The translations under genes were made by a program, and so were the position numbers. Under the pieces are notes generated by a model that saw nothing but the letters and a program-made list of their open reading frames with translations, was not told the origin of the DNA and searched no databases. A stretch of DNA of 64,000 bases from Promethearchaeota archaeon (GTDB lineage Archaea > Asgardarchaeota > Lokiarchaeia > Sigyniarchaeales > SOKP01). Below, one piece after another: positions 1-64,000 of this stretch. Location of the stretch: contig JBHLOC010000003.1 in NCBI GenBank assembly GCA_048940925.1, positions 96,001 through 160,000 on the forward strand, written 5' to 3'. Every line of letters begins with the position of its first letter. Within the stretch, counting starts at the first letter, position 1.

Positions 1-323
1 CTTATAAGAATTGCAATTAAAGAGGTAACTAGAGTTCCTAACATCGGAGGTAAAATTCCAAATACAGGAGGAGCGTTAGGATCTGCGGGAGTTGGGTTCC
101 ACTCGGTTCCCCAAAGAAATTCAAATCCGTAAGTTTCAATTGAAAGATAGGAACGCAAAAAAAGAAAGAGAATCATTAATCCAATTATTATAAATATTAA
201 AAATGATATGAACCCTAAAAAAGATTTAAAAATTAAATCTCCACTAATTTTTCTTTTTAAAATGAATTTTTTTTTTTTATTTTTTTGATTATTTTTAGGG
301 ACTATAGATAATTGTTCTTTCAT
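1..323 (-). CDS. pstC: Phosphate ABC transporter permease PstC, N-terminal part (runs off window start)
   Basis: Hand translation from ATG at 323: MKEQLSIVPK...FEFLWGTEWNPTPADPNAPPVFGILPPMLGTLVTSLIAILI. It matches the PstC W-x-P...FGILP-x-x-GTL signature and lies directly downstream of pstS. Confidence 0.9.
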   Translation of the reverse strand, partial: MKEQLSIVPKNNQKNKKKKFILKRKISGDLIFKSFLGFISFLIFIIIGLMILFLFLRSYLSIETYGFEFLWGTEWNPTPADPNAPPVFGILPPMLGTLVTSLIAILI

Positions 324-410
324 TAGGCTTTTTATACCATTAAACTATTAAGATATCTTTTGAGTTTCAAAATAAAATACAAAAAAAAATATTATTAAAT
401 TACTAATTCA

Positions 411-1523
411 TTATGCCCAAGTATTTACGATTTCCCCATCAAATATTATAGAACGTAAACTCACTTCATTTATCGCTATTACCGCATCAGGAATTTCAAC
501 ATAGTGTAAGCCTTCCGCGTAGGATTGAGCTTGATGAGTACACCACCATAACCAATTTGTTAAAGCCTTTGCTTTTGCTAATGTCATACCAGGAATTACA
601 TTCAGTTCCTTATAAACTAGTATATAAGAAAATGAAGAAATAGGATAAGCATCTCCAGCTCCAGGACCAGTTTTAAAATAAGTGCCAACAGGTTCCCAAT
701 TTTCATCGCCAGCAGGTAAAGTAACAGCAGCATAAGCTGCTGCTTTTGCTATTGTTGTAGTATTAGCTAACGAATAAATTCCAGCTCTATTTTGAATTAA
801 AGCATAATCAATACCACTTTCAAGTGCGTATGCTAATTCAATATAACCAAGTGAATATTCATTAGCTTGAAGATATGCCGCAATACCAGAATTTCCTTTT
901 TGACCTAAAGTATCTGCATGCCAATCTATGGTTTTGGATGCCCCATACGTAGAATTCCACATTGCACTCTCATCAGATAAAAAGGTGGTAAATACAGCTG
1001 TAGATCCACTTGAATCTGATCTGTGAACAACAGTTATTTCATGACTTGGTAAAGTAACTGCAGGATTCAAAGCGGTTAAGTTGGCATGATCCCACATGGT
1101 AATCAACCTCGCAAATATTTGGGCGATTACAGGTCCAGTTAAATTAATAGGTACTGATATTCCCGGAAGATTATAAGCAACTAAAATTCCTCCTATTGTC
1201 ATGGGTAATTGTAAAGTATTCGGCGCTGCTTCCCATTCAGATGTCTTCATTGGTGGATCTGAAGCACCAAAATCTACTGTTTTTGCAGTATGTTGCTGAA
1301 TTCCCCCACCACTACCAATACCCTCATAGTCCACTTGGATTCCTGTGAGACTATTAAACTCTAAAGACCATTTTTGATATAGAGGTGCTGGGAAAGTAGC
1401 ACCTGCTCCACTGAGTCTCATTGGCGTCTCAGGTTGAGTTAGAACAAACATTCCAGCACTAAACCCAATCACCGTTCCAACTAAGGCAATTGCTAAAATA
1501 TATATTATTGATCGTTCTCGCAT
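411..1523 (-). CDS. pstS: Phosphate ABC transporter substrate-binding protein PstS
   Basis: GAGATFPAPLY, GSGGG, DFGASD, HRSDSSGST and YPISSFSY motifs; N-terminal membrane anchor. ATG at 1523 preferred over GTG at 1532. Confidence 0.95.
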   Translation of the reverse strand: MRERSIIYILAIALVGTVIGFSAGMFVLTQPETPMRLSGAGATFPAPLYQKWSLEFNSLTGIQVDYEGIGSGGGIQQHTAKTVDFGASDPPMKTSEWEAAPNTLQLPMTIGGILVAYNLPGISVPINLTGPVIAQIFARLITMWDHANLTALNPAVTLPSHEITVVHRSDSSGSTAVFTTFLSDESAMWNSTYGASKTIDWHADTLGQKGNSGIAAYLQANEYSLGYIELAYALESGIDYALIQNRAGIYSLANTTTIAKAAAYAAVTLPAGDENWEPVGTYFKTGPGAGDAYPISSFSYILVYKELNVIPGMTLAKAKALTNWLWWCTHQAQSYAEGLHYVEIPDAVIAINEVSLRSIIFDGEIVNTWA

Positions 1524-1633
1524 TTTAAACACTTTTATTATGAAACTTAAGTTTTTGTTTAAATTTGGTTATAGAAAGGATTTGCTTATTCAATATAAGG
1601 AATCTCGTCATAGTATATATTGAGTTATTTACC

Positions 1634-1920
1634 CTATATATTCTATAGAGATAGACTTTATTGATCTTCCCAACGGCATCTAAGTATTGTTATTGAGTTA
1701 ATAGTCTCTGTTGTTTTTTATCAAAAATATCAAACTATATAGAGAATACTGAAATAATTATACTCTATTGCAAAGTTTTATAATTGATTTAGTATTGTCA
1801 TATATATAGAATATAGAAAGTATATATAATATATAGTTTAAGTATAAAATAATCCTATTATTTATTCTAAATAACTAAATTGAGTTAATATTGATATTTT
1901 TTATTCTATATAGAATACTA
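1634..1920. promoter_or_regulatory. Divergent pstS/phoU promoter region with repeated CTATATAG-like sites
   Basis: CTATATAG at 1735 and 1906, both followed by (AG)AATACT; related sites at 1634 and 1803. The region is AT-rich, so support is weak. Confidence 0.3.
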
Positions 1921-1954
1921 ATTTTAAACCAATTTAAATTAACAAGGGATAAAA

Positions 1955-2959
1955 ATGAGTTTACATATAGAGACAAGAAAAGTTCAGAAGACAGGTGGAT
2001 CCAGTTATATCATTTCCCTTCCTAAAGTATGGATAGATAAGCATGGTGTTGAAAAGAATGATACATTAGGTATTCTTAGCCAACCAGATGGGAATTTACT
2101 TATTACTCCCAAGATAAATTCTGAAGAATATATAAGAAGTAAAATCTTTGATATTGATGAAGTAACCGATTCACAGTATTTATTTCGGCTTTTAATCGGA
2201 GCCTATATTATGGGTTATACTATTATAACAATAAAATCAAGTAAGAAGTTTGAACCTTTTATAAGAGAATGCGTTACAAATTTCACCCAAATTGCTATAG
2301 GTCCAGAAATCATAGAAGAATCTAATAATTTCATAACTATAAAAGATTTGCTTAATCCTAAGGAAATGCCATTTGAAAAGACAATAAAAAGGATGTATAT
2401 TTTGGTCCAAAGTATGCATGAAGATGCTATAAAAGCCCTTGATACAGGGGATAAGCCTTTAGCAGAAGAAATTATTAAGAGGGACGATGATGTTGATAGA
2501 CTACACTGGTTAATCGGTCGTCAGGCTCATATTGTGCTCAGAGACATTATTTTATGTCAAAAAATGGGGATTACATTGGAACAAGCGAGTCATTTTCATC
2601 AGATGAGCCGTTTTTTAGAAAGGATAGGAGATCACGCCTCAAAGATTGCAAAGAATGTGTTAATCATTCTAGAACATAAAATTGATGAACAACTTAATAA
2701 AGAAATCAAAGTAGCAAGTAAAGTATCGTTGGACTTATTAAATAAAAGCCTTGATGCATGGCTTCAAAAAAGTATTACTTTAGCGAATGAAAATATTGAA
2801 GAAATAAGGGATTTGATCTCAACTACCGAAAAAATAAGTCTTAATACCAATGGCAGTGCTCAAGTTTCAATAGCAATAGGATACATTCTTGAATCTATAA
2901 GGAGAACTAGTGAATATGCGGGAGATATATGTGAAATTATAATTAATAATTTAATATAA
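1955..2959 (+). CDS. phoU: Phosphate uptake regulator, AbrB-like DNA-binding domain plus tandem PhoU domains
   Basis: N-terminal RKVQKTGGSSYIISLPKVW (AbrB type); DDDVDRL and LERIGDHA PhoU motifs. Confidence 0.92.
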   Translation: MSLHIETRKVQKTGGSSYIISLPKVWIDKHGVEKNDTLGILSQPDGNLLITPKINSEEYIRSKIFDIDEVTDSQYLFRLLIGAYIMGYTIITIKSSKKFEPFIRECVTNFTQIAIGPEIIEESNNFITIKDLLNPKEMPFEKTIKRMYILVQSMHEDAIKALDTGDKPLAEEIIKRDDDVDRLHWLIGRQAHIVLRDIILCQKMGITLEQASHFHQMSRFLERIGDHASKIAKNVLIILEHKIDEQLNKEIKVASKVSLDLLNKSLDAWLQKSITLANENIEEIRDLISTTEKISLNTNGSAQVSIAIGYILESIRRTSEYAGDICEIIINNLI

Positions 2960-3038
2960 TTTTCTTTAAAGATTTATTTATTTTTTTACTTACCTTTTTA
3001 CGATAAGTTTAAAAGTACGCATATCTTCACATGACAAT

Positions 3039-3731
3039 TTATATTTTTTCGGTACCAATTAACAATACCATAATATAATCAGCAACAGCTTCTATTGAAT
3101 CAGATATCGCTTCAAGAATATCAAAAACATTTCCTGCAGTGAAAATAGTAAAAAAGTTAACCTTGTAATCAGTATCTTGAAGATTCTTTCTTAATTTAAT
3201 ATTAAGTAGATCTACTTCATGTTCCAGCTGATTAACTTGCTTAGCATAATCTTTTAAATGCTTTCTTTCTTCAAGTAAATCGATTACCATTTTATCTAAA
3301 AATTGAACACAATCAACTGTATTTTTCATCATTTCAGAGATTAGATTGATGGTTTCTATGCTGCTTTGTTCCCAAAATTTTAATGGAATGGTATTAACTC
3401 TACGAGCAACTCCCGTACAGCAATTTGCAACATCATCCATTCTTTTAATTAAATGTGATAAGTCTTGACGTACACTTGGATTTAATTCACCTCTTGAAAC
3501 ATCTTTTTGAATTTCTCTTCTTAATTTATCTGCATTTCTTTCTAAAAGATCAACTTCATGAAAAATTTCGTGAGATTTGTCAAGATCTTTTTCTTTTAAT
3601 AAAATTTGTAAACCAGTACCTAATTTTTTTACACATTCTTGAACTATTTGTGCGTGTTTAACGGACTTCTCCAACGCATTGACTGCAGTCTCTCGCTTTA
3701 AATATTCAATTAAAGATCCTATCCATATCAC
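3039..3731 (-). CDS. DUF47 / PhoU-like phosphate transport regulator
   Basis: LERNADKLRR, DDVAN, LEHEVD and ISDSIEAVAD repeats; immediately downstream of the PiT gene. Confidence 0.85.
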   Translation of the reverse strand: MIWIGSLIEYLKRETAVNALEKSVKHAQIVQECVKKLGTGLQILLKEKDLDKSHEIFHEVDLLERNADKLRREIQKDVSRGELNPSVRQDLSHLIKRMDDVANCCTGVARRVNTIPLKFWEQSSIETINLISEMMKNTVDCVQFLDKMVIDLLEERKHLKDYAKQVNQLEHEVDLLNIKLRKNLQDTDYKVNFFTIFTAGNVFDILEAISDSIEAVADYIMVLLIGTEKI

Positions 3732-3800
3732 CTATTTTTTCTACTATATCTAAGTTCAATATAAATATATGTAATATATATATTTTTTATAATTGATCGA

Positions 3801-4838
3801 TCACGAAAATCCAAAAATATTTAGCCCATAATATAAAACACCCGCAAAAATAGCAGCAACAGGAAAGGTAAGAACCCAGAAGGCACCCATCTTAGCTAGT
3901 CCTTTAGAATCTATTTCTTTTTTTTGAGCAAGATTTAATCCAATTATACAAAATACAATCACATGGCTGTGTGAAATTGGAAGTCCATATAAAGTAGCCA
4001 TCATTAAAATAAATGCTGAACTCATTTGAATAATAAATCCCTCACTAGGGCGTGTATTTATCATATGAGAAGCCAAATTTTTGATTACATATCTTGCAGC
4101 AATATAAATACCAAGGAAAGCAAAAATCCCGCATATAATAACATAACTGACATATTCACTATTACTTATAGAATTATTTTCTCTTAGCCCTAAAAGAATT
4201 CCTAAAGCCTCTCCTGAATTAGCTCCGACCCAAATCTCAGCAAATAAAACTGCGAACAGTAAAAGCCATTTAAATGATTTTTCAGATTTTTCAATCTGAT
4301 TAAGACCTCTTAAACGAGATAAAAATAATTTAGCACTAACTTTAAAGAATATATAAGTAATTAATAATCCTAATAATGGAGAAATAAACCAACTTAAAAT
4401 AACATCTCTTAATTTATCATAATTAAATGCGTTATTGAGATTAACTCCTCCTTGAAAAAAAGTATAGACAAAAACCACTCCAACTATACTTCCAATTAAA
4501 GAATGAGTGCTACTTAGAGGGATCCCAGCAAAACTACCAATAACTAACCATAAAATACTACTAACCACAACAGTTAAAAGCATATAATTAGTATATTTTT
4601 CTTCAAGACCTTCACCTAAAAGATTTTTACCAACAGTTTCTGGCACGAAACCTTGGCTAAAAAGAATCATACCTCCACCTATAGCAATTCCTCCTAAAAT
4701 CAAAGCTATTTTAAATTTTAATGCACCTGCACCTACTAATGCCGAAAGAGTCTCATCATTGGCTCCTATTGCAAAAGCTAGACCAACAGCCATAATTATT
4801 AATATTAAAATTAGAGCTAAGTTGAGATCATCAGTCAT
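3801..4838 (-). CDS. pitA: Inorganic phosphate transporter, PiT (PHO4) family
   Basis: GAND motif, PLSSTH, second GAN and PISHSH motifs; multi-TM. Confidence 0.9.
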   Translation of the reverse strand: MTDDLNLALILILIIMAVGLAFAIGANDETLSALVGAGALKFKIALILGGIAIGGGMILFSQGFVPETVGKNLLGEGLEEKYTNYMLLTVVVSSILWLVIGSFAGIPLSSTHSLIGSIVGVVFVYTFFQGGVNLNNAFNYDKLRDVILSWFISPLLGLLITYIFFKVSAKLFLSRLRGLNQIEKSEKSFKWLLLFAVLFAEIWVGANSGEALGILLGLRENNSISNSEYVSYVIICGIFAFLGIYIAARYVIKNLASHMINTRPSEGFIIQMSSAFILMMATLYGLPISHSHVIVFCIIGLNLAQKKEIDSKGLAKMGAFWVLTFPVAAIFAGVLYYGLNIFGFS

Positions 4839-4860
4839 AATGAATCAAAATAAGTCATTT

Positions 4861-5532
4861 TCAATCAAAAATTAAGTATTTAGTTGCTAAGAATTGAATA
4901 TCTTCTGAAAAGTTTTTAATATGATCAGCTAACATCATTATATCTTCTATTAATTCTTTGAGATAAATGAATGTTCGAGATAAATAATCCATATCGTAGT
5001 TATATAATCTGTTTAATAGCTGCCATTCTTCTTTTCGCATTTTTCTTCTTTCTTCTTTAACTTTCTCACAAATAAAATGAGCTTCACTGAGATCAGATCC
5101 TATTGATTTAACGGCATTAGATAAATCATTCGAGATCATCCTTAAAGATTTAAGAATACTTAAAATTTGCAATTTAAATTCCTCATCGGGGAATACAACT
5201 CTATAAAGAAGCATTTTATTTGCTAAAAATTCCCCAATATTTTTTATATCATTTATTTTTTTGAATAATTTTAATCTATCTGCTTTTGAAAACATTAATT
5301 TTGATTTAAATATTTTAGATTCAAATTTCTTTTTAATTTTGACTTCTTTATTAGTTTCTATTACATAATTTAAATTTTTCTCAAAATTTTCAAAATTCTC
5401 CTCTACAAGAAATTCAATTCCTCTAATTAGCCTTAAATTTTGTTCATTTATTACATCCATGAAAAGTTTAGTTAACTCATCTATACTTAGCTTATTTATT
5501 TCTTTTTCACTAAGCTCTTCCATTTTAATCAT
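4861..5532 (-). CDS. Divergent DUF47/PhoU-like helical protein
   Basis: All-helical with IEDIMMLADHIKNFSE; same size as DUF47 and first gene of the pit operon. Confidence 0.6.
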   Translation of the reverse strand: MIKMEELSEKEINKLSIDELTKLFMDVINEQNLRLIRGIEFLVEENFENFEKNLNYVIETNKEVKIKKKFESKIFKSKLMFSKADRLKLFKKINDIKNIGEFLANKMLLYRVVFPDEEFKLQILSILKSLRMISNDLSNAVKSIGSDLSEAHFICEKVKEERRKMRKEEWQLLNRLYNYDMDYLSRTFIYLKELIEDIMMLADHIKNFSEDIQFLATKYLIFD

Positions 5533-5685
5533 CTAGAATGACAGTATATACCTAATTTAATCAGTTCTCTCTATATAATACAATATATTTCAATATAAAT
5601 ACTATCTTAAATATAGTTTTATGATTCAGTTATTAATCTTCAAATAAATAAAAGAAGGTTTTGATATATTAAATAAAATTAAATT

Positions 5686-6567
5686 TTAATTAATTTGCCA
5701 ATTAATGAGAGAAATGATTAAATTAGTTTTTGATAAAGCTCCTCTGGTTATTTGTTCTATGATACTTTCCTTTCCAAATATCCTTTTAAGTATTTTTCTT
5801 ACAATTCGTTTTTCAGAATATCCCCCATTACGAAGCTTTTTATACTGTTCATGGACTTTTATATGCAATTTCTGAATTTCATTTATTTTTTTCATTAAGA
5901 AATCTCTTCCATTGAGAATACCATTTCCAGCTGAAAAAATTAATAGTTGATCCATCCCCTTTGTGAAATTATAAAGAGATTGAAGAGATTGATAAATTAG
6001 TGAGATATCCTCTGGTATATCACTCTTTTCACCGAATATCATTTTATATTTTGGTTGTACTGCATCAGCAACAAAAGCCCATTGTTGTTGTTTTTCAATT
6101 AAGGTAATTAACTCTGGAGCATGGCCTGGCATTGGAAATAAATCAAAAGCATATTTTTTGGAGCGTGTAATTAGCTGATTTTTAATTGCTTTTGCATTAA
6201 CTGGTAATAATTTAATTCCCCATGCAATTTGGCGATAATCAGGATATTTTCTTCCTCTTTTTAAAATTTCTCTAGCTTTCTCACCAGTATATATAGGAAT
6301 TCCAAATTCTTTATTCAACATATGAGCGCCTCCAGCATGATCTTCATGTGTATGGGTAATAAAACACTTGTCAATCATTTTATCTGGAGTTAAGGATCGT
6401 ATAAATTCTCTTAAATCTTTTTCTCCCCCAGGGGCCCCAGAATCAATAAGAAGCCCATCAACTAAATAACAAGAAGTCCAATATGGGTAAGGCATTAATT
6501 TATTATCTGAAGCCCATTGCCATTCTATGATTTCCTTATTGGAATGATATTTTATTTTAACTACCAA
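5686..6567 (-). CDS. Metallo-beta-lactamase fold hydrolase
   Basis: LIDSG, THTHEDHAGG, PGHA and FVAD motifs. Confidence 0.88.
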   Translation of the reverse strand: MVVKIKYHSNKEIIEWQWASDNKLMPYPYWTSCYLVDGLLIDSGAPGGEKDLREFIRSLTPDKMIDKCFITHTHEDHAGGAHMLNKEFGIPIYTGEKAREILKRGRKYPDYRQIAWGIKLLPVNAKAIKNQLITRSKKYAFDLFPMPGHAPELITLIEKQQQWAFVADAVQPKYKMIFGEKSDIPEDISLIYQSLQSLYNFTKGMDQLLIFSAGNGILNGRDFLMKKINEIQKLHIKVHEQYKKLRNGGYSEKRIVRKILKRIFGKESIIEQITRGALSKTNLIISLINWQIN

Positions 6568-6613
6568 GAATCAAAGGCTCCTACTCATTTTTAATATTCC
6601 AATATCAGCAGTT

Positions 6614-7438
6614 TTATTTACCCTTCCATTTTGGTTTTTGCTTTTGTATTCTTGCCATAACTCCAGTCATGAAATCTTTTGATGTTAATAATTGAGAATT
6701 TACCAGTCCTTCTAATTCTAATCCAAATTCAAAATTTTGCCCATAAATATCATCAATTAACTTTTTCCCTAAACCTACTGCTAATGGGGCACTATCAATC
6801 AATTCATCAGAGTATTTTTTTACTAATGCATCTAATTCTTCTCTACTTTTTGCTATTCCATTTACTATACCCATTCTATATACCTCAATTCCATTAAGAT
6901 TTCTTCCTGTTAACACAATATCCTTAGCATGTGCAATCCCACAGAGTCGTGTTAGTCGGGTAGTTCCAGATACATCGGGGATAATTCCTACCTTTACTTC
7001 AGGCATACTAAATATAGCATCTTCTAAAGCAAATCGAAAATCACATGCAAGTGCTAACTCAAATCCTAATCCTAAACAAAAACCCTCAATTCTAGCTATA
7101 AATGGCTTTTCTATTTTTCCAATTTTTGTAACTATTGGATGAAATTTAGTATTCAAAAAATATCTGAAATGTGGTGGTGTATTTAGATCAAGGCTTCTCT
7201 CTCCTCCAGAAGAGTCTCGTCCTGCTAAAGTATTCAAATCAATTCCAGAGCTAAAATAATCTGCTGCTCCTGTTAATATGATAATCCGAGTTTTTGAATT
7301 TTCTGCTTCTTCAATTGCTTTATCTAAACCATCGATAACTTCCCAATTTATAGCGTTTCTTTTCTCTAGCCGATTTAATTTAATTGTAGTTATAGTTTGG
7401 TCTTCATTTTCTTCTACTAAGACTACATTATTTACCAT
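6614..7438 (-). CDS. Enoyl-CoA hydratase/isomerase (crotonase family)
   Basis: LNRLEKRNA, FSSGIDL, GLGFELALACDFR and PEVKVGIIP motifs. Confidence 0.92.
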   Translation of the reverse strand: MVNNVVLVEENEDQTITTIKLNRLEKRNAINWEVIDGLDKAIEEAENSKTRIIILTGAADYFSSGIDLNTLAGRDSSGGERSLDLNTPPHFRYFLNTKFHPIVTKIGKIEKPFIARIEGFCLGLGFELALACDFRFALEDAIFSMPEVKVGIIPDVSGTTRLTRLCGIAHAKDIVLTGRNLNGIEVYRMGIVNGIAKSREELDALVKKYSDELIDSAPLAVGLGKKLIDDIYGQNFEFGLELEGLVNSQLLTSKDFMTGVMARIQKQKPKWKGK

Positions 7439-7562
7439 AATTTTTTTCTCCTTATATAATTCAATTTAAAGTGAATAATTAAAAGAATTAAAGTAAATTG
7501 AAATAAAAAAATTTTTCAATATTTTAAAAAAAGTTAGAATGCGAGAGATAAACTAGAGTTTT

Positions 7563-8660
7563 TTAATTTGATTTTACTCTTACAGGAGGGATAAAAACTT
7601 CCCGTGGACCAGTTCTTCTCAGATTTATAGCTTCCTCGGGACAATGATGAGCACAAACACCACATCCAATGCATTTCTCTTCATTAACGATTGCTATTGT
7701 ATCATCTAATTCGATTGTTTCCATTGGACACATTTCAACACATGTTCCACATCCAACACAAGAATCTTCATTTATAGCTGCTATATAGGAAGATATCGTA
7801 TGTAATGGCATAATACCTCCACGGTACATTCCAATAATTCCACAACAACAATTACAGCAATTACAAATCGCTTCGATCCCTCTATTTGGATCGGAATGAA
7901 CATGAAATACTTTATGCACAAGTCCGTAATCTTCTGCTTCTCTAAAGATCTTTATAGCCTCCTCTTTAGATACCCGTTGCCCAAACTCTTTTTCTATAGC
8001 AAATTGAGCGCTTTTGTCAAAAAGAAAACAATTATATTTTGATGCTCCTAATTTACATGGATCATTTACAAGATCTTTATGATGACGGCAATAACAATAT
8101 GCAACAGCAATATCATCATATTCTTCAACATATTTTTTAATATCTTCGAATGGCATAACGGTTTCAGTTCCTACTTGCACTTCTTTCTCAACAGGGAGTG
8201 TTCTATCTGTTGGTGGTAAATTTTTAAAAGTATTAATCATAGTTTCATAATTTGCTTCATTTAACTTAGATCTTTCTGAAAAAAGCCTTTCAAACAGTTT
8301 GGCTAATTTTATATGTTTTTCATCTGTTTCCCCCCTCAAGTTTGTATATTCGAATATTCCTGGATAAGGTCCCATAAGTCTGTACACCATTACTCCCGTA
8401 CTTCTACTTTTTACACCAATAATGATGCCATTATACATTAATACTTCTAACATTTTGAGAATGGTATTCTGATCCATATCTGTTCTTTCTCTAATTTGAT
8501 CAAGTGTCAAGGAAGGTTTCTTAAATATTAACAAAAATTTAGCTTGATCTTCAGTTATGATGTTCTGAAGTAACTCTATTAATGTGTCATTAACAGGAAT
8601 AGGGAATACTCCTGCCTTAACAATTGTTCTTGCTACTTTATACCATAATTTATTAGTCAA
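7563..8660 (-). CDS. 4Fe-4S dicluster protein with N-terminal winged-helix-like region
   Basis: Two CxxCxxCxxxCP motifs at the C-terminus; CYCR and ICNCCNCCC Cys clusters. Confidence 0.85.
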   Translation of the reverse strand: MTNKLWYKVARTIVKAGVFPIPVNDTLIELLQNIITEDQAKFLLIFKKPSLTLDQIRERTDMDQNTILKMLEVLMYNGIIIGVKSRSTGVMVYRLMGPYPGIFEYTNLRGETDEKHIKLAKLFERLFSERSKLNEANYETMINTFKNLPPTDRTLPVEKEVQVGTETVMPFEDIKKYVEEYDDIAVAYCYCRHHKDLVNDPCKLGASKYNCFLFDKSAQFAIEKEFGQRVSKEEAIKIFREAEDYGLVHKVFHVHSDPNRGIEAICNCCNCCCGIIGMYRGGIMPLHTISSYIAAINEDSCVGCGTCVEMCPMETIELDDTIAIVNEEKCIGCGVCAHHCPEEAINLRRTGPREVFIPPVRVKSN

Positions 8661-8871
8661 TTTTATAACCTCTATAAAGAAGATCTGTATTTTTAATTAA
8701 ATGAGGAAAAACTACATAGTTTAATTATATTTCGAGTATAAATGATAAGAAAATATCTCCTAAAATAACAAATTGATCGTTTTAAATACCTACAAAACCT
8801 TTTGACTCTCATATTTTTTTAACTAAACTTATCTTGAAATTAATTAAAGAATTGATTAAAGAATTAAGGGT

Positions 8872-9060
8872 TTGAGGGATATTATTATGATTAGAAAAAC
8901 TCAAGAGAGAATAAATATATTAGAAAATTCAATTAAGATTTTAGAAGCAATTAAAAAAAATTTAGATCACCAAAATCAATCAGTTCCACTTAATTATATT
9001 CAAAATCGCATTACTACTTATAAACGTGAAATTCGAATACGTAAAGATTTCCCGTCTTAA
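8872..9060 (+). CDS. Small hypothetical helical-hairpin protein
   Basis: 62-aa ORF with amphipathic heptads in an otherwise empty gap; ATG at 8887 is an alternative start. Confidence 0.5.
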   Translation: MRDIIMIRKTQERINILENSIKILEAIKKNLDHQNQSVPLNYIQNRITTYKREIRIRKDFPS

Positions 9061-9178
9061 ACATTTTCAATTTAATTTTTTTATTTTATTCTCCTTAGAA
9101 TAGGTTCTATTTCGAAAAATTTTTATCATTATGTTGATGATCAACTACACATACGTTCATTGTAATTCTTGAAAATAG

Positions 9179-10369
9179 GTGTTATTAATTAAAATAGATT
9201 ATGCCGAGAGGGTAAAAAGAATTCCTAAATACATTTTTGTTGAGATTGAAAAATTAATATCAGAAAAGAAGAAAAAGGGTATGGATTTTATTTCACTTGG
9301 AATAGGAGATCCTGATTTAGCAACTCCAGAGATTATAATTAATGCATTAATTGAAGAAGTCAAAAATTCAGAGAACCATAATTACCCTTCAAGTATGGGT
9401 GAAGAGGAATTTAGAGAAACCATCGCAAAGTGGTATAAGATAAGATTTAATGTCGAATTAAACCATAATGATGAGATTACAAATGTAATTGGTGGAAAAG
9501 AAGGCGTAGCTAATGTAGCACGAGCCTTCATTAATCCAGGAGATATTGTCCTTTGTCCTAATCCAGGATATCCTGTTTATGAAAATGGTGCAACAAAACT
9601 ATGCGATGCTGAACCTTATCTGATGCCTATAATAAAAGAAAACAATTATCTTCCAGATTTAGAAGCAATTGATACGAAGATTCTTAGAAAAGCAAAATTA
9701 ATGTATTTAAATTATCCGAATAATCCTACGGGTGCAATTGCTTCAAAACAATTTTTAAAAAAGGTTGTTGATTATGCAGAAGACTATAACTTTTTCATAA
9801 TATATGATAATCCATATTCTGAATTTACTTTTGGTGATTATATTGCACCAACAATATTGCAAGTGGATCGGAATCATGTAGAAATAAATAGTGCCTCTAA
9901 GATGTTTAACATGACAGGCTTTCGATGTGGTTGGATGGCGGGTAATAAAGAAATAATACAAGGGATAAGGAAAGTAAAGTCTCAAATTGATTCTGGTTGT
10001 CCAAAATTTATACAAAAAGCAGTAATGAAAGGTTTAAATGAATATAAATCTGAGGAAAAACCTGAAATAGTAAAGAATACCGTAAGAGTGTATGAAAGAA
10101 GAAGGGATATTTTAATTAAGGAATTAAATGATATGGGATGGAGAACAGAGACACCAAAAGCAACCTTTTATGTATGGACACAAATTCCAGAAAAATTTTC
10201 TAAAGAGAATAGCATGGATTTTGTAAAAAAATTGATAGAAGTAGGAGTAGTTGCCACACCTGGGATAGGTTTTGGTCAATATGGAGAGGGATATATGAGG
10301 TTTGCTTTAACTCAACCTGAGGAAAGAATTAAAGAAGCCTTAGAAAGAATTAAGTCTATTCTTGTTTAA
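9179..10369 (+). CDS. PLP-dependent class I/II aminotransferase (LL-diaminopimelate aminotransferase-like)
   Basis: LGIGDPD, YLNYPNNPTG, DNPY, SASKMFNMTGFRCG (PLP Lys) and PGIGFG..GEGYMR motifs. Confidence 0.9.
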   Translation: MLLIKIDYAERVKRIPKYIFVEIEKLISEKKKKGMDFISLGIGDPDLATPEIIINALIEEVKNSENHNYPSSMGEEEFRETIAKWYKIRFNVELNHNDEITNVIGGKEGVANVARAFINPGDIVLCPNPGYPVYENGATKLCDAEPYLMPIIKENNYLPDLEAIDTKILRKAKLMYLNYPNNPTGAIASKQFLKKVVDYAEDYNFFIIYDNPYSEFTFGDYIAPTILQVDRNHVEINSASKMFNMTGFRCGWMAGNKEIIQGIRKVKSQIDSGCPKFIQKAVMKGLNEYKSEEKPEIVKNTVRVYERRRDILIKELNDMGWRTETPKATFYVWTQIPEKFSKENSMDFVKKLIEVGVVATPGIGFGQYGEGYMRFALTQPEERIKEALERIKSILV

Positions 10370-10431
10370 ATAAAACCAAATTATTTTAAAAAAAATTTTA
10401 ATAAAATTAAAAAGATTGAAAGAGATTTTTA

Positions 10432-10611
10432 TCATCTGGAAGATTTCCTATACTTGCTCCTAAGAAATCCTTGTCTTCTCTCATCAATATTTTCTATATT
10501 TTCGTTAAATTCTTTTGATTTATCAAAACTCATCATAACTGGAGCTTTATAAGAATCCCAATCTTTATAATAATCCAATATCAGATCCATTTTATCTGAT
10601 TCTTTTTCCAG
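10432..10611 (-). CDS. Small hypothetical protein missing from the ORF track
   Basis: Strong SD AGGAGGTGA (10618-10626) 6 nt before an in-frame CTG at 10611; ATG at 10590 gives MDLILDYYKDWDSYKAPVMMSFDKSKEFNENIENIDERRQGFLRSKYRKSSR. Confidence 0.55.
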   Translation of the reverse strand: MEKESDKMDLILDYYKDWDSYKAPVMMSFDKSKEFNENIENIDERRQGFLRSKYRKSSR

Positions 10612-10982
10612 TATTTTTCACCTCCTATTTTGATTAAGTTTCTCACCAGAGGTCCTAAATCTAAATTTTGACCAATTTCGAATAGTAATTATTGATATGT
10701 ATTGTTAAAAGAGAACAAATCAGTAAAAATTATAAGAAAAAGGTCAAGAGATTTGATTTATTCTCTCTTAATAATACTATGGATAATTACCTTAATTGTA
10801 GGTAAGGGTAATTTACACCAATAATCCATAGTATTATGTGAAAAACTCATTAATATGTAAATGTGAAAAGATCTATATAAACTTTGCCCATTGGATTCCC
10901 ATTGTATCTAAATATTAAATATTTACAGTTTAGTAGTTTAATAGTTCTTATCTCTTAACCAAAAATGTAGAAAAAATAAATT

Positions 10983-11990
10983 TTAGAGATTTTTCAGTTT
11001 AGGATCCATTGCATCTCTTAAGCCGTCACCTACTAACATAAAACCTAAAACTGTTAAAAAAATCATAAAGCCTGGCCATAGGCCTGCCCAAGGAGCATCA
11101 TATGGGTTCTCTCGTGCCACATTGATATCATTACCCCATTCAATCAGTACAGATTGATTCACGCCTAAAAATGCTAGTCCAGCTAACCCTAATATGACTG
11201 TACCGAGGTTGAAAGTGAATGAGATTATAACAGGTTGAATAGCATTTGGTAATATGTGTTTAAACATTATTCTCCAGTTGCCTGCACCAGATACTCTTGC
11301 AGCTTCGATATATGGAAGATCTCGAGCTAATAATACATTTCCCCTGATCAATCTGGCATAAAAGGGAATCCCTAAAAAACCATATACCATCAAAATTATC
11401 TCTATATAAGGTCCGAAAATCGCAATAAATACTAAACAAAGAATCAAACCTGGAAATGCGAGAAATATATCACAAATTCTCATTATTAGTGAATCTCTCC
11501 AACCTCCATAATAAGCAGAAGTTACACCAAAAACTACTCCACCAATGACACTAATAGAAATTGATGGTAATGCAATAGTTAAAGAAGTTCGCGCTCCCCA
11601 GATTATTCTTGATAATACATCACCTCCCATTGCTGTTTGTCCCAAAGGATGTACTGGAGAAGGAGGATCCCATGAACCAGAATGATGTGTCATAGCTTCA
11701 GCAAAAGATTGAGGAGAAATCCAAGGAGCAAAAATTGCTAAAGTACTAATGAAAAAAATTATGAAAAAACCTAAGATTGTTAGTGGATTTGTTAATCTCC
11801 TTAAAATATTTCTTTTACTGGCTGTTTTTTCAAATTCACTTTCACGATAATTTAATTCTTCTAATCTTGAACAAGGGAGCAAAATAAATTTAATATTTTT
11901 GAAAATCCAGGAAATTATTCTTCTTGGAGTACTTTTTTCTTCGAATTCCTCTTCTTTTTCTATTTCTAGTAGATATTGCTGTTTTTCCAT
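10983..11990 (-). CDS. Peptide/oligosaccharide/nickel ABC permease, DppC/OppC type (orphan)
   Basis: HPLGQTAMGGDVLSRIIWGARTSL, EAA loop YIEAARVSGA and GDGLRDAMDP motifs. Confidence 0.92.
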   Translation of the reverse strand: MEKQQYLLEIEKEEEFEEKSTPRRIISWIFKNIKFILLPCSRLEELNYRESEFEKTASKRNILRRLTNPLTILGFFIIFFISTLAIFAPWISPQSFAEAMTHHSGSWDPPSPVHPLGQTAMGGDVLSRIIWGARTSLTIALPSISISVIGGVVFGVTSAYYGGWRDSLIMRICDIFLAFPGLILCLVFIAIFGPYIEIILMVYGFLGIPFYARLIRGNVLLARDLPYIEAARVSGAGNWRIMFKHILPNAIQPVIISFTFNLGTVILGLAGLAFLGVNQSVLIEWGNDINVARENPYDAPWAGLWPGFMIFLTVLGFMLVGDGLRDAMDPKLKNL

Positions 11991-12091
11991 TTTATTCTTT
12001 CCCTCTTATAATTCTTTCAAATTCTAGAGATTATTCTTTATTAGGTAATGGCTTATTTAAAAATTATATTAAGATACTTCTGAATCTATAT

Positions 12092-12109
12092 TTTTCCCAC
12101 ATTTCAAAA
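12092..12109. promoter_or_regulatory. Putative operator TTTTCCCACATTTCAAAA between oppC and GH4
   Basis: 17/18 identical to TTTTCCCACACTTCAAAA at 58026-58043 upstream of the dppA-like gene. Confidence 0.45.
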
Positions 12110-12220
12110 TATTAGAACATTTAGCGTATTTTGTGAAATGTGATCTTAAAAACTCTTTAAATTAATCACTCTTTTAAATTCATAATAAATATTCAATCAA
12201 TGAGCTTTTAATTTGAAACC

Positions 12221-13543
12221 ATGGAAACTAAAATTGTGTTAGTAGGAGCAGGTTCTACTTCTTTTGGCCCCCCAATGTTTAATGATATTTTTTTAAGTGA
12301 TTTATTAGAAGGTTCTACTGTTGTACTCCATGATTTAAATAAGAATAAATTAGAGATGGTCTATGATCTTCTAGAAATTGAAAATCAAAGAAAAAATAAT
12401 AAGCTTAATCTTGAAAGAACAACAAATAGAGCTAAAGCTTTTAAAGATGCTGATTTTATCATTAACTCAATTGAGGTAGGAAATAGAATGGAATTATGGC
12501 ACCAAGATTATGAAATACCGAGAAAATACGGAGCAAAACAAATATTAGGTGAATGTGGTGGTCCAGGAGGGAGTTTTCATGCATGGAGAATAATCCCACC
12601 AATCGTCGAAATTGTTAAAGATGCTGAAAAAATTTGTCCAAATGCTCTTTTGATTAACTTCTCTAATCCATTATCTCGAGTATGTTTAGCGATCAAGAGA
12701 AGTGTGAAAAAGTTAAGATTTGTGGGCTTATGTCATCAAATTGCTTTTTTAGTGAGACATTTGCCTAATATTTTTGAAAAATCAATTAAAGAGTTAAAAA
12801 TGGAAGTAGGTGGCTTAAATCATTTTGCATTCTTATTAAAACTAGAAGATTTAGTAACTGGAATAGATTTAGTGCCAACTTTTAACAAACAAACTCTAGA
12901 TTATTTTAGAGGATATGAACATCGATTTGAATTTTCAACTCTTACATTTGAAGTATTCAAAAAATTTGGGTGGTTTTGTTATGCTGGTGATAACCACCTT
13001 GGAGAATACTTACAATTTGGTGAAGAATTCACGAAAACGCAGGATATGATAGATTGGATAAATTTTATAGACGTTGAAGGTCAATTAATCTATAACAAGT
13101 TTCTTAACTATCATAAAAGACTTAAGAGGGGAAGATATCCAAGGGGGGGTATATTATTTGGAAAAACTTCTGGAGAAAGGGCGATACCTATAATCGAGGC
13201 AATGATCAAAGATAAAAATTCCTATGAATTTGCTGTTAATATTCCTAATGATAATATAATAGCCAATTTACCACAGGATCTAATCTTAGAGTGTTCAGCA
13301 ACAGTAAATAAAAATGGTATTCATGGAATTAAATTAGGAAAAATTCCTAGAAATATTGCTGCTTTACTCCGCATTGAGGCTTCAATACAAGATTTGTGTG
13401 TGGATGCTGTATTGAATAAATCAAAAGATCTTGCCATCGCCTGTTTAGCCACTGATCCTAATGTGGGGAGTTTTGAAATTGCAGAAGATATTTTTGATGA
13501 AATGAGTCAATTACAAAGTAAATATCTTCCAAATTTTAAGTAA
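12221..13543 (+). CDS. Glycoside hydrolase family 4 (NAD+/Mn-dependent alpha-galactosidase/glucosidase)
   Basis: LVGAGS, GECGGPGG, NFSNP, GLCH and GLNH GH4 motifs. Confidence 0.92.
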   Translation: METKIVLVGAGSTSFGPPMFNDIFLSDLLEGSTVVLHDLNKNKLEMVYDLLEIENQRKNNKLNLERTTNRAKAFKDADFIINSIEVGNRMELWHQDYEIPRKYGAKQILGECGGPGGSFHAWRIIPPIVEIVKDAEKICPNALLINFSNPLSRVCLAIKRSVKKLRFVGLCHQIAFLVRHLPNIFEKSIKELKMEVGGLNHFAFLLKLEDLVTGIDLVPTFNKQTLDYFRGYEHRFEFSTLTFEVFKKFGWFCYAGDNHLGEYLQFGEEFTKTQDMIDWINFIDVEGQLIYNKFLNYHKRLKRGRYPRGGILFGKTSGERAIPIIEAMIKDKNSYEFAVNIPNDNIIANLPQDLILECSATVNKNGIHGIKLGKIPRNIAALLRIEASIQDLCVDAVLNKSKDLAIACLATDPNVGSFEIAEDIFDEMSQLQSKYLPNFK

Positions 13544-13658
13544 ATTAGTCCTTTTATAGTAATTAGTTCTAATTTAATTGGATAAATTTCTAAATCTGAT
13601 ATATTTATTAATTTTTGTTTCTATTCTTTTCAAAATACCCTTTAAACTATTTTAAAAA

Positions 13659-16600
13659 ATGAAATCTAACAATAGTAGGGTTTCTGAAGAAAAAATTAAA
13701 AAGGCTACAGAATTCCTCCAAAAATTGTGGTGGTTTTGTTTTTATTTGATTATTGCACCGCTAGCAACTGCATTTACAGGATTTTGGATTTTTAGTTTAT
13801 TTCCTGGAGGAATTTATCTAGCTTTACCTCTAGCAGTTTTAACTTTTATGTTTGCCCTACTATTTTTTTATAAAGCATTTGATAAATATAGAAACAGACC
13901 CTTCTTCTTGAATAAGGAAAACAATCTAGTTGCTAGAATTCATATTTTATATCTTATTTCTATTGTCTCATTTATAGTTACTCCTATATTTGTTATTATT
14001 TCTCCTGAAGATTATTCCTTTGCAATACTTCCTTTAATTAGCTTTATTGTCTTATATAACATAGTATATTTTTATTATTATTTCCAGCCAATTGGGTTCT
14101 ATGACATAAATCAGGAGAAATTCAGACATACAATCAATCTAAAATTGATGATTAAGCAACCGTACAATTTTATGATTGTAATTAATTATGTTGTTCATAT
14201 CGTATTTCTAGCAGTTACCTTTTCTACAGAGCTATCCTGGCTTTTTAGTCTTATAACAAATTTAATATTTTATTACATCACATATTTCAATACTAAAATC
14301 CAGCGTAGTAAAATAAAAGAGAAAATTAAAGAAAAGGAATCATTTTTACAAGATCTAACTATTTTCAAACAAAGATTTGCTGTCTCAGTACTTAATCTAA
14401 TTTTCGTTTTATTAATTCAAATGCCTTTTGTGGTTGTTTTTACTTCAGTTCTATCAGGCTCTCAGTATTCAGTATTAGAATTGATAAATAGTTCATTTTT
14501 AACATTAATTTTTATAATAGCGTATTTTAAATCCCGATTTTATCTCCTTTTTCATTATAGTAGGATATTAAGCATATATCATCATTCTGAAAGAAGTTAT
14601 AATATTAATAATGATGTAGAAAATAATAAATATCAAAAGTATAATGCTGCTTTATCTGTAGTATTAATATTGTTCATAATTCTATTTTGTTTTTTGATAA
14701 GTAATCCAATATTAATATTACTTATACTTCCATTCCTTTACATCCCATTTTATTATGAACAAAAGGCGAAATTTAGTCCAAAGAAATATAATAAATATGT
14801 TTTTTTACTAAACTCCATTGGGATTTTAATTTCTATTTCATTTGGAATTCTACCTCTAATCTCAACAGTTTTTTTTATAAATATTCAATTTATTGTCTTT
14901 TTAATATCTTTATATCTTATACTTCAAATTTTTGTAAAATATGATTACTTCCATAAAGAGGATATCATTATATTTCAAAATATAATTGCGGTTATCACTT
15001 TTTCGTTGATAACATACTCCTTCTTTCCTATTATAATTATTAACTATATTAGATTTACATCAGATCCAGTAATTATAATATTTTCAAATTTTTTACTTCA
15101 TTCAACTTTTATTTTAATAATTTTATTAGTTTCATTTTATATTTTATACTCCAGGATATTTTATGCTAAACGGACAAAACTCTTTAGAATATGTATTTTT
15201 ACTAACATTTTCTTAATAGAATTGCTCATTTTTATTTTAATAAATTTAAGAGCATATTTAATTCTTGAAATTTTTCCTTTTTTCCAGGTGGTAATGGTAT
15301 CGTCTATTCTATTTCCTATAATTTTCATTCTCTTTATTTTTATGAATTTTCTAATAGGATTGTTTTCTTATAACGACTTTTTAAACTATAGCTATTACTC
15401 ATTATGGATACTAATTTTTGATATTTTTCTAGCGATACTTATAAATTCTTTAGATAGTTTTATAGTCTTGACATTAGATCTGCTCCTTTTATCAATTTTT
15501 AGCTACCTTAACTTAAAGTATGCATTCAAAATAGAAAAAATAAAGGAATCTACATTCAAAAAGTTTGTAGAATTTAATTCTTACTTAATGACGATAGAAC
15601 TTGCTACATTGATTTTCTTTTTCTTTTACTCTATTGTGTTAGTAAATTTAACTATATATCAAAATATAGTATTTTCCATTTATTTCTCGTTAATAATTAT
15701 GACTATATTCGTAAATTTATTCTCTAGAAATGAATTTTTCTTTTCAAAATCAGTGAGCATTAAGACTAATTTAATTACGCTAGGATTTAGCGCAGGATTA
15801 ACCTTTTATTATTCATATATTCTCACTCTAAACACATTTTATGTTCTATTAATTCCCTTTATGTGTTTTTTCTTTGTTTTATTTTTTCCAATATATTACC
15901 TATTAAAAATGAAAATTTACGAGAATCTCTCACGCAAATTCTTATTGATGGATTGTATCCTAATAGCTGGGAGCATCACACTAATCCCACCTATTATCAG
16001 TTTAGACCACTATTTTAGATTAGGATTACCTAGTAATCCCATATCCGTAGTGAATTATTCACTATACATCGTGTTTGGAATTCTAATTTTTACATATTAT
16101 CTAATAAGACACTATCATATGAAAGATATATACACTTCAAGGATTCTAAAAACTCAAGCTATAATAGAAGTGATCTTAGCTGGAACGACAGTTTTCTATT
16201 ATATATTCCTTCTGCTCTATGGGACTCTCTATGGATTATTTTTATCTTTAATTGCTGCGTCAATTTTCTTTTATTTACCAAGCGTATATTCTTATAAAAA
16301 AAGATTGTTTAATGAGAATGTCCTTAAGAAAATCATAGTAGGTAATAGTTTAATACTATCAGGATTAATCACTTCAATTCCTACTTTTGTTGGATTAGAA
16401 ATGGAAAGATTAGGCTTAAGCATCCATATTATCCATATTACTACTATTACTCTTTTTCTTTTTTTTGGAACTCTAAAATTCTTAAGCTTTTTATCTCATA
16501 AGTTTTCATTAAAAGAAAAAAGTATTAGTTTTCTAAAATTAGTTCAAATTTTTACTTGGTTAACAATTTCAATCTTTTTAGCAATAGAGTTACCTATAAT

Positions 16601-19600
16601 TTTTTCTTTTCAATATTTTAGCCTCTTTATTATTAGCAATTCATGCCTGATATTTTTTATTGTGAATATTTATACAGTGATCCTGCTATTTAATTATTCC
16701 AAAGAATTAAAGATTCATAGATATTTACGTGACATTCTTTTGTATGGCATAACTTTCTCTTTATCATTTGTATTTGTATTTTTAATTCATGATAGCACTA
16801 TTTTAAATTTATTTCCTTCTATATTAAGACAATATAATTTGGTCTGGTATCTTGGTCTCTTTTTTCTACTTGTTTTAATTTTGCTTAAGATATTTACAAA
16901 TTTCATAGAAGTAGGATTTAAAAAACTTAAAGATGGATTAGAATTCATCTCATGGCTTTTTACTAAAGTTATTGTATGTCTTTTTCTTATATTTATATTT
17001 TCCTATACAATTTTTACACAAATTATGTTGTATATACTGACTTTTACATTTTTAACCCCTATTACTCTCGCTTATCTTAAAAAACTGGATCTTTTTTCCG
17101 AAGGAAATCAATTAATAATAAAAAAATTGACTGTTATTTTATTTTCTATTTCATTATTGAGTTTTTATATTGAAATATTCTACATTTCATCAAATAGTAT
17201 CTTATTCTTTAATCAAAATCCAGGATTTCAAATTTCAATTATAGTTGCTAATGTAATTTTGTTTTTGAGTTATCTTTGGATAGAAGTTAATGAGATTATA
17301 GAAAATATATCAGATTATAAAATATTCGGCTTTTATCTACTGTCTATCCTATTATTTATAAGTTTACTTTACTTCAATTCTATGCTTTCTATTTTTCTTT
17401 TTATTCTATCCTACACCCTTATTCTATCAAAAAGAAGTTTATTCCCATTATTTAGATTTCTATCATATCTTATACTAAGTTTCATCACATTAATAAAAAT
17501 TATAGCTCTACTTGATTATTATGAAATCAAATTTGAGTTTAACCTTATCTTTATCGGACTTTCTTTTAATATATATTTACTAACTTTTATCTCTGTCCTA
17601 TTGACTTCAGTTTTGTTAAATTATAAGAAAAATAATCTTCTCGAAAAATTCTCATTATATACATCTTTTTCAATATTAGCATTTGTATATCTTATTACAT
17701 ATACACATATTTTGATTCTTTATGATTTAACCATTTCAGCTTTTATCTTCTTACTTGTAGTTGGCATTCATTATTATCGTGAAAAGGATGAAATCTATAA
17801 ATGGTTTATAAAACCATGCATCTTGTTGTTTTTATTCGATTTTATCAGTTTTATATCATATTCATTACTTTTTAATCATCCACCTTATTTAGATTTCTAT
17901 CCTATACTTACTTTTACTTTAACTATGAGTGTGACTGGATTTGGATTTGTACTTCTGTACAATAAATCATCTGAAAGATTTAGAAAGATTTCATTTATTA
18001 TTAATTTATTATCAGTTATACTATCGTTTCCAATCTTTATTTATTTCTTAATTAGTTCTTCTTTATCAATTCCGTTTGGAGACCCTATTCCAATAATAAT
18101 TGCAATTAACCTGAGTGTTCTTCTTTTTTATATTTCCATAGGAATCTATCAATGGAAGATATCTTGGATGATTTGGAAATCAGGTTGGTATGCTTGGATA
18201 ATTATACCGTTAGCAAATTTTTATATAATATATAGAGGGCTAACAGGTATAGATGTAGCTACAAATTCGTTAGAATTGTTCGGTATTTATGATTTTAGTG
18301 GTTCTTTAATTATCAGTATAATAATATGCTCTCTAATGTTCTTACCCGTATTATATACTAAAATAAAGAAATATTTTTTTCATATAATATTTATTATTTG
18401 GGCTGAAAGTTTATTTTTATTGTATTGGATTAGCCAAAATCTATTTGTTGCTGATATTTTATTGAGAAATATATTTTTCATTCTATTTTCTGTGGTTTTA
18501 TTATTCCCCGCATTCGCCATTTTTAAATATTGGAAAATTGCATCAATAATATGGTTATTATCATTATTAGTAAATGCCTTTTTTTGGCAGTTTTACTTAA
18601 TGTCTCTAAACATATCATTAGAAATTGCAAGTTCAATTAATATATTAATAATTGGATTATGTCTAATTGTTTATTCATTTTTTCCGAATATTAGGTCTAT
18701 AGGTTTAATATTAATTATATCATATTTTACAGTTTTAATAGGTATATTCTTAACAGTGTATTTTATATTATATTCTGTCATTTTAAATCCAATATTTTCA
18801 GTTAATATTAGCTTAATTGTGGTAGGTTTAAGTCTTTTTTCTAATAAATATCTAAAATTACGTAATAGACCAATAGATTTATTTCTTTCTTGGATATTAA
18901 TATTAAATTTTGCTTGGTTAACCTTCAATACATTCAGTTTACTGCCAATTCCTGGATTTTTATTATTTTCCTTTTTCATAGCATTAACAGTTTTTGGCAC
19001 TTCTTTTTTTGTTTTTAATCATTTCAAGATGAACATTCCAATTAATACAGTAATTCCTTATCTAGTGGTTACCATAGGTGCTTCATCTTCAATATCATTA
19101 CTCTTCTTAATCTTTTTCAATATTTCAATTGGAATTTTTATTACAATTTTTTCAATCATTTTTATTATCTTTATCTATTTCTTAATAACAGAATATCGAT
19201 ATATTCTCTGGTTTTTATTTCCAATTCCAATTACATTACCCATTTTAGAGATGATTTTAGTTTTTGAAGTAGTTAGACCTTTTTGGTATTTAACATGGGC
19301 TCTTTTGTATTTAGTAAGTTTTCAAATTTTAACTAATCTTTTTAAAAATTTAGTAAAAGAAGAGAAAGCTGAAATTAAAAATAGTATTTTGAAGTTATAT
19401 GAGGATAAGACTCAGGTTAAATGGCTTAATTTCACATGTTACATCCTTAATTCTTTACTCATCTCTTTATTAATTGGAATTATATTACCACTTACATTAA
19501 GACAACTTTTATTTACCCAGATATTAATTATTTATCAAATTTTGGATTTTCTTATAATTTGGTCAATTCTCTTCTTATTATGTTTAAGATATGTTATCAA

Positions 19601-22178
19601 ATCTGAAATTGAATTTAAGGTACAAGACACACTTCTCTATATTAATCATATTTCCTTAATACTATATCTAATTATACCTGCCGGTTTAAGTCTTAATTTC
19701 TTTATTTATTCAATATTTATAAGTTTAAATCCTATCGTATCAATTTATCTTTGTATTTTAATTTTAAGTGGGGGTGTACTTTTCGAAACTTTCATCATCG
19801 ATAGACATAGTTTCTATTATCTATTCAATTCAACCCGAAACAAATTCATACTTTTATCATGGTTCATATTTTGTAATACTTTATCTATTTTCTTGTTCCA
19901 TTTTCATTTAAATTTACTCTTATTAATGTTAACAATATCAGTGTTGAACCTAATTTCTATTTACTTCTTATCTTATTTAGATATCTCACGTCATAAAATT
20001 TCTATATATCGGGTAATCCTCTATTATAATACATTTATCTGGGGATCTTTTTACTTAGCATCCTTACTATCTGATGGTTTATTATTAATATTTCACGAAT
20101 TAGAAGAATTAGTATACTACTCCTTATTTGTTCAAAATGCTTCTTTTTTATTATTTCTTTTAAGCAACATTTTCATTAAAGTGGAGGAAAGAGTTAAAAA
20201 AAGAGTTGAATTGAGCCTAATTCTTTCTTTTCAGATATTTCTTGCCATTAACTGGATAATACTATTGATTACATATAATATTTTAACTTTTTTCCTCATC
20301 TTTTTGTTAGTATTAATCGAAACATGTATATCGTTTGTATCAGTTTATTACTTTGATTTTATTTTCACTAAAGAAAAGTTTCCTGAATTCAAAACGAAAT
20401 TTTATTCTTTCTTAGTTTTGATATTGTATATTGAAATCAGTTTAATGACTTTTGGGTTGCTGTTTGAAAGGTTAGGTATTTTTGAAAGTATAATCATTTC
20501 ACAATTAATACTTTTCATCTTAACATTATTAGATATATATTTTCTAAAGAAGATTAACAAAAGTTATGGGAATTTCATTCATACTATATGTTATTTTATA
20601 ATATCATTATTTACATTGTTAAGTATAAATCAGTTTATTCGGCAATATCCAATTTTGCTAAGTTTAGAATTTATGATTTTTATAATAATGCAAGTTTATA
20701 CGAATTATTCCTTATTTACTGCGTTGAATCATCTTTATCCTGATAAAAAGGAATCTCTCATTAAACATAGAGCCTATATAACCCATGTATTAGGAGTATG
20801 TTTTTATTTTATTCTATTTTTTCTTTTGCTCCAAGGTTTATTATTATTAGAAGTTAATCCCCAATTAGTATTTTTAAGTTTAAGCTTGATGGTTCATATT
20901 CTAATGATACTTGATCTTTACATAATTAGACTTTTAGGAAAAATAGCAAATTATTTTCGATTAATTTCTTGGATTTTCATAATGATCTTTACCACATCTT
21001 ATTTAATATGGCTTTATGTTGATTATTTTATCCAATTGCTAGCTACCTCTATACCACTCATAATTCTAATCTTAATAATAGAGACTGCCTATCTATTCTA
21101 TCTATTAAGTTTTTCGAAATATATCGTCTCAAACAAAAAGAAAATTAGGTTTCTTTTAATATTAGTTTTATACTTGGACGTTGTAATTTGGCCATTATTT
21201 TATCTTACTTTTAATCTATTGCATGTGCTTAATTTGATAGTTATTTCGAGTATAATTTTGTTTGTTTTAACTTATATTGATAAATATGTGGGTGTATTTG
21301 AAGACAAATCATTATCAAATCTTAGAAAGAGCGTTTTTTTAATAATTAGAGTTTTATTTTCGGTTGATGTCTACATACTCTTAGGATTTGTCCCAAACAC
21401 CAATTTTTTCTTAAATATAAGTGTAGCTCTTTTAATTCTTGTGTTTTTCTTAGGTATTGTGGTTAAACCGTTTAAAGAACATTCTTTTAAGGCTTTTGCT
21501 TTTTGGTTTGTGTTTTCTTTATTATTAAGTTCAATATTATTGCAAGTATCATTAAATTATGCACTTAGTGGAGCAATTCTTTTCATAACAATGCTTATTT
21601 ATCCTTTTGTATTTTTATTAGAAGAATTACGAGAACTTTTCAGTAAATTTTTAGATGCGCTTGTTATCTTCTTAAGAAAAATCAAGCAAGCAATAGTTAA
21701 TATCCTGAATAAAATTTCTAAGTTTTTAAAGACATATTATAAATTGATTTGGATTTTATTCAGTTTATTCATATCTCCCTATTGTGGTTTACTTTTATCT
21801 CCATTGTTTTTAAATTATTTAAGTTGGTATCATTCAATTTTAGTAACCATTGCTATGTTTGGTTTGTTATATTTAGTGATACCGTCTAAAAAGTCAAAAG
21901 ATCCCGATATCATTTTTAAGAGAAGAATGATACGTTTCACAGTTGGTTGGGGAAGTGCAATTACAGTTATTTTTATGTTTATAACTCCAATTTATTATAT
22001 CCTTACTGTTTTTATAGCAATCGCCGTAATTGGAACATTTGTTTTAGTGTATATGGGAAGAAAAGAAGAGAGAGAAAAATTATCTGTCAAATGGAGATTT
22101 TATACTCTTATCACACTTTTTATAGCATTTATTTTCTTTGGAATAATGCTTGTATTACAACTTATATTTGGGTTTTAA
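13659..22178 (+). CDS. Giant (2839 aa) polytopic membrane protein of unknown function
   Basis: 8.5-kb uninterrupted ORF of alternating ~20-aa hydrophobic segments and short basic loops; internal 130-aa repeat. Confidence 0.85.
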   Translation: MKSNNSRVSEEKIKKATEFLQKLWWFCFYLIIAPLATAFTGFWIFSLFPGGIYLALPLAVLTFMFALLFFYKAFDKYRNRPFFLNKENNLVARIHILYLISIVSFIVTPIFVIISPEDYSFAILPLISFIVLYNIVYFYYYFQPIGFYDINQEKFRHTINLKLMIKQPYNFMIVINYVVHIVFLAVTFSTELSWLFSLITNLIFYYITYFNTKIQRSKIKEKIKEKESFLQDLTIFKQRFAVSVLNLIFVLLIQMPFVVVFTSVLSGSQYSVLELINSSFLTLIFIIAYFKSRFYLLFHYSRILSIYHHSERSYNINNDVENNKYQKYNAALSVVLILFIILFCFLISNPILILLILPFLYIPFYYEQKAKFSPKKYNKYVFLLNSIGILISISFGILPLISTVFFINIQFIVFLISLYLILQIFVKYDYFHKEDIIIFQNIIAVITFSLITYSFFPIIIINYIRFTSDPVIIIFSNFLLHSTFILIILLVSFYILYSRIFYAKRTKLFRICIFTNIFLIELLIFILINLRAYLILEIFPFFQVVMVSSILFPIIFILFIFMNFLIGLFSYNDFLNYSYYSLWILIFDIFLAILINSLDSFIVLTLDLLLLSIFSYLNLKYAFKIEKIKESTFKKFVEFNSYLMTIELATLIFFFFYSIVLVNLTIYQNIVFSIYFSLIIMTIFVNLFSRNEFFFSKSVSIKTNLITLGFSAGLTFYYSYILTLNTFYVLLIPFMCFFFVLFFPIYYLLKMKIYENLSRKFLLMDCILIAGSITLIPPIISLDHYFRLGLPSNPISVVNYSLYIVFGILIFTYYLIRHYHMKDIYTSRILKTQAIIEVILAGTTVFYYIFLLLYGTLYGLFLSLIAASIFFYLPSVYSYKKRLFNENVLKKIIVGNSLILSGLITSIPTFVGLEMERLGLSIHIIHITTITLFLFFGTLKFLSFLSHKFSLKEKSISFLKLVQIFTWLTISIFLAIELPIIFSFQYFSLFIISNSCLIFFIVNIYTVILLFNYSKELKIHRYLRDILLYGITFSLSFVFVFLIHDSTILNLFPSILRQYNLVWYLGLFFLLVLILLKIFTNFIEVGFKKLKDGLEFISWLFTKVIVCLFLIFIFSYTIFTQIMLYILTFTFLTPITLAYLKKLDLFSEGNQLIIKKLTVILFSISLLSFYIEIFYISSNSILFFNQNPGFQISIIVANVILFLSYLWIEVNEIIENISDYKIFGFYLLSILLFISLLYFNSMLSIFLFILSYTLILSKRSLFPLFRFLSYLILSFITLIKIIALLDYYEIKFEFNLIFIGLSFNIYLLTFISVLLTSVLLNYKKNNLLEKFSLYTSFSILAFVYLITYTHILILYDLTISAFIFLLVVGIHYYREKDEIYKWFIKPCILLFLFDFISFISYSLLFNHPPYLDFYPILTFTLTMSVTGFGFVLLYNKSSERFRKISFIINLLSVILSFPIFIYFLISSSLSIPFGDPIPIIIAINLSVLLFYISIGIYQWKISWMIWKSGWYAWIIIPLANFYIIYRGLTGIDVATNSLELFGIYDFSGSLIISIIICSLMFLPVLYTKIKKYFFHIIFIIWAESLFLLYWISQNLFVADILLRNIFFILFSVVLLFPAFAIFKYWKIASIIWLLSLLVNAFFWQFYLMSLNISLEIASSINILIIGLCLIVYSFFPNIRSIGLILIISYFTVLIGIFLTVYFILYSVILNPIFSVNISLIVVGLSLFSNKYLKLRNRPIDLFLSWILILNFAWLTFNTFSLLPIPGFLLFSFFIALTVFGTSFFVFNHFKMNIPINTVIPYLVVTIGASSSISLLFLIFFNISIGIFITIFSIIFIIFIYFLITEYRYILWFLFPIPITLPILEMILVFEVVRPFWYLTWALLYLVSFQILTNLFKNLVKEEKAEIKNSILKLYEDKTQVKWLNFTCYILNSLLISLLIGIILPLTLRQLLFTQILIIYQILDFLIIWSILFLLCLRYVIKSEIEFKVQDTLLYINHISLILYLIIPAGLSLNFFIYSIFISLNPIVSIYLCILILSGGVLFETFIIDRHSFYYLFNSTRNKFILLSWFIFCNTLSIFLFHFHLNLLLLMLTISVLNLISIYFLSYLDISRHKISIYRVILYYNTFIWGSFYLASLLSDGLLLIFHELEELVYYSLFVQNASFLLFLLSNIFIKVEERVKKRVELSLILSFQIFLAINWIILLITYNILTFFLIFLLVLIETCISFVSVYYFDFIFTKEKFPEFKTKFYSFLVLILYIEISLMTFGLLFERLGIFESIIISQLILFILTLLDIYFLKKINKSYGNFIHTICYFIISLFTLLSINQFIRQYPILLSLEFMIFIIMQVYTNYSLFTALNHLYPDKKESLIKHRAYITHVLGVCFYFILFFLLLQGLLLLEVNPQLVFLSLSLMVHILMILDLYIIRLLGKIANYFRLISWIFIMIFTTSYLIWLYVDYFIQLLATSIPLIILILIIETAYLFYLLSFSKYIVSNKKKIRFLLILVLYLDVVIWPLFYLTFNLLHVLNLIVISSIILFVLTYIDKYVGVFEDKSLSNLRKSVFLIIRVLFSVDVYILLGFVPNTNFFLNISVALLILVFFLGIVVKPFKEHSFKAFAFWFVFSLLLSSILLQVSLNYALSGAILFITMLIYPFVFLLEELRELFSKFLDALVIFLRKIKQAIVNILNKISKFLKTYYKLIWILFSLFISPYCGLLLSPLFLNYLSWYHSILVTIAMFGLLYLVIPSKKSKDPDIIFKRRMIRFTVGWGSAITVIFMFITPIYYILTVFIAIAVIGTFVLVYMGRKEEREKLSVKWRFYTLITLFIAFIFFGIMLVLQLIFGF

Positions 22179-22410
22179 TCGAAAATAGTTCATATTTCTT
22201 ATTTGATTTTTAGAAAACAGTAACCTTTTGATTTTTCTGTCAATAGTTTTTATTATTTTCAAATATATATATTAAAATTTTATATAACAATATGTTGTTC
22301 ATGAATAAAGAAAGTTGAAAACTTTAAATACATGTTAAAATGAACTAGTATTTGATCAAAATAAATTTAATCCAAAAAACGAAAAAAAGAAGAGTAAAGT
22401 GATCTAAAAA

Positions 22411-23853
22411 ATGGAATCTTTAACTAAAAGAATCATTGCTATTGTCCTTATTGTAGTCATCGGTGTTGGTATTGGTGTAGGTGTGTGGGTTTTTCTTGGT
22501 CAAGGAGCAGGAACATATTCATGGAGTGCTAAAGATTGTCCTGGAGCTCCAGATGATATTAAAGCAGATCAAATAATTAAGGTCGGAATAATAGGTGATA
22601 CAGAGAGGATACAAGGTGAGGGATCCTTACATGGAGCATTGTTAGCAGCAGAACAAATAAATGAAGCGGGTGGTATTGAAATGGATGGGACAAAATATTA
22701 TATTGGAATTGTTAGTGCTAATTCAGATGAAGCAAATCCTATACTAGATACATCAGTAGCTGTTCGTGCTGCGAAAAGACTTATTAATTTTTATCAAGTT
22801 GATTTCGCATCAGGATCATTTAGAACTGAAGCAGCATTAGCTTACCAAGAATTATTTGCGGTAAAAAAAATTGTATTTTGGAATACTGGGGCAGCGACAC
22901 CAGCACTTACCCAGAAGGTTCTTGATGATTATGCCACATATAAATACTATTTTCAACCAAGTCCACAAAACGTAAGTGGATTAGCAAATAATTTAATTTA
23001 TTTAATACTTGGAACATCTTACTTTAATCATTTTCCACCATCGATGGGCGGCTTAGGTTTTTCAATGCTAAATTTTTCTTTCATGAGAGAAGATCTAGCT
23101 TGGACTAAAGATTTTGCAGATGCTATGATTGAAAACTTAGAAAGTAATAGTTTATTTAATCTGAGCTATACTGGTGTTGATATTGCATTCCCTCAAGATA
23201 TCACTGCTGTAGAAATGGAAAGTCATTGGGACACAGTTGATAAAGCAAAGACCCAAATAGTAGTCCCTATAATTTCTGGTTCTGCAGGATTAACCTTTTG
23301 TCAATCATATGCTTCAAAGAAGCCAAAATGTATCCCTATCGGTATTAATGTTCTATCTCAGGATGGGGAATTTTGGGAACTTTCTGAGGGTACTTGTGAA
23401 TATGGAGTTAGTTTAGAATCTGTATATGAAACAAATAAAACTCCATTAACTCTTCCTTTCTGGAATGCTTATGTAGAGAAATGGGAACAAACACCAATTT
23501 ATACTGCTACTGGTACATATGATTCGATGTTTCAGCTTGCTTGGGCATTAAACGATACTCAATCAACTGATCCCGATGGGATAGTTGATGCATTAGAAAG
23601 TTGGACTACTAATTTAACTGAAGGTAATTATATGATAGGCGCTGGTGGGTTTGTTGCTTATGATAAGAGTCATTGCACCATCCTTGGCTATCCATTTAGT
23701 GCAGCATTAGCTATTCAATGGTATGATGGAGAAAAGATATTAGTTCCAGGACAACTTCTTTATCCAAGTGGAGGCCTCAGTCCATATGGTCCTGCTCTTG
23801 AGAATATGAGCCCATTAGCATTGCCCTCATGGAAAATCTGGGGAGAACCTTAA
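22411..23853 (+). CDS. livK: Branched-chain amino acid-type (HAAT) ABC substrate-binding protein
   Basis: N-terminal TM anchor; GALLAAEQINEAGGI motif; first gene of the liv cluster. Confidence 0.85.
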   Translation: MESLTKRIIAIVLIVVIGVGIGVGVWVFLGQGAGTYSWSAKDCPGAPDDIKADQIIKVGIIGDTERIQGEGSLHGALLAAEQINEAGGIEMDGTKYYIGIVSANSDEANPILDTSVAVRAAKRLINFYQVDFASGSFRTEAALAYQELFAVKKIVFWNTGAATPALTQKVLDDYATYKYYFQPSPQNVSGLANNLIYLILGTSYFNHFPPSMGGLGFSMLNFSFMREDLAWTKDFADAMIENLESNSLFNLSYTGVDIAFPQDITAVEMESHWDTVDKAKTQIVVPIISGSAGLTFCQSYASKKPKCIPIGINVLSQDGEFWELSEGTCEYGVSLESVYETNKTPLTLPFWNAYVEKWEQTPIYTATGTYDSMFQLAWALNDTQSTDPDGIVDALESWTTNLTEGNYMIGAGGFVAYDKSHCTILGYPFSAALAIQWYDGEKILVPGQLLYPSGGLSPYGPALENMSPLALPSWKIWGEP

Positions 23854-23884
23854 CCAAGAAACTTAAAAATAATATTTAAATAAC

Positions 23885-23896
23885 TTTTTTTTTTTT
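23885..23896 (+). terminator. Oligo-T tract, probable archaeal intrinsic terminator or attenuator after the binding-protein gene
   Basis: Run of 12 T about 30 nt after the stop codon at 23853. Confidence 0.5.
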
Positions 23897-24074
23897 CATT
23901 TATTTTTAATTCTTATTTAATTTACACTTAGGGATGTAAGCGAATAATAAGCTTTTTAAGTTATAGAATAAAAATATTTTTAATATATGTGAATTAATAT
24001 TTTGAGCATTTTAATTAACGAAATGACTTATCATAAATGCTTATGGAAAAATATCATCAATAAGGGGATTTTAA

Positions 24075-25115
24075 TTGGTTGTTGAACAAATAATAATTTT
24101 TGGAGCAGTTCAAGGAGCAGTGTATGCGTTATATGCATTGGGATATTCCTTGGTTTATGGGGTAGGGGGTATTTTGAATTTAGCTCATGGTGCATATTAT
24201 TTGGCTGCGATGTATGGTTTTTATTTTACTTGGTTAATATTAGGAGGAACAAGTGGTCTGATTATAGGAATGGGTATTGGATTAATTGTCGCAGTAGTAA
24301 TCGCGATGCTGTCATATTTCTTAATCATTAAACCTTTAGAACACTCTGAAATAAGCGTTTTGATAGGTACATTTGCGATAGGTTTTTTTATGGAAACTTT
24401 AGTAATAGTTATATATGATCCGAACTTCCATGTAATTGGAAAATTATTTACTGGTTATATAAATATTCAAGTAATAATTATTTTAACCTTTATTATAGTA
24501 GGTTTTTTGGAAGGAAATTTAATATTAGCCATTTATGAGATTATTATAAAGAAATTTAAATACATAAAAGTGCATATACTTTCTCTTCTTGGTATAGCAT
24601 TAATAAGCCTATTATACATTCCTATTTCTATAGAAAAACCAACAGTGATTTCTCTTCCTTTTCAATATATCTTAATTATTATTGTATCATTAATAGTTGT
24701 AACTTTGGTAACGATTTTTATAAGTAAATCAAAATTAGGAAAATCTATTCGAGCTGTGTCACAAGATCGTGAAGCTGCTATGCTTATGGGCATAAATGTT
24801 GATAGAATTCTATTATTTACTATTATGTTATCTGCATTGCTTGTTGGTATTGCCGCAATTCTTTATTGTCCTGTAGATATAATAGCTCCTCATTTAGGTT
24901 GGAGTGTACTTACGGCAGCAATTGCAGTTGTTATACTCGGAGGATTGGGAAGTCTCCCTGGTAGTGTAGTTGGAGCATTTATTATAGGTTATGCCAGAAT
25001 TATTACCGATTATCTCATCGATCCAGTCTATTCTTCTTTAATTCCAGTTATAGTCATAATAATAATTCTTGTCGTTAGACCTAGAGGTTTATTTGGCAAA
25101 AAAGAAATTTACTGA
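24075..25115 (+). CDS. livH: HAAT ABC permease LivH
   Basis: GYSLVYGVGGILNLAHG, GKSIRAVSQDREAAMLMGIN and RPRGLFG motifs. Confidence 0.92.
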   Translation: MVVEQIIIFGAVQGAVYALYALGYSLVYGVGGILNLAHGAYYLAAMYGFYFTWLILGGTSGLIIGMGIGLIVAVVIAMLSYFLIIKPLEHSEISVLIGTFAIGFFMETLVIVIYDPNFHVIGKLFTGYINIQVIIILTFIIVGFLEGNLILAIYEIIIKKFKYIKVHILSLLGIALISLLYIPISIEKPTVISLPFQYILIIIVSLIVVTLVTIFISKSKLGKSIRAVSQDREAAMLMGINVDRILLFTIMLSALLVGIAAILYCPVDIIAPHLGWSVLTAAIAVVILGGLGSLPGSVVGAFIIGYARIITDYLIDPVYSSLIPVIVIIIILVVRPRGLFGKKEIY

Positions 25116-25149
25116 TTAAAAAATTGATGAATTAGGGATGATTTGAAAT

Positions 25150-26202
25150 ATGAAAAAATTAAGTGAAAAAGTTAGAGAAGTTCCAGATTATTTGAAGAAT
25201 TGGGTATTAACTTTTAAAGGTGGATTAACCTTATTCTGTTTAGCAATACTCTTTCTTATTCCAATTTTTACTCAAAATGAGTATTATTTAGAAATTTTTG
25301 TCCTGGCAATGATATTCACGATTTTTGCTGCTAGCTGGGATTTTTTAGCAGGTTTTACTGGACAAGTTAGTTTTGGGCATGCTATTTTCTTTGGTTTATC
25401 TGCTTATACCGTTGGCTTTTTACTGGTATCTCTTAACTTTTCCTGGGAAATTTCTTTATTATTTGGGATATTAATCTCAGTAATTATTGGTTTTTTAGTA
25501 GGAGCTGTTTGTTTAAGATTGAAGGGACCTTACTTGGCTGTAGGTACCTTGATAATAAGTCTAATGTTATTAAATTTATTTAAAATAGGGCCAATAAAAG
25601 ATTATCTCGAGGCAAGACATATTTATGGTTGGGGAGATGAAGGCATATCAAGTGTACCCGCATTATCTCCCGATTCCGTTCTAGTTTATTATGCTCTTTT
25701 ACTATTTATGATTTTTTCATTAATAATATTGATCCAAATTTCTAAATCAAATATGGGCACAATTTTAAAATCTATTCGTGATGATGAAACGGGAGCAGAA
25801 GCTTCAGGTATTAATACAACAAAGTATAAAGTTATTGGATTTGTAATTAGTGCTGCATTTGCAGGACTTGCTGGAGGTCTTTTTGTAATGTTTAATAGAA
25901 GTGTAAATCCCCTGATTTATCAACCATATTATTCATTTGTTGTGATTGTTATGGCTGCATTAGGTGGAATCGCAACAATCTCTGGATCTGCCTTAGGGGC
26001 ATTTACATTTATTTTTTTAGCCGAAATTCTTAGAATAGTGGAGACTACGAGTCCTGCAAACCCTATTATTGAAGCTATCTCTAATTCTTCATTTATCTTT
26101 TCAATAATGCTGATAATTATAATTAGATTTGTTTCAGAGGGGATTTTAAAATCTGCCTTAGAAAAATTAAAAGATATGTGGGATATATTACTTGGAAGGT
26201 AG
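25150..26202 (+). CDS. livM: HAAT ABC permease LivM
   Basis: GFTGQVSFGHA, LRLKGPYLA and SIRDDETGAEASGIN motifs. Confidence 0.92.
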   Translation: MKKLSEKVREVPDYLKNWVLTFKGGLTLFCLAILFLIPIFTQNEYYLEIFVLAMIFTIFAASWDFLAGFTGQVSFGHAIFFGLSAYTVGFLLVSLNFSWEISLLFGILISVIIGFLVGAVCLRLKGPYLAVGTLIISLMLLNLFKIGPIKDYLEARHIYGWGDEGISSVPALSPDSVLVYYALLLFMIFSLIILIQISKSNMGTILKSIRDDETGAEASGINTTKYKVIGFVISAAFAGLAGGLFVMFNRSVNPLIYQPYYSFVVIVMAALGGIATISGSALGAFTFIFLAEILRIVETTSPANPIIEAISNSSFIFSIMLIIIIRFVSEGILKSALEKLKDMWDILLGR

Positions 26203-26237
26203 ATATTATTTAATTATGACATATTTAAAAGAAGAAA

Positions 26238-26990
26238 GTGCTTAGTATTATGGGTGTTATTTTAGAAGTTAAAAATTTAACTAAAAAATACAGCGGACTA
26301 ACAGCAGTTAATGATTTCAGTTTTGAAATTAAAAGAGGAGAATTTGTTGGACTAATTGGTCCAAACGGAGCTGGAAAGACTACTGTATTTAATTTAATTT
26401 CTGGATTTGAAAAACCAAATTCAGGCACAATTAGATTTGATGGACGAAATATTACAGGCATGGACTCTTATAAATTAGTTAATTTAGGTCTAGCGAGAAC
26501 CTTTCAACTTGTTAGGTCTTTTAAATTTATGACTCTTCTTGATAATATTTCTGTGTCTTGCTTATCTTCAAGAGGAAAAAAAGTTGCCCATGATTATGGA
26601 ATTGAAGAATATGCTAGTACAATTCTAGCCTCAGTAGGACTGGTAGATAAAGCTAGGATCCCTCCCGTTATATTACCTCACGGAGATCTGAGAAAGCTAC
26701 AGATAGGTAAGGCCTTAGGTTCCAATCCTCAATTGCTACTTCTTGATGAGCCTTTTAGCGGGCTTTCTCATGAAGAACAAGATGTTATAACTGATTTAAT
26801 AAAAAAATTAAATGATGATGGAGTTACCATTTTTATTACAGGACACGTATTACGAGAATTAATGCATCTTGTACCAAGAGTAATAGCGATGCATCAAGGT
26901 AAATTTATTACTGAAGGAACTCCTCAAGAAGTTGCGAATAATAAAATTGTGGTAGAGGCTTATTTAGGAAAAGGTGGAAAATTTGCTTGA
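26238..26990 (+). CDS. livG: HAAT ABC ATP-binding protein LivG
   Basis: GPNGAGKTT, ARTFQ, LLLLDEP and EAYLG motifs. Confidence 0.93.
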   Translation: MLSIMGVILEVKNLTKKYSGLTAVNDFSFEIKRGEFVGLIGPNGAGKTTVFNLISGFEKPNSGTIRFDGRNITGMDSYKLVNLGLARTFQLVRSFKFMTLLDNISVSCLSSRGKKVAHDYGIEEYASTILASVGLVDKARIPPVILPHGDLRKLQIGKALGSNPQLLLLDEPFSGLSHEEQDVITDLIKKLNDDGVTIFITGHVLRELMHLVPRVIAMHQGKFITEGTPQEVANNKIVVEAYLGKGGKFA

Positions 26991-27687
26991 AATAAAAAAA
27001 ATATATCATTATTATGGAAAGGCTAAAGCTCTTGAAGAAATTAATTTAAAAATCGAAGAAGAGGCTCTTGATGCAGTAATAGGGCCAAATGGAGCTGGAA
27101 AAAGCACGCTTCTACGAGTGATTTCTGGACTTGAAGAACCAGATAGAGGAAAAATTGAATTTCTTGGTGAGAGAATTGATGAGTTAAAAGCTCATAAAAT
27201 TGCTAGAAAAGGTATCGGTCACTGTCCAGAACGACGTAGATTATTCTATGATATGTCTGTTATGGAAAACCTTGAGATGGGGGCCTATTCCCTAAAAGAT
27301 AGGAAGAAATTTAAACAAATGTTGAATTTTGTATTTGAATTATTCCCTCGTTTGGAAGAAAGAAAGAAACAACGAGCAGGAACATTAAGCGGTGGGGAAC
27401 AACAAATGCTTGCCATCGCACGTGCAATCATGTCAAGTCCAAAATTACTATTAATGGACGAACCTTCATTAGGGTTAGCTCCCAAGGTTAAAGAAAAAAT
27501 ATTTGAAGCTATAGAACAAATTAAAAACGAAGGAACAACAACTTTATTGGTTGAACAAGATGCTGTACTTGCTATGGAGGTTGCTCAAAATATTCATGTT
27601 CTTGAAGAAGGAAAAATAGAGATGAGAGGAACAAAAGAGGAATTAGAAAGAGAACCTCGAATAAAACAAGTATATTTAGGAATTTAG
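26974..27687 (+). CDS. livF: HAAT ABC ATP-binding protein LivF
   Basis: GPNGAGKST, LSGGEQQMLA, DEPSLGLAP and LVEQ motifs. Confidence 0.93.
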   Translation: MENLLEIKKIYHYYGKAKALEEINLKIEEEALDAVIGPNGAGKSTLLRVISGLEEPDRGKIEFLGERIDELKAHKIARKGIGHCPERRRLFYDMSVMENLEMGAYSLKDRKKFKQMLNFVFELFPRLEERKKQRAGTLSGGEQQMLAIARAIMSSPKLLLMDEPSLGLAPKVKEKIFEAIEQIKNEGTTTLLVEQDAVLAMEVAQNIHVLEEGKIEMRGTKEELEREPRIKQVYLGI

Positions 27688-27698
27688 GGTGATAAGAA

Positions 27699-29138
27699 TT
27701 GTCGGCTCCATTAGAAAAGTTGTTAAGAGATGCCAGAATTGATCTTGTGCTATCAAGGATAGAAAAGGATCCTACAGTTATAGATGAAGTTATCAACTAT
27801 GTTGATAGTGATAGTAGATCTATAAAATTTAATTCAATTATAGTTTTGGGAGACTTAGGGGAACAATCTTCAAAAGCTGTACCGACATTAATAAATCGGT
27901 TGAATGATAGTGATTGGAGTGTATGTCGAGAGTCAGCGCGTACTTTAGGAAAAATAGGGAAAAAAGCTGAAATTGCTGTTCCAGATTTAACAAAACTATT
28001 AGATAATAAAGAAGATTCTATTCGGAAAGAAGCTGCGGTTGCTCTAGGAAAAATTGGACTTACTAGTGAGAATTCAATTTCTAAATTGTGCAGTGCTTTA
28101 GAAGATAATAATGAAGAAATCCGTGCCGCAGTAGCTAATGCATGTGGTGAAATTGGAGCAGATGCTTATAACGCCATTCCTGCTCTTATGAAAAGTCTTA
28201 AAGACGTGAGTTGGGCGGTTCGAACAGCAGCAGCAGCAGCTATTAGCAATATTGGAAGAGGAACTATAAAAACAATCCCAAGCTTAATAGACGCACTTGA
28301 GGATGATGATTGGAGAGTGCGTTTTAGGGTTGTAAATACTCTTGCAGAAATTGGGGAAGAATCGATTCCAAATCTTTTAAGAGTTTTAACTCATAAAAAC
28401 CCAGTAGTAAGAAAGGAAGCGCTTGAAACATTAGGAGAAATTAAGAAAGCGGACCCACAGGTTATCGAAGATACTGCGAAGCTTTTATTTGATAAAAAAG
28501 AAGTAGTACGAGGAAAAGCTGCTGATACCCTTCGAAGCATTGGTAAAGAGAGTATTCCTATATTTATTGAAGCTTATGATAAATCTAAAAATAATATGAA
28601 AAATATAATCATTTCTTCTATTGGTGGTATTGGATTAGAAGCTTCAGCTGCGATCCCTTTCTTGACAGAAATTTTAAAAACTCCAGAACAAGAAATAGAG
28701 AATTTATCCACTATTAATTATATGATTAAAAGACCATTAATAGCATTTTTTAAGGATCCATTCTCATCAAAGGCTAGACAAAGAGTAGAAACAGCAAGAG
28801 CACTGGGAAAAATTGGTCTCAATTCAGAAGAATCAGTTTCTGCTCTTGAATTAGCTTTAAATGATCCTAAAGATAATGTACGACGAGAAGCTGCACTTTC
28901 TTTAGGGAAATTAGGTTCTTCATCAAGATCTGCAGTTCCTTCTTTAATTAAAACATTAAAAGATAAGAATCGAGATGTAAGATGGCGTGCTTCTGAAGCA
29001 TTAGGATTAATAGGTGTAAAAACTGAAGATGTAGTTTCAAATTTAAACACACTAATTCATGATAAGTGTGATTATGTCTGCGAATCTGCTATTACTGCAT
29101 TAGATTCTTTAACCGAAGAAGAACACAAATATTATTAG
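27699..29138 (+). CDS. HEAT-repeat (PBS lyase-type) solenoid protein
   Basis: Many repeats of L-x-D-x-x-x-x-VR-x-x-AA-x-ALG-x-IG. Confidence 0.9.
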   Translation: MSAPLEKLLRDARIDLVLSRIEKDPTVIDEVINYVDSDSRSIKFNSIIVLGDLGEQSSKAVPTLINRLNDSDWSVCRESARTLGKIGKKAEIAVPDLTKLLDNKEDSIRKEAAVALGKIGLTSENSISKLCSALEDNNEEIRAAVANACGEIGADAYNAIPALMKSLKDVSWAVRTAAAAAISNIGRGTIKTIPSLIDALEDDDWRVRFRVVNTLAEIGEESIPNLLRVLTHKNPVVRKEALETLGEIKKADPQVIEDTAKLLFDKKEVVRGKAADTLRSIGKESIPIFIEAYDKSKNNMKNIIISSIGGIGLEASAAIPFLTEILKTPEQEIENLSTINYMIKRPLIAFFKDPFSSKARQRVETARALGKIGLNSEESVSALELALNDPKDNVRREAALSLGKLGSSSRSAVPSLIKTLKDKNRDVRWRASEALGLIGVKTEDVVSNLNTLIHDKCDYVCESAITALDSLTEEEHKYY

Positions 29139-29215
29139 CAGATCCATATTTTTTTTAAATAAAATATTATTTTGTGATAATTCTAAAAAAGCATTTATAA
29201 AGAGGTAACTAAAAG

Positions 29216-30901
29216 TTGAGTGAAAATCCGTATGCAGAAAAACCTTGGCTAAAACATTATGATGAGGACGTTCCCGCTGAAATAGACATCCCTGAAATGA
29301 ATATATTAGAGTTTCTTGATAATTCGACTGAAGAGTTTGGTGGTAGAACTGCTATTTGGTTTATGAAAAACAAAATATCTTACAAAAAATTCAAGGATGT
29401 CGCTGATAAGCTTGCTACTGTTCTTGTTGATTTAGGTGTGAAGAAAGGTGATGTTGTTGCAATTATGTTACCAAATATGCCTCAATTTATGTTTAGTTTT
29501 TATGGTATCTTGAAAGCGGGAGGAATTGTGACAGCCTGCAGTGTTCTACACACAGAACATGAGCTAGCATACCAATTAAATGATGCTGGAGCAGAAATAA
29601 TCATAGCATGGGATAATCAATTAGAAAAAATTATGAATATAAAGGAAAGAACACGTCTTAGACATATAATTATTACTAATATATTAGATTATGGTCCAAT
29701 GGCTCCGAGAAATCCACCTGAAATTGCTGGTACTCTACAATTTCTAAACTTAATTGAAAAAATCAAACCTAATCTACCCAAATTTGAGACTAATGCAAAA
29801 GAAGATGTAGCAATTTTGCAATATACTGGAGGAACCACAGGCTTACCTAAAGGAGCAATGCTCACACATTATAATCTAGTAGCTAATTGTATGCAGATGT
29901 ATGAATGGAATAAATCCGTATTACAGAGAGGCAAAATGACAGCACTTACTACATTACCATTATTTCATATTTATGGAATGCAAGTGTGTATGAACAGTTT
30001 TATCTATAGTGGAACAACCATTGCTTTACATCCTGATCCTCGAGATCAGAAAGGTTTATTTGAAGTAATTAAAGCAACTCATCCTGCATTATTTCCTGGT
30101 GTACCAACAATGTACATGCGTTTGTTAGAACGCGATGATCTTGAAGATTATGCTAAAGATCTAAGATCAATTAAAATTTGTAATACTGGTGCTGCCCCAA
30201 TGCCCCCCGAAGTTCTTAAAGAGTTTGAGGAACGAACAGGGGCTCTAATAATTGAGGGATATGGAATGACGGAGGCTTCGCCTGTAACACATGTTAATCC
30301 TGTAAAGGGAACAAGAAAAATTGGTTCTGTAGGTCTTGCTGTCTCAAATACTGAATATATACTTGTTGATATTGATGATTATACCAAAATTATGCCTCAA
30401 GGTGAATCGGGAGAAATAATGATTAAAGGTCCACAAGTTATGAAGGGATATTGGAATAAACCAGAAGAAACAGAAAATCAATTGAAAGATAGATGGCTTT
30501 TAACTGGTGATATTGGTAAAATGGATGAGGATGGGTATCTATTTATAGTTGATAGGAAAAAAGATATGATTGATGTCAGTGGATTTAAAGTATACCCAAG
30601 AGAAGTTGAAGATGTATTATTTGAACATGAAGCTGTTGAAAATGCTTCAATAATAGGAATCCCTGATCCTGATACACCTGGAATTGAGCGAGTTAAAGCA
30701 TTCATTGTATTAAAAGACGGATATAAAGAAACTGATGAGATTAAGGCTGAAATTAAGGAATTTCTAAGGCAGAATATAGCACCCTATAAAGTTCCAAGAG
30801 AAATTGAATTCCGTAAGGAATTACCTGAAACTTTAGTTGGAAAAGTTCTCCGTAAGGATTTGAAGGATATAGAAGCCAGAAGGCGCGGAGAAGAGGTATA
30901 G
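29216..30901 (+). CDS. fadD: Long-chain fatty acid--CoA ligase
   Basis: YTGGTTGLPKG, EGYGMTE, TGDIG, DRKKD and GKVL motifs. Confidence 0.93.
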   Translation: MSENPYAEKPWLKHYDEDVPAEIDIPEMNILEFLDNSTEEFGGRTAIWFMKNKISYKKFKDVADKLATVLVDLGVKKGDVVAIMLPNMPQFMFSFYGILKAGGIVTACSVLHTEHELAYQLNDAGAEIIIAWDNQLEKIMNIKERTRLRHIIITNILDYGPMAPRNPPEIAGTLQFLNLIEKIKPNLPKFETNAKEDVAILQYTGGTTGLPKGAMLTHYNLVANCMQMYEWNKSVLQRGKMTALTTLPLFHIYGMQVCMNSFIYSGTTIALHPDPRDQKGLFEVIKATHPALFPGVPTMYMRLLERDDLEDYAKDLRSIKICNTGAAPMPPEVLKEFEERTGALIIEGYGMTEASPVTHVNPVKGTRKIGSVGLAVSNTEYILVDIDDYTKIMPQGESGEIMIKGPQVMKGYWNKPEETENQLKDRWLLTGDIGKMDEDGYLFIVDRKKDMIDVSGFKVYPREVEDVLFEHEAVENASIIGIPDPDTPGIERVKAFIVLKDGYKETDEIKAEIKEFLRQNIAPYKVPREIEFRKELPETLVGKVLRKDLKDIEARRRGEEV

Positions 30902-30914
30902 ATTTAAAATATTT

Positions 30915-31073
30915 TTATTTTATATTTTTTTCTTTCCATTTTTTTAGGAAATTCTTAAACTTAAAATCAGAAATACCAAGGGAATTTATTTCTTCCTTAA
31001 TCTCATTTAATTTGGGTTGATCTTTTGATTTAAATGATAATTCCCAATCATAATATGAAACTGCTTTTGACAT
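30915..31073 (-). CDS. Possible 52-aa small protein
   Basis: ATG ORF MSKAVSYYDWELSFKSKDQPKLNEIKEEINSLGISDFKFKNFLKKWKEKNIK, converging on the fadD stop. Confidence 0.4.
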   Translation of the reverse strand: MSKAVSYYDWELSFKSKDQPKLNEIKEEINSLGISDFKFKNFLKKWKEKNIK

Positions 31074-31481
31074 AATTCTTATACTTAATTTTATACAAAT
31101 AAATTGATACAGACTATAGGTTTTCTAATAGTCAAAGAAATAATACAAATTTGTATATTTAGATTTAAGTTTTATCTTCTATATTACGGACCATAGGAAC
31201 AAAAAAAACTAGTTTAGCAAAAATATTTAAGAGGAAAGAGGCATATTTTCTTTAGGAGAGGGGTATCCGACAAAAATATAAATTATTTTCACTCCTAAAA
31301 TAATTTTTTAAATTCGTTAGATTTGATACTCCTCTTTTTTAATAATGGTGGTTTTAATGGGTTTAGGAGGAATTTCATCTTTATTGGGAATAAAATTATT
31401 CCAAAGAAAAACCGCTTTTCTTTAAAAAAATATATACTCAATGTGTAGTACATTTTTTTCATAGAAAATCCTATATCTATT

Positions 31482-32105
31482 ATGCTAACAAAAATTGACT
31501 TTAAAAAAACAATGAAAAATTTATATCAGCCAAATGCTAAAGAAGTGGTAGTTGTTGAAGTTCCTGATATGCAATTTTTAATGATTGATGGAATGGGCTC
31601 TCCTGGAGACTCTCAAGAGTATCAAGATGCACTTACAGCTTTATATCCTGTGGCTTTTAGAGCTAAATTTCTTAGTAAAGCAAAGGGTAAAGATTATGTT
31701 TTTCCTCCCTTAGAAGGTTTATGGTGGGCAGATAATATGAATGATTTTACAGAGGGATATAGGGATAAATGGAAATGGACTATGATGATAATGCAACCTG
31801 ATTGGATAACTCAAGAGATGATAAATGAAGCTAAAGCGATCACAAAGGAGAAAAAATCTGAGCTTTCACATTTACTTCCTAAACTCATATTAGAAAGATA
31901 CAGGGAAGGCAAAGCAGCACAAATCATGCACATTGGTCTTTATTCTGAAGAAGGTCCTACGATTCAAAAATTGCATGATTTCATCAAAAAGGAAGGGGGT
32001 AAATTTAATGGTCATACTAAGAAACACCATGAAATTTATCTTAGTGATCCAAGAAAAGCTAATCCTGCTATTATGAAAACTGTTATAAGACAACCTTTTA
32101 TCTAA
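31482..32105 (+). CDS. GyrI-like small-molecule-binding domain protein
   Basis: PPLEGLWW, WKWTMMIMQP, HHEIYLSDPR and KTVIRQP motifs. Confidence 0.85.
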   Translation: MLTKIDFKKTMKNLYQPNAKEVVVVEVPDMQFLMIDGMGSPGDSQEYQDALTALYPVAFRAKFLSKAKGKDYVFPPLEGLWWADNMNDFTEGYRDKWKWTMMIMQPDWITQEMINEAKAITKEKKSELSHLLPKLILERYREGKAAQIMHIGLYSEEGPTIQKLHDFIKKEGGKFNGHTKKHHEIYLSDPRKANPAIMKTVIRQPFI

Positions 32106-32440
32106 ATTTTTATTGATTTTTAAACATTAAATTAAATCAGAGGGGGAAGCCCTAAAATTATTAAAAAAAGTCTCTTTCTTTATTTTTTTAAATCGGTTAT
32201 TCGCCATTTTAACTCTCTTTTCAAGATTAATATTAACTGAAATTTACAAAAAGTAAACTTTTAGATATTCTATAATCAGTATATCAATCACAGGTAATCA
32301 AGTCACAGCTATGAAAACCATTTAAAAAAATAAGATCGTTGAAAAAAATCTCTGGATCTTATTAGAGCCACACATTTAGTGATAATTATGTTGACAATTT
32401 TTGAGATATTTATAATTCCTTAGACTTTTATTTATTTTAA

Positions 32441-34846
32441 TCAAATGAAGCATAATAAATCTTTCTGAATAGATTTTTTGTCATAATCTAAAGTCAGCAA
32501 TTCCTCAAGTTCAGGGAATTCAAAAGGGAAAATGTTTTCAAAGGCTCTTTTTAGCAGTTCGACATATTTTCTTCTGTCATATTCATGCTTGTTATCATTA
32601 TACAAATCTGAAAGGACAATCTTTTTCTCAGGAAAATCAGGATTGGCATCGGCGTTAAGAATGATATATCTCACACTTTTTCCAGCCGAAGCTACTATTC
32701 CTGACCGCTCTAGTTGCTTTGCAGCAACAGCTTGATATGAGTTAACTTTGTATTGATTTGGTCTACGGGATATCCTTTGACGAATCGTAAGTTCCTCTCT
32801 TGATATCTTTCCGGAATAGATTCTTTCTACATATTCATAGAGCTTTTTCTTAGCATCAGGTACTCTTTTGAGGAACTCTTCAACAGTTTCTGCTCCTTGA
32901 AAACTGTCAATAAAGGCATACTGCGCATCTTTTACAATTTTTGGCATATCTCTACGCCTTACTTCGATCCCCCTGACTTTTGTTTCTCCATTACTCTTTA
33001 TCCCCCAGTAGTGACTGAGAGCAGGAACATCTGGCTCAGCCCTAGAAGGAAGAAAGACAATCACATTGTATCTTCCTTCCCAGTTCATGGGAATACTGGT
33101 GTGTTCAGTGATTTCATTCGCAATTTTTTTTGTTATTTCATCGAACTCTTTTGGAGCTCGGCTTTGTGTGTCCTTGAGCCATATCGAGTCTACAATTCCA
33201 TGAACTATTCGACACCCATGCTGTTCGGCTATTTCTGCAGCTCGCATTAGGAATTCACGTGCAAATGCACAGACCGTTTGATGTGCTTCTATCTTTCCAA
33301 AACGGGCGTTTTTAAATCCTAAATATCCAAAACTTACAACAAGTACCCATTTTAGTGCGGAGTCTGTGAACTTGTACCGAAGATCATCATGAGTTTTGTT
33401 GTATTCTTTATACTCAAGTCGTTTTCCTAAAGGCAGGCTAATCGATTTAGAAATAATGCCTTGTCTCTTGCTGCAAATATGGAAATTAAGTCCAGGCACC
33501 TTAATCCCAGTTCCATCATCGTTACAGCAGCTACAGTTGATGGTTTCAGAAGAGATATTGTATTTCGCCATCAGTGAAGGATACATTGAAGAAAAGTCAA
33601 GTTCTACCACTTGATCAAACACCCCAATTATTGGTTCAAAGATATGCCCTCCCCGATCGCCTCTAATTAAATCCATGCCATTTCTAAATCCCTCAGGACT
33701 TTTTTTGAAAGGAGGTACGAGATGATCAAGTTTGTAAGCATTGTAAAATTGAATGGATTGTAAAGCGCCTCCTATTGTAACTCTACATAACCTTTGCATA
33801 GGTATACGAGAAATACGAGCGACTTCAATCACCCCTGGGATATTACCGTCACTGAAATGTAGACTAGCGTAAGTTGCAGTATCTAGATGAAATCGCCCGG
33901 TGAAATACACCTGGGTTTTTGAGCGTCGGAAGATTATACCATATGACATATAATGGTCAGAACTTCCTGAAAGATCAAAAATGCAGTTTCTAAGTGGTGT
34001 TTTATTCCTTGAAAAAAAAAGATCCTTTGAAACACGATTCACAGATGCTCTGGCAGCCAGATATGGAAATAAAAACTCATCTCCATTATGAGTAAGAATA
34101 ATATCAGGATCAAGCCGTTCAATCACATTACTAATTTTTTTCAAAGTTTCTGCCTCATCTGCTTCGTCAATTAAAGTTTTTTGCTTCTTATACCCATCCG
34201 CTCGTGGCACGTTGTTTTCATCATTTTCCACGATGCTGACTTCGGCATATTCAAGAATGTCATTGAAATAGGGGCGTATTCCCTGCTGTCGTATTGTAAT
34301 GTCTAGCCAAACAGCCCTCAAGGGAGGTAAATTGTAGAATAGTTCTTCATTGTCATCTTTCAATTCCAACGAGACTAATTTCATCACTTCTTTATTTCTT
34401 TTCTTTGTTATCTCTGTTTTTACCTTGAAACTACAATAAGACATTGGAAATAAGTCATTTACGTAGAAATACATCTGGGAGAGAGGAAGATCAGTGTTAT
34501 ATAATGTAAAAAGTCCTATTTCATCGATTTCCTTAACTGTTTTTTTAAAAACTGAAGGTTTTACTACAGAAACACCAAATATTTTTGTTTTTTTGTGATC
34601 CTCGAGTTTTACATACTTTTCACAAATTCGCACATCTTTTATATTGTTATGTGACTTGAGAATTTGCTTCAACCTTTTAAAATCCTTACCAGTATGTTTT
34701 CTCGGGACAGCAAAGAATTCGGGACAAAATTCTTGAAAAACATTAATAACTTTTTGCTCCTTTATTGTTTTCACCCAAAGAATAACTCCTGTACTACAAG
34801 TAGAAACATCCAAAAGCCAGCCATCAAATTGCTCGTGATAATCCAA
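32441..34846 (-). CDS. polB2: Family B DNA polymerase of the PolB2 (Dpo2) group
   Basis: Motif A DFSSMYPS, motif B KWVLVVSFGYLG, motif C HGIVDS instead of YGDTDS (diagnostic for PolB2); degenerate exonuclease motifs. Confidence 0.92.
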   Translation of the reverse strand: MDYHEQFDGWLLDVSTCSTGVILWVKTIKEQKVINVFQEFCPEFFAVPRKHTGKDFKRLKQILKSHNNIKDVRICEKYVKLEDHKKTKIFGVSVVKPSVFKKTVKEIDEIGLFTLYNTDLPLSQMYFYVNDLFPMSYCSFKVKTEITKKRNKEVMKLVSLELKDDNEELFYNLPPLRAVWLDITIRQQGIRPYFNDILEYAEVSIVENDENNVPRADGYKKQKTLIDEADEAETLKKISNVIERLDPDIILTHNGDEFLFPYLAARASVNRVSKDLFFSRNKTPLRNCIFDLSGSSDHYMSYGIIFRRSKTQVYFTGRFHLDTATYASLHFSDGNIPGVIEVARISRIPMQRLCRVTIGGALQSIQFYNAYKLDHLVPPFKKSPEGFRNGMDLIRGDRGGHIFEPIIGVFDQVVELDFSSMYPSLMAKYNISSETINCSCCNDDGTGIKVPGLNFHICSKRQGIISKSISLPLGKRLEYKEYNKTHDDLRYKFTDSALKWVLVVSFGYLGFKNARFGKIEAHQTVCAFAREFLMRAAEIAEQHGCRIVHGIVDSIWLKDTQSRAPKEFDEITKKIANEITEHTSIPMNWEGRYNVIVFLPSRAEPDVPALSHYWGIKSNGETKVRGIEVRRRDMPKIVKDAQYAFIDSFQGAETVEEFLKRVPDAKKKLYEYVERIYSGKISREELTIRQRISRRPNQYKVNSYQAVAAKQLERSGIVASAGKSVRYIILNADANPDFPEKKIVLSDLYNDNKHEYDRRKYVELLKRAFENIFPFEFPELEELLTLDYDKKSIQKDLLCFI

Positions 34847-34847
34847 T

Positions 34848-35120
34848 TTAATCTTTTCCTTTAATAGTTTCTTCTAATTCGTCTACCTTTTTCTCCAATA
34901 TCATAATCTTTTTCTCTTGCTCAATCGCAAAAGAAATAAAAAGAATTTCGGAAAGCATAGGACGAGCACTCAGGCTCCCCGCATCAGCATGATTTCGCGC
35001 AAAATTCATCAATCTGTCAAAAACTTTTTGTTCTTCTGGACGAAGTGCTCTTTTAAAATCTTTCCAACTTTCAATTTCGTGTTCCAACGCAGGTCTAAAA
35101 GAAGGAACTGTCCTACCCAT
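34848..35120 (-). CDS. Small helical PolB2-associated protein (arCOG07300-like)
   Basis: MGRTVPSFR...W..FKRALR.E....FD.L signature; stop codon 1 nt from the polB2 start. ATG at 35120 preferred. Confidence 0.8.
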   Translation of the reverse strand: MGRTVPSFRPALEHEIESWKDFKRALRPEEQKVFDRLMNFARNHADAGSLSARPMLSEILFISFAIEQEKKIMILEKKVDELEETIKGKD

Positions 35121-35132
35121 AATAATAACCAC

Positions 35133-35180
35133 ATGAAGTAATTTTCTGAGAGATTTAAAAGAAAATACATTGACAATTTT
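35133..35180 (-). promoter_or_regulatory. Promoter of the small-protein/polB2 operon: upstream box, TATA and conserved downstream element
   Basis: Minus strand AAAATTGTCAATGTAT-N23 (contains TTTTAAAT)-TTACTTCAT; same layout at 43851-43898. Confidence 0.7.
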
Positions 35181-35299
35181 TCGATTTTTGTTTTGAAACT
35201 CAATTCTTTGAAAAATGCTTGTTATTGTCTATAAGCGGTATCAAATATTATAAAGCTATTTTACGAAATTTTTTAATTTCCTTTAATTTAATTAATATT

Positions 35300-37891
35300 A
35301 TGTTCATTTTTTTTGATAATTTAATTAGTTCCGAAGATAAGGAACAACAAGCATTTTTAATTCCAGAACCTCGCTACGTCAAATTGACAAATTTTAAAAA
35401 AATGAAGTTTAATGAACAGACAAAACTATTCACCAATTTGAAAGAAGAATATTCCTTTATAATTGAACAACTTCAAGAAAAGTTAGAATTTTTTGGATTG
35501 AATGCGAATTTAGAAACCCATAGAAGTCAGGAAATTAATGATTTTTCAGTTATTGAGTCATATTTAGAAGAAATAAAACACAAATTTCCAGACGATCTTT
35601 ATAATTTGATTAAAAGTGAAAAGAACTTTATTGAACAAGGATATGTTTTAGTTGCTGAAGATAATAGGGTTTTAATTGAAGGATCTACTCCTCAAGGTTT
35701 ATTCTATGGAATTCAAACCCTACTCCAATTATTGAACTCAAGTCAAAATAAGATATCATTAAGCGAATTAAAGATAATTGATTATCCTGTTTTAGAAATT
35801 AGGGGTGTTTCAGACGATATTTCTCGGGGACAAGCACCTACTATTGATAATTTAAAGAAATTTATAAAAGAACTAAGTCACTACAAGATAAATCAATATT
35901 ATCTGGTTTACATGCAAGATATGTTTAAATTTACAAATTATCCTAAAATTGGAAAAGATAGAGGGGCTTATTCAAAAGAAGATATAATAGAATTGCATAA
36001 ATATGCAAAAAATTTCTTTATTGAAATCATCCCTATTTTTCAGACTACAGGTCATTGGGATAACATTTTACACCATCCTGATTACTGGAACTATGGTGAG
36101 TTTCCTGGATCCAATAGTTTAAATATTTCTAATGAAAAAATTTATGAGCTTTTAGATGAAATGATTGGTGAATTAAGTGAGGCTTTTAAATCAGAGTACT
36201 TTCACATTGGTGCTGATGAGAGTTGGGATGTCGGAAAAGTAGCTTCAAAGAAGTATGTTGAAGATATTAGCATTGAAATTGCATACCTAAATCATTATAA
36301 GAGAGTCTATGATATTGTCAAGAAATATGGATATAAAAAAGTCATCATTTATCATGATATTCTTTATAAATATAAAGATATTCTTGAAGGATTACCAAAA
36401 GACATGATAATTATGTATTGGAACTATAAAACTCAACAAGTACATCCAATATTAAAAGAAATAAAAAATTATAATTTTCCTGTAATTGTTAGCCCCACAA
36501 TAATGGATTTTAATCGAATTTTTCCTTCAATCGATAAATATGAAAAGAATATCCTAAATTTAATTAAATATGGTCATGAAAACGGAGTTATTGGAGAGAT
36601 AACTTCAAGTTGGGGAGATTTTCATAACAAGGAAATCAGAGAAAACAGATTTTATGGTTTTATATTTTCTGCTATAGTAGGATGGAATCCTTTAAAAGAA
36701 ATTAACATAATATATTTTTGGAAATGTTTGTTTATTCACTTTTTCGGAATATTAGATAATAGACTAATTCAAATTTTCAGTTTTATCCGTTCACTCCAAG
36801 ATAAACGAAAATTGCATTTAAGAGACACAGCATATTATAATCATTTTTTTGCACATCCTTATGCTAAAAAAACTAAAAGATATAAAAAAAATATTAAAAT
36901 TTCGGGTTTTAAAAAATTAATAGAGGAATTGGATGAAATTATTAAGAAATGTGAAGAGTTAGAAAATATTGTTCTTAAAAATAAGATTAACATTATAAAC
37001 CTTGCCTTTATAACAAAACATATAAAATTTTATTGTAAAAAAAGAATAAACACAAAATCTTTAGTTGAGTATATTCCAGTTAAAGAAGTTTATACCAATT
37101 ATAAAATTGCTGAAATTCAAGAGTTGAAAAATGAATTAATTTTATTATTAGATGAATACGAACATCTTTGGATAAATTGTGCGAAAAAAGTAGGACTTGA
37201 AACAATAAAAAGGCAATATTTATGGTTAATAAAGTTTTACGATGTTAAAGTTGAACAACTAAAAAAGCACGTTAGATGGGAAAATCCTTATATCCCCAGC
37301 GAGTTGATATATTTAGATTGTGAAGGAATGCACAAGCTCCATACCACATTTTATAAGAAAATAATAAATATTGATGGAGAAATAGAACATGCCCATTTAC
37401 AAGTTATAGCTGGAACGTTTGCTAAAATTTTAATAAATAATTCAGAAGTAGGTCATATTATTACTCGACATTCCCTTAATTTTGTTGTATTAGAAAATAA
37501 TATTAAAATTTTTGATATAAAAGAGTATCTAAAACAAGGTGAGAATCTAATATTAATTGAAAATATAGACTATATTGGTGGTTTCTCTCCAATAAATATC
37601 TATGGTGAAATTAATTTAACTACAGAGGAACGACTAATAATTAAAACAGATAAAACTTGGACAGCTACAAGAAAATTAAATGGGGAATGGAAAGAAGTGA
37701 AAAGTTTTGGCAGACCTCCAAAGGCTACTGGTGGTTTATCTTATCCTGATTTTAAAAATTCTCTACCTTCAAAAGGAGATGAGGGAGTGGCTTTAATAAA
37801 TACAATTGCTAGTAGGAGAGAAAAAAAAAAAAAATTTTGGAGGTTAAAATTAGTATATAAACTTTTTAACAGATTCGATATTTTAGAATAA
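35300..37891 (+). CDS. Glycoside hydrolase family 20 (beta-N-acetylhexosaminidase-like)
   Basis: [15 protein letters not shown]...RG, DISRG and catalytic FHIGADE motifs. ORF is open from 35219; first ATG at 35300. Confidence 0.88.
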
Positions 37892-37904
37892 TTATTTAAC
37901 AATT

Positions 37905-38066
37905 TCATCTTATATTCTGTTTTATTTCTTTTCTCTTCCCTTTACATTTAGGGCATATAATTTCATCAAAATCTTCTAAATCACTTCTATAAACCCAAAT
38001 TTTTCCATTACCTTGACATACCTTACATATTTTCTTATCTCCTTTTGGAAAAACATAATAATTTAT
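37905..38066 (-). CDS. Small DnaJ-type zinc-finger protein (CxxCxGxG...CxxCxG), ATA start
   Basis: INYYVFPKGDKKICKVCQGNGKIWVYRSDLEDFDEIICPKCKGKRKEIKQNIR; SD GAGGTG about 8 nt upstream; in-frame stop two codons before the ATA. Confidence 0.7.
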   Translation of the reverse strand: MNYYVFPKGDKKICKVCQGNGKIWVYRSDLEDFDEIICPKCKGKRKEIKQNIR

Positions 38067-38342
38067 CTTTTAAACCACCTCTCCTAAACTTAAGAAATAT
38101 AATATTTTATATTATCATTAAGTATTACAATTCTAAAATTCAACAATTTAAGGGTATTCTACCTATTTAAATGTTTTCATAAAGTTTGAAATTTATAAAA
38201 AAATTATGAATAGTTAAGTTCTATTAAACAGTAAAAAAGTGAATAAATTATTCCAATTTTTTCATTATTACCAATAAAAAGGAAAAGAACGAGAAATTTT
38301 TGAATTTTTTTTTGCAAATTTATAATTTTTTGTAAATGTTAA

Positions 38343-39461
38343 TCACAATTTTTCTAAAGCTTCTAAAATTTCATCCTTTATTCTACCTTCACTTTCATCA
38401 AGAAATTCTTGTAAAGCTTTTTTAGCTTTTGAGCCACCAATGCGACCTAAAGCCCAGGCACACATACACTTAATTCTTTCATCATTATTATCATTGAAAG
38501 CTTGGATAAGGTCTGGAATATACTTTTGATCTAAGCTATTTCCCATTGCTCTTGCCACATTCATTTTCCATCTCCAAAGATCTGTTAATGGCATATAAAA
38601 CATGTGTTGCCAAATTTTAGTTCTATAAAATTTCTTATCCATATGGAGCAAACTCCGAAGGTCAAAATCTTTTTCCTTAGCAACTACTCTTTTGTTAATA
38701 GGCAAATCTTGAGCTAACCATGGTTTGTTTCGGGGACATACATTTTGACAATGGTCACACCCATAAACCCATAATCCCATTGGTTCACGAAGTTCTCTGG
38801 GGGTAAGATCTTCCCCTAAATATGTGAGATACGAAATACATTTGCGTGGATCTATTTTACGTGGACCTTTTAAGGCTCCGGTTGGGCAAGCACCAATACA
38901 TGCATTTTTACACCATTTTGGACATCCTATATCGTAAGTAGGTTCATCGGGGATAAATTCATAGTCTACTACAATAGGTATAGGCAAAATCCAAGAACCC
39001 CCACGAGCTACTTTATGTGAATAAAGTAAACAATTTTTTCCAAAGTTCCCTAACCCCGCACGGGCAGCTGCAACTCGTTCAGGTAGATTGGGGAGTATGA
39101 CCGAACTAATTCCATTATCTCGTAAATATTCACGAAAAGCTTTTATCTTTAAATATGATCCATCTCGAGTCATACGATAATCATCTAAATAACAACGACC
39201 AAAATATCCTTCTAATGAAGGAGGAAATGCTTCGTTAAAATAAGTCTCAATAAGCACGATTATTGATTTAGCATTAGGGTACATCTTCTTCGGGTCAGTA
39301 CCACTCATAAGGTCGATACCAGATGATAATAACCATGCATATTCTTCTCGTCGTGATTGTAATATCTCTAATTGTGATTCAAAAGGTTCAGCACTCGTAA
39401 ATCCTATATCCGCAAATCCAAGATCATATGCCTTATCAATGATTTGGTTTTTAGAAAGCAT
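38343..39461 (-). CDS. Epoxyqueuosine reductase (QueG)-like cobalamin/4Fe-4S protein
   Basis: ERVAAARAGLGNFGKN, CIGACPTGAL, CISYLT, YGCDHCQNVCP and a C-terminal HEAT-like AWALG. Confidence 0.82.
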   Translation of the reverse strand: MLSKNQIIDKAYDLGFADIGFTSAEPFESQLEILQSRREEYAWLLSSGIDLMSGTDPKKMYPNAKSIIVLIETYFNEAFPPSLEGYFGRCYLDDYRMTRDGSYLKIKAFREYLRDNGISSVILPNLPERVAAARAGLGNFGKNCLLYSHKVARGGSWILPIPIVVDYEFIPDEPTYDIGCPKWCKNACIGACPTGALKGPRKIDPRKCISYLTYLGEDLTPRELREPMGLWVYGCDHCQNVCPRNKPWLAQDLPINKRVVAKEKDFDLRSLLHMDKKFYRTKIWQHMFYMPLTDLWRWKMNVARAMGNSLDQKYIPDLIQAFNDNNDERIKCMCAWALGRIGGSKAKKALQEFLDESEGRIKDEILEALEKL

Positions 39462-39622
39462 AAATAAAATTATTTATAATTTTAATTTCTCTAAAAATAA
39501 GAATTAATATCAGAAATAATAATTGAACAAAAAATATTTTGATTTAAATTTTTAAGACTTTTATTTAAAAATTGGAAAGAATTAGAAAATAAGTTTAGAC
39601 GTTTTAAGAAAAGAAATCTCTT

Positions 39623-41680
39623 TTAAAATTGTGTTATTATAGCACAATGATCCGAGCTTATCGAGCAAAAAACCTCACTATTTTTTGGGTTTAAGTCAGG
39701 AGAACACATAATATAATCAATCCTTTTATGAGGATTATAATTGTCATCAAAGTCGCCTGTAAAACCAGGATCAGAATTTAGTAATCTATATGTGTCAGTA
39801 AAATTTAAGCTAGAGGTACTATTGATTAATAAATATTCTGTAGAATCGGGTTCAAGATTAAAATCACCCATCCATATTATTCTCTTGAAAGGTATTTCTT
39901 TCTCAATTTCATTAACAATGAAAGGGACTTGTACTAATCTGTCTTCTGAATTTGTTGATAAATGAGTGACAAATATAACCCAGATTGATGAATTTACTTG
40001 AATTTCAGCTCTTATTAAAGATCTTGGCCTTTCAGAAGGAATAGCTAGAGGTAAGCTAATGATTTTTGCTTCTAATATGGGATATTTGCTCAAAATAACA
40101 TCTCCATAATGTTTATAAAAAGTAAAGCCAAAAAAATAATACATATTAAGTTCATGGGCGATATATGATGGCATATCTATAAAAGAAGTTTTAAGTGCTC
40201 CTAAATCGACTTCATTTAGTCCTAATATGTCAGGATCATTTTCTTTGATATCTTGGATAAGACGATTAATCTGAAATGAGTCGTCAGCTCCGATAGCAGT
40301 ATGTATATTCCACATCATAAATTTAGGATTTGGGTTTTGAACAGGTGTAGATTTACGTTCTTGAACCAGAACTCCTATAAAAAAACCATAGATTATTAAA
40401 ACACATATAAGCATTATTCCCATGGTTTTATTCAAATTTTGAGAGTGCTCTTTCGGAGAAAGTGTTATTTTCTTAGTTTTTAATTCATAAATTGAAATTA
40501 CTAATACACCGACTACTATTTGAATTATTAGATTTGTCAATAATGACAAATATTCATACCATAGAATCTCTACATGAAGGATTATAAAAAACATATTTGT
40601 AAGAAAGAAGATTATTATTCCAATCAACAATTTTTTAGGGGAATCAAAGGTATAAAAATTAAATAAATACGATATATAAAATAGAATAGAAAAAACACTA
40701 ATTACTGTCATCAATGAAATATAAATTGAAGAAATTAAGGTAAGATCATTTTCAATAATGTAAAGCGCGAACACTGTTAAGATACAAGTAATTCCAATGA
40801 AAAAAATAACAATTTTCTTGACTAACTTTTGATTTAACGTAAATAAATACTTAAATATTATTATATAGCTCATAATTGCTGTAAGAAGTATCAATAAAAT
40901 ATAATATGTGAATCCATAAGTCGGCCATTGATTTAGGGAATCTGGGATTAAGTTGTTTATGCTCAGATTAATAATGTCATATGCTGAGAGTGCCATTGGA
41001 TTAAAGATCCACATAATTGAAAAAATAAATAGAATTCCCAAGATTATAAAGTGAAATAACGAGATGTTTGTTTTATCTGATTTAATAGGTTTTTTATCAA
41101 TATCAGAGATTAATTTCTCAAATCTATCAGGATAAAAAAGATAATTATTGATTACAAGTAATATTACCATAAAAATTAATATGGGAATTAATTTGCTGAC
41201 ATCTGAAGTTAGATTTGATGATATATTAATAGTTAAAAAGATAAATTGAATCCCCAATCCGATAATCACACTTCCTAAAAAGTGTGAATAATTTATGTAA
41301 GATTCACTTACTTCCATTAATAAAACAAAACCCATAAAGAAAATCAATATAGTAAATAGCATTATTAAATTAAGTACAAGAATTACACTGGGAGTAAGAA
41401 CAAACTGAGTACTTATTCGGACTCCAACAATAATGTAAGTTAAAATATACGGTTTATACTTCTTTTTAATTCTTGCTGACATAAAAAAGAAGTATTCAAA
41501 TATTATAAGCAGAATTGCAATTATTAATGTAGGTATTACAGTAATGATCTCTGAGAAGTTCATGAAAATGTAGGCATTAATATTTACTAGAACGTTATAA
41601 AAGCTTTCTATGAAAAGGTAAAAAATAATTCCAATAAGACAAATTGAACTGATCTTACCATATTTCTGCATTTTTCTCAA
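39623..41680 (-). CDS. Multi-TM protein with C-terminal endonuclease/exonuclease/phosphatase domain
   Basis: About 13 TM segments followed by WNIH, DILGLNE, ILSKYP, THL, GDFN, RIDYI and SDH motifs. Confidence 0.85.
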   Translation of the reverse strand: MRKMQKYGKISSICLIGIIFYLFIESFYNVLVNINAYIFMNFSEIITVIPTLIIAILLIIFEYFFFMSARIKKKYKPYILTYIIVGVRISTQFVLTPSVILVLNLIMLFTILIFFMGFVLLMEVSESYINYSHFLGSVIIGLGIQFIFLTINISSNLTSDVSKLIPILIFMVILLVINNYLFYPDRFEKLISDIDKKPIKSDKTNISLFHFIILGILFIFSIMWIFNPMALSAYDIINLSINNLIPDSLNQWPTYGFTYYILLILLTAIMSYIIIFKYLFTLNQKLVKKIVIFFIGITCILTVFALYIIENDLTLISSIYISLMTVISVFSILFYISYLFNFYTFDSPKKLLIGIIIFFLTNMFFIILHVEILWYEYLSLLTNLIIQIVVGVLVISIYELKTKKITLSPKEHSQNLNKTMGIMLICVLIIYGFFIGVLVQERKSTPVQNPNPKFMMWNIHTAIGADDSFQINRLIQDIKENDPDILGLNEVDLGALKTSFIDMPSYIAHELNMYYFFGFTFYKHYGDVILSKYPILEAKIISLPLAIPSERPRSLIRAEIQVNSSIWVIFVTHLSTNSEDRLVQVPFIVNEIEKEIPFKRIIWMGDFNLEPDSTEYLLINSTSSLNFTDTYRLLNSDPGFTGDFDDNYNPHKRIDYIMCSPDLNPKNSEVFCSISSDHCAIITQF

Positions 41681-41847
41681 ATGAATTATCGAATTGATTA
41701 ATATTAATTCAATCTGAAGATTTATAATGGTTTAGCTAATTTTATTCAAAAAAAATTAGAAGCGTTGATATATTTTAAAACTACTAAAATCTGTATTCTT
41801 TTTGAAAAATAAAATTTTTTATGTTCATATTTTATTAGTTATTTATT

Positions 41848-42582
41848 ATGGTTGAATTAAATATACTGTTAAATTTCATCGGAATGATCTTTGAAATCTT
41901 TATAATGATTTTCGCTGCAGTTCTTCTAATACTTATATCAAAAAAATATTTAATTAAACGTCATAAACTCACACGATTGCTTCTATTAATTTTTATTAAT
42001 TATTTTATAGCAATTGTTTTTTCTTGGATCTCAAAAGTTTTTGTTGTTTCACAGTTAACTGTAGAACAAGATGGCTCAATAGGTGCTTGGATATATAATG
42101 TGATATCAGATTTTAGATTAAGTGAATTCTTTGTTGTTATTGCTATTTTTCTATCTTATATATTGAAGGTAAATGTTTTTGAAAAAGGATATAATACTAT
42201 ACAGCGATATGTGGTGATAATTTATGGTATTTTCTCAGGTTTTTATGTATTAATCATCTATGAAAGCGGTAATACTTTATTGGATGTTTTTGCGTTCTTA
42301 ATTGTATTTTTATATATGGTTATGGTTTATGCTCCCTTTTTACGAAGAGCAATAGAATCTTATCGAGCAGTAGATGAAAAGACATATAAACAAGCATTTT
42401 TATCATTAGCAATAATGTCAGTTAGTTTTATGTTGATATTTCTCAATTTTGCGACTGATCGAGCATTAATCTTCTTAGGTAGCCCGGGATTTACAGTGTT
42501 TTATTTCTTAGCCTGGAGTTGCGCAATAATTGGAATTTTTGGAGCATATTATGGGTATATTAGACCAAAAGCAAGTGAATAA
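41848..42582 (+). CDS. Seven-transmembrane protein with no soluble output domain
   Basis: Seven hydrophobic segments in 244 aa. Confidence 0.75.
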   Translation: MVELNILLNFIGMIFEIFIMIFAAVLLILISKKYLIKRHKLTRLLLLIFINYFIAIVFSWISKVFVVSQLTVEQDGSIGAWIYNVISDFRLSEFFVVIAIFLSYILKVNVFEKGYNTIQRYVVIIYGIFSGFYVLIIYESGNTLLDVFAFLIVFLYMVMVYAPFLRRAIESYRAVDEKTYKQAFLSLAIMSVSFMLIFLNFATDRALIFLGSPGFTVFYFLAWSCAIIGIFGAYYGYIRPKASE

Positions 42583-42672
42583 TAAAATTAAATTTTTTAA
42601 AAACTAAACATTAAATAATTTTTATTTGTTTTTTCTTAATTATTTGTAAAGTCAATTGGAATATAATAAGCA

Positions 42673-43095
42673 GTGATACCTGTGGAAAAAATAATACAAG
42701 ATATTTGGATACTAAGTGATGCTGGCACTGTATTATATCACCGCGCTTCTGATAAGAAAGTAGATGATCAATTAATAGGGGCACTAATATCTGCATTGAA
42801 TCTGTTAGCAGAAGAATTAGAGCGCGGAGGTTTGTCTAGCTTCGAGTTACAAGATAAAAGATATATTATAATGAAACAGCATGGATTATCATTTATTGTA
42901 AATACTTCAAAAAAGGTTAAGGAAAAAAAGGTTAAAGAAGAGATGAGAAGTATCGTTAACAGATTCTTTGATATATATCCAAAAGAGATTTTTGAAAATT
43001 GGGATAATGATATAAGTATCTTTACTGACTTTGAAAAGCGTTTTGAAGATAATTTACAGGAAACTATAAAAAAATTTGAAAACGCCTTTTGGTGA
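42673..43095 (+). CDS. Longin-like domain protein
   Basis: IWILSDAGTVLY hairpin, DQLIGALISAL helix, three strands, then RFFDIY...F..FE; typical Asgard longin pattern. Confidence 0.75.
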   Translation: MIPVEKIIQDIWILSDAGTVLYHRASDKKVDDQLIGALISALNLLAEELERGGLSSFELQDKRYIIMKQHGLSFIVNTSKKVKEKKVKEEMRSIVNRFFDIYPKEIFENWDNDISIFTDFEKRFEDNLQETIKKFENAFW

Positions 43096-43100
43096 TAAAT

Positions 43101-43850
43101 TTAAAACCATACATCGAGGGTCATATTTCTTAAAGGAACTTTCTTCTTTGGTTCACATGGTTTCCATTTTAATAATCGCTTTTCGGGCAAATAAGGATGC
43201 TGAACAAGCGTATATTCGACACATCGCTCGTCATCTTTTATCATTACTAACACACTTCCAAAATGGGAAAGGATTTTTCCACCTTTAGGTCTGAAATGCG
43301 AATATTCGTTTAAAGGTGCCGTTATAATAATTAGTGGGTTTGTTTTCCAAAGTATTTTTTTTATTCCATCTATTGCTCTTAGCAGGTCTTCAAAGGTCTG
43401 TTTTTCATAATTTTCAAATAAGGTAGTAATTCCAGAGATTAAGACTACTTTAATATCCTCTAGTTTGGAAAGTTTGTTTTCTAAAAGCTCAACCATTTGA
43501 TCCCAAGTAAAGGCTCTAGCAATTAGAATGTTCTCTAATACTTTTGTGGGTGATAAATTTTGTGAAACTGCAAATTTACTTATATTATAAGGATTAAATC
43601 GATTATTTGCATCAATGAAGGCAACTCTGACACCATCCCCGAACCCTCCATTACTAAAGGACTTTTGAACAATAACAGAAGTTGTAATTAAAATATTAGT
43701 GGATACCTTCTTATCTCCATAGAGTAAATACACTAAATCCCGGTGATAGCCCCCAGAAAGCAATTCATCTAGAGTCTTATCTCCACTTGAAATGAGTCGG
43801 AAATGATTATTCTTCTTGTAGACCTTAAATCCTGAATTAAACGACATCAT
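43101..43850 (-). CDS. Inactivated RadA/RecA-family ATPase of the PolB2-associated type
   Basis: SSGDKTLDELLSGG, FIDANNRF and LENILIARAFT match RadA, but Walker A is GDKKVST and Walker B is VVLISG. Start moved from 43913 to ATG 43850 on promoter evidence. Confidence 0.85.
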   Translation of the reverse strand: MMSFNSGFKVYKKNNHFRLISSGDKTLDELLSGGYHRDLVYLLYGDKKVSTNILITTSVIVQKSFSNGGFGDGVRVAFIDANNRFNPYNISKFAVSQNLSPTKVLENILIARAFTWDQMVELLENKLSKLEDIKVVLISGITTLFENYEKQTFEDLLRAIDGIKKILWKTNPLIIITAPLNEYSHFRPKGGKILSHFGSVLVMIKDDERCVEYTLVQHPYLPEKRLLKWKPCEPKKKVPLRNMTLDVWF

Positions 43851-43898
43851 ATGAAGTAACAATTCTTCAAAATAAAACAGAGATACACCGACAATTTT
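43851..43898 (-). promoter_or_regulatory. Promoter of the RadA-like gene, same architecture as the polB2 operon promoter
   Basis: Minus strand AAAATTGTCGGTGTAT-N23 (contains TTTTATTT)-TTACTTCAT, directly followed by ATG. Confidence 0.7.
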
Positions 43899-44049
43899 CT
43901 GAAATACGTGCATTTTGTCTATAGTTTAGAAATTCTATTTCCTTCTTTAATAAAAAATGTTCTTTTAAAAGTAATATGTTTCTATAGGGATAGAGAGGGG
44001 AGAGTAAAAGTAAAAATGAATTATGTGTAATTCTAAATCAATCAGAAGT

Positions 44050-44067
44050 GTCCGACAAAATCCGAAA
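44050..44067 (-). promoter_or_regulatory. Second TTGTCGG box upstream of the RadA-like gene
   Basis: Plus strand GTCCGACAAAATCCGAAA; CCGACAA core 164 bp from the first box, same orientation. Confidence 0.45.
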
Positions 44068-44331
44068 GACTTTTTTGTGTTAAATATAGTTTTTTTAATC
44101 TTTTATCTATCTGAATTAAATTAAATAATAAGTCATATAAGATAATGTATTATCAATTTTGAAAGTTTTAAAGTAAAAAAAATTAAAGTATTAAAATGTC
44201 ATATAAAGATAGATTTTAGAAGTAAAATTGGAACCCAAACATAAAGGGTTACATATCGAGAATTGGATAAACTTTCATATGAATTCGCTAATATGTTGAT
44301 TACACAATTCTTTATCTAATTATACAAGCAA

Positions 44332-44712
44332 TTATAACTTCCCATTTAATCTCATTGCAAAATTTTTGAGAAAAGTTAATATTTTGGGTGGATTTGCTTG
44401 GGGCATTGCATATGATAGAAGAACATCTCCTTGAAAAGGAACGAATATAATATGTCCCATTCCATGATCATTGGTTCCGATAATTCCCTCAGTAGTAGTC
44501 TTAACTACCGGAAATTCTACATCGTTTAGAACAAAAGAGCGGTCTCCTTTAATAACATTTAATATATTATTTATTTGATAAGTCAGATCCCAATTGGCTG
44601 TCTGAGATATCAGCTTTCCTGTATCAGATACAACTGCTAAGCTAGCAATTTTAATGTTATTCTCAAAGGCAGCAATTCCCAAATCGTCGATAAAATTTTT
44701 TATATCAGCCAT
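44332..44712 (-). CDS. Profilin-like protein (Asgard type)
   Basis: 126 aa with AVVSDTGKLISQTANWDL and IIGTN..GMGHII, as I recall for Lokiarchaeia profilins. Confidence 0.78.
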   Translation of the reverse strand: MADIKNFIDDLGIAAFENNIKIASLAVVSDTGKLISQTANWDLTYQINNILNVIKGDRSFVLNDVEFPVVKTTTEGIIGTNDHGMGHIIFVPFQGDVLLSYAMPQANPPKILTFLKNFAMRLNGKL

Positions 44713-44791
44713 ATTAAATATTTATTAGGCATACTGTTTTTAAATATTATTTTTACTATTTAGCTTTAAATTTAATAAGTAGAATATAGTA

Positions 44792-45262
44792 TTATTCTTT
44801 TTTGCTTAATTTAATGATTATAATATTTGAACTTTTTATTAACTCATCTTTTACCAAATTTTCCATGTTATATCCTTCCCTGTAAATTAATCGTTTAATT
44901 TTCGCATTTATAATTAGTTTTAGACAGCTCATACATGGGAAGGTTGTTGTATATAAGGAAGTGTTCCCTTCTATCGCAGTTCCATGGAGTGCTGCTTGTA
45001 TTATACAATTAATTTCAGCATGAACCCCTCTACATAATTCTGGTTTTTCACCGGGTTTAAGATGCTTTCGAACGCATATTTCTGATGTACAATGTGGTAT
45101 TCCTGAAGGTGCGCCATTATATCCTGTTGATAAAATATGATCATCTTTAACAAGAACCGCCCCAACTTTTCTTTTTATGCAAGTTGAACGTAAAGAGGCT
45201 ATATCAGCCATCTTCATGAAATAATTATCTTTTGAAATTCTTTTTACTTCAGATTTATTCAT
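44792..45262 (-). CDS. dCMP deaminase (ComEB-like)
   Basis: RSTC..RKVGAV, GYNG, HAE and PCxxC motifs. Confidence 0.92.
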   Translation of the reverse strand: MNKSEVKRISKDNYFMKMADIASLRSTCIKRKVGAVLVKDDHILSTGYNGAPSGIPHCTSEICVRKHLKPGEKPELCRGVHAEINCIIQAALHGTAIEGNTSLYTTTFPCMSCLKLIINAKIKRLIYREGYNMENLVKDELIKSSNIIIIKLSKKE

Positions 45263-45304
45263 TTCTTATAATACCTTTAAAATTAAACACAATAAACAAG
45301 AGTA

Positions 45305-46081
45305 TTACAAATTTCTGCTGATTTTTTCCTCAACAATAGAGACTACCCTTGGAAATATTTCGCCGATTATTTCATGAATTACAACTTCCGCCATCGAATC
45401 TACATCAGTTTCTTGAATGTTAATAATAGCTAATTTTGCACCTATTGCTAATGCTTTCTGAGGATACCATGCTACTGGATATACGACTAAACTACTTCCC
45501 AAAACGATTAATAAATCACAATCAGCAATCATCTTATCTGCTGCTGCTAATACTTCCGATTCTAAAGGTTCACCAAAAAAAATTGCATTTGGTTTCAACA
45601 TTCCATTACATACTTCACACATAGGAACTTTTCCTTGCAAAGCTTGATTGACCATAGTTGTTATTGGAAAGATTCTTCGGCATTGCAAGCATTTTGCTTC
45701 CATAACATTGCCATGAAATTCAACAATATTCTCTGTTTTAGCTTTATGATGTAATCTATCAATATTTTGAGTAAGAATCCCTTTTAATTTACCAAGTTTT
45801 TGAAGTCTAGTTAGAGCCTTATGAGCCTTGTTTGGTCGTGCACGAAAAATTGCTTTCCCCGTTTCTAACATAAATTCTAAATTCTTCGCAGGATGTGCTA
45901 TATAGGAATTAATTGAAGCAAATTCATATGGATCAACCTTTTCCCATAATCCTGTGCCAGGACTTCTAAAATCAGCAATACCACTCTCGGTAGACATTCC
46001 TGCACCTGTTAATACTACAATATTTTTAGATTCGAGAATTAAATTTGCTAATCTTTCAATTTTTTCCTCTATCTTACTCAT
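45305..46081 (-). CDS. cobB: NAD-dependent protein deacylase, Sir2/CobB family
   Basis: GAGMSTESGIADFR, TQNID, HG, two CxxC and GSSLVVYP motifs. Confidence 0.93.
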   Translation of the reverse strand: MSKIEEKIERLANLILESKNIVVLTGAGMSTESGIADFRSPGTGLWEKVDPYEFASINSYIAHPAKNLEFMLETGKAIFRARPNKAHKALTRLQKLGKLKGILTQNIDRLHHKAKTENIVEFHGNVMEAKCLQCRRIFPITTMVNQALQGKVPMCEVCNGMLKPNAIFFGEPLESEVLAAADKMIADCDLLIVLGSSLVVYPVAWYPQKALAIGAKLAIINIQETDVDSMAEVVIHEIIGEIFPRVVSIVEEKISRNL

Positions 46082-46273
46082 TTATATAATACTCCAAAAA
46101 TGTAAATCAGACAAAATATTAATAGGGATTATTTTTATTTATTGAATATAATATAATATTATACATTAAAATAACGATAATTAAGAAAAAGTGTCGCTTT
46201 AATTAGTGTATCAATATTGATTTCCATTAATTAAATTCCAATATTCTCTTTATTGAGAATGGTGTAAGAGTAA

Positions 46274-46822
46274 ATGGCTGCTACAAGAAGTTTCATTTAT
46301 AAGGTTTGTGTCGTTGGAGATGGCGGAGTAGGGAAAACTTCAATGGTTCTTAGATATTGTGAAAACAGTTTTAAAGAAAATTATATTATGACAATTGGAT
46401 CTAACTTTTCGACAAAGCAGGTTGAACTTGAGGAGTATCCTAATTTCATTGTAAAGCTTCAGTTATGGGATCTCGCAGGACAGAAGCATTTCAGCTTTGT
46501 GCGGCCACCTTTTTATCGTGGTGCTGGAGGAATCGTGTATGTCTTCGACTTAACCAGAAGGAGTTCATTTCAAAATATATTAGAATGGCAAACTGAAGTA
46601 GAAAAAGTTATTGGTAATGGTAAGCCAAGTATTTTGGTTGGAAATAAAATTGATTTAGCGGAACAAGGAAATCGAGAAGTTGGAGAGGGCGATGGAGAAG
46701 CCCTCATGAGTGAAATAAACGCATTTGGATATTATGAAACGAGTGCGAAAGAAAATATTCTGGTTGAGCCTGTATTTAAAGATATTACGTTAGCTATTCT
46801 TAAGAACACTCAAAAGATTTAA
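46274..46822 (+). CDS. Ras-superfamily small GTPase, Rab-like
   Basis: GDGGVGKT, TIG, WDLAGQ, FYRGA, NKID and ETSAK motifs; no C-terminal Cys tail. Confidence 0.93.
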   Translation: MAATRSFIYKVCVVGDGGVGKTSMVLRYCENSFKENYIMTIGSNFSTKQVELEEYPNFIVKLQLWDLAGQKHFSFVRPPFYRGAGGIVYVFDLTRRSSFQNILEWQTEVEKVIGNGKPSILVGNKIDLAEQGNREVGEGDGEALMSEINAFGYYETSAKENILVEPVFKDITLAILKNTQKI

Positions 46823-46948
46823 ATTTTAATTTGCTTTAAATTTTCAATTTTTTATTTGATATAAACAATAAATTAAAATTACTTAAATTATTTTAAAATA
46901 CTAAATTCAATCTAATATCAAATAAAGAATAAAAAAGGTAAGATTTGT

Positions 46949-47665
46949 ATGTTTGGAGCTGCAGGTAGAGCATATGATCGAGCACTAACTGTGTTTAGTC
47001 CAGAGGGACGCCTATTTCAAGTTGAATATGCATTAGAAGCTGTAAGACGAGGAACACTTGCAGTAGCGGTTAAATCAAATGAAGATGTATGTTTAGCTGC
47101 TCAAATTAAAATTGCTTCAGTATTAATGGATCCTGATTCAATAGATAAAATTTTTCAAATAGATGAACATATAGGAGTAGCAATTTCAGGATTGCATGCA
47201 GACTCACGAGCTTTAATTAATTATGCTAGAGTACAAGCACAATCATTTAGATTAACATATGATGAACCAGTCCGATTAAATATGCTAACAAAATCAATAG
47301 CTGATTTGAAGCAGCAATATACTCAGTTTGGTGGGGTGAGACCATGGGGATGTGCGCTTTTTTTCATCGGAATAGATGCTCTTGGGCCACATATTTATAC
47401 AACCTCGCCAAGTGGAATATATCGTTCATTCAAAGCATATGCTTTAGGAAGTGGTGAAGCAAAAGCTAGAGAATTCCTTACTGATAATTATAAGGAAAAT
47501 TTAGCATTTGAAGAGTTAGTTTTGTTAACCATAAGAGCTCTCAAAGAGTCGATTGATGAAGAGGCAACTAAAGATAATATTCGTCTCGCATGGGTGAAAG
47601 GCGAGGATAAAAAGTTTTATATGTGCTCAAAGAACGAAGTAGATGGTTTCTTACAAAAATTATAA
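46949..47665 (+). CDS. psmA: Proteasome alpha subunit
   Basis: YDRALTVFSPEGRLFQVEYA, SGLHAD and TQFGGVRPWG motifs. Confidence 0.96.
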   Translation: MFGAAGRAYDRALTVFSPEGRLFQVEYALEAVRRGTLAVAVKSNEDVCLAAQIKIASVLMDPDSIDKIFQIDEHIGVAISGLHADSRALINYARVQAQSFRLTYDEPVRLNMLTKSIADLKQQYTQFGGVRPWGCALFFIGIDALGPHIYTTSPSGIYRSFKAYALGSGEAKAREFLTDNYKENLAFEELVLLTIRALKESIDEEATKDNIRLAWVKGEDKKFYMCSKNEVDGFLQKL

Positions 47666-47775
47666 TATTTCTCTTTTTTAACATTAGTATAAAAGATTTT
47701 ATTATCTGAATTTATATCTAGATAGTAATATAAAATCACAATTTTTTTGTAATTTTAATCCCTTGGAGAGTAGAA

Positions 47776-48171
47776 ATGGCTAAAAAGAAGAAGATTAGAG
47801 AGGAATTTCAAGCGATTTTCAAGAAAGGTGATGAAAAAGCAATAAAAAAAATGTTAGACAAAAATCCATGGTTACTAGATGAAATGTCAAACACTATGGA
47901 TGCGGGGATGGTGGAACAGAATCAAGTTATCGCAGCATTAGGTGTTATGGAAGATGAACTTGGTGGACCAGTACCAATCGATGAGATTGTATTCAGTTTA
48001 AGGGTTGATTTTAACATTCGTAAAGGAGATACTGAAGTTCATGAGATTTTGAAGAGTGTAGAGAATTTAAATCTAGTGAAACGAGAAGCTAATGGGTGGT
48101 CTCTGACGAGTGAGGGAGGAAAAATTTGCGATGATTATCTTAATCGAAGTTTAGGAAAGTTAGAACTATAA
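47776..48171 (+). CDS. Conserved hypothetical protein with C-terminal winged-helix fold
   Basis: Helix-helix-helix then LVKREANGWSLTSEG wing motif; SD GGAG upstream. Confidence 0.65.
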   Translation: MAKKKKIREEFQAIFKKGDEKAIKKMLDKNPWLLDEMSNTMDAGMVEQNQVIAALGVMEDELGGPVPIDEIVFSLRVDFNIRKGDTEVHEILKSVENLNLVKREANGWSLTSEGGKICDDYLNRSLGKLEL

Positions 48172-48284
48172 TCAAATAAATTTTTATTATTAATTAATGA
48201 ATTCTAGTTATAGTAGAAAACAGTATTTATTTTGAACTAAGATTATTATTGGATAATTTTATTCTTAATTTTTCTTAAAAATAG

Positions 48285-51200
48285 ATGAATGTTATGGATG
48301 AGCAAAAAGAAGGAGAATTTAAGGAAGATATTGATGAGGATGGATTTGATCCAACTAAAGAAGCTTTCTTTTCAGATTTGATGGAAATGGAAGAAGATAT
48401 TGCTTCTGAGGCCTATGAACTAGTGGAACATGCTATGGGGCTAATACAATCACAATATTATGATGATGCTATAGAAGTTTTACGACAAGCAATTGGTATG
48501 TATACTCAGATAAATAGAGAAGAGGAAATTAAAGCTATTAATAACAAAATTTCTGAGATTTATCTTCTTAAAGAAAAAATATTTAGAGAAAGCGAAATTA
48601 CAACTGAAGTTAAAAGTGAAAAATTGGAGGAGGAGATAGGGGAAGGCGAAGTAAGAATTGTTGAAACTGAAGAAATTGTTAAGGAAAAAGAAGAAGAGGA
48701 TTTCATTGAAACAATAAATAGTCTATTAAAAAGGGCTAAAGAATTAATAGATGAGGATAAATTCGAAGAAGCTCTTGATAATTATGACGAAATAATTGGA
48801 ATTTATGAAGATTTAGGAAAATCTGATGAAATAGAAAAAGTTTATGTATTAATTGAAGAAGTTTATAATAAAAAGGCTGATTATTTACGTAGTATTAAAA
48901 AGGAACCTTCTAAAATTGAAATTGAGTTTGAAAGTGAGGAAGAAATTCTACCAAGAGAAGAAGAACTTAAGGAAGAAAAACTACAGCAATATTTTGATTC
49001 TAAAAAACGGGAAGAAGAAATCTCATCAAGGGCATATGAATTATTGGGAATAGCAGCTGAGCATGCAAAAAGTTATCAATATGATCAAGCGTTGCAATTA
49101 TATATAGAAGGAGCTAATCTCTTCAAGCAGTTAAATTGGACCTATGAGGTTAAAAAAGTCGAAGATACAATAGATCTACTACATCAGCAAAAAACTAACC
49201 ATTTAAAGGAACTTGAAAGACAGGAAATAAAGAAAAAAGAAGAAATTGAGACTCAAAGTCAACAGGTTGAAAAAATCAAAGTAGATGTAAAAGATAAAGA
49301 GGAGGAAGAGAGAATTGCAAAATTAGAGAAATTAAAAGGAATAGAATTTCAAAAGATGGAAAATGAGTATTTTAAAGCACAAGTTGATAATATGGCTACG
49401 GAAGCTGCTCGTATGGGGCGTGAATACGAATTAGCTATGCAGAAGGCTATAAAAAAAGGAAAGATGATTGAAGAATGTATTTATCCAAAAGTTATTGAGA
49501 TTTATAAAAGAATTAAAGAGTTATTAGTTGATAAAGGATGGAGAAATGAAGCAAAAATTTATGATGAGACTATTGATATTTATATCCAAAAATTTGAACA
49601 AGACAAAAAAATAAGACAAATTGAAGCCGAAAAAGTAAAAAAACAAAAAGAAGCTGAAGAAATGTTAAGAGTTCCTAGAGAAGAACATATTCCTACATTG
49701 AGTGAAGAAAAAGTAAGAGTATTGGAAGAACAACGTAGAAAAGAAAGCGAGATTAGAAGTATCAAGGAAAATCTGGATGAGATGACTAATCGTGCTGAAA
49801 AGATAGCGAGAGAATATGAAGTTGCTTTAAGGAAAGGAAGATTTGAATTAAAATGCCCTTTTCCAGAAATTATAAACATTTATAAAAAGGCAAGACAGAT
49901 CGCACTGGAAAGAGGGTGGGAGACAGATGCGGCGATATTTTTAAGTCAAATTCAATCATACAACGAAAAGTTACAAAAAGACAAGAAATTAAGGCAAATA
50001 GAAATAGATAAAAGAAAAAAAGAAGTAGAACTTGAAGAGATATCAAAAGTAAAAAAAGAAGAAAAAATAAAATTAGACAAAACGAAATTAGAAAGAATTG
50101 AAGAAGAGAAAAGATTAAAAGAAGAAGAAGGAGAATTTAATGAATTAATCAATAAAATGATTAATAAAGCTAAAAAATTGGCTAGAGAATATGATCTAGC
50201 TATGAAAAAAGCAATAAGGGAAGGATCGTTAGCAGAAAATCCCCCTTTTGAAGAGATTATTAAGATTTATGAAAGAGTAAAACAGATGGTCTTATCAAAA
50301 GGAAGAAATGAGGAAGCAGCTATTTATGCTAATCAAATTCTTTTATTTTCTGAAAAGTTAAAAAAAGATTTAAAATTAAGAGAAGTTGAGGCCCAAAAAG
50401 CTGAGAGACAAAGAAAAATTGAGGAAATGCATAAAGTCGATCGAAAATCAGAAATTGATGAAGTTAAATTGAAAGCTATTGAAAAGAAAAAAGAAGAAGA
50501 GGAATTTGAAAAAGATATAGCAGATACAGTTAATAAAGCTGAAAAACATGTGCGAGATCATGAAACAGCAATGAGAAAAGCTCTAAGAGAGGGAAGGATA
50601 TTAGAAAAAACACCATACCAAGAAGTGATTGAAATTTATAAAGAATTACGTGATAAAGTATTAGCAAGAGGTTGGGAAGATCAAGCTAGAATATATTCTA
50701 ATCAAATCAAAATATATCAAGATAAGTTAGAGAAACATGAAAAATTACTCGAAGTAGAAACTCAGAAAGCAGAGAGAGAAAAATTATTAGAGGAAATGCA
50801 TAAGGTCGAACGAAAATCAGAAATTGATGAAGTTAAATTGAAAGCTATTGAAAAGAATAAAGAAGAAGAGGAATTTGAAAAACATATAGCAGATATGGTT
50901 AATAAAGCTGAGAAACTTGTGCGAAATCATGAAATTGCAATGAGGAAAGCTCTAAGAGAAGGATTTATAATAGAAGACACACCATATCCAAATGTAATTG
51001 CACTCTATAAACAAATAAATGATGAAATATTAGCAAGAGGATGGGAGGATCAAGCTAGGATTTATTCCAATCAAATCAAACTATATCAAGATAAGTTAAA
51101 GAAACATGAAAATTTACTTGAAGTGGAAGCTCAGAAAGCAGAGAAAGAAAAACAATTAGAGGAAATGCGAAGAGTAGGGCGAAAATCAGAAGTTGATGAA

Positions 51201-54200
51201 AGAAGAATAAAAGCTATAGAAAGAAAAAAAGAAGAAGAGGCATTTGAAAAATCTATCACTGGTTTAATTAATCAAGCTGAAAAATTGGAGAGAGATTTTG
51301 AAAGGGCTATGAAAAAAACTATAAAAAAAGGGGAGATGCTTGAACAAACCCCCTATGTCGAAATTATAGATATTTATAAAGAAATTAAAGAAAAGGTATT
51401 AGAGAAAGGGTGGGGAGATCAAGCTAGTATCTATTCAAATCAAATAAAATTATACCAAGACAAATTAGAGAGACATAAAAAATTATTAGAGGTAGAAGCT
51501 CAGAAAGCAGAAAAAGAAAAACAATTAGAAGAAATGCATAAAGTTGATCGAAAATCAGAAATAGATAAAGGAAGAATAAAAGCAATAGAAATAAAAAAAG
51601 AGGAAGAAGAGGAATTTGAAAAATTTATAACTGACCTAATTAACAAAGCTGAAAAATTAGAAAGAGATTTTGAAAGGACTATGAAAAAAACTATAAAAAA
51701 AGGGGAGATGCTTGAACAAACCCCTTATATTGAAATTATAGATATTTATAAAGAAATTAAAGAAAAGGTATTAGAGAAAGGGTGGGGAGATCAAGCTAGT
51801 ATCTATTCAAATCAAATAAAATTATACAAAGACAAATTAGAGAAACACAAAAAATTATTAGAGGTAGAAGCTCAGAAAGCAGAGAAAGAAAATCAATTAA
51901 AGGAAATACATAAAGTTGATCGCAAATCAGAAGTTGATGAAAGAAGAATAAAAGCAATAGAAAGTAAAAAAGAAGAAGAGGAATTTGAAAAATTTATAAC
52001 TGACCTAATTAACAAAGCTGAAAAACTGGAAAGAGATTTTGAAAGGGCTATGAACAAAGCCATGAAAAAAGGGGAGATATTTGAGCAAACCCCCTATGCT
52101 GAAATTATAGATATTTATAAAGAAATTAAAGAAAATATATTAGCAAAAGGCTGGAGAGAACAATCAGAGATTTATACCAACCAAATCAAACTATATCAAG
52201 ATAAGTTAGAGAAACATGAAAAATTGCTTGAAGTGGAAGCTCAGAAAGCAGAGAGAGAAAAACAATTAGAGGAAATGCAAAGAGTAGAGCGAAAATCAGA
52301 AATAGATCAAGGAAGACTAAAAACTATGGAAAGAAAAAAAGAGGAAGAAGACGAATTTGAGAGAACTATTTCTGATTTAATTAATCAAGCGGAAAAATTG
52401 GAAAGAGATTTTGAAAGGGCTATGAAAAAAGCTATAAAAAAAGGGGAGATGCTTGAACAAACCCCTTATGTTGAAATTATGGATATTTATGAAGAAATTA
52501 AAGAAAAAGTATTAAAGAAAGGGTGGGGGGATCAAGCTAGTATCTATTCTAATCAAATAAAATTCTATCAGGATAAATTAGAAAAACACGAAAAATTGCT
52601 CGAAGTGGAAGCTCAGAAAGCAGAGAAGGAAAAACAATTAGAGGAAATGCATAAAATAGGGAAAAAGGAAGTTAAACCATATAAGCCAGAAAAAATAAAA
52701 GAAATTGAAGAGGGAAATAAGGAAGAAGATATAGTATTAAACCAAGCAATGAATCTTATAGATGAGGCTGAGAAGTTAGTTAAAAATTATGAATTAAGTA
52801 TCAAATCAGATGTTTTATTATACGAAAGTCCTTACAATAAAGCAATTGAAAATTATGAAGAAGCTCAAAAACTACTTAAACAAATTGACTGGAATGAAGA
52901 AGCTATTCGTTTAATCAAAACAATTAAATTTTATAAAGAAAAGAAAGATAAAGATGAAAAATTAAGAGAATTTGAGAAAAAGAAATTAGAGGAACCAGAA
53001 CCAACATTATTAACTGCAAAAGTTGATACTGAAAAAGAATTACTTGCAAGAGAAGAGAAGATTTTAGAATTTGAAAAGAAAAAGAAAGAAGAGGCAAAAG
53101 TAGCAGAAGAAATTTTCAATAAAATCCATAAAGCAGAAAGAATGGCACAAGAATATGAAGTGAAAATTAAGGATGGTGTTTTTGAGCAAGAAGCCCCATA
53201 TGAAGATATTCTTAAAATATATCGGGATGCTAGAAAAGATTTTGAAGAAATTGGTTGGATGGAAGAATCAATGAAACTCATCAATACAATACAATTTTAT
53301 AAAGAAAAGTTGGAAAAAGATAAAAAACTGCGACTCATGGAGATTCAAAAGGAAAAGAAACGAGAAAAAGAAATTTTAATGCAACAAAAATTACTTCAAG
53401 AGGCGAAGGAGGAACAAGAGCGATTTTTAAAACAAAAAGAAGAAGCTCTAATTTTACAAAAGGAAAAAGCAAGCGAATTTGAATCAGCTAAGAATAGTGC
53501 ATTTAATTTAATGGATCTAGCTAAAAATAAATTACAAGAAAACAATTTTGATGAAGCTATTGAACTTTACAAAGCAAGCGGAGAAATATTTTCTGATATA
53601 GGCTGGCAAGAAGGAATTAAAATGGTTAATGATTCAATTATAATGATTAAAAAGAAAAAGGAATCACTTGAGTTTGAAAAGAAATCATTAGAAGAGAGAA
53701 GAATTGAAAAAGTAAAAATTGAAGAAAAATTAGAAGAAAAATTAGCTAAAGCTGAAGAGTTAAGGATATTACAGCAGGAAGAAAAGAGAAAAGAATTATT
53801 GCGAATTCAGAGAGAGAAAGAATGGGAAAGTGAAATTTCAGAAGACGCTTACGAACTTCTAGAACAAGGTACTATTCTGCTAGAAGCTAACAAGTTTGAT
53901 GAAGCTTATGAAAAGTATATTGAAGCAAGAAAATTATTTAATAAAATTTCATGGAAACGAGAAGTCTCTAGGATAAACAATGATTTATTATTTAAACTCA
54001 AGAGAGAAAGGAAAAAATTTGAAATTCTCGAAGATATCAAAGTAAAAAAAGCTGAGGAAGAAATAGAAATGGAGAAATTAAAACAAGAAGCTGATAGGAA
54101 ACGTAGGGAACTTGAGAAAAAGAAAAAAGAAGATAAGCGTAAATTTGTAAAGGAAGAAATTGGGAAAGAGATTAAGAGTAGGTTAAGAAAAGCTGAAAAA

Positions 54201-54671
54201 CTTCTCCAAAGTTCCAAATATAATGAAGTAATATTATTATTTAAACAAGAACTCACAAGGTTGAAGAAATTAGGAAATAAAGATGAAATTGAAAAAATTT
54301 CTGACCAAATTAATGACATTATTGCTCAAGCCCAGATTCCTTTAATTACCTTAGAAGTTTTCTCTGAGAATGAAAAATATAAATCAGCGTATAAGGCATT
54401 AGATAATGCTCAATTTTCTATATCAAATAATCGTTTGATGAAAGCAATTTCAGAATTAAATGAAGCTAAGTTTAACCTCAAGAAAGTTAAAATAGATAAG
54501 AAATTCATTAAGGAAATTGACAATAAAATAAGTGAGTTTAGAGAAAAGCTGGGGAAAAAACCTGAAGTAAAAGGGGAAGCTAAAAAAGATGAGATGGAAC
54601 GTCTTAAAGCCCGAATTGCTACTAGACGGGAAGAAAGGAAGAAAAGAGTATTAGATTTATTACGGAAGTAA
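48285..54671 (+). CDS. Giant (2128 aa) E/K-rich helical tandem-repeat protein with TPR/MIT-like modules
   Basis: About 11 ~123-aa repeats (AEKL..D/EY/FE..M...PY.EII.IY...GW..A.IY..QI..Y..KL) flanked by YD.A...Y..A..F...W TPR-like modules. Confidence 0.88.
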   Translation: MNVMDEQKEGEFKEDIDEDGFDPTKEAFFSDLMEMEEDIASEAYELVEHAMGLIQSQYYDDAIEVLRQAIGMYTQINREEEIKAINNKISEIYLLKEKIFRESEITTEVKSEKLEEEIGEGEVRIVETEEIVKEKEEEDFIETINSLLKRAKELIDEDKFEEALDNYDEIIGIYEDLGKSDEIEKVYVLIEEVYNKKADYLRSIKKEPSKIEIEFESEEEILPREEELKEEKLQQYFDSKKREEEISSRAYELLGIAAEHAKSYQYDQALQLYIEGANLFKQLNWTYEVKKVEDTIDLLHQQKTNHLKELERQEIKKKEEIETQSQQVEKIKVDVKDKEEEERIAKLEKLKGIEFQKMENEYFKAQVDNMATEAARMGREYELAMQKAIKKGKMIEECIYPKVIEIYKRIKELLVDKGWRNEAKIYDETIDIYIQKFEQDKKIRQIEAEKVKKQKEAEEMLRVPREEHIPTLSEEKVRVLEEQRRKESEIRSIKENLDEMTNRAEKIAREYEVALRKGRFELKCPFPEIINIYKKARQIALERGWETDAAIFLSQIQSYNEKLQKDKKLRQIEIDKRKKEVELEEISKVKKEEKIKLDKTKLERIEEEKRLKEEEGEFNELINKMINKAKKLAREYDLAMKKAIREGSLAENPPFEEIIKIYERVKQMVLSKGRNEEAAIYANQILLFSEKLKKDLKLREVEAQKAERQRKIEEMHKVDRKSEIDEVKLKAIEKKKEEEEFEKDIADTVNKAEKHVRDHETAMRKALREGRILEKTPYQEVIEIYKELRDKVLARGWEDQARIYSNQIKIYQDKLEKHEKLLEVETQKAEREKLLEEMHKVERKSEIDEVKLKAIEKNKEEEEFEKHIADMVNKAEKLVRNHEIAMRKALREGFIIEDTPYPNVIALYKQINDEILARGWEDQARIYSNQIKLYQDKLKKHENLLEVEAQKAEKEKQLEEMRRVGRKSEVDERRIKAIERKKEEEAFEKSITGLINQAEKLERDFERAMKKTIKKGEMLEQTPYVEIIDIYKEIKEKVLEKGWGDQASIYSNQIKLYQDKLERHKKLLEVEAQKAEKEKQLEEMHKVDRKSEIDKGRIKAIEIKKEEEEEFEKFITDLINKAEKLERDFERTMKKTIKKGEMLEQTPYIEIIDIYKEIKEKVLEKGWGDQASIYSNQIKLYKDKLEKHKKLLEVEAQKAEKENQLKEIHKVDRKSEVDERRIKAIESKKEEEEFEKFITDLINKAEKLERDFERAMNKAMKKGEIFEQTPYAEIIDIYKEIKENILAKGWREQSEIYTNQIKLYQDKLEKHEKLLEVEAQKAEREKQLEEMQRVERKSEIDQGRLKTMERKKEEEDEFERTISDLINQAEKLERDFERAMKKAIKKGEMLEQTPYVEIMDIYEEIKEKVLKKGWGDQASIYSNQIKFYQDKLEKHEKLLEVEAQKAEKEKQLEEMHKIGKKEVKPYKPEKIKEIEEGNKEEDIVLNQAMNLIDEAEKLVKNYELSIKSDVLLYESPYNKAIENYEEAQKLLKQIDWNEEAIRLIKTIKFYKEKKDKDEKLREFEKKKLEEPEPTLLTAKVDTEKELLAREEKILEFEKKKKEEAKVAEEIFNKIHKAERMAQEYEVKIKDGVFEQEAPYEDILKIYRDARKDFEEIGWMEESMKLINTIQFYKEKLEKDKKLRLMEIQKEKKREKEILMQQKLLQEAKEEQERFLKQKEEALILQKEKASEFESAKNSAFNLMDLAKNKLQENNFDEAIELYKASGEIFSDIGWQEGIKMVNDSIIMIKKKKESLEFEKKSLEERRIEKVKIEEKLEEKLAKAEELRILQQEEKRKELLRIQREKEWESEISEDAYELLEQGTILLEANKFDEAYEKYIEARKLFNKISWKREVSRINNDLLFKLKRERKKFEILEDIKVKKAEEEIEMEKLKQEADRKRRELEKKKKEDKRKFVKEEIGKEIKSRLRKAEKLLQSSKYNEVILLFKQELTRLKKLGNKDEIEKISDQINDIIAQAQIPLITLEVFSENEKYKSAYKALDNAQFSISNNRLMKAISELNEAKFNLKKVKIDKKFIKEIDNKISEFREKLGKKPEVKGEAKKDEMERLKARIATRREERKKRVLDLLRK
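50424..52643 (+). repeat. Six coding tandem repeats of 369/372 bp
   Basis: Anchor GAAAT(G/A)C recurs at 50424, 50793, 51162, 51531, 51903, 52272 and 52644. Confidence 0.92.
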
Positions 54672-54751
54672 TAAAATTTAATTTCTATTTATGAATGTTT
54701 TTAGTTTTAGTATTAAGTTTACATATAAAAAGAAAAAAGGATAAAAGTTAA

Positions 54752-54973
54752 TTAGGTTAACAACTTTTCTTCCAACTCATTCGAGATTTCAGATTTTATT
54801 AAATTAGGAGAAATATTTCTTTCAATAGATTCTTCTATTAGATATTCTGTCTTAATTAAATCTCTGATTGCCACTCGAATCGCCTCACTCCTGTTTGGAA
54901 ACTTAGACTCGCTAACGAGAAATTCTAGAACTTTTAAATAGGATTCAGGTAAATTTACAGAAATCAACTTCAT
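54752..54973 (-). CDS. Ribbon-helix-helix (CopG family) transcriptional regulator
   Basis: MKLISVNLP...FPNRSEAIRVAIRDL motif. Confidence 0.88.
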   Translation of the reverse strand: MKLISVNLPESYLKVLEFLVSESKFPNRSEAIRVAIRDLIKTEYLIEESIERNISPNLIKSEISNELEEKLLT

Positions 54974-55309
54974 TGAGATACACACTAACCCAGTTTTATA
55001 TTAATCATATTTATAAATTAATACACTAGATATCACCACGGTTATATTTAAGCTTTTCAATCGAAAATGACCTCATGTAGTCCGACAGAAATCAGTTTCA
55101 TGCCTTTCTTATGCATTTGAGGTGAGAATGGGAAGAAATTGTATGATATGTAATAGCTGAATATTTTTAATAAATTATATGCTCAAGATATTTTACGAAA
55201 ATTTTTATATATGTGTATTGTGTTACATGTAACCCATACAATTTTTATTTGAGATTAATATTTTAAAATTAAAAATTAAAATAAAAAAACAAATAGAATT
55301 TGAAAGATC

Positions 55310-55633
55310 ATGGCAGATATTGAATTACAATTAAAAGAACACTTAAAAAGTGGAAAAGATTGGGAAAAAATGGAGACTCCGATTGAGGGTGTAAATGTTG
55401 TTAAAGTTCCTGCTACAAAAGCCAGACCTGCATTGCTATTTTTAGAGATAAATCCTTTAAAAGAAGATGGTAGACCCCTAAAAAAAAGAGGATTATTCGT
55501 TGGTAATAAGGAAATGCTTATTAAATTTAGCGAAGCTTTAAACGATGACAAAACATTTCAATTAATTGGAGAAATAGAAAAAGTTAATCCAAAAGTACCT
55601 GAAAATGGTACAGCTAAAAAATTAAAAATGTAA
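55310..55633 (+). CDS. Conserved archaeal hypothetical protein, possibly nucleic-acid binding
   Basis: 107 aa, basic beta-strand-rich core (VVKVPATKARP, LEINP, KKRGLF) followed by helices. Confidence 0.6.
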   Translation: MADIELQLKEHLKSGKDWEKMETPIEGVNVVKVPATKARPALLFLEINPLKEDGRPLKKRGLFVGNKEMLIKFSEALNDDKTFQLIGEIEKVNPKVPENGTAKKLKM

Positions 55634-55759
55634 ATAGCTTCTTGTTTTTTTCATCTATTTTAAATTTTTTACTTCTTTATATCCTTATTGAAAATAAGAT
55701 TAAAAAAAAAGTTAGTTATTGATTAATTTTTTATTGATACCCTCACTCCTTAAACGTCA

Positions 55760-57544
55760 TTAATCAAAGTACCAGTGCCAGCAATCAAGCATAGCCATAA
55801 CGTTGTATCCCACTCCTTTTAAGCCTTTTATATGAGCTTGTTGAATTAAAAATACCCATCCTGGAATGTGACAGTAAGAGGAAGGATTAACTGGTCGAGT
55901 TATGTCAAAAAGGTAAGATTGAATGTCCATATATATAGACTGCCTAGCTATAGGATCGGTCAATGATGCAGCAGACTCTATCATTGAAATTAATACAGGA
56001 TCGCTTATTCTAGAGAAACATGACCCCGATTGGTTGTTAAATATTGGATCAAGCATGTTAAATGCATCTAAATAGTCAGGACACCAACCAATAAATCCAA
56101 CATCCATCTCCCAAGGAGTATGTTCACCTGTATCTAAGTATTCTCCCCATGTTCTAATGGTAACCTCAATATTTACTCCAATTAAAGCAAAATTATTTTC
56201 CATTAATTGATTTAATCTCTGGTTAGTGGTATCACCAAAATGTTGATTTACTTCGAGTGTTTTCAGTGATAATTCGGTCCAATCAGATTCAGAGTCACCA
56301 GGATAATTAGGATCAAGACCATTCGTTTCTGAGGGATACAGTGCCATTATAATTTCTCGTGCCTTTTTTACATTACTTTCATAATCCCCACCAAAAGGAT
56401 AATCAGCCACCATCTTCCCTTCAATTGACTTATTATATCCAGGCATAGCCCGTGGAACAGCAGGACACGCGGGATAAGCATACCCAGATAGAATTTCATC
56501 AGTAATATAAGAATAGTTGGTTACTAAAGCAAGAGCTCTTCTAAACTCTGCAGATAGTTTCTGATTTACTTGACCTCCTACTATAGGTGATTCACCCCCG
56601 GGAGGTCCACTATAAATCTCCAAATAAAAGTAACATAAATCTTCGCCAACATCTTCAACTATAATATCAGATTCTGCTTTAAATTGTGTAATATATGACT
56701 TCGGTACATTATTAACATAATCGAATTGCCCTGCTAAACCTGCAGTCATTCTAGCTGTGTCATCTTCAATTATTCTAAAAATAAGAATTTCTGCCCAAGG
56801 ATTGGTTCCCCAATATCTCTCCCATCTTTCGAATCTAACTTCACGATCATATATATAATGTATATATTTAAATGGACCAGTACCAATTATTATGTCTGAA
56901 TTCATATCTAGAAATCTATATTTGGGTGTAGAAGCTGGTGATAAGATATAAGTACCACAAAAAGTCATTAAGTCTATAAAAGCACCAAATGGTTTATTCA
57001 AGTAGACAGTGAAGTTATACATATCAGTCACTTCTGTTTTATTTATAATCGGAGTCCCATCAGAGAAATAATACACTGCTGATAGAAAGGCTTCCCAAGA
57101 GGTATCATTAGCAACAAGATCACCTGACGAATTGATGAAATACATTAGCCTATCAAAATTCCATTTTACGGCCTCAGCAGTTAAAGGATACCCATCATGG
57201 AAAAAGACATTTTCTCTAATTTTAAATGATATACAAGATGAATTATGCCAAAACCATTCTTTAGCAAGTTTTGGTATTATACTATAGTTTGGATGATCCT
57301 GATAATCATAATCTACTAAACTCTCAGCAACTTGATGTTCTGCGATATGTGATGGAACATCCCAGGTGTCGAGAGGATCAATTGCAGCTAAATTTGACCC
57401 ATAACCTACTATAATTGTATTCTTTTTTTCAGATCTGCGCCCAAGTATTCCACCAGAAACAGCTAAAACTATATTTCCAATGCCTGATGCAACAAGTACA
57501 ATAGAAAGAATTATGATTGCAAAATTTTTTTTCTCCATTTCCAT
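55760..57544 (-). CDS. Family 5 (DppA/OppA) ABC substrate-binding protein (orphan)
   Basis: TM anchor; IDP, PKLAKEW, FHDG..TAEAVKWNFDR, GTGPF and GWCPDY motifs. Confidence 0.9.
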   Translation of the reverse strand: MEMEKKNFAIIILSIVLVASGIGNIVLAVSGGILGRRSEKKNTIIVGYGSNLAAIDPLDTWDVPSHIAEHQVAESLVDYDYQDHPNYSIIPKLAKEWFWHNSSCISFKIRENVFFHDGYPLTAEAVKWNFDRLMYFINSSGDLVANDTSWEAFLSAVYYFSDGTPIINKTEVTDMYNFTVYLNKPFGAFIDLMTFCGTYILSPASTPKYRFLDMNSDIIIGTGPFKYIHYIYDREVRFERWERYWGTNPWAEILIFRIIEDDTARMTAGLAGQFDYVNNVPKSYITQFKAESDIIVEDVGEDLCYFYLEIYSGPPGGESPIVGGQVNQKLSAEFRRALALVTNYSYITDEILSGYAYPACPAVPRAMPGYNKSIEGKMVADYPFGGDYESNVKKAREIIMALYPSETNGLDPNYPGDSESDWTELSLKTLEVNQHFGDTTNQRLNQLMENNFALIGVNIEVTIRTWGEYLDTGEHTPWEMDVGFIGWCPDYLDAFNMLDPIFNNQSGSCFSRISDPVLISMIESAASLTDPIARQSIYMDIQSYLFDITRPVNPSSYCHIPGWVFLIQQAHIKGLKGVGYNVMAMLDCWHWYFD

Positions 57545-57767
57545 AAATATTCACTTTTAATTTTTAATTTTTTTTTACGTTTTTATTCTGTTAAATTAAA
57601 GATTTATCAATCTTTATTTAATTTTTAAATCTAAATTATAGGTTAAATATATCTCTGAAATCGCCAATTTAAACATTGTTATATGCATTTTATGATAAAA
57701 AGATTTCTCTACATTTCATAATATCTCTAAAATTTCATGATATTTTAAGTCATCTCGATATTTTATG

Positions 57768-58117
57768 AAGTTTGGATATTTCCACATATTTCCCATTTAT
57801 GCTCAGAAAAGAAAAGACTTCTCCCAGAAGTATGTTTTCTAGGAGAAGATTTGATATTATACAATATGCAAATGGAAATGAAAAATGAGAGTTGATGAAT
57901 AAATGCCCGTATTAACATATTAATAATTGCAATTTTCTTAATTTCCTCTCAAATTTCGCTTTATATAAATAAAACTAGAAAATCTTAAATATAAATAATT
58001 ATCAAACAAAGTTTTATAAATAATATTTTCCCACACTTCAAAAAATTACGAGAAATTTAGATTTCTTTATTTTTCAAAATATTATTTGAAAGTTTGGATA
58101 TTCCCACATATTTCCCA
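57768..58117 (+). repeat. 28-bp direct repeat (two copies 322 bp apart) in a 712-bp intergenic region
   Basis: AAGTTTGGATATTTCCACATATTTCCCA (57768-57795) versus AAGTTTGGATATTCCCACATATTTCCCA (58090-58117), one mismatch. Confidence 0.85.
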
Positions 58118-58256
58118 CATAACTGTCAATGACTCATATATGTGTTGTATGCCAAAAATAAAGATTTTTAGATAAATCCCTTTTTTGAAAAACATTTAAT
58201 TTTTAATTGCATAATTTATTTAATATTATAATATAATAAGTCAATTATGTGATTAT

Positions 58257-58544
58257 ATGGTTAATCAAGAAGATGGTGTGCATTGTATAGTTTGTGGAAA
58301 AGATAATTTTTCTCTGGCTCATGATGAGTGGATGAGAAGAGCATTTCCATTTGTAGAACAAGGTCAACTTAAAATGTGTTCGGGTTGTGGAGCGAAATAT
58401 TTAGTTTGTAATAATTGCGGAGGTTTATATTGTCGCATACATCCTGCTCTTGAAGCATGGGAACTTCCAGATAAATGTCCTAAATGCGGATGGATAAATA
58501 AGGACGTAAAAGTTTGGGACGGAACATCTGCTCGTCATTTTTAA
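58257..58544 (+). CDS. Small double zinc-ribbon protein
   Basis: Four CxxC pairs in 95 aa. Confidence 0.8.
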   Translation: MVNQEDGVHCIVCGKDNFSLAHDEWMRRAFPFVEQGQLKMCSGCGAKYLVCNNCGGLYCRIHPALEAWELPDKCPKCGWINKDVKVWDGTSARHF

Positions 58545-58755
58545 TAGAAGATTTTTTAATTGACATTATGTTTTTTATATTTTAAATTTTAAGCAGAAGA
58601 AATTTATATAAATTTCGAAGTCTAACGGGTTCAAAGTTAATTAGCTATAATAAAATTAACATATTTTGAGTTCTTAATTAATAATAAGTCAAGAAAGTTT
58701 TAATTTTAAAGAATCAATAATATTTTTATTAATAATTATTTTGTAATGGTTAGAT

Positions 58756-59229
58756 ATGACCAATATAAAGGTAGAAATAGCTTCCCCTGAGCAGATCGAG
58801 GATTTAAAAAATTTAACGAAGCTATTGGTGGAAGGTCTTGGACAAGAATTTGATCCAAAGCGATTTGACTGGGGTATTCGTCGTCGACTTTATGATCCCC
58901 TCCAACGACATGGTATACTCATCGCTGTAGATGAAGATGAGAATAAAGTTGTAGGAATGATTATTGCTGAATTGCGAATAGATCCATTTGGGTCATCTGA
59001 AGGATATATTAAACAATTCTTCTTGAAGGAAAAATATAGAAGAAAAGGTTCTGGACATCTTTTACTAGAAAAAGCACTTGAACACTTAAAAAAAATAAAA
59101 GTGGAAAAAGTAAAAGTTAATATTAAAGAACAAGCAATAGATGCTTCAAGTCTTTATGAACAGATGAATTTTAAGAAGGTCTACGAGGTTTTAGAATTAG
59201 ATTTAACTAGAGAAAAACCCATAAGTTAA
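58756..59229 (+). CDS. GNAT-family N-acetyltransferase
   Basis: VVGMI, YRRKGSGHLLL acetyl-CoA motif and A.SLYEQMNF. Confidence 0.88.
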   Translation: MTNIKVEIASPEQIEDLKNLTKLLVEGLGQEFDPKRFDWGIRRRLYDPLQRHGILIAVDEDENKVVGMIIAELRIDPFGSSEGYIKQFFLKEKYRRKGSGHLLLEKALEHLKKIKVEKVKVNIKEQAIDASSLYEQMNFKKVYEVLELDLTREKPIS

Positions 59230-59247
59230 ATATTTAATATTAAAAAA

Positions 59248-60219
59248 ATGAGTCTAGAGATTCCTTGGGTTGAGAAATATCGTCCAAAGTCACTTAATGA
59301 AATAGTTAGCCAGAATATTGCGATTAATCGTCTAAGAGAATTTTTGAAAACTCCCAATATGCCTCATATGATTTTTACTGGCCCTGCGGGTACAGGTAAA
59401 ACTAGTACTGCCTTATTAATAGCGAAAAATTTCTTAAAGACAAAAGATTTAGATACAAACCTTTTAGAATTAAATGCTTCTGATACTGTAAGAATAGATT
59501 ATGTAAGAAATATTTTAAAAAGTTTTGTTAATCAAAACTTAGTCAAAGATGGGAGTCTTAAATTTGTAATTTTAGACGAGGCAGATAACATTCCTGGACA
59601 AGTTCAGCAAGCTCTTAGAAGAATTATTGAAAAGGCATCATCTAATATAAAGTTTATCTTATTATGTAATTATATAAATAGAATAATCGATCCAATTATT
59701 TCTAGATGTGCTGTATTTAGGTTTGTGAATTTAGCAAAGGAAAGTATTGTACAAAGGTTAAAATTCATAATTAAACAGGAAAAATTAAAGATAGCCCCTG
59801 AAAAATCAGAAGAATTTTTTAATCTATTATTTTTTATATCAGGAGGGGACTTAAGAAAAGGTATAAATACTCTTCAAATGTCTGTATCTCTGGAACTACT
59901 AACCAACTTAGATTTAGACGAAATTTTAAAAATATCTGGATTCTTGGATAAAACAACCTTGAATGATTTAATAAATGCTCTTAAAAAGAAAGATTTAATA
60001 CAAGCAAAAGAAATTATGGAAACTATTGAGTCACTTGACAGTCGAAATTTTATACGACAATTACTAGAAGTTGTACCACAGTTTAAAATTAATCCTGAAA
60101 AAATGTTAAAAATTAGGAGTTATGTTGGAGAGATAGATTACCGAATAAGTCAAGGTGCTGATGAAGATATCCAAATTTCAGCACTACTAGCAACAATTTT
60201 AGAGAATATAGAATCATAA
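59248..60219 (+). CDS. rfcS: Replication factor C small subunit
   Basis: PWVEKYRP, GPAGTGKT, ELNASD, LDEAD, ISRC and GGDLRK motifs. Confidence 0.95.
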   Translation: MSLEIPWVEKYRPKSLNEIVSQNIAINRLREFLKTPNMPHMIFTGPAGTGKTSTALLIAKNFLKTKDLDTNLLELNASDTVRIDYVRNILKSFVNQNLVKDGSLKFVILDEADNIPGQVQQALRRIIEKASSNIKFILLCNYINRIIDPIISRCAVFRFVNLAKESIVQRLKFIIKQEKLKIAPEKSEEFFNLLFFISGGDLRKGINTLQMSVSLELLTNLDLDEILKISGFLDKTTLNDLINALKKKDLIQAKEIMETIESLDSRNFIRQLLEVVPQFKINPEKMLKIRSYVGEIDYRISQGADEDIQISALLATILENIES

Positions 60220-60264
60220 TTATTTTAATATATATTAACCATAATAATAGAGAAAAAAACAAGC

Positions 60265-61311
60265 TTGACCAATAACATTCCAATTTGGCGAATCAAATAT
60301 CATCCTAAGAATTTAGACCAAATTTGTGGAAGAGAGGAGGTTAGAGACAGATTAAGCAAATTTGTTAAACTGAAAAACTTTCCCCATTTACTAATTGTAG
60401 GATCAGAAGGTATTGGTAAAACAACTATTTCATATTTATTCTCAAAAAAGTTTCTGGGGAAAACTTTTGATGCTAATTTTAAATTAGTTTATGCGAATGT
60501 TCCGCTGAGTAATGAGGAAAGAAAACAAGCAAGAAGTGAAGCCTATATTTCAACTAGTAAAATTGGAAGCTTGGCAGGTAAAAGAATTACGACTCCTGCA
60601 TTTATCCAAGTGAAAGTAAAACCTTTTGTGCAATTGAAAGTTTTAGGAGGTGCTCCTTTTAAAATCTTGATTGTAAAGAATTTTGAGGCTTTAGATACTA
60701 ATCAACAGGGATTTAGGAGACTAATGGAGATATATGGTACAAATTGTAGGATGATTTTAATAACAACTAAAATATCGAGTATAATTGAACCAATAATTAG
60801 TCGATGTCAAATATTTTTAATACCTCGAGTAGATTTAAAGAATTTTAAAAATTTAATTCTTTATATCGCTGAAAACGAATCATTACAGATTTCCGATGAA
60901 ACAATTGAGATCTTATACAAAATTTCTAGAGGAAGATTCAGTCGAGCGATAGATCTTTTACAATTAAGCAGTATTACTGGGAATATCATTGATGAGGAAA
61001 AATTGTATGAAAATTATCAGATATTTCATAATGATTTAATAAAAAATCTTTTAATGATGGCTTTAAAAGGTGATTTTCCAAAATCTAGAGAATTAGCCCG
61101 GAAAGTTCTTTCAAATTATAAATATAATTCTCATGAACTCTTTAAACTACTTCTTGACGAATTACATAAATTACCGTTAAGCAGATATACAAGATGTCAA
61201 TTGATTAAATATATTTCAGATTCTGATTTTCGCGCACTTGCTGCGAGGGATACTGACATTCAAATTTCTGCCTTAATATCTAAGATTTGTTTATTTAGTC
61301 AATATTTATAG
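60265..61311 (+). CDS. Second, divergent RFC small subunit with degenerate Walker B
   Basis: WRIKYHP, GSEGIGKTT, Walker B replaced by IVKNFE, RRLME, intact SRC. Confidence 0.88.
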   Translation: MTNNIPIWRIKYHPKNLDQICGREEVRDRLSKFVKLKNFPHLLIVGSEGIGKTTISYLFSKKFLGKTFDANFKLVYANVPLSNEERKQARSEAYISTSKIGSLAGKRITTPAFIQVKVKPFVQLKVLGGAPFKILIVKNFEALDTNQQGFRRLMEIYGTNCRMILITTKISSIIEPIISRCQIFLIPRVDLKNFKNLILYIAENESLQISDETIEILYKISRGRFSRAIDLLQLSSITGNIIDEEKLYENYQIFHNDLIKNLLMMALKGDFPKSRELARKVLSNYKYNSHELFKLLLDELHKLPLSRYTRCQLIKYISDSDFRALAARDTDIQISALISKICLFSQYL

Positions 61312-62673
61312 GTGAATCAAATGAGTAATACTAATAAACTTCCATGGGTTGAAAAATATCGACCAAAAAGCTTATCTGAAATGGCATTACCTACAGCAAG
61401 AGTTAGGGGTCAAAAAGTTAAGTTGGATGAAGAATTAAACAATTTTGTTAAAAATTTCTTTCTGGAACGAAATCGAATAAATAAAGAAAAGATAAAAATT
61501 AGAATCTTTAATAGAACCGCTAATGAAAAAGAACAAAAAGAAGAAATTATGATTTCTCCCGAAAAAGCAGCGGTTCTGTTAGAGGGACCTCCAGGAATCG
61601 GTAAAACATCAATTGTTTACGCACTTGCTAATGACCTAAATATGGAAGTGATTGAGACAAATGCTTCTGATACAAGGACTAGAGCTACTCTTGAGAGAAA
61701 ATTAAAAGAAACGACTAAAACTCGTGGGATAATGGATTTTATTACTGAATCTAAAGAAAAGTTAATTTTGATCGATGAGATTGATGGGATTTATGGGGTA
61801 CAAGATAGAGGAGCAATTCCAACCGTTATAGATTTAATTCAAAGTACTCAATTTCCCATTATTATGTGTTCTAATGAATACAAGACTAATCTTCAACCAA
61901 TATATAATAAGATTAGAAGATTTGAGGTAAGACCCTTACCTAAAAAGGAAGTAATTAAAATTGTAAATAGTATTCTCAAAAAAGAAAAGATTACAAATAT
62001 TAAAGATGATGATTTAGAACTACTTATCGAAAAGAATAATGGAGATTTAAGAGGAATTATTAATGACCTCCAAGGGATTAGTCAAGGAAAAGTTGAAGAA
62101 GATGCTAAAGAGTTAATCCTTAGTCTACATCGAGATAGTATCGAAGAAATTTTTACTTTAATACGAGATTTGTTCCAAGTCTCCTCACTAAGAGAAGCTC
62201 GGAATTTAACTGATAAATCTGATGTGGATTATAATTTTTTGTATAAGTGGATAAATGAAAATCTTCCTACATTTATCAAATCAAATAGTGAGATTGCAGA
62301 GGCATATGAAAATCTCTCATTGGCAGATGAAATATTTGGTAGAATCCGTATTAATCAATATTGGGGATTATTGCCTTATTTTTTTGATCTTTTTGCGGGA
62401 GGTGTTGCTTTATCCCGAAAAGAAACTCCCATATCTAATGGTTTTCGAAATGTACTATTTCCTAGATATAGTACTGGAAGTTATTTTTCTTTAAATAGTA
62501 CAGAGAAAGAATTTTTGGAAAAGGTTAGAATAAAATATGAGATATCTCCAATTGAATTTGTACAAAATTTCCTCCCTTTTTTAAAAATTTTATGTGGAAC
62601 TTCAAGAAGACAGCTTAAAAATGTCAGTGATTGGTTAGATTTAGATGCTAAAGAAAAAAAATTATTAAAATAA
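61312..62673 (+). CDS. rfcL: Replication factor C large subunit
   Basis: PWVEKYRP, GPPGIGKT, ETNASD, IDEIDG, GDLR, WINEN and YW.L..Y motifs. Confidence 0.93.
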   Translation: MNQMSNTNKLPWVEKYRPKSLSEMALPTARVRGQKVKLDEELNNFVKNFFLERNRINKEKIKIRIFNRTANEKEQKEEIMISPEKAAVLLEGPPGIGKTSIVYALANDLNMEVIETNASDTRTRATLERKLKETTKTRGIMDFITESKEKLILIDEIDGIYGVQDRGAIPTVIDLIQSTQFPIIMCSNEYKTNLQPIYNKIRRFEVRPLPKKEVIKIVNSILKKEKITNIKDDDLELLIEKNNGDLRGIINDLQGISQGKVEEDAKELILSLHRDSIEEIFTLIRDLFQVSSLREARNLTDKSDVDYNFLYKWINENLPTFIKSNSEIAEAYENLSLADEIFGRIRINQYWGLLPYFFDLFAGGVALSRKETPISNGFRNVLFPRYSTGSYFSLNSTEKEFLEKVRIKYEISPIEFVQNFLPFLKILCGTSRRQLKNVSDWLDLDAKEKKLLK

Positions 62674-62965
62674 AGACCTAATTTAGAGATGTTTGGATGA
62701 AATCACCAATCTTATTAATTATATCTCCAAAAATGGGTAGATTAAATTTTTAAAAATTTAGACCATGAAGATAAAAACATTAAGACATTTATTGATCTTA
62801 TTAATATGTATTTATTAGGTATTTCAATTTCTATTACAAAAGATGAATTTGACTATTTTTAGTCATTTTAGTTTATCAATTTGGAGCTAGTTATTTTCCA
62901 TAAATGATTTAAATAGATGTTTATTTACCCCCATAATTATAATGTTAATAATATAGGTATGGAAA

Positions 62966-63598
62966 ATGCCAGATATCAAAACTTCTGATGTAGAAATATA
63001 TGAGGAAAAAGAAGTTGCTATGTCTCCAAAAGCACGTTTAACATTAGAAATTGTAGGAGCTGCTATTTTTGGGGCATTATCATTGGTATTATCGCTATTT
63101 GTAGTACCATTTTTACCAAGGACTCCTGAGGGTTTTGCATATTTCGATCCAGTTTCGATAATTTGGGTTACATGTTTTCTCATATTCGGTCCATTAGCAG
63201 GAATATTATGTTGTTTAATTGGTATGACAGCACTTTTTCCTTTTGATCCATTTACTCCTATTGGACCACTAATGAAGTTCTCAGCTACTTTTTCATTAAT
63301 TATTGTTCCAATATTGTTATTATACTGGTATAAAAAAAGAGGAGGAGGAAGATTAAGCCAAAAACTAAAGGACCCGAAGACTTACATTATTTATGGATCC
63401 CTAGGTATCGCATTTAGAATAATTGTAATGGTCATTTTAAATATAATTGTTTATTTGGCGTTTTACGGTCAAAAAGGATTAGAATATTGGATTTTTATCG
63501 TAATTTTACTTAATGCGTTGACAAGTGTATGGGACTTAGTAATTCCATATTTTATTGTATTTGGAACAAAAATAGACCAAAAATTTGAGATTTGGTAA
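62966..63598 (+). CDS. Membrane protein, ECF transporter S-component-like
   Basis: AAIFGALS (AxxxA), FDP and FLIFGPLAG motifs; about 6 TM. Confidence 0.7.
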   Translation: MPDIKTSDVEIYEEKEVAMSPKARLTLEIVGAAIFGALSLVLSLFVVPFLPRTPEGFAYFDPVSIIWVTCFLIFGPLAGILCCLIGMTALFPFDPFTPIGPLMKFSATFSLIIVPILLLYWYKKRGGGRLSQKLKDPKTYIIYGSLGIAFRIIVMVILNIIVYLAFYGQKGLEYWIFIVILLNALTSVWDLVIPYFIVFGTKIDQKFEIW

Positions 63599-63742
63599 TC
63601 TTTTTGCTTTCTTTTTTTTTCTATTAATTTAAATTTCATAATAATTCAAGATAAATTAAAGAATTTTATACTAAATACTACTATATTAAAATAATCTAGT
63701 ATCATTTGAGAATTTACTTCATCCAATCAAGAGGGGATTACC

Positions 63743-64000
63743 ATAATTAATAAAGATTATAAAGACATTTTATATAATTTCGAGAATGATATTGCTACTA
63801 TTACTTTAAATCGTCCTGAAAAACACAATGCCTTACAATATCCATTATTAATGGAAATTATAGATGTGCTAGAATATGTGAAGAAAAAGAAGTTAGTCCG
63901 AGTCATTATTATAGAAGGTGCAGGAACAAGTTTCTGTTCTGGAGATGATTTGATAAATTTGGGACCTGAAGGTGTGCGATTTGCCCCATTAGAAGATGGG
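63743..64000 (+). CDS. Enoyl-CoA hydratase/isomerase, N-terminal part (runs off window end)
   Basis: Hand translation IINKDYKDILY...IATITLNRPEKHNAL...GAGTSFCSGDDL; no ATG/GTG/TTG before the conserved part. Confidence 0.88.
   Translation, partial: MINKDYKDILYNFENDIATITLNRPEKHNALQYPLLMEIIDVLEYVKKKKLVRVIIIEGAGTSFCSGDDLINLGPEGVRFAPLEDG

Follow-up and report, generated by a model that had tools for sequence, protein, structure and literature searches.

The window, that is the whole 64,000-nucleotide stretch of DNA analysed here, carries at positions 13659-22178 of the forward strand the gene for an all-membrane protein of 2839 aa, which we call P0001. As the earlier note had read it, the gene is one uninterrupted frame of 2,839 codons; it is the sole long frame at the locus, and the remaining five frames contain 158-390 stops over the same positions. 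The region is T-rich, with a G+C content of 24%. At the local base composition the probability of a stop is 0.074 per random codon, and 2,839 codons without a stop would be expected by chance with P of about 1e-95. We also compared aa 800-2400 with the two closest orthologues (L004 and L005, which share 86-87% identity with P0001 in its core), at a dS of ~0.4-0.5, which is unsaturated. The dN/dS ratio was 0.16-0.18 for the core and 0.19-0.23 for the flanking parts of the arms, and across all our comparisons the values against close orthologues lie between 0.15 and 0.23. From these ratios together with the improbability of so long a frame we conclude that the gene is real and selected, with purifying selection along aa 800-2400. 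A possible archaeal TATA-like box, TATATTTATTAA, can be read from the sequence at 13600-13611 on the same strand, 48-59 nt before the ATG.

The composition of the region does lend itself to another explanation, namely that in this AT-rich DNA 13659-22178 is non-functional, an open frame that arose by chance or a repeat in decay. At this low G+C content T-rich codons favour hydrophobic residues, and even shuffled sequences still yield 59 'TM' segments. However, the absence of stops over such a length, full-length homologues that remain collinear with P0001 down to 33% identity (33-82% overall), a dN/dS of about 0.2 and the transcription of an orthologue (see below) all stand against it. The non-functional reading is refuted by the homologues, the no-stop probability and the dN/dS values, and we regard it as negligible.

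Leucine, isoleucine and phenylalanine (17.5, 16.0 and 12.4%) together make up 46% of the residues of P0001. A 19-aa Kyte-Doolittle scan found 78 hydropathy segments, compared with 59±3 (maximum 67) in 200 composition shuffles, and no non-TM stretch is longer than 61 aa. Only 25 charged residues fall within predicted segments, compared with 60±7 in the shuffles. The charged residues group into about 80 clusters, in which K/R-rich loops (4-9 basic residues) alternate with sites of a single Asp/Glu or none. The K/R-rich clusters recur at intervals of about 63-65 aa, and the autocorrelation of K/R density peaks at 64, 130, ~195 and ~250 aa. Together, the alternation and the period mark P0001 as a chain of about 44 helical hairpins obeying the positive-inside rule, with short, K/R-rich cytoplasmic loops and tiny outer loops that carry at most a lone acidic residue. 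When K/R residues were counted separately for the odd and the even loops of the crude TM segmentation, the totals were 95 versus 96; the lack of asymmetry arises because missed helices break the parity, and the cluster map and autocorrelation were used instead.

In an AlphaFold2 model of aa 1300-1930 we counted about 21-22 helices of TM length over 631 aa, about 20% above the hydropathy-scan count for the same part. Extrapolated from this higher density, the whole chain would hold an estimated 85-95 TM helices, so that the 70-90 proposed earlier was a fair figure. The remainder of that description, a nearly all-transmembrane protein with short K/R-rich loops along its length and no soluble domain, agrees with what we find. 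The same character extends across 110 homologous clusters, which have 44-99 segments each and no non-membrane stretch above about 130 aa.

Along P0001 we distinguish a variable N arm (aa 1-1300) with three tandem 130-aa four-helix units, a core (aa ~1300-1900) and a C arm (aa ~1900-2839) with a 250-aa duplication. The 130-aa duplication that the earlier note had seen at 15807 and 16197 (aa 717 and 847), with about 4 TM per unit, is real: BLASTP aligns the two copies with 30% identity, 36.6 bits and E 1e-6, compared with at most 23 bits in a shuffle control. It proved to be part of a tandem of three. For a profile test of repeats we used 11 full-length members that align collinearly (33-82% identity, at most 3% gaps). 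Here, hhalign matched aa 709-1000 to aa 839-1132 at an offset of 130 with a score of 123, and aa 1983-2331 to aa 2233-2579 at an offset of 250 with a score of 88; the maximum of the reversed control was 52 in both cases. The N-arm units correspond to aa 705-834 (15771-16160), aa 835-964 (16161-16550) and the more diverged aa 965-1094 (16551-16940), all on the forward strand, and score 122.6, 135.3 and 62.1 bits respectively with an HMM built from the three of them. Each holds two K/R-loop hairpins (about 4 TM). The duplicated blocks of the C arm are aa 1983-2232 (19605-20354, forward strand) and aa 2233-2579 (20355-21395, forward strand), and BLASTP also aligns aa 2245-2320 with aa 2493-2569 at 30.8 bits.

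Elsewhere in P0001 the unit HMM gave nothing that exceeded its reversed control; 87 homologues outside the model carry, by the same HMM, 1-7 tandem units, in every case within the N arm. A 94-sequence MAFFT alignment of 7,318 columns did give a shifted self-alignment over the whole length, with an hhalign score of 329, but we rejected this as evidence for whole-length repeats, because homologues with extra units are misaligned there by one unit. The collinear 11-sequence alignment leaves just two repeat zones. Sequence repeats thus span only about a third of P0001, and the remainder has just the hairpin period in common. The notion of repeated units along the whole length, and with it that of a structural repeat, is borne out at aa 705-1094 and 1983-2579; elsewhere only the hairpin periodicity is found.

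The relatives of P0001 range from 2,500 to 4,900 aa. We aligned P0001 in turn with 17 homologues that are longer or shorter than it and scored the indels of 25 aa or more. The length differences arise only in the two arms, where pieces of roughly 130 to 290 aa have been inserted or deleted, many of them near 130 or 250 aa in size. The indels map to aa 590-910, to aa 2140-2590 and to the N-terminal 550 aa (mostly the first ~320), and none of at least 25 aa was found within aa 1140-2140 in any of the 17 homologues. The N-terminal module (aa 1-320, 13659-14618, forward strand) is missing from relatives of 2520-2570 aa and has an alignment occupancy of 0.6. In three loci (L035, L041 and L042) its counterpart is a separate ORF abutting the main one, the first ~320 aa thus forming a polypeptide of their own in some lineages.

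Family conservation peaks at aa 1300-1900, and we delimit the conserved core as aa 1300-1930 (17556-19448, forward strand). An alignment of 40 sequences with identities of 21-87%, the MK-D1 and L. ossiferum orthologues described below among them, has 15 columns without any variation: F1405, W1506, P1517, N1520, S1549, P1563, W1581, W1590, F1596, P1617, W1625, W1632, F1642, P1676 and Y1689. Those from W1506 to Y1689 lie in a sub-core of 372 aa (aa 1374-1745, 17778-18893, forward strand). AlphaFold2 models of the core (pLDDT 82.7) and of the sub-core (pLDDT 85.1, pTM 0.67) are almost all helix. In these models the core alone has broken helices, its invariant Pro and Asn sit inside helices, and an outer loop folds into a small beta-hairpin. 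This loop (aa 1526-1546, 18234-18296, forward strand) carries the motif GIDV.T.SL..FG, is conserved in the alignment and takes the same form in both models (strands at core-model residues 239-241 and 245-247 and at sub-core-model residues 165-167 and 171-173). We infer its outside location from the flanking K/R loops. A second conserved motif of the core, SQNLF, would likewise face outward. The strong conservation, the broken helices and the invariant W, P, N and G fit a functional site rather than a spacer. The solenoid inferred in the earlier note is not supported as a uniform one: the middle fifth of P0001 is taken up by the core, which is unique and strongly conserved and whose helices are broken.

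We surveyed 400 Asgard genomes with the core sequence and with the sub-core profile, and both gave the same picture. The distribution survey that had been proposed places the family in 116-118 of the 400 genomes, in two orders of a single class: 99-101 of 134 genomes in f1, the only genome of f2, 12 of 14 in f3, two of four in f4 and, in another order of the same class, one of three in f5. No match was found in any of the about 245 genomes of the remaining 28 Asgard families. The family is thus confined to Lokiarchaeia. An exhaustive profile search of 1.84 billion representative proteins returned 64 matches, all of them giants or contig fragments labelled Asgard, and no stand-alone core among them. 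Most genomes have one copy. Several near-complete f1 genomes from sister genera are without the gene, which is therefore not universally required, and any structural role it plays must be dispensable. The f1 genomes without it belong to genera g3, g4, g7, g10 and g11.

The most distant relative, the f5 protein, is a 2,615-aa frame with 79 segments that matches only family positions 1482-1678 (hhalign probability 97%, score 110, reversed control 27). This singles out that stretch as the universal hub of the family, and the most universal part of the core is aa ~1480-1680.

Orthologues are present in Lokiarchaeia that are cultured or have closed genomes, where all are annotated as hypothetical proteins: DSAG12_00898 (QEE15075.1, 3940 aa) in P. 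syntrophicum MK-D1, NEF87_003094 (4905 aa) and NEF87_002906 (3146 aa) in Ca. L. ossiferum, and K9W44_04180 (4296 aa) in Ca. Harpocratesius repetitus. Like P0001 they are all-membrane giants; they share 21-26% identity with it over aa 1300-1930 and keep all 15 invariant residues. They differ in being 300-2,000 aa longer, with arms that the N-arm unit model does not recognise. The MK-D1 orthologue is transcribed, with an RPKM of 152 compared with 203-317 for its neighbours (Imachi et al. 2020, Supplementary Table 3, PMC7015854). We checked the tag by its surroundings: the neighbours in our locus L050, an SPFH/flotillin gene and an amidohydrolase gene, agree with the published table. In the literature searched we found neither the orthologue locus tags nor a description of the family.

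Searches for known families and folds gave little. A Pfam scan of the whole of P0001 at E<=1 returned one chance row only, a Pfam scan of 40 core sequences returned no shared family, and NCBIfam and PADLOC scans returned no match. At E<=10, neither phmmer with the whole of P0001 against all PDB chains nor the core profile against PDB sequences produced a match. P0001 therefore matches no characterised family in Pfam, NCBIfam, PADLOC or the PDB. The suggested comparison of AlphaFold fragments by Foldseek, made with the core and sub-core models against the PDB, likewise gave no fold match at E<=1e-3; the weak top rows are TPR/HEAT hairpin arrays with a TM-score of about 0.2, which hint at stacked hairpins and are not evidence of shape. 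With VIA-align against 48,161 chains the best Z was 8.9 for the core and 9.2 for the sub-core, over 83 residues; these best values fall on generic three-helix pieces (e.g. MrpF) and are below background for helical models. The nearest clusters in the ESM Atlas, at 0.84-0.85, are DUF2339 (0.84) and unnamed multipass proteins, below a meaningful level. Giant proteins with numerous TM regions have been described from Omnitrophota; they are mostly extracellular and multidomain, with SecA-like, peptidase and carbohydrate-active domains (bioRxiv 10.1101/2023.11.21.568195). P0001 is also a prokaryotic giant with many predicted TM helices; unlike them it is without any domain outside the membrane.

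P0001 lacks both a soluble domain and any motif that looks catalytic, and a non-enzymatic mode of action is therefore the most likely one. For a protein of this kind, with adjustable arms and an invariant hub, catalysis is less probable than a part in organising, sensing or gating. Our best guess, held tentatively and at somewhat less than even confidence, is a non-enzymatic membrane-organising protein in which the hub serves as a binding or self-association site. P0001 would then be an intramembrane organising or structural element. Its arms may supply a lipid-facing helix array of adjustable length and, along the inner leaflet, a polycationic strip; the core, with the sole conserved outward-facing loops, could be the functional site for partner binding or self-association. 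Against an organising role, the broken helices, the in-helix invariant Pro and Asn and the conserved polar outer loops are typical of channels and transporters, and the TM-scores of the models to solenoids are low, as given above.

Because the hub has broken helices and an invariant Pro and Asn, a channel reading stays alive, and the obvious comparison is with Piezo, itself a very large polytopic protein of tandem four-helix units and one unique module, with 38 membrane spans per chain and nine units, a fixed number, in its blades. P0001 is alike in being very large and polytopic, in having repeated four-TM units (three here, 1-7 in homologues) and in having one unique module. It could be an independently arisen, Piezo-like force- or curvature-gated channel, with a pore in the core, perhaps formed via self-association, and the arms as levers. 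The tandem 4-TM units of the arms would suit such a channel, as would a unique core with broken helices, in-helix invariant P, N, W and G and conserved outer loops, and a hub that is the sole part kept in the most distant relative. However, neither the Piezo Pfam models (E<=1) nor solved Piezo sequences (phmmer, E<=10) gave a match from P0001, in accordance with the absence of sequence homology already stated in the earlier note, and the core and sub-core models show no match to its fold either. Moreover, P0001 has no extracellular cap, its longest loop being the 61-aa stretch; its unique module is central, at aa 1300-1900 between two arms, where the Piezo pore module is C-terminal; it has more than twice as many helices; and the number of its units differs between species, with a two-fold variation in arm length, whereas Piezo blades are fixed. 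We consider a Piezo-like channel unlikely.

The design of P0001 also recalls Arc3A (DUF2339, PF10101; P. aeruginosa PA5114), which has 35 predicted TM segments and no catalytic residues, and whose number of TM segments varies across species (PMC8926400). Many TM segments, the lack of a soluble or catalytic domain and a variable TM number are shared by the P0001 family; Arc3A differs in being bacterial, in its size of about 950 aa with about 35 TM, and in pairing with Arc3B. This common design principle, and DUF2339 as the nearest named cluster of the language model, a weak lead at its 0.84, are what speak for P0001 as a functional analogue of Arc3A, a large non-enzymatic membrane protein that protects membrane integrity by buffering harmful lipids or removing them. 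Homology to DUF2339/Arc3A was rejected: at E<=0.01 the PF10101 model matches none of 41 genomes of the order and does match the control genomes, P0001 gives no PF10101 row at E<=1, and hhalign of the family profile against an alignment of eight bacterial DUF2339 sequences (L133-L140) gave a probability of 0.4% and a score of 26.9, with 18.2 for the reversed control. The resemblance is therefore one of design only, and common descent is unsupported. Arc3B (PF13163) did not appear among the gene neighbours that were scanned. The lipids themselves also argue against an analogue of Arc3A: the esterase-type phospholipases against which Arc3A acts are not known to take archaeal ether lipids as substrates. 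We regard such an analogue as quite improbable. Nor do we favour a transporter or membrane enzyme with the core as the active unit and the arms as accessory mass, which seems very unlikely to us although the core is strongly conserved and holds polar and aromatic residues that do not vary. Sequence searches recognised no family of transporters or enzymes and no fold was matched, the VIA-align values of 8.9-9.2 being confined to three-helix pieces; the core never occurs alone among the 1.84 billion representatives; and the arms are also under purifying selection.

The membrane-organising reading can be put in a bolder form. P0001 would stand for a membrane protein class of its own, in which a single chain forms an array of about 44-65 hairpins within the membrane, long and of adjustable length, around a conserved hub, and organises or senses the membrane of Lokiarchaeia (for example its curvature, domains or protrusions). 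It would be no channel, pump or enzyme of a conventional kind, and its arms would act as a species-tuned ruler or lever. Stated in full, this is a long shot. If the prediction holds, P0001 has two to three times as many membrane spans per chain as Piezo and essentially nothing outside the bilayer, with no detectable relative and no matching fold. Its family is restricted to an archaeal class with cultured, protrusion-forming relatives of eukaryotes and is transcribed in one of them. This raises the questions of how such a chain is inserted and folded, what a protein that is nearly pure bilayer is capable of, and whether Lokiarchaeia have membrane-organising or force-sensing machinery of their own. 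Since the gene is carried by cultured strains, proteomics, cryo-ET and structure work are feasible.

The genes around the locus, an aminotransferase and a GH4 gene upstream and a gene for a 180-aa protein of no known function downstream, are common only within f1, and no neighbour genes are common to the window locus and the f3 loci (L048-L052). The neighbours thus reflect family-level synteny and give no functional clue beyond it. An SPFH/flotillin gene upstream is peculiar to the MK-D1 orthologue. The assembly of the window, which is 8% contaminated, holds a second partial copy with 50% identity at a contig end.

The first 310–320 aa of the giant protein are encoded by an ORF of their own, abutting or overlapping that of the remainder, in three relatives from two genera (L035, 11960–12919, minus strand; L042, 5159–6097, plus strand; and L041, 3042–3971, plus strand). 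The break between the two pieces is a frame change in L035 and L042 and an in-frame stop in L041, and the split point maps to a cytoplasmic loop, around aa 311–320 of the window's protein. The N-terminal piece of L035 is 50% identical to aa 1–311 of the window's protein. Since many independent database entries of 2520–2545 aa begin at the split point, the separation of the N-terminal ORF looks like a real gene fission rather than a sequencing error.

In a genome from another order of the same class, a 2,615-aa frame on the minus strand (L144; G123:C195:96–7940), with 79 hydropathy segments, aligns to the family solely at positions 1482–1678 (hhalign probability 97%). Its product is a very distant family member that has retained the hub alone, the hub being the most universal part of the conserved core. 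The window's own assembly holds a partial second copy of the giant gene at a contig end (L002; G000:C90:14950–18405, minus strand), 50% identical to aa 1679–2835 of the window's protein. This copy could be a paralogue or could come from a contaminating relative, a source we consider because contamination of the assembly is 8.4%.

Upstream of the giant gene, and on the same strand (plus), the window carries a class I/II aminotransferase (9179–10369) and a GH4 glycosidase (12221–13543). These genes recur upstream at 12 and 7 of the 21 loci, respectively, all in f1, the family of genomes including most carriers; their recurrence probably reflects inherited synteny and not a functional link. Directly upstream of the Promethearchaeum syntrophicum MK-D1 orthologue lies a gene for an SPFH/Band 7 flotillin-like membrane-microdomain protein (L050, 1747–2979, plus strand), separated by 243 nt and sharing its strand; this neighbour was not seen at four other loci of the second family, f3, or in the window.

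On the downstream side, a conserved protein of ~180 aa, without a match in Pfam, is encoded 360–1,540 nt 3' of the giant gene and on its strand at seven f1 loci (L043, 14020–14562, plus strand, and six others), and is absent from the corresponding position in the window. The window has a branched-chain amino-acid transporter operon downstream, and the top genome-collection relatives of its LivF-type ABC ATPase (26974–27687, plus strand) are bacterial (Syntrophaceae, Anaerolineae and others; 50–53% identity), in a comparison from which close Asgard records may be missing.

Follow-up and report, generated by a model that had tools for sequence, protein, structure and literature searches.

In bacteria, the SOS system (LexA) controls the imuA-imuB-dnaE2 and bacterial polB2 operons, and the WYL activators PafBC and DriD use a RecA-independent promoter motif, tTGTCRgtg. 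The PolB2 mutasome consists of iRadA, PPB2 (arCOG07300) and PolB2 (PMC4104785, PMC11791011), for which a physical complex has been modelled at the family level (PMC11791011); its genes usually form one operon and are rarely interspersed. In Sulfolobales a 20-bp DDRE, with ANTTTC lying within AATAGTTTCRGWDTACTCWS, is bound by Orc1-2 (PMC6061795, PMC5817253, PMC9738581, PMC12490963). Induction of dpo2 in Sulfolobus depends on Orc1-2. To our knowledge, this damage switch has to date been proven only in Sulfolobus.

The window, a stretch of 64,000 nucleotides from a Promethearchaeota archaeon, harbours all three mutasome genes in the order iRadA-PPB2-PolB2 (Table 1); the coordinates, orientation and split cassette given in the initial annotation were correct, as judged by open reading frames and Pfam matches (DNA_pol_B, Rad51). 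As in the described family, PPB2 begins with MGRT (PMC11791011), residues M1-G2-R3-T4 being invariant among the 14 homologues compared; iRadA has lost Walker A, which reads YGDKKVSTN, and is a RadA homologue with an inactivated ATPase site; PolB2 has variant polymerase motifs (HGIVDS at motif C) and degenerate exonuclease motifs; and PIP-like tails close the C-termini of PolB2 (QKDLLCFI) and iRadA (NMTLDVWF). The best NCBIfam models for PolB2, NF004416 and NF004418, were both below cut-off. Read from their genes, iRadA, PPB2 and PolB2 are the known translesion mutasome, and their complex and activity here are predicted on the same basis. The start of iRadA is assigned to the ATG at 43850 and its transcript is probably leaderless; a longer iRadA, of which the proximal motif described below would be a coding part, was rejected given in-frame stops in the 63 nt upstream of the ATG in 12 of 29 orthologues.

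Table 1. Features of the split mutasome locus (positions within the window).
Feature	Position	Strand	Remarks
PolB2 (Dpo2-type) polymerase, 801 aa	32441..34846	-	ORF; Pfam DNA_pol_B and exo1
PPB2 (arCOG07300), 90 aa	34848..35120	-	small helical protein; N-terminal MGRT; 1 nt before polB2
PPB2-polB2 proximal promoter	35133..35187	-	A-rich box ending AAAATT, then TGTAT; 22.3 bits, genome rank 2
PPB2 promoter TATA	35153-35160	-	pyrimidine-rich tract precedes presumed start site
Variable insert between halves	35300..43095	.	content and length (0.5-8 kb) vary among relatives
iRadA, 249 aa	43101..43850	-	Pfam Rad51; PIP-like tail
iRadA proximal promoter	43851..43905	-	TTTCAGAAAATTGTCGG box; 29.2 bits, genome rank 1
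iRadA promoter weak TATA	43870-43877	-	
Second TATA-like word (TTTTAAAA)	43963..43970	-	23 nt after distal box; largely kept in genus
Distal DDRE-like box TTTTACTTTTACTCTCCCCTCT	43994..44015	-	165 nt upstream of iRadA; 27.2 bits; hexamer reads ACTTTT
TTTTGTCGG word	44052..44060	-	similar distance in about half of iRadA upstream regions

Unlike the usual operon, the cassette is split here and in most genera of the host family, with a second promoter: an insert of 8 kb, whose genes lie on either strand (a GH20 hydrolase, a 4Fe-4S/HEAT protein, an EEP nuclease-like membrane protein, a 244-aa membrane protein and a longin-domain protein) places the three genes in more than one transcription unit. 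The split was present in all 20 loci of the genus as well as in most other genera of the host family; genus g18 and other families have an uninterrupted cassette. It offers a clean example of a promoter arising exactly at an operon break.

A common layout upstream of both halves, two elements with a 23-nt spacer, had been proposed in the initial annotation, and this was found at 35133-35180 and 43851-43898 (minus strand), the pair being unique in the genome. The two 48-mers are identical at 31 positions (counted); the 4.82-Mb genome has just two copies of AAAATTGTCnnTGTAT and likewise two of TTGTC-N30-TTACTTCAT. At PPB2 the TATA in the spacer is good (TTTAAAT), and at iRadA it is weak (TTTTATTT). 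The further proposal, that both elements are under selection as binding sites, was supported, as regards selection, for the 5' core when orthologue promoters were scanned: TYAGAAAAY is conserved, followed after about 15 nt by a TATA-like word (TYAGAAAAY-N15-TATA). It failed for TTACTTCAT, which is not conserved as a binding site and was found exactly and in register at 9 of 29 iRadA promoters and a single one of 26 PPB2 promoters. TGTAT is common to both promoters at genus level only, and TTGTC is kept in 29/29 iRadA but only 2/26 PPB2 promoters.

Of 47 split cassettes, 43 had the proximal box before PPB2, and none of the 12 contiguous cassettes did (background 3.4%), by a regular expression written after the sequences had been seen and among relatives that are non-independent samples. 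With a matrix from one genus, the PPB2 promoter scored at least 15 bits in 13 of 18 cases from other genera, and the two contiguous ones scored -3. The idea that the motif is a generic Lokiarchaeal promoter was rejected, there being no positional peak before 5326 TATA-like words. Comparison of these promoters supports the proximal element as a selected, non-generic feature common to both cassette halves.

Genome-wide enrichment of this motif at repair genes, a check suggested in the initial annotation, was not borne out: the proximal box marks only the PPB2 and iRadA promoters of this genome and was not found at its uvrA, uvrB, radA, herA-like, tfb or cdc6 genes; as for the composite motif, radA (C42) ranked 83 and herA-like genes lay beyond rank 1000. 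Being confined to two promoters, the proximal box does not by itself amount to an SOS-like regulon. The view that one unknown factor binds a two-part motif (AAAATTGTC..TGTAT plus TTACTTCAT) in a wider regulon of that kind is improbable, and as a wide regulon largely refuted: its motif is unique to both halves and conserved in its 5' part, but TTACTTCAT is not conserved and the composite is absent from other repair promoters. Nor is there a WYL family match; the iRadA proximal word TTGTCGGTG does resemble tTGTCRgtg, but a reader of PafBC type was rejected as PF13280 had no match in the genome (100% complete by markers), the word is not retained at PPB2 and the transcription machinery is archaeal. 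Two other candidates were set aside: TATAGACAA, which lies upstream of both halves with variable spacing and without conservation in relatives, and a divergent regulator beside a gyrI-like gene, which looks TrmB-type by eye, has its own TGTGACA dyad and is unrelated.

Farther upstream of iRadA lies a second box (Table 1), the same as that found at an ATPase-dead cdc6 paralogue (cdc6L) and a TFB paralogue. A matrix trained only on the cdc6L promoters of other genomes gave two sites above 22 bits in this genome, at cdc6L and iRadA; at a threshold of at least 13 bits, the distal matrix matched upstream regions of iRadA (29/29) and the TFB paralogue (29/29), versus 0.64% of all genes. The TFB-paralogue site of this genome is degenerate (rank 22 of 3590). 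Throughout the host family the box keeps its position at about -165 from iRadA, and it resembles the Sulfolobus consensus (PMC6061795; column-permutation p = 0.004). It is not palindromic and precedes the core promoter, an arrangement consistent with an activator. An Orc1/Cdc6-family activator, and not a LexA-like repressor, is the likely factor; in common with bacterial SOS there would be a damage-type regulon with an error-prone polymerase complex and an inactive recombinase paralogue, whereas the sites analysed offer no evidence of a self-cleaving repressor.

Within the host family the distal box was found at one of 29 PPB2-polB2 promoters, with a best score of 11.3 bits in 20 more, and at 0/30 orc1-2 and 0/30 C41 cdc6 promoters. 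In this genome uvrA, uvrB, radA, dinB and the orc1-2-type gene are without it. Neither box was clear at the solo PPB2 genes of G050, G055 and G044 or at the solo polB2 of G044. It is very improbable that the box is a terminator, an anti-Shine-Dalgarno RNA element or a chance occurrence in AT-rich DNA. The box is pyrimidine-rich and in the host family frequently includes TCACCTC, which is complementary to the ribosome-binding word, as these explanations would have it, but it is kept next to co-oriented and divergent upstream genes alike, at cdc6L its place is 5' of the TATA box, and its TCAC part varies freely in other families; matches also exceeded those of a reversed-pattern control by 29 to 6, and by 47 to 9 in three other families (the latter counted by hand). 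A one-mismatch pattern search of five genomes did not outperform its control.

In other Asgard families, 46 intergenic exact matches were examined blind to neighbouring genes, and 25 of these precede repair or regulon genes; the genes downstream are radA, uvrA, uvrB, nreA, polB2, PPB2, iRadA, tfb and cdc6. The Asgard consensus is aatAcTTTCGG-N4-CTCTC, individual sites match the DDRE at up to 19-20 of 20 positions (L353, L352), and the flank outside the search pattern reads AAT, as in Sulfolobus. Together these matches indicate a probable DNA-damage regulon in Asgard archaea. The regulon proposed in the initial annotation is thus partly supported, its defining element being the distal box, which PPB2-polB2 lacks in the host family. 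The annotation had also stated that it knew of no such operator in Asgards: we found no published report of a DDRE in these archaea, although the comparable Sulfolobales element had been described (PMC6061795, PMC5817253).

The likeness to the Sulfolobales circuit extends beyond box sequence to position upstream of a weak BRE/TATA, to targets (the PolB2 operon, a TFB paralogue and an orc1/cdc6 gene) and to an Orc1-2-type protein whose recognition helix bears the same signature. By contrast with Sulfolobales, in the host family the box stands 165 nt from iRadA, its GG is mostly AA, the orc1-2-type gene is without it and an ATPase-dead Cdc6 paralogue is targeted, the TFB paralogue is of full length, and for the polymerase half there is a proximal box of its own; uvrA, uvrB, nreA and radA are additional targets in other Asgards. 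Searches with the S. islandicus orc1-2 promoter sequence returned one Thermoproteota MAG only, and the Sulfolobales orc1-2 locus was not found in searches of Thermoproteota.

The candidate reader is a Cdc6 protein encoded at C13:3979-5178, which passes NF001623, has 1FNN as its best structure, has an RRHTQ-like helix reading PKSYSQLWNY at the Orc1-2 H355-T356-Q357 site and has a basic wing, KIKGRK; with this matching winged-helix signature it is classed as Orc1-2-type by profile, structure match and motif. In two other families (L309, L351) the promoters of the Orc1-2-type genes themselves contain the box, and the encoded proteins have HTQ[IV] at that site (site from PMC12490963). It is unlikely that another protein reads the box (Cdc6L or the third Cdc6, C41) or that the box serves replication or cell-cycle control instead of damage. 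Such a reading would suit the host class, in which the box is strongest at cdc6L, as autoregulation would predict, and Cdc6L (C63:12996-14156) has a full Orc1/Cdc6 fold and is encoded directly upstream of smc-scpAB. Cdc6L, however, lacks the Walker B acids and the conserved winged-helix arginines, the targets in other Asgards include uvrA, uvrB, nreA and radA, and the Orc1-2-type genes of those two families carry the box themselves.

How the polymerase half would be controlled turns on the proximal sites. On the Asgard DDRE matrix these score low, with a median near -5 bits; by column permutation the iRadA site has some DDRE likeness (p = 0.017) and the PPB2 site none that is significant (p = 0.19), and the region has only a weak dyad (about 7/10). 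The iRadA site is similar to the orc1-2 promoter of S. islandicus, and its position, -45 to -40, compares with -44 to -39 for the DDRE. A possible, if rather doubtful, account is that the proximal box represents a kind of core promoter with low constitutive or growth-phase output, copied at the split and matching subunit amounts, with iRadA alone under DDRE control and limiting mutasome assembly. The confinement of the box to two promoters, its presence at PPB2 only where the cassette is split, the lack of a DDRE at PPB2 and the low matrix scores all fit; the DDRE-like position and orc1-2 promoter resemblance of the iRadA site do not, and solo polB2 or PPB2 genes in other Asgard lineages have a DDRE-like box (L105/L400, L397, L340, L332, L373), which suggests that the polymerase half is often regulated directly in those lineages.

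We consider it fairly probable, on the combined analysis, that the locus reflects an Asgard form of the damage circuit built on Orc1-2 and the DDRE, narrowed in the host family and feeding a split mutasome. The operon is split after iRadA, and PPB2-polB2 has its own promoter, whose proximal box is most simply a copy of the iRadA one under selection; the same box at both halves allows their joint expression. Damage control would enter through the DDRE-type box upstream of iRadA, where by analogy with Sulfolobus the C13 Orc1-2-type protein may bind, and could activate upon damage the weak-BRE promoters of iRadA, the TFB paralogue (divergent and full length, C13:7661-8734) and the ATPase-dead Orc1/Cdc6 paralogue. 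The signal would then reach PPB2-polB2 via the proximal box, with either Orc1-2 (weakly) or the induced TFB paralogue as its reader. More tentatively, and in our estimate with a low likelihood, this may be a two-tier damage response from the TACK-Asgard ancestor, in which Orc1-2/DDRE switches on iRadA, the dead Orc1/Cdc6 and the alternative TFB, and the induced TFB acts through the proximal box to turn on both mutasome halves; the dead, SMC-linked paralogue would be a partner in feedback or in a heteromer, and a prokaryotic counterpart of the ORC subunits that lack catalytic activity.

Should the damage circuit operate at this locus as proposed, it would be common to TACK and Asgard archaea and not a Sulfolobales speciality. 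Loss of Cdc6-2 is reported for the last eukaryotic common ancestor (PMC12680538), and eukaryotes would then have replaced this circuit. The proposal names a site, a candidate reader and a set of targets, which makes it testable with recombinant protein and cultured Lokiarchaeia. Two further words accompany the distal box: the TTTTGTCGG hexamer showed no clear enrichment in intergenic DNA (z 1.8), and TTTTAAAA is possibly a distal promoter.

The three genes that the initial annotation had linked, polB2, an MGRT-bearing PPB2 and a radA with a dead Walker A (iRadA), are indeed those of the already described PolB2 mutasome (see Table), which is usually a single operon and is interspersed only rarely (PMC11791011; PMC4104785). 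Gene content suggests that the genome belongs to Lokiarchaeia. Twenty genomes of this genus were compared, and in each the two halves, iRadA and PPB2-polB2, were co-oriented with 0.5–8 kb of changing genes between them. Elsewhere in the family the operon was unbroken in genus g18 (gap of 40 nt), and the other sampled genera had either a cassette split by 0.6–7.4 kb or a relocated iRadA; in other families the cassette was contiguous or broken at different points. The iRadA/PPB2 gap (35121-43100; loci L061-L080 and L379-L396) behaves as an insertion hotspot: its gene content changed in nearly every genome, and several genes lay inside it in some genomes but beyond polB2 in others. PIP-like motifs terminate both PolB2 (window 32441-32467) and iRadA (window 43101-43127); clamp motifs are seldom found in both (PMC11791011).

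Coordinates of the mutasome genes in the window and of cdc6L on another contig of the same genome
Feature	Coordinates	Remarks
PolB2	32441-34846	
PPB2	34848-35120	starts with MGRT
iRadA	43101-43850	RadA with dead Walker A
cdc6L	L164:3997-5157 (G000 C63)	Orc1/Cdc6 paralogue with a dead ATPase; followed directly by smc-scpA-scpB

The motif pair reported directly before iRadA and PPB2-polB2, here termed the proximal box, is present exactly as stated on the minus strand (35133-35180 and 43851-43898), and every form of it was found just twice in the genome (whole 4.82 Mb searched). Both promoters have TcAGAAAAtT-N5-TGTAT-N5-TTTTA in common at genus level; at family level all that they still have in common is an A-rich box spaced ~15 nt from the TATA word, with TYAGAAAATTGTCGG retained by the iRadA promoter. 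Exact TTACTTCAT was in register in just 9/29 iRadA and 1/26 PPB2 promoters and is therefore not a conserved site; of the two elements proposed as conserved, the A-rich box with its TATA distance held family-wide and TTACTTCAT did not. The proximal box preceded PPB2 in 43/47 split cassettes, 0/12 contiguous cassettes and 3.4% of all genes, using a pattern drawn up with the data already seen. A matrix trained on a single genus was therefore a fairer test, and this scored at least 15 bits at 13/18 PPB2 promoters from other genera and −3 at both contiguous PPB2 cassettes. That the proximal box is a generic promoter feature was ruled out. Genome-wide, only two sites exceeded 20 bits and the next gene-start-proximal site reached 14.6; the box is thus not a regulon marker, and the candidate SOS-like regulon that the initial annotation had proposed from it was not borne out. 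An arrangement resembling the proximal box is also found at the third cdc6 (on contig C41; L134-L163), a gene that usually follows a tyrosine-recombinase-like one: a conserved AAGAAAATT box is separated by 16 nt from TTTTAT downstream of it. This box is degenerate in G000, the genome holding the window.

In distant families, the sequence upstream of iRadA contains ACTTTCGG-N4-CTCTC, which agrees with the consensus of the Sulfolobus DNA-damage element (DDRE) bound by Orc1-2 (PMC6061795; column-permutation p = 0.004 for the distal box). When 161 genomes of the class were searched for exact copies of this distal box, 29 matches were found versus 6 for a reversed control, the intergenic ones including sites before iRadA, one solo polB2 and a divergent Orc1/Cdc6 gene termed cdc6L. 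At cdc6L the box mostly lies ~7–12 nt ahead of TTTAAATA. cdc6L is single-copy in 132/161 genomes of the class and has an Orc1/Cdc6 fold with the Walker B acids missing; it is a candidate distal-box target. A matrix built exclusively from cdc6L promoters of other genomes found two sites above 22 bits in G000. One is at cdc6L; the other, at 43994-44015 (−) in the window, precedes iRadA by 165 nt. The matrix also placed a box upstream of a TFB paralogue in two families. Distal boxes of at least 13 bits lay upstream of iRadA (29/29) and the TFB paralogue (29/29), just 1/29 PPB2 genes, 0/30 C41 cdc6 genes and 0.64% of all genes. Throughout the family this box stays ~165 nt from iRadA, so its position relative to the proximal promoter may be fixed, or it may serve a second promoter. 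In genus g18 (L178-L181) the cdc6L box is inverted, doubled and downstream of the TATA word, a layout that would suit repression better than activation.

The iRadA proximal site itself resembles the S. islandicus orc1-2 promoter (p = 0.017). Its position is −45 to −40 relative to the ATG; that of the Sulfolobus element is −44 to −39 relative to the start site. However, both proximal sites scored about −5 bits on the Asgard DDRE matrix and the PPB2 site was non-significant against the DDRE (p = 0.19), so the proximal box is regarded here as a putatively separate element. It may be bound weakly by Orc1-2, may act as a promoter used by the induced TFB paralogue, or may be no more than a matched core promoter.

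G000 encodes three canonical Cdc6 proteins. That at C13:3979-5178 passes NCBIfam NF001623, is nearest to Pyrobaculum Cdc6 (1FNN) and has the recognition helix PKSYSQLWNY; Sulfolobus Orc1-2 has R353-R354-H355-T356-Q357-V358-Y359 at the same helix (PMC12490963). Orthologues of the C13 protein from two further Asgard families have HTQIW and HTQVW there, and their genes have the exact box in their own promoters. By this analogy the C13 Orc1-2-type protein is the likely candidate reader of the distal box. Its gene and the TFB paralogue that bears the box are 2.5 kb apart, and it is followed by an HTH gene and a prepilin peptidase gene. The distal box was found in 0/30 orc1-2-type promoters of this family and was lacking at uvrA, uvrB, radA and dinB of G000, from which the regulon appears narrower here than elsewhere. 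The C13 cluster (L103:33-8734) comprises the Orc1-2-type cdc6, the HTH gene, the type IV prepilin peptidase, membrane genes and the divergent TFB, and a separate conserved element, AAAAAATTAATACTCTGTAT, lies in the promoter of this cdc6.

Across 356 genomes of the phylum, exact matches occurred in 159, including 63/72 genomes of family f30. Seventy matched loci outside Lokiarchaeia were inspected blind to neighbouring genes: 46 were intergenic and 24 within genes. Twenty-four of the 46 precede iRadA, PPB2, polB2, radA, uvrA, uvrB, the TFB paralogue, cdc6L or an Orc1-2-type cdc6, and one more precedes an nreA-like gene; together these cover nine families, with several sites from related genomes. 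Just 5′ of the pattern, at three positions outside the search, the sites read A (19/24), A (16/24) and T (19/24), the same flank as in Sulfolobus. In G060, where polB2 is apart from iRadA-PPB2, a moderate box occurs at both halves (18.4 and 14.5 bits); this was not seen in G059 and G044. In family f18 (L343, L349, L367) an exact box also lies before a tiny gene for a zinc-ribbon protein, which itself precedes a TFS-like gene. In a Thermoproteota MAG (L195:2340-3278), the DDRE sequence of S. islandicus orc1-2 immediately precedes a TFB paralogue and a secretion-type ATPase.

The mutasome itself is known, as is the DDRE/Orc1-2 circuit from Sulfolobales; the earlier statement that no such operator was known to be described for Asgards agreed with the literature searched, where we found no report of an Asgard-wide circuit, its added targets or a split-specific second promoter. 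A circuit of this type is predicted from sequence across Asgard archaea, and its extra targets and split-specific second promoter appear new.

Several neighbouring features were also recorded. A ~70-aa gene (L083, L091, L215) follows polB2 in two genomes. In G044 it stands solo, and its upstream region contains a strong distal box (31.5 bits) together with a TTGTCGG word and a TATA; it had no Pfam match and was absent from G000 when looked for. A GyrI-like gene (31482-32105) adjoins polB2 in most genus loci, with a TTTTTGTCGGATACCCCTCT site (window 31257-31278 (−) and L068; 13.8 bits on the distal-box matrix) ~200 nt upstream and oriented away from it. Beside it, a TrmB-like regulator is divergent from a small cysteine-rich gene (L067, L070, L071, L075-L077, L080), the two being separated by a TGTGACA/TGTCACA dyad. 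Downstream of proteasome alpha and Rab-like GTPase genes, window 48285-54671 (+) encodes a protein of 2128 aa with tandem charged helical repeats.
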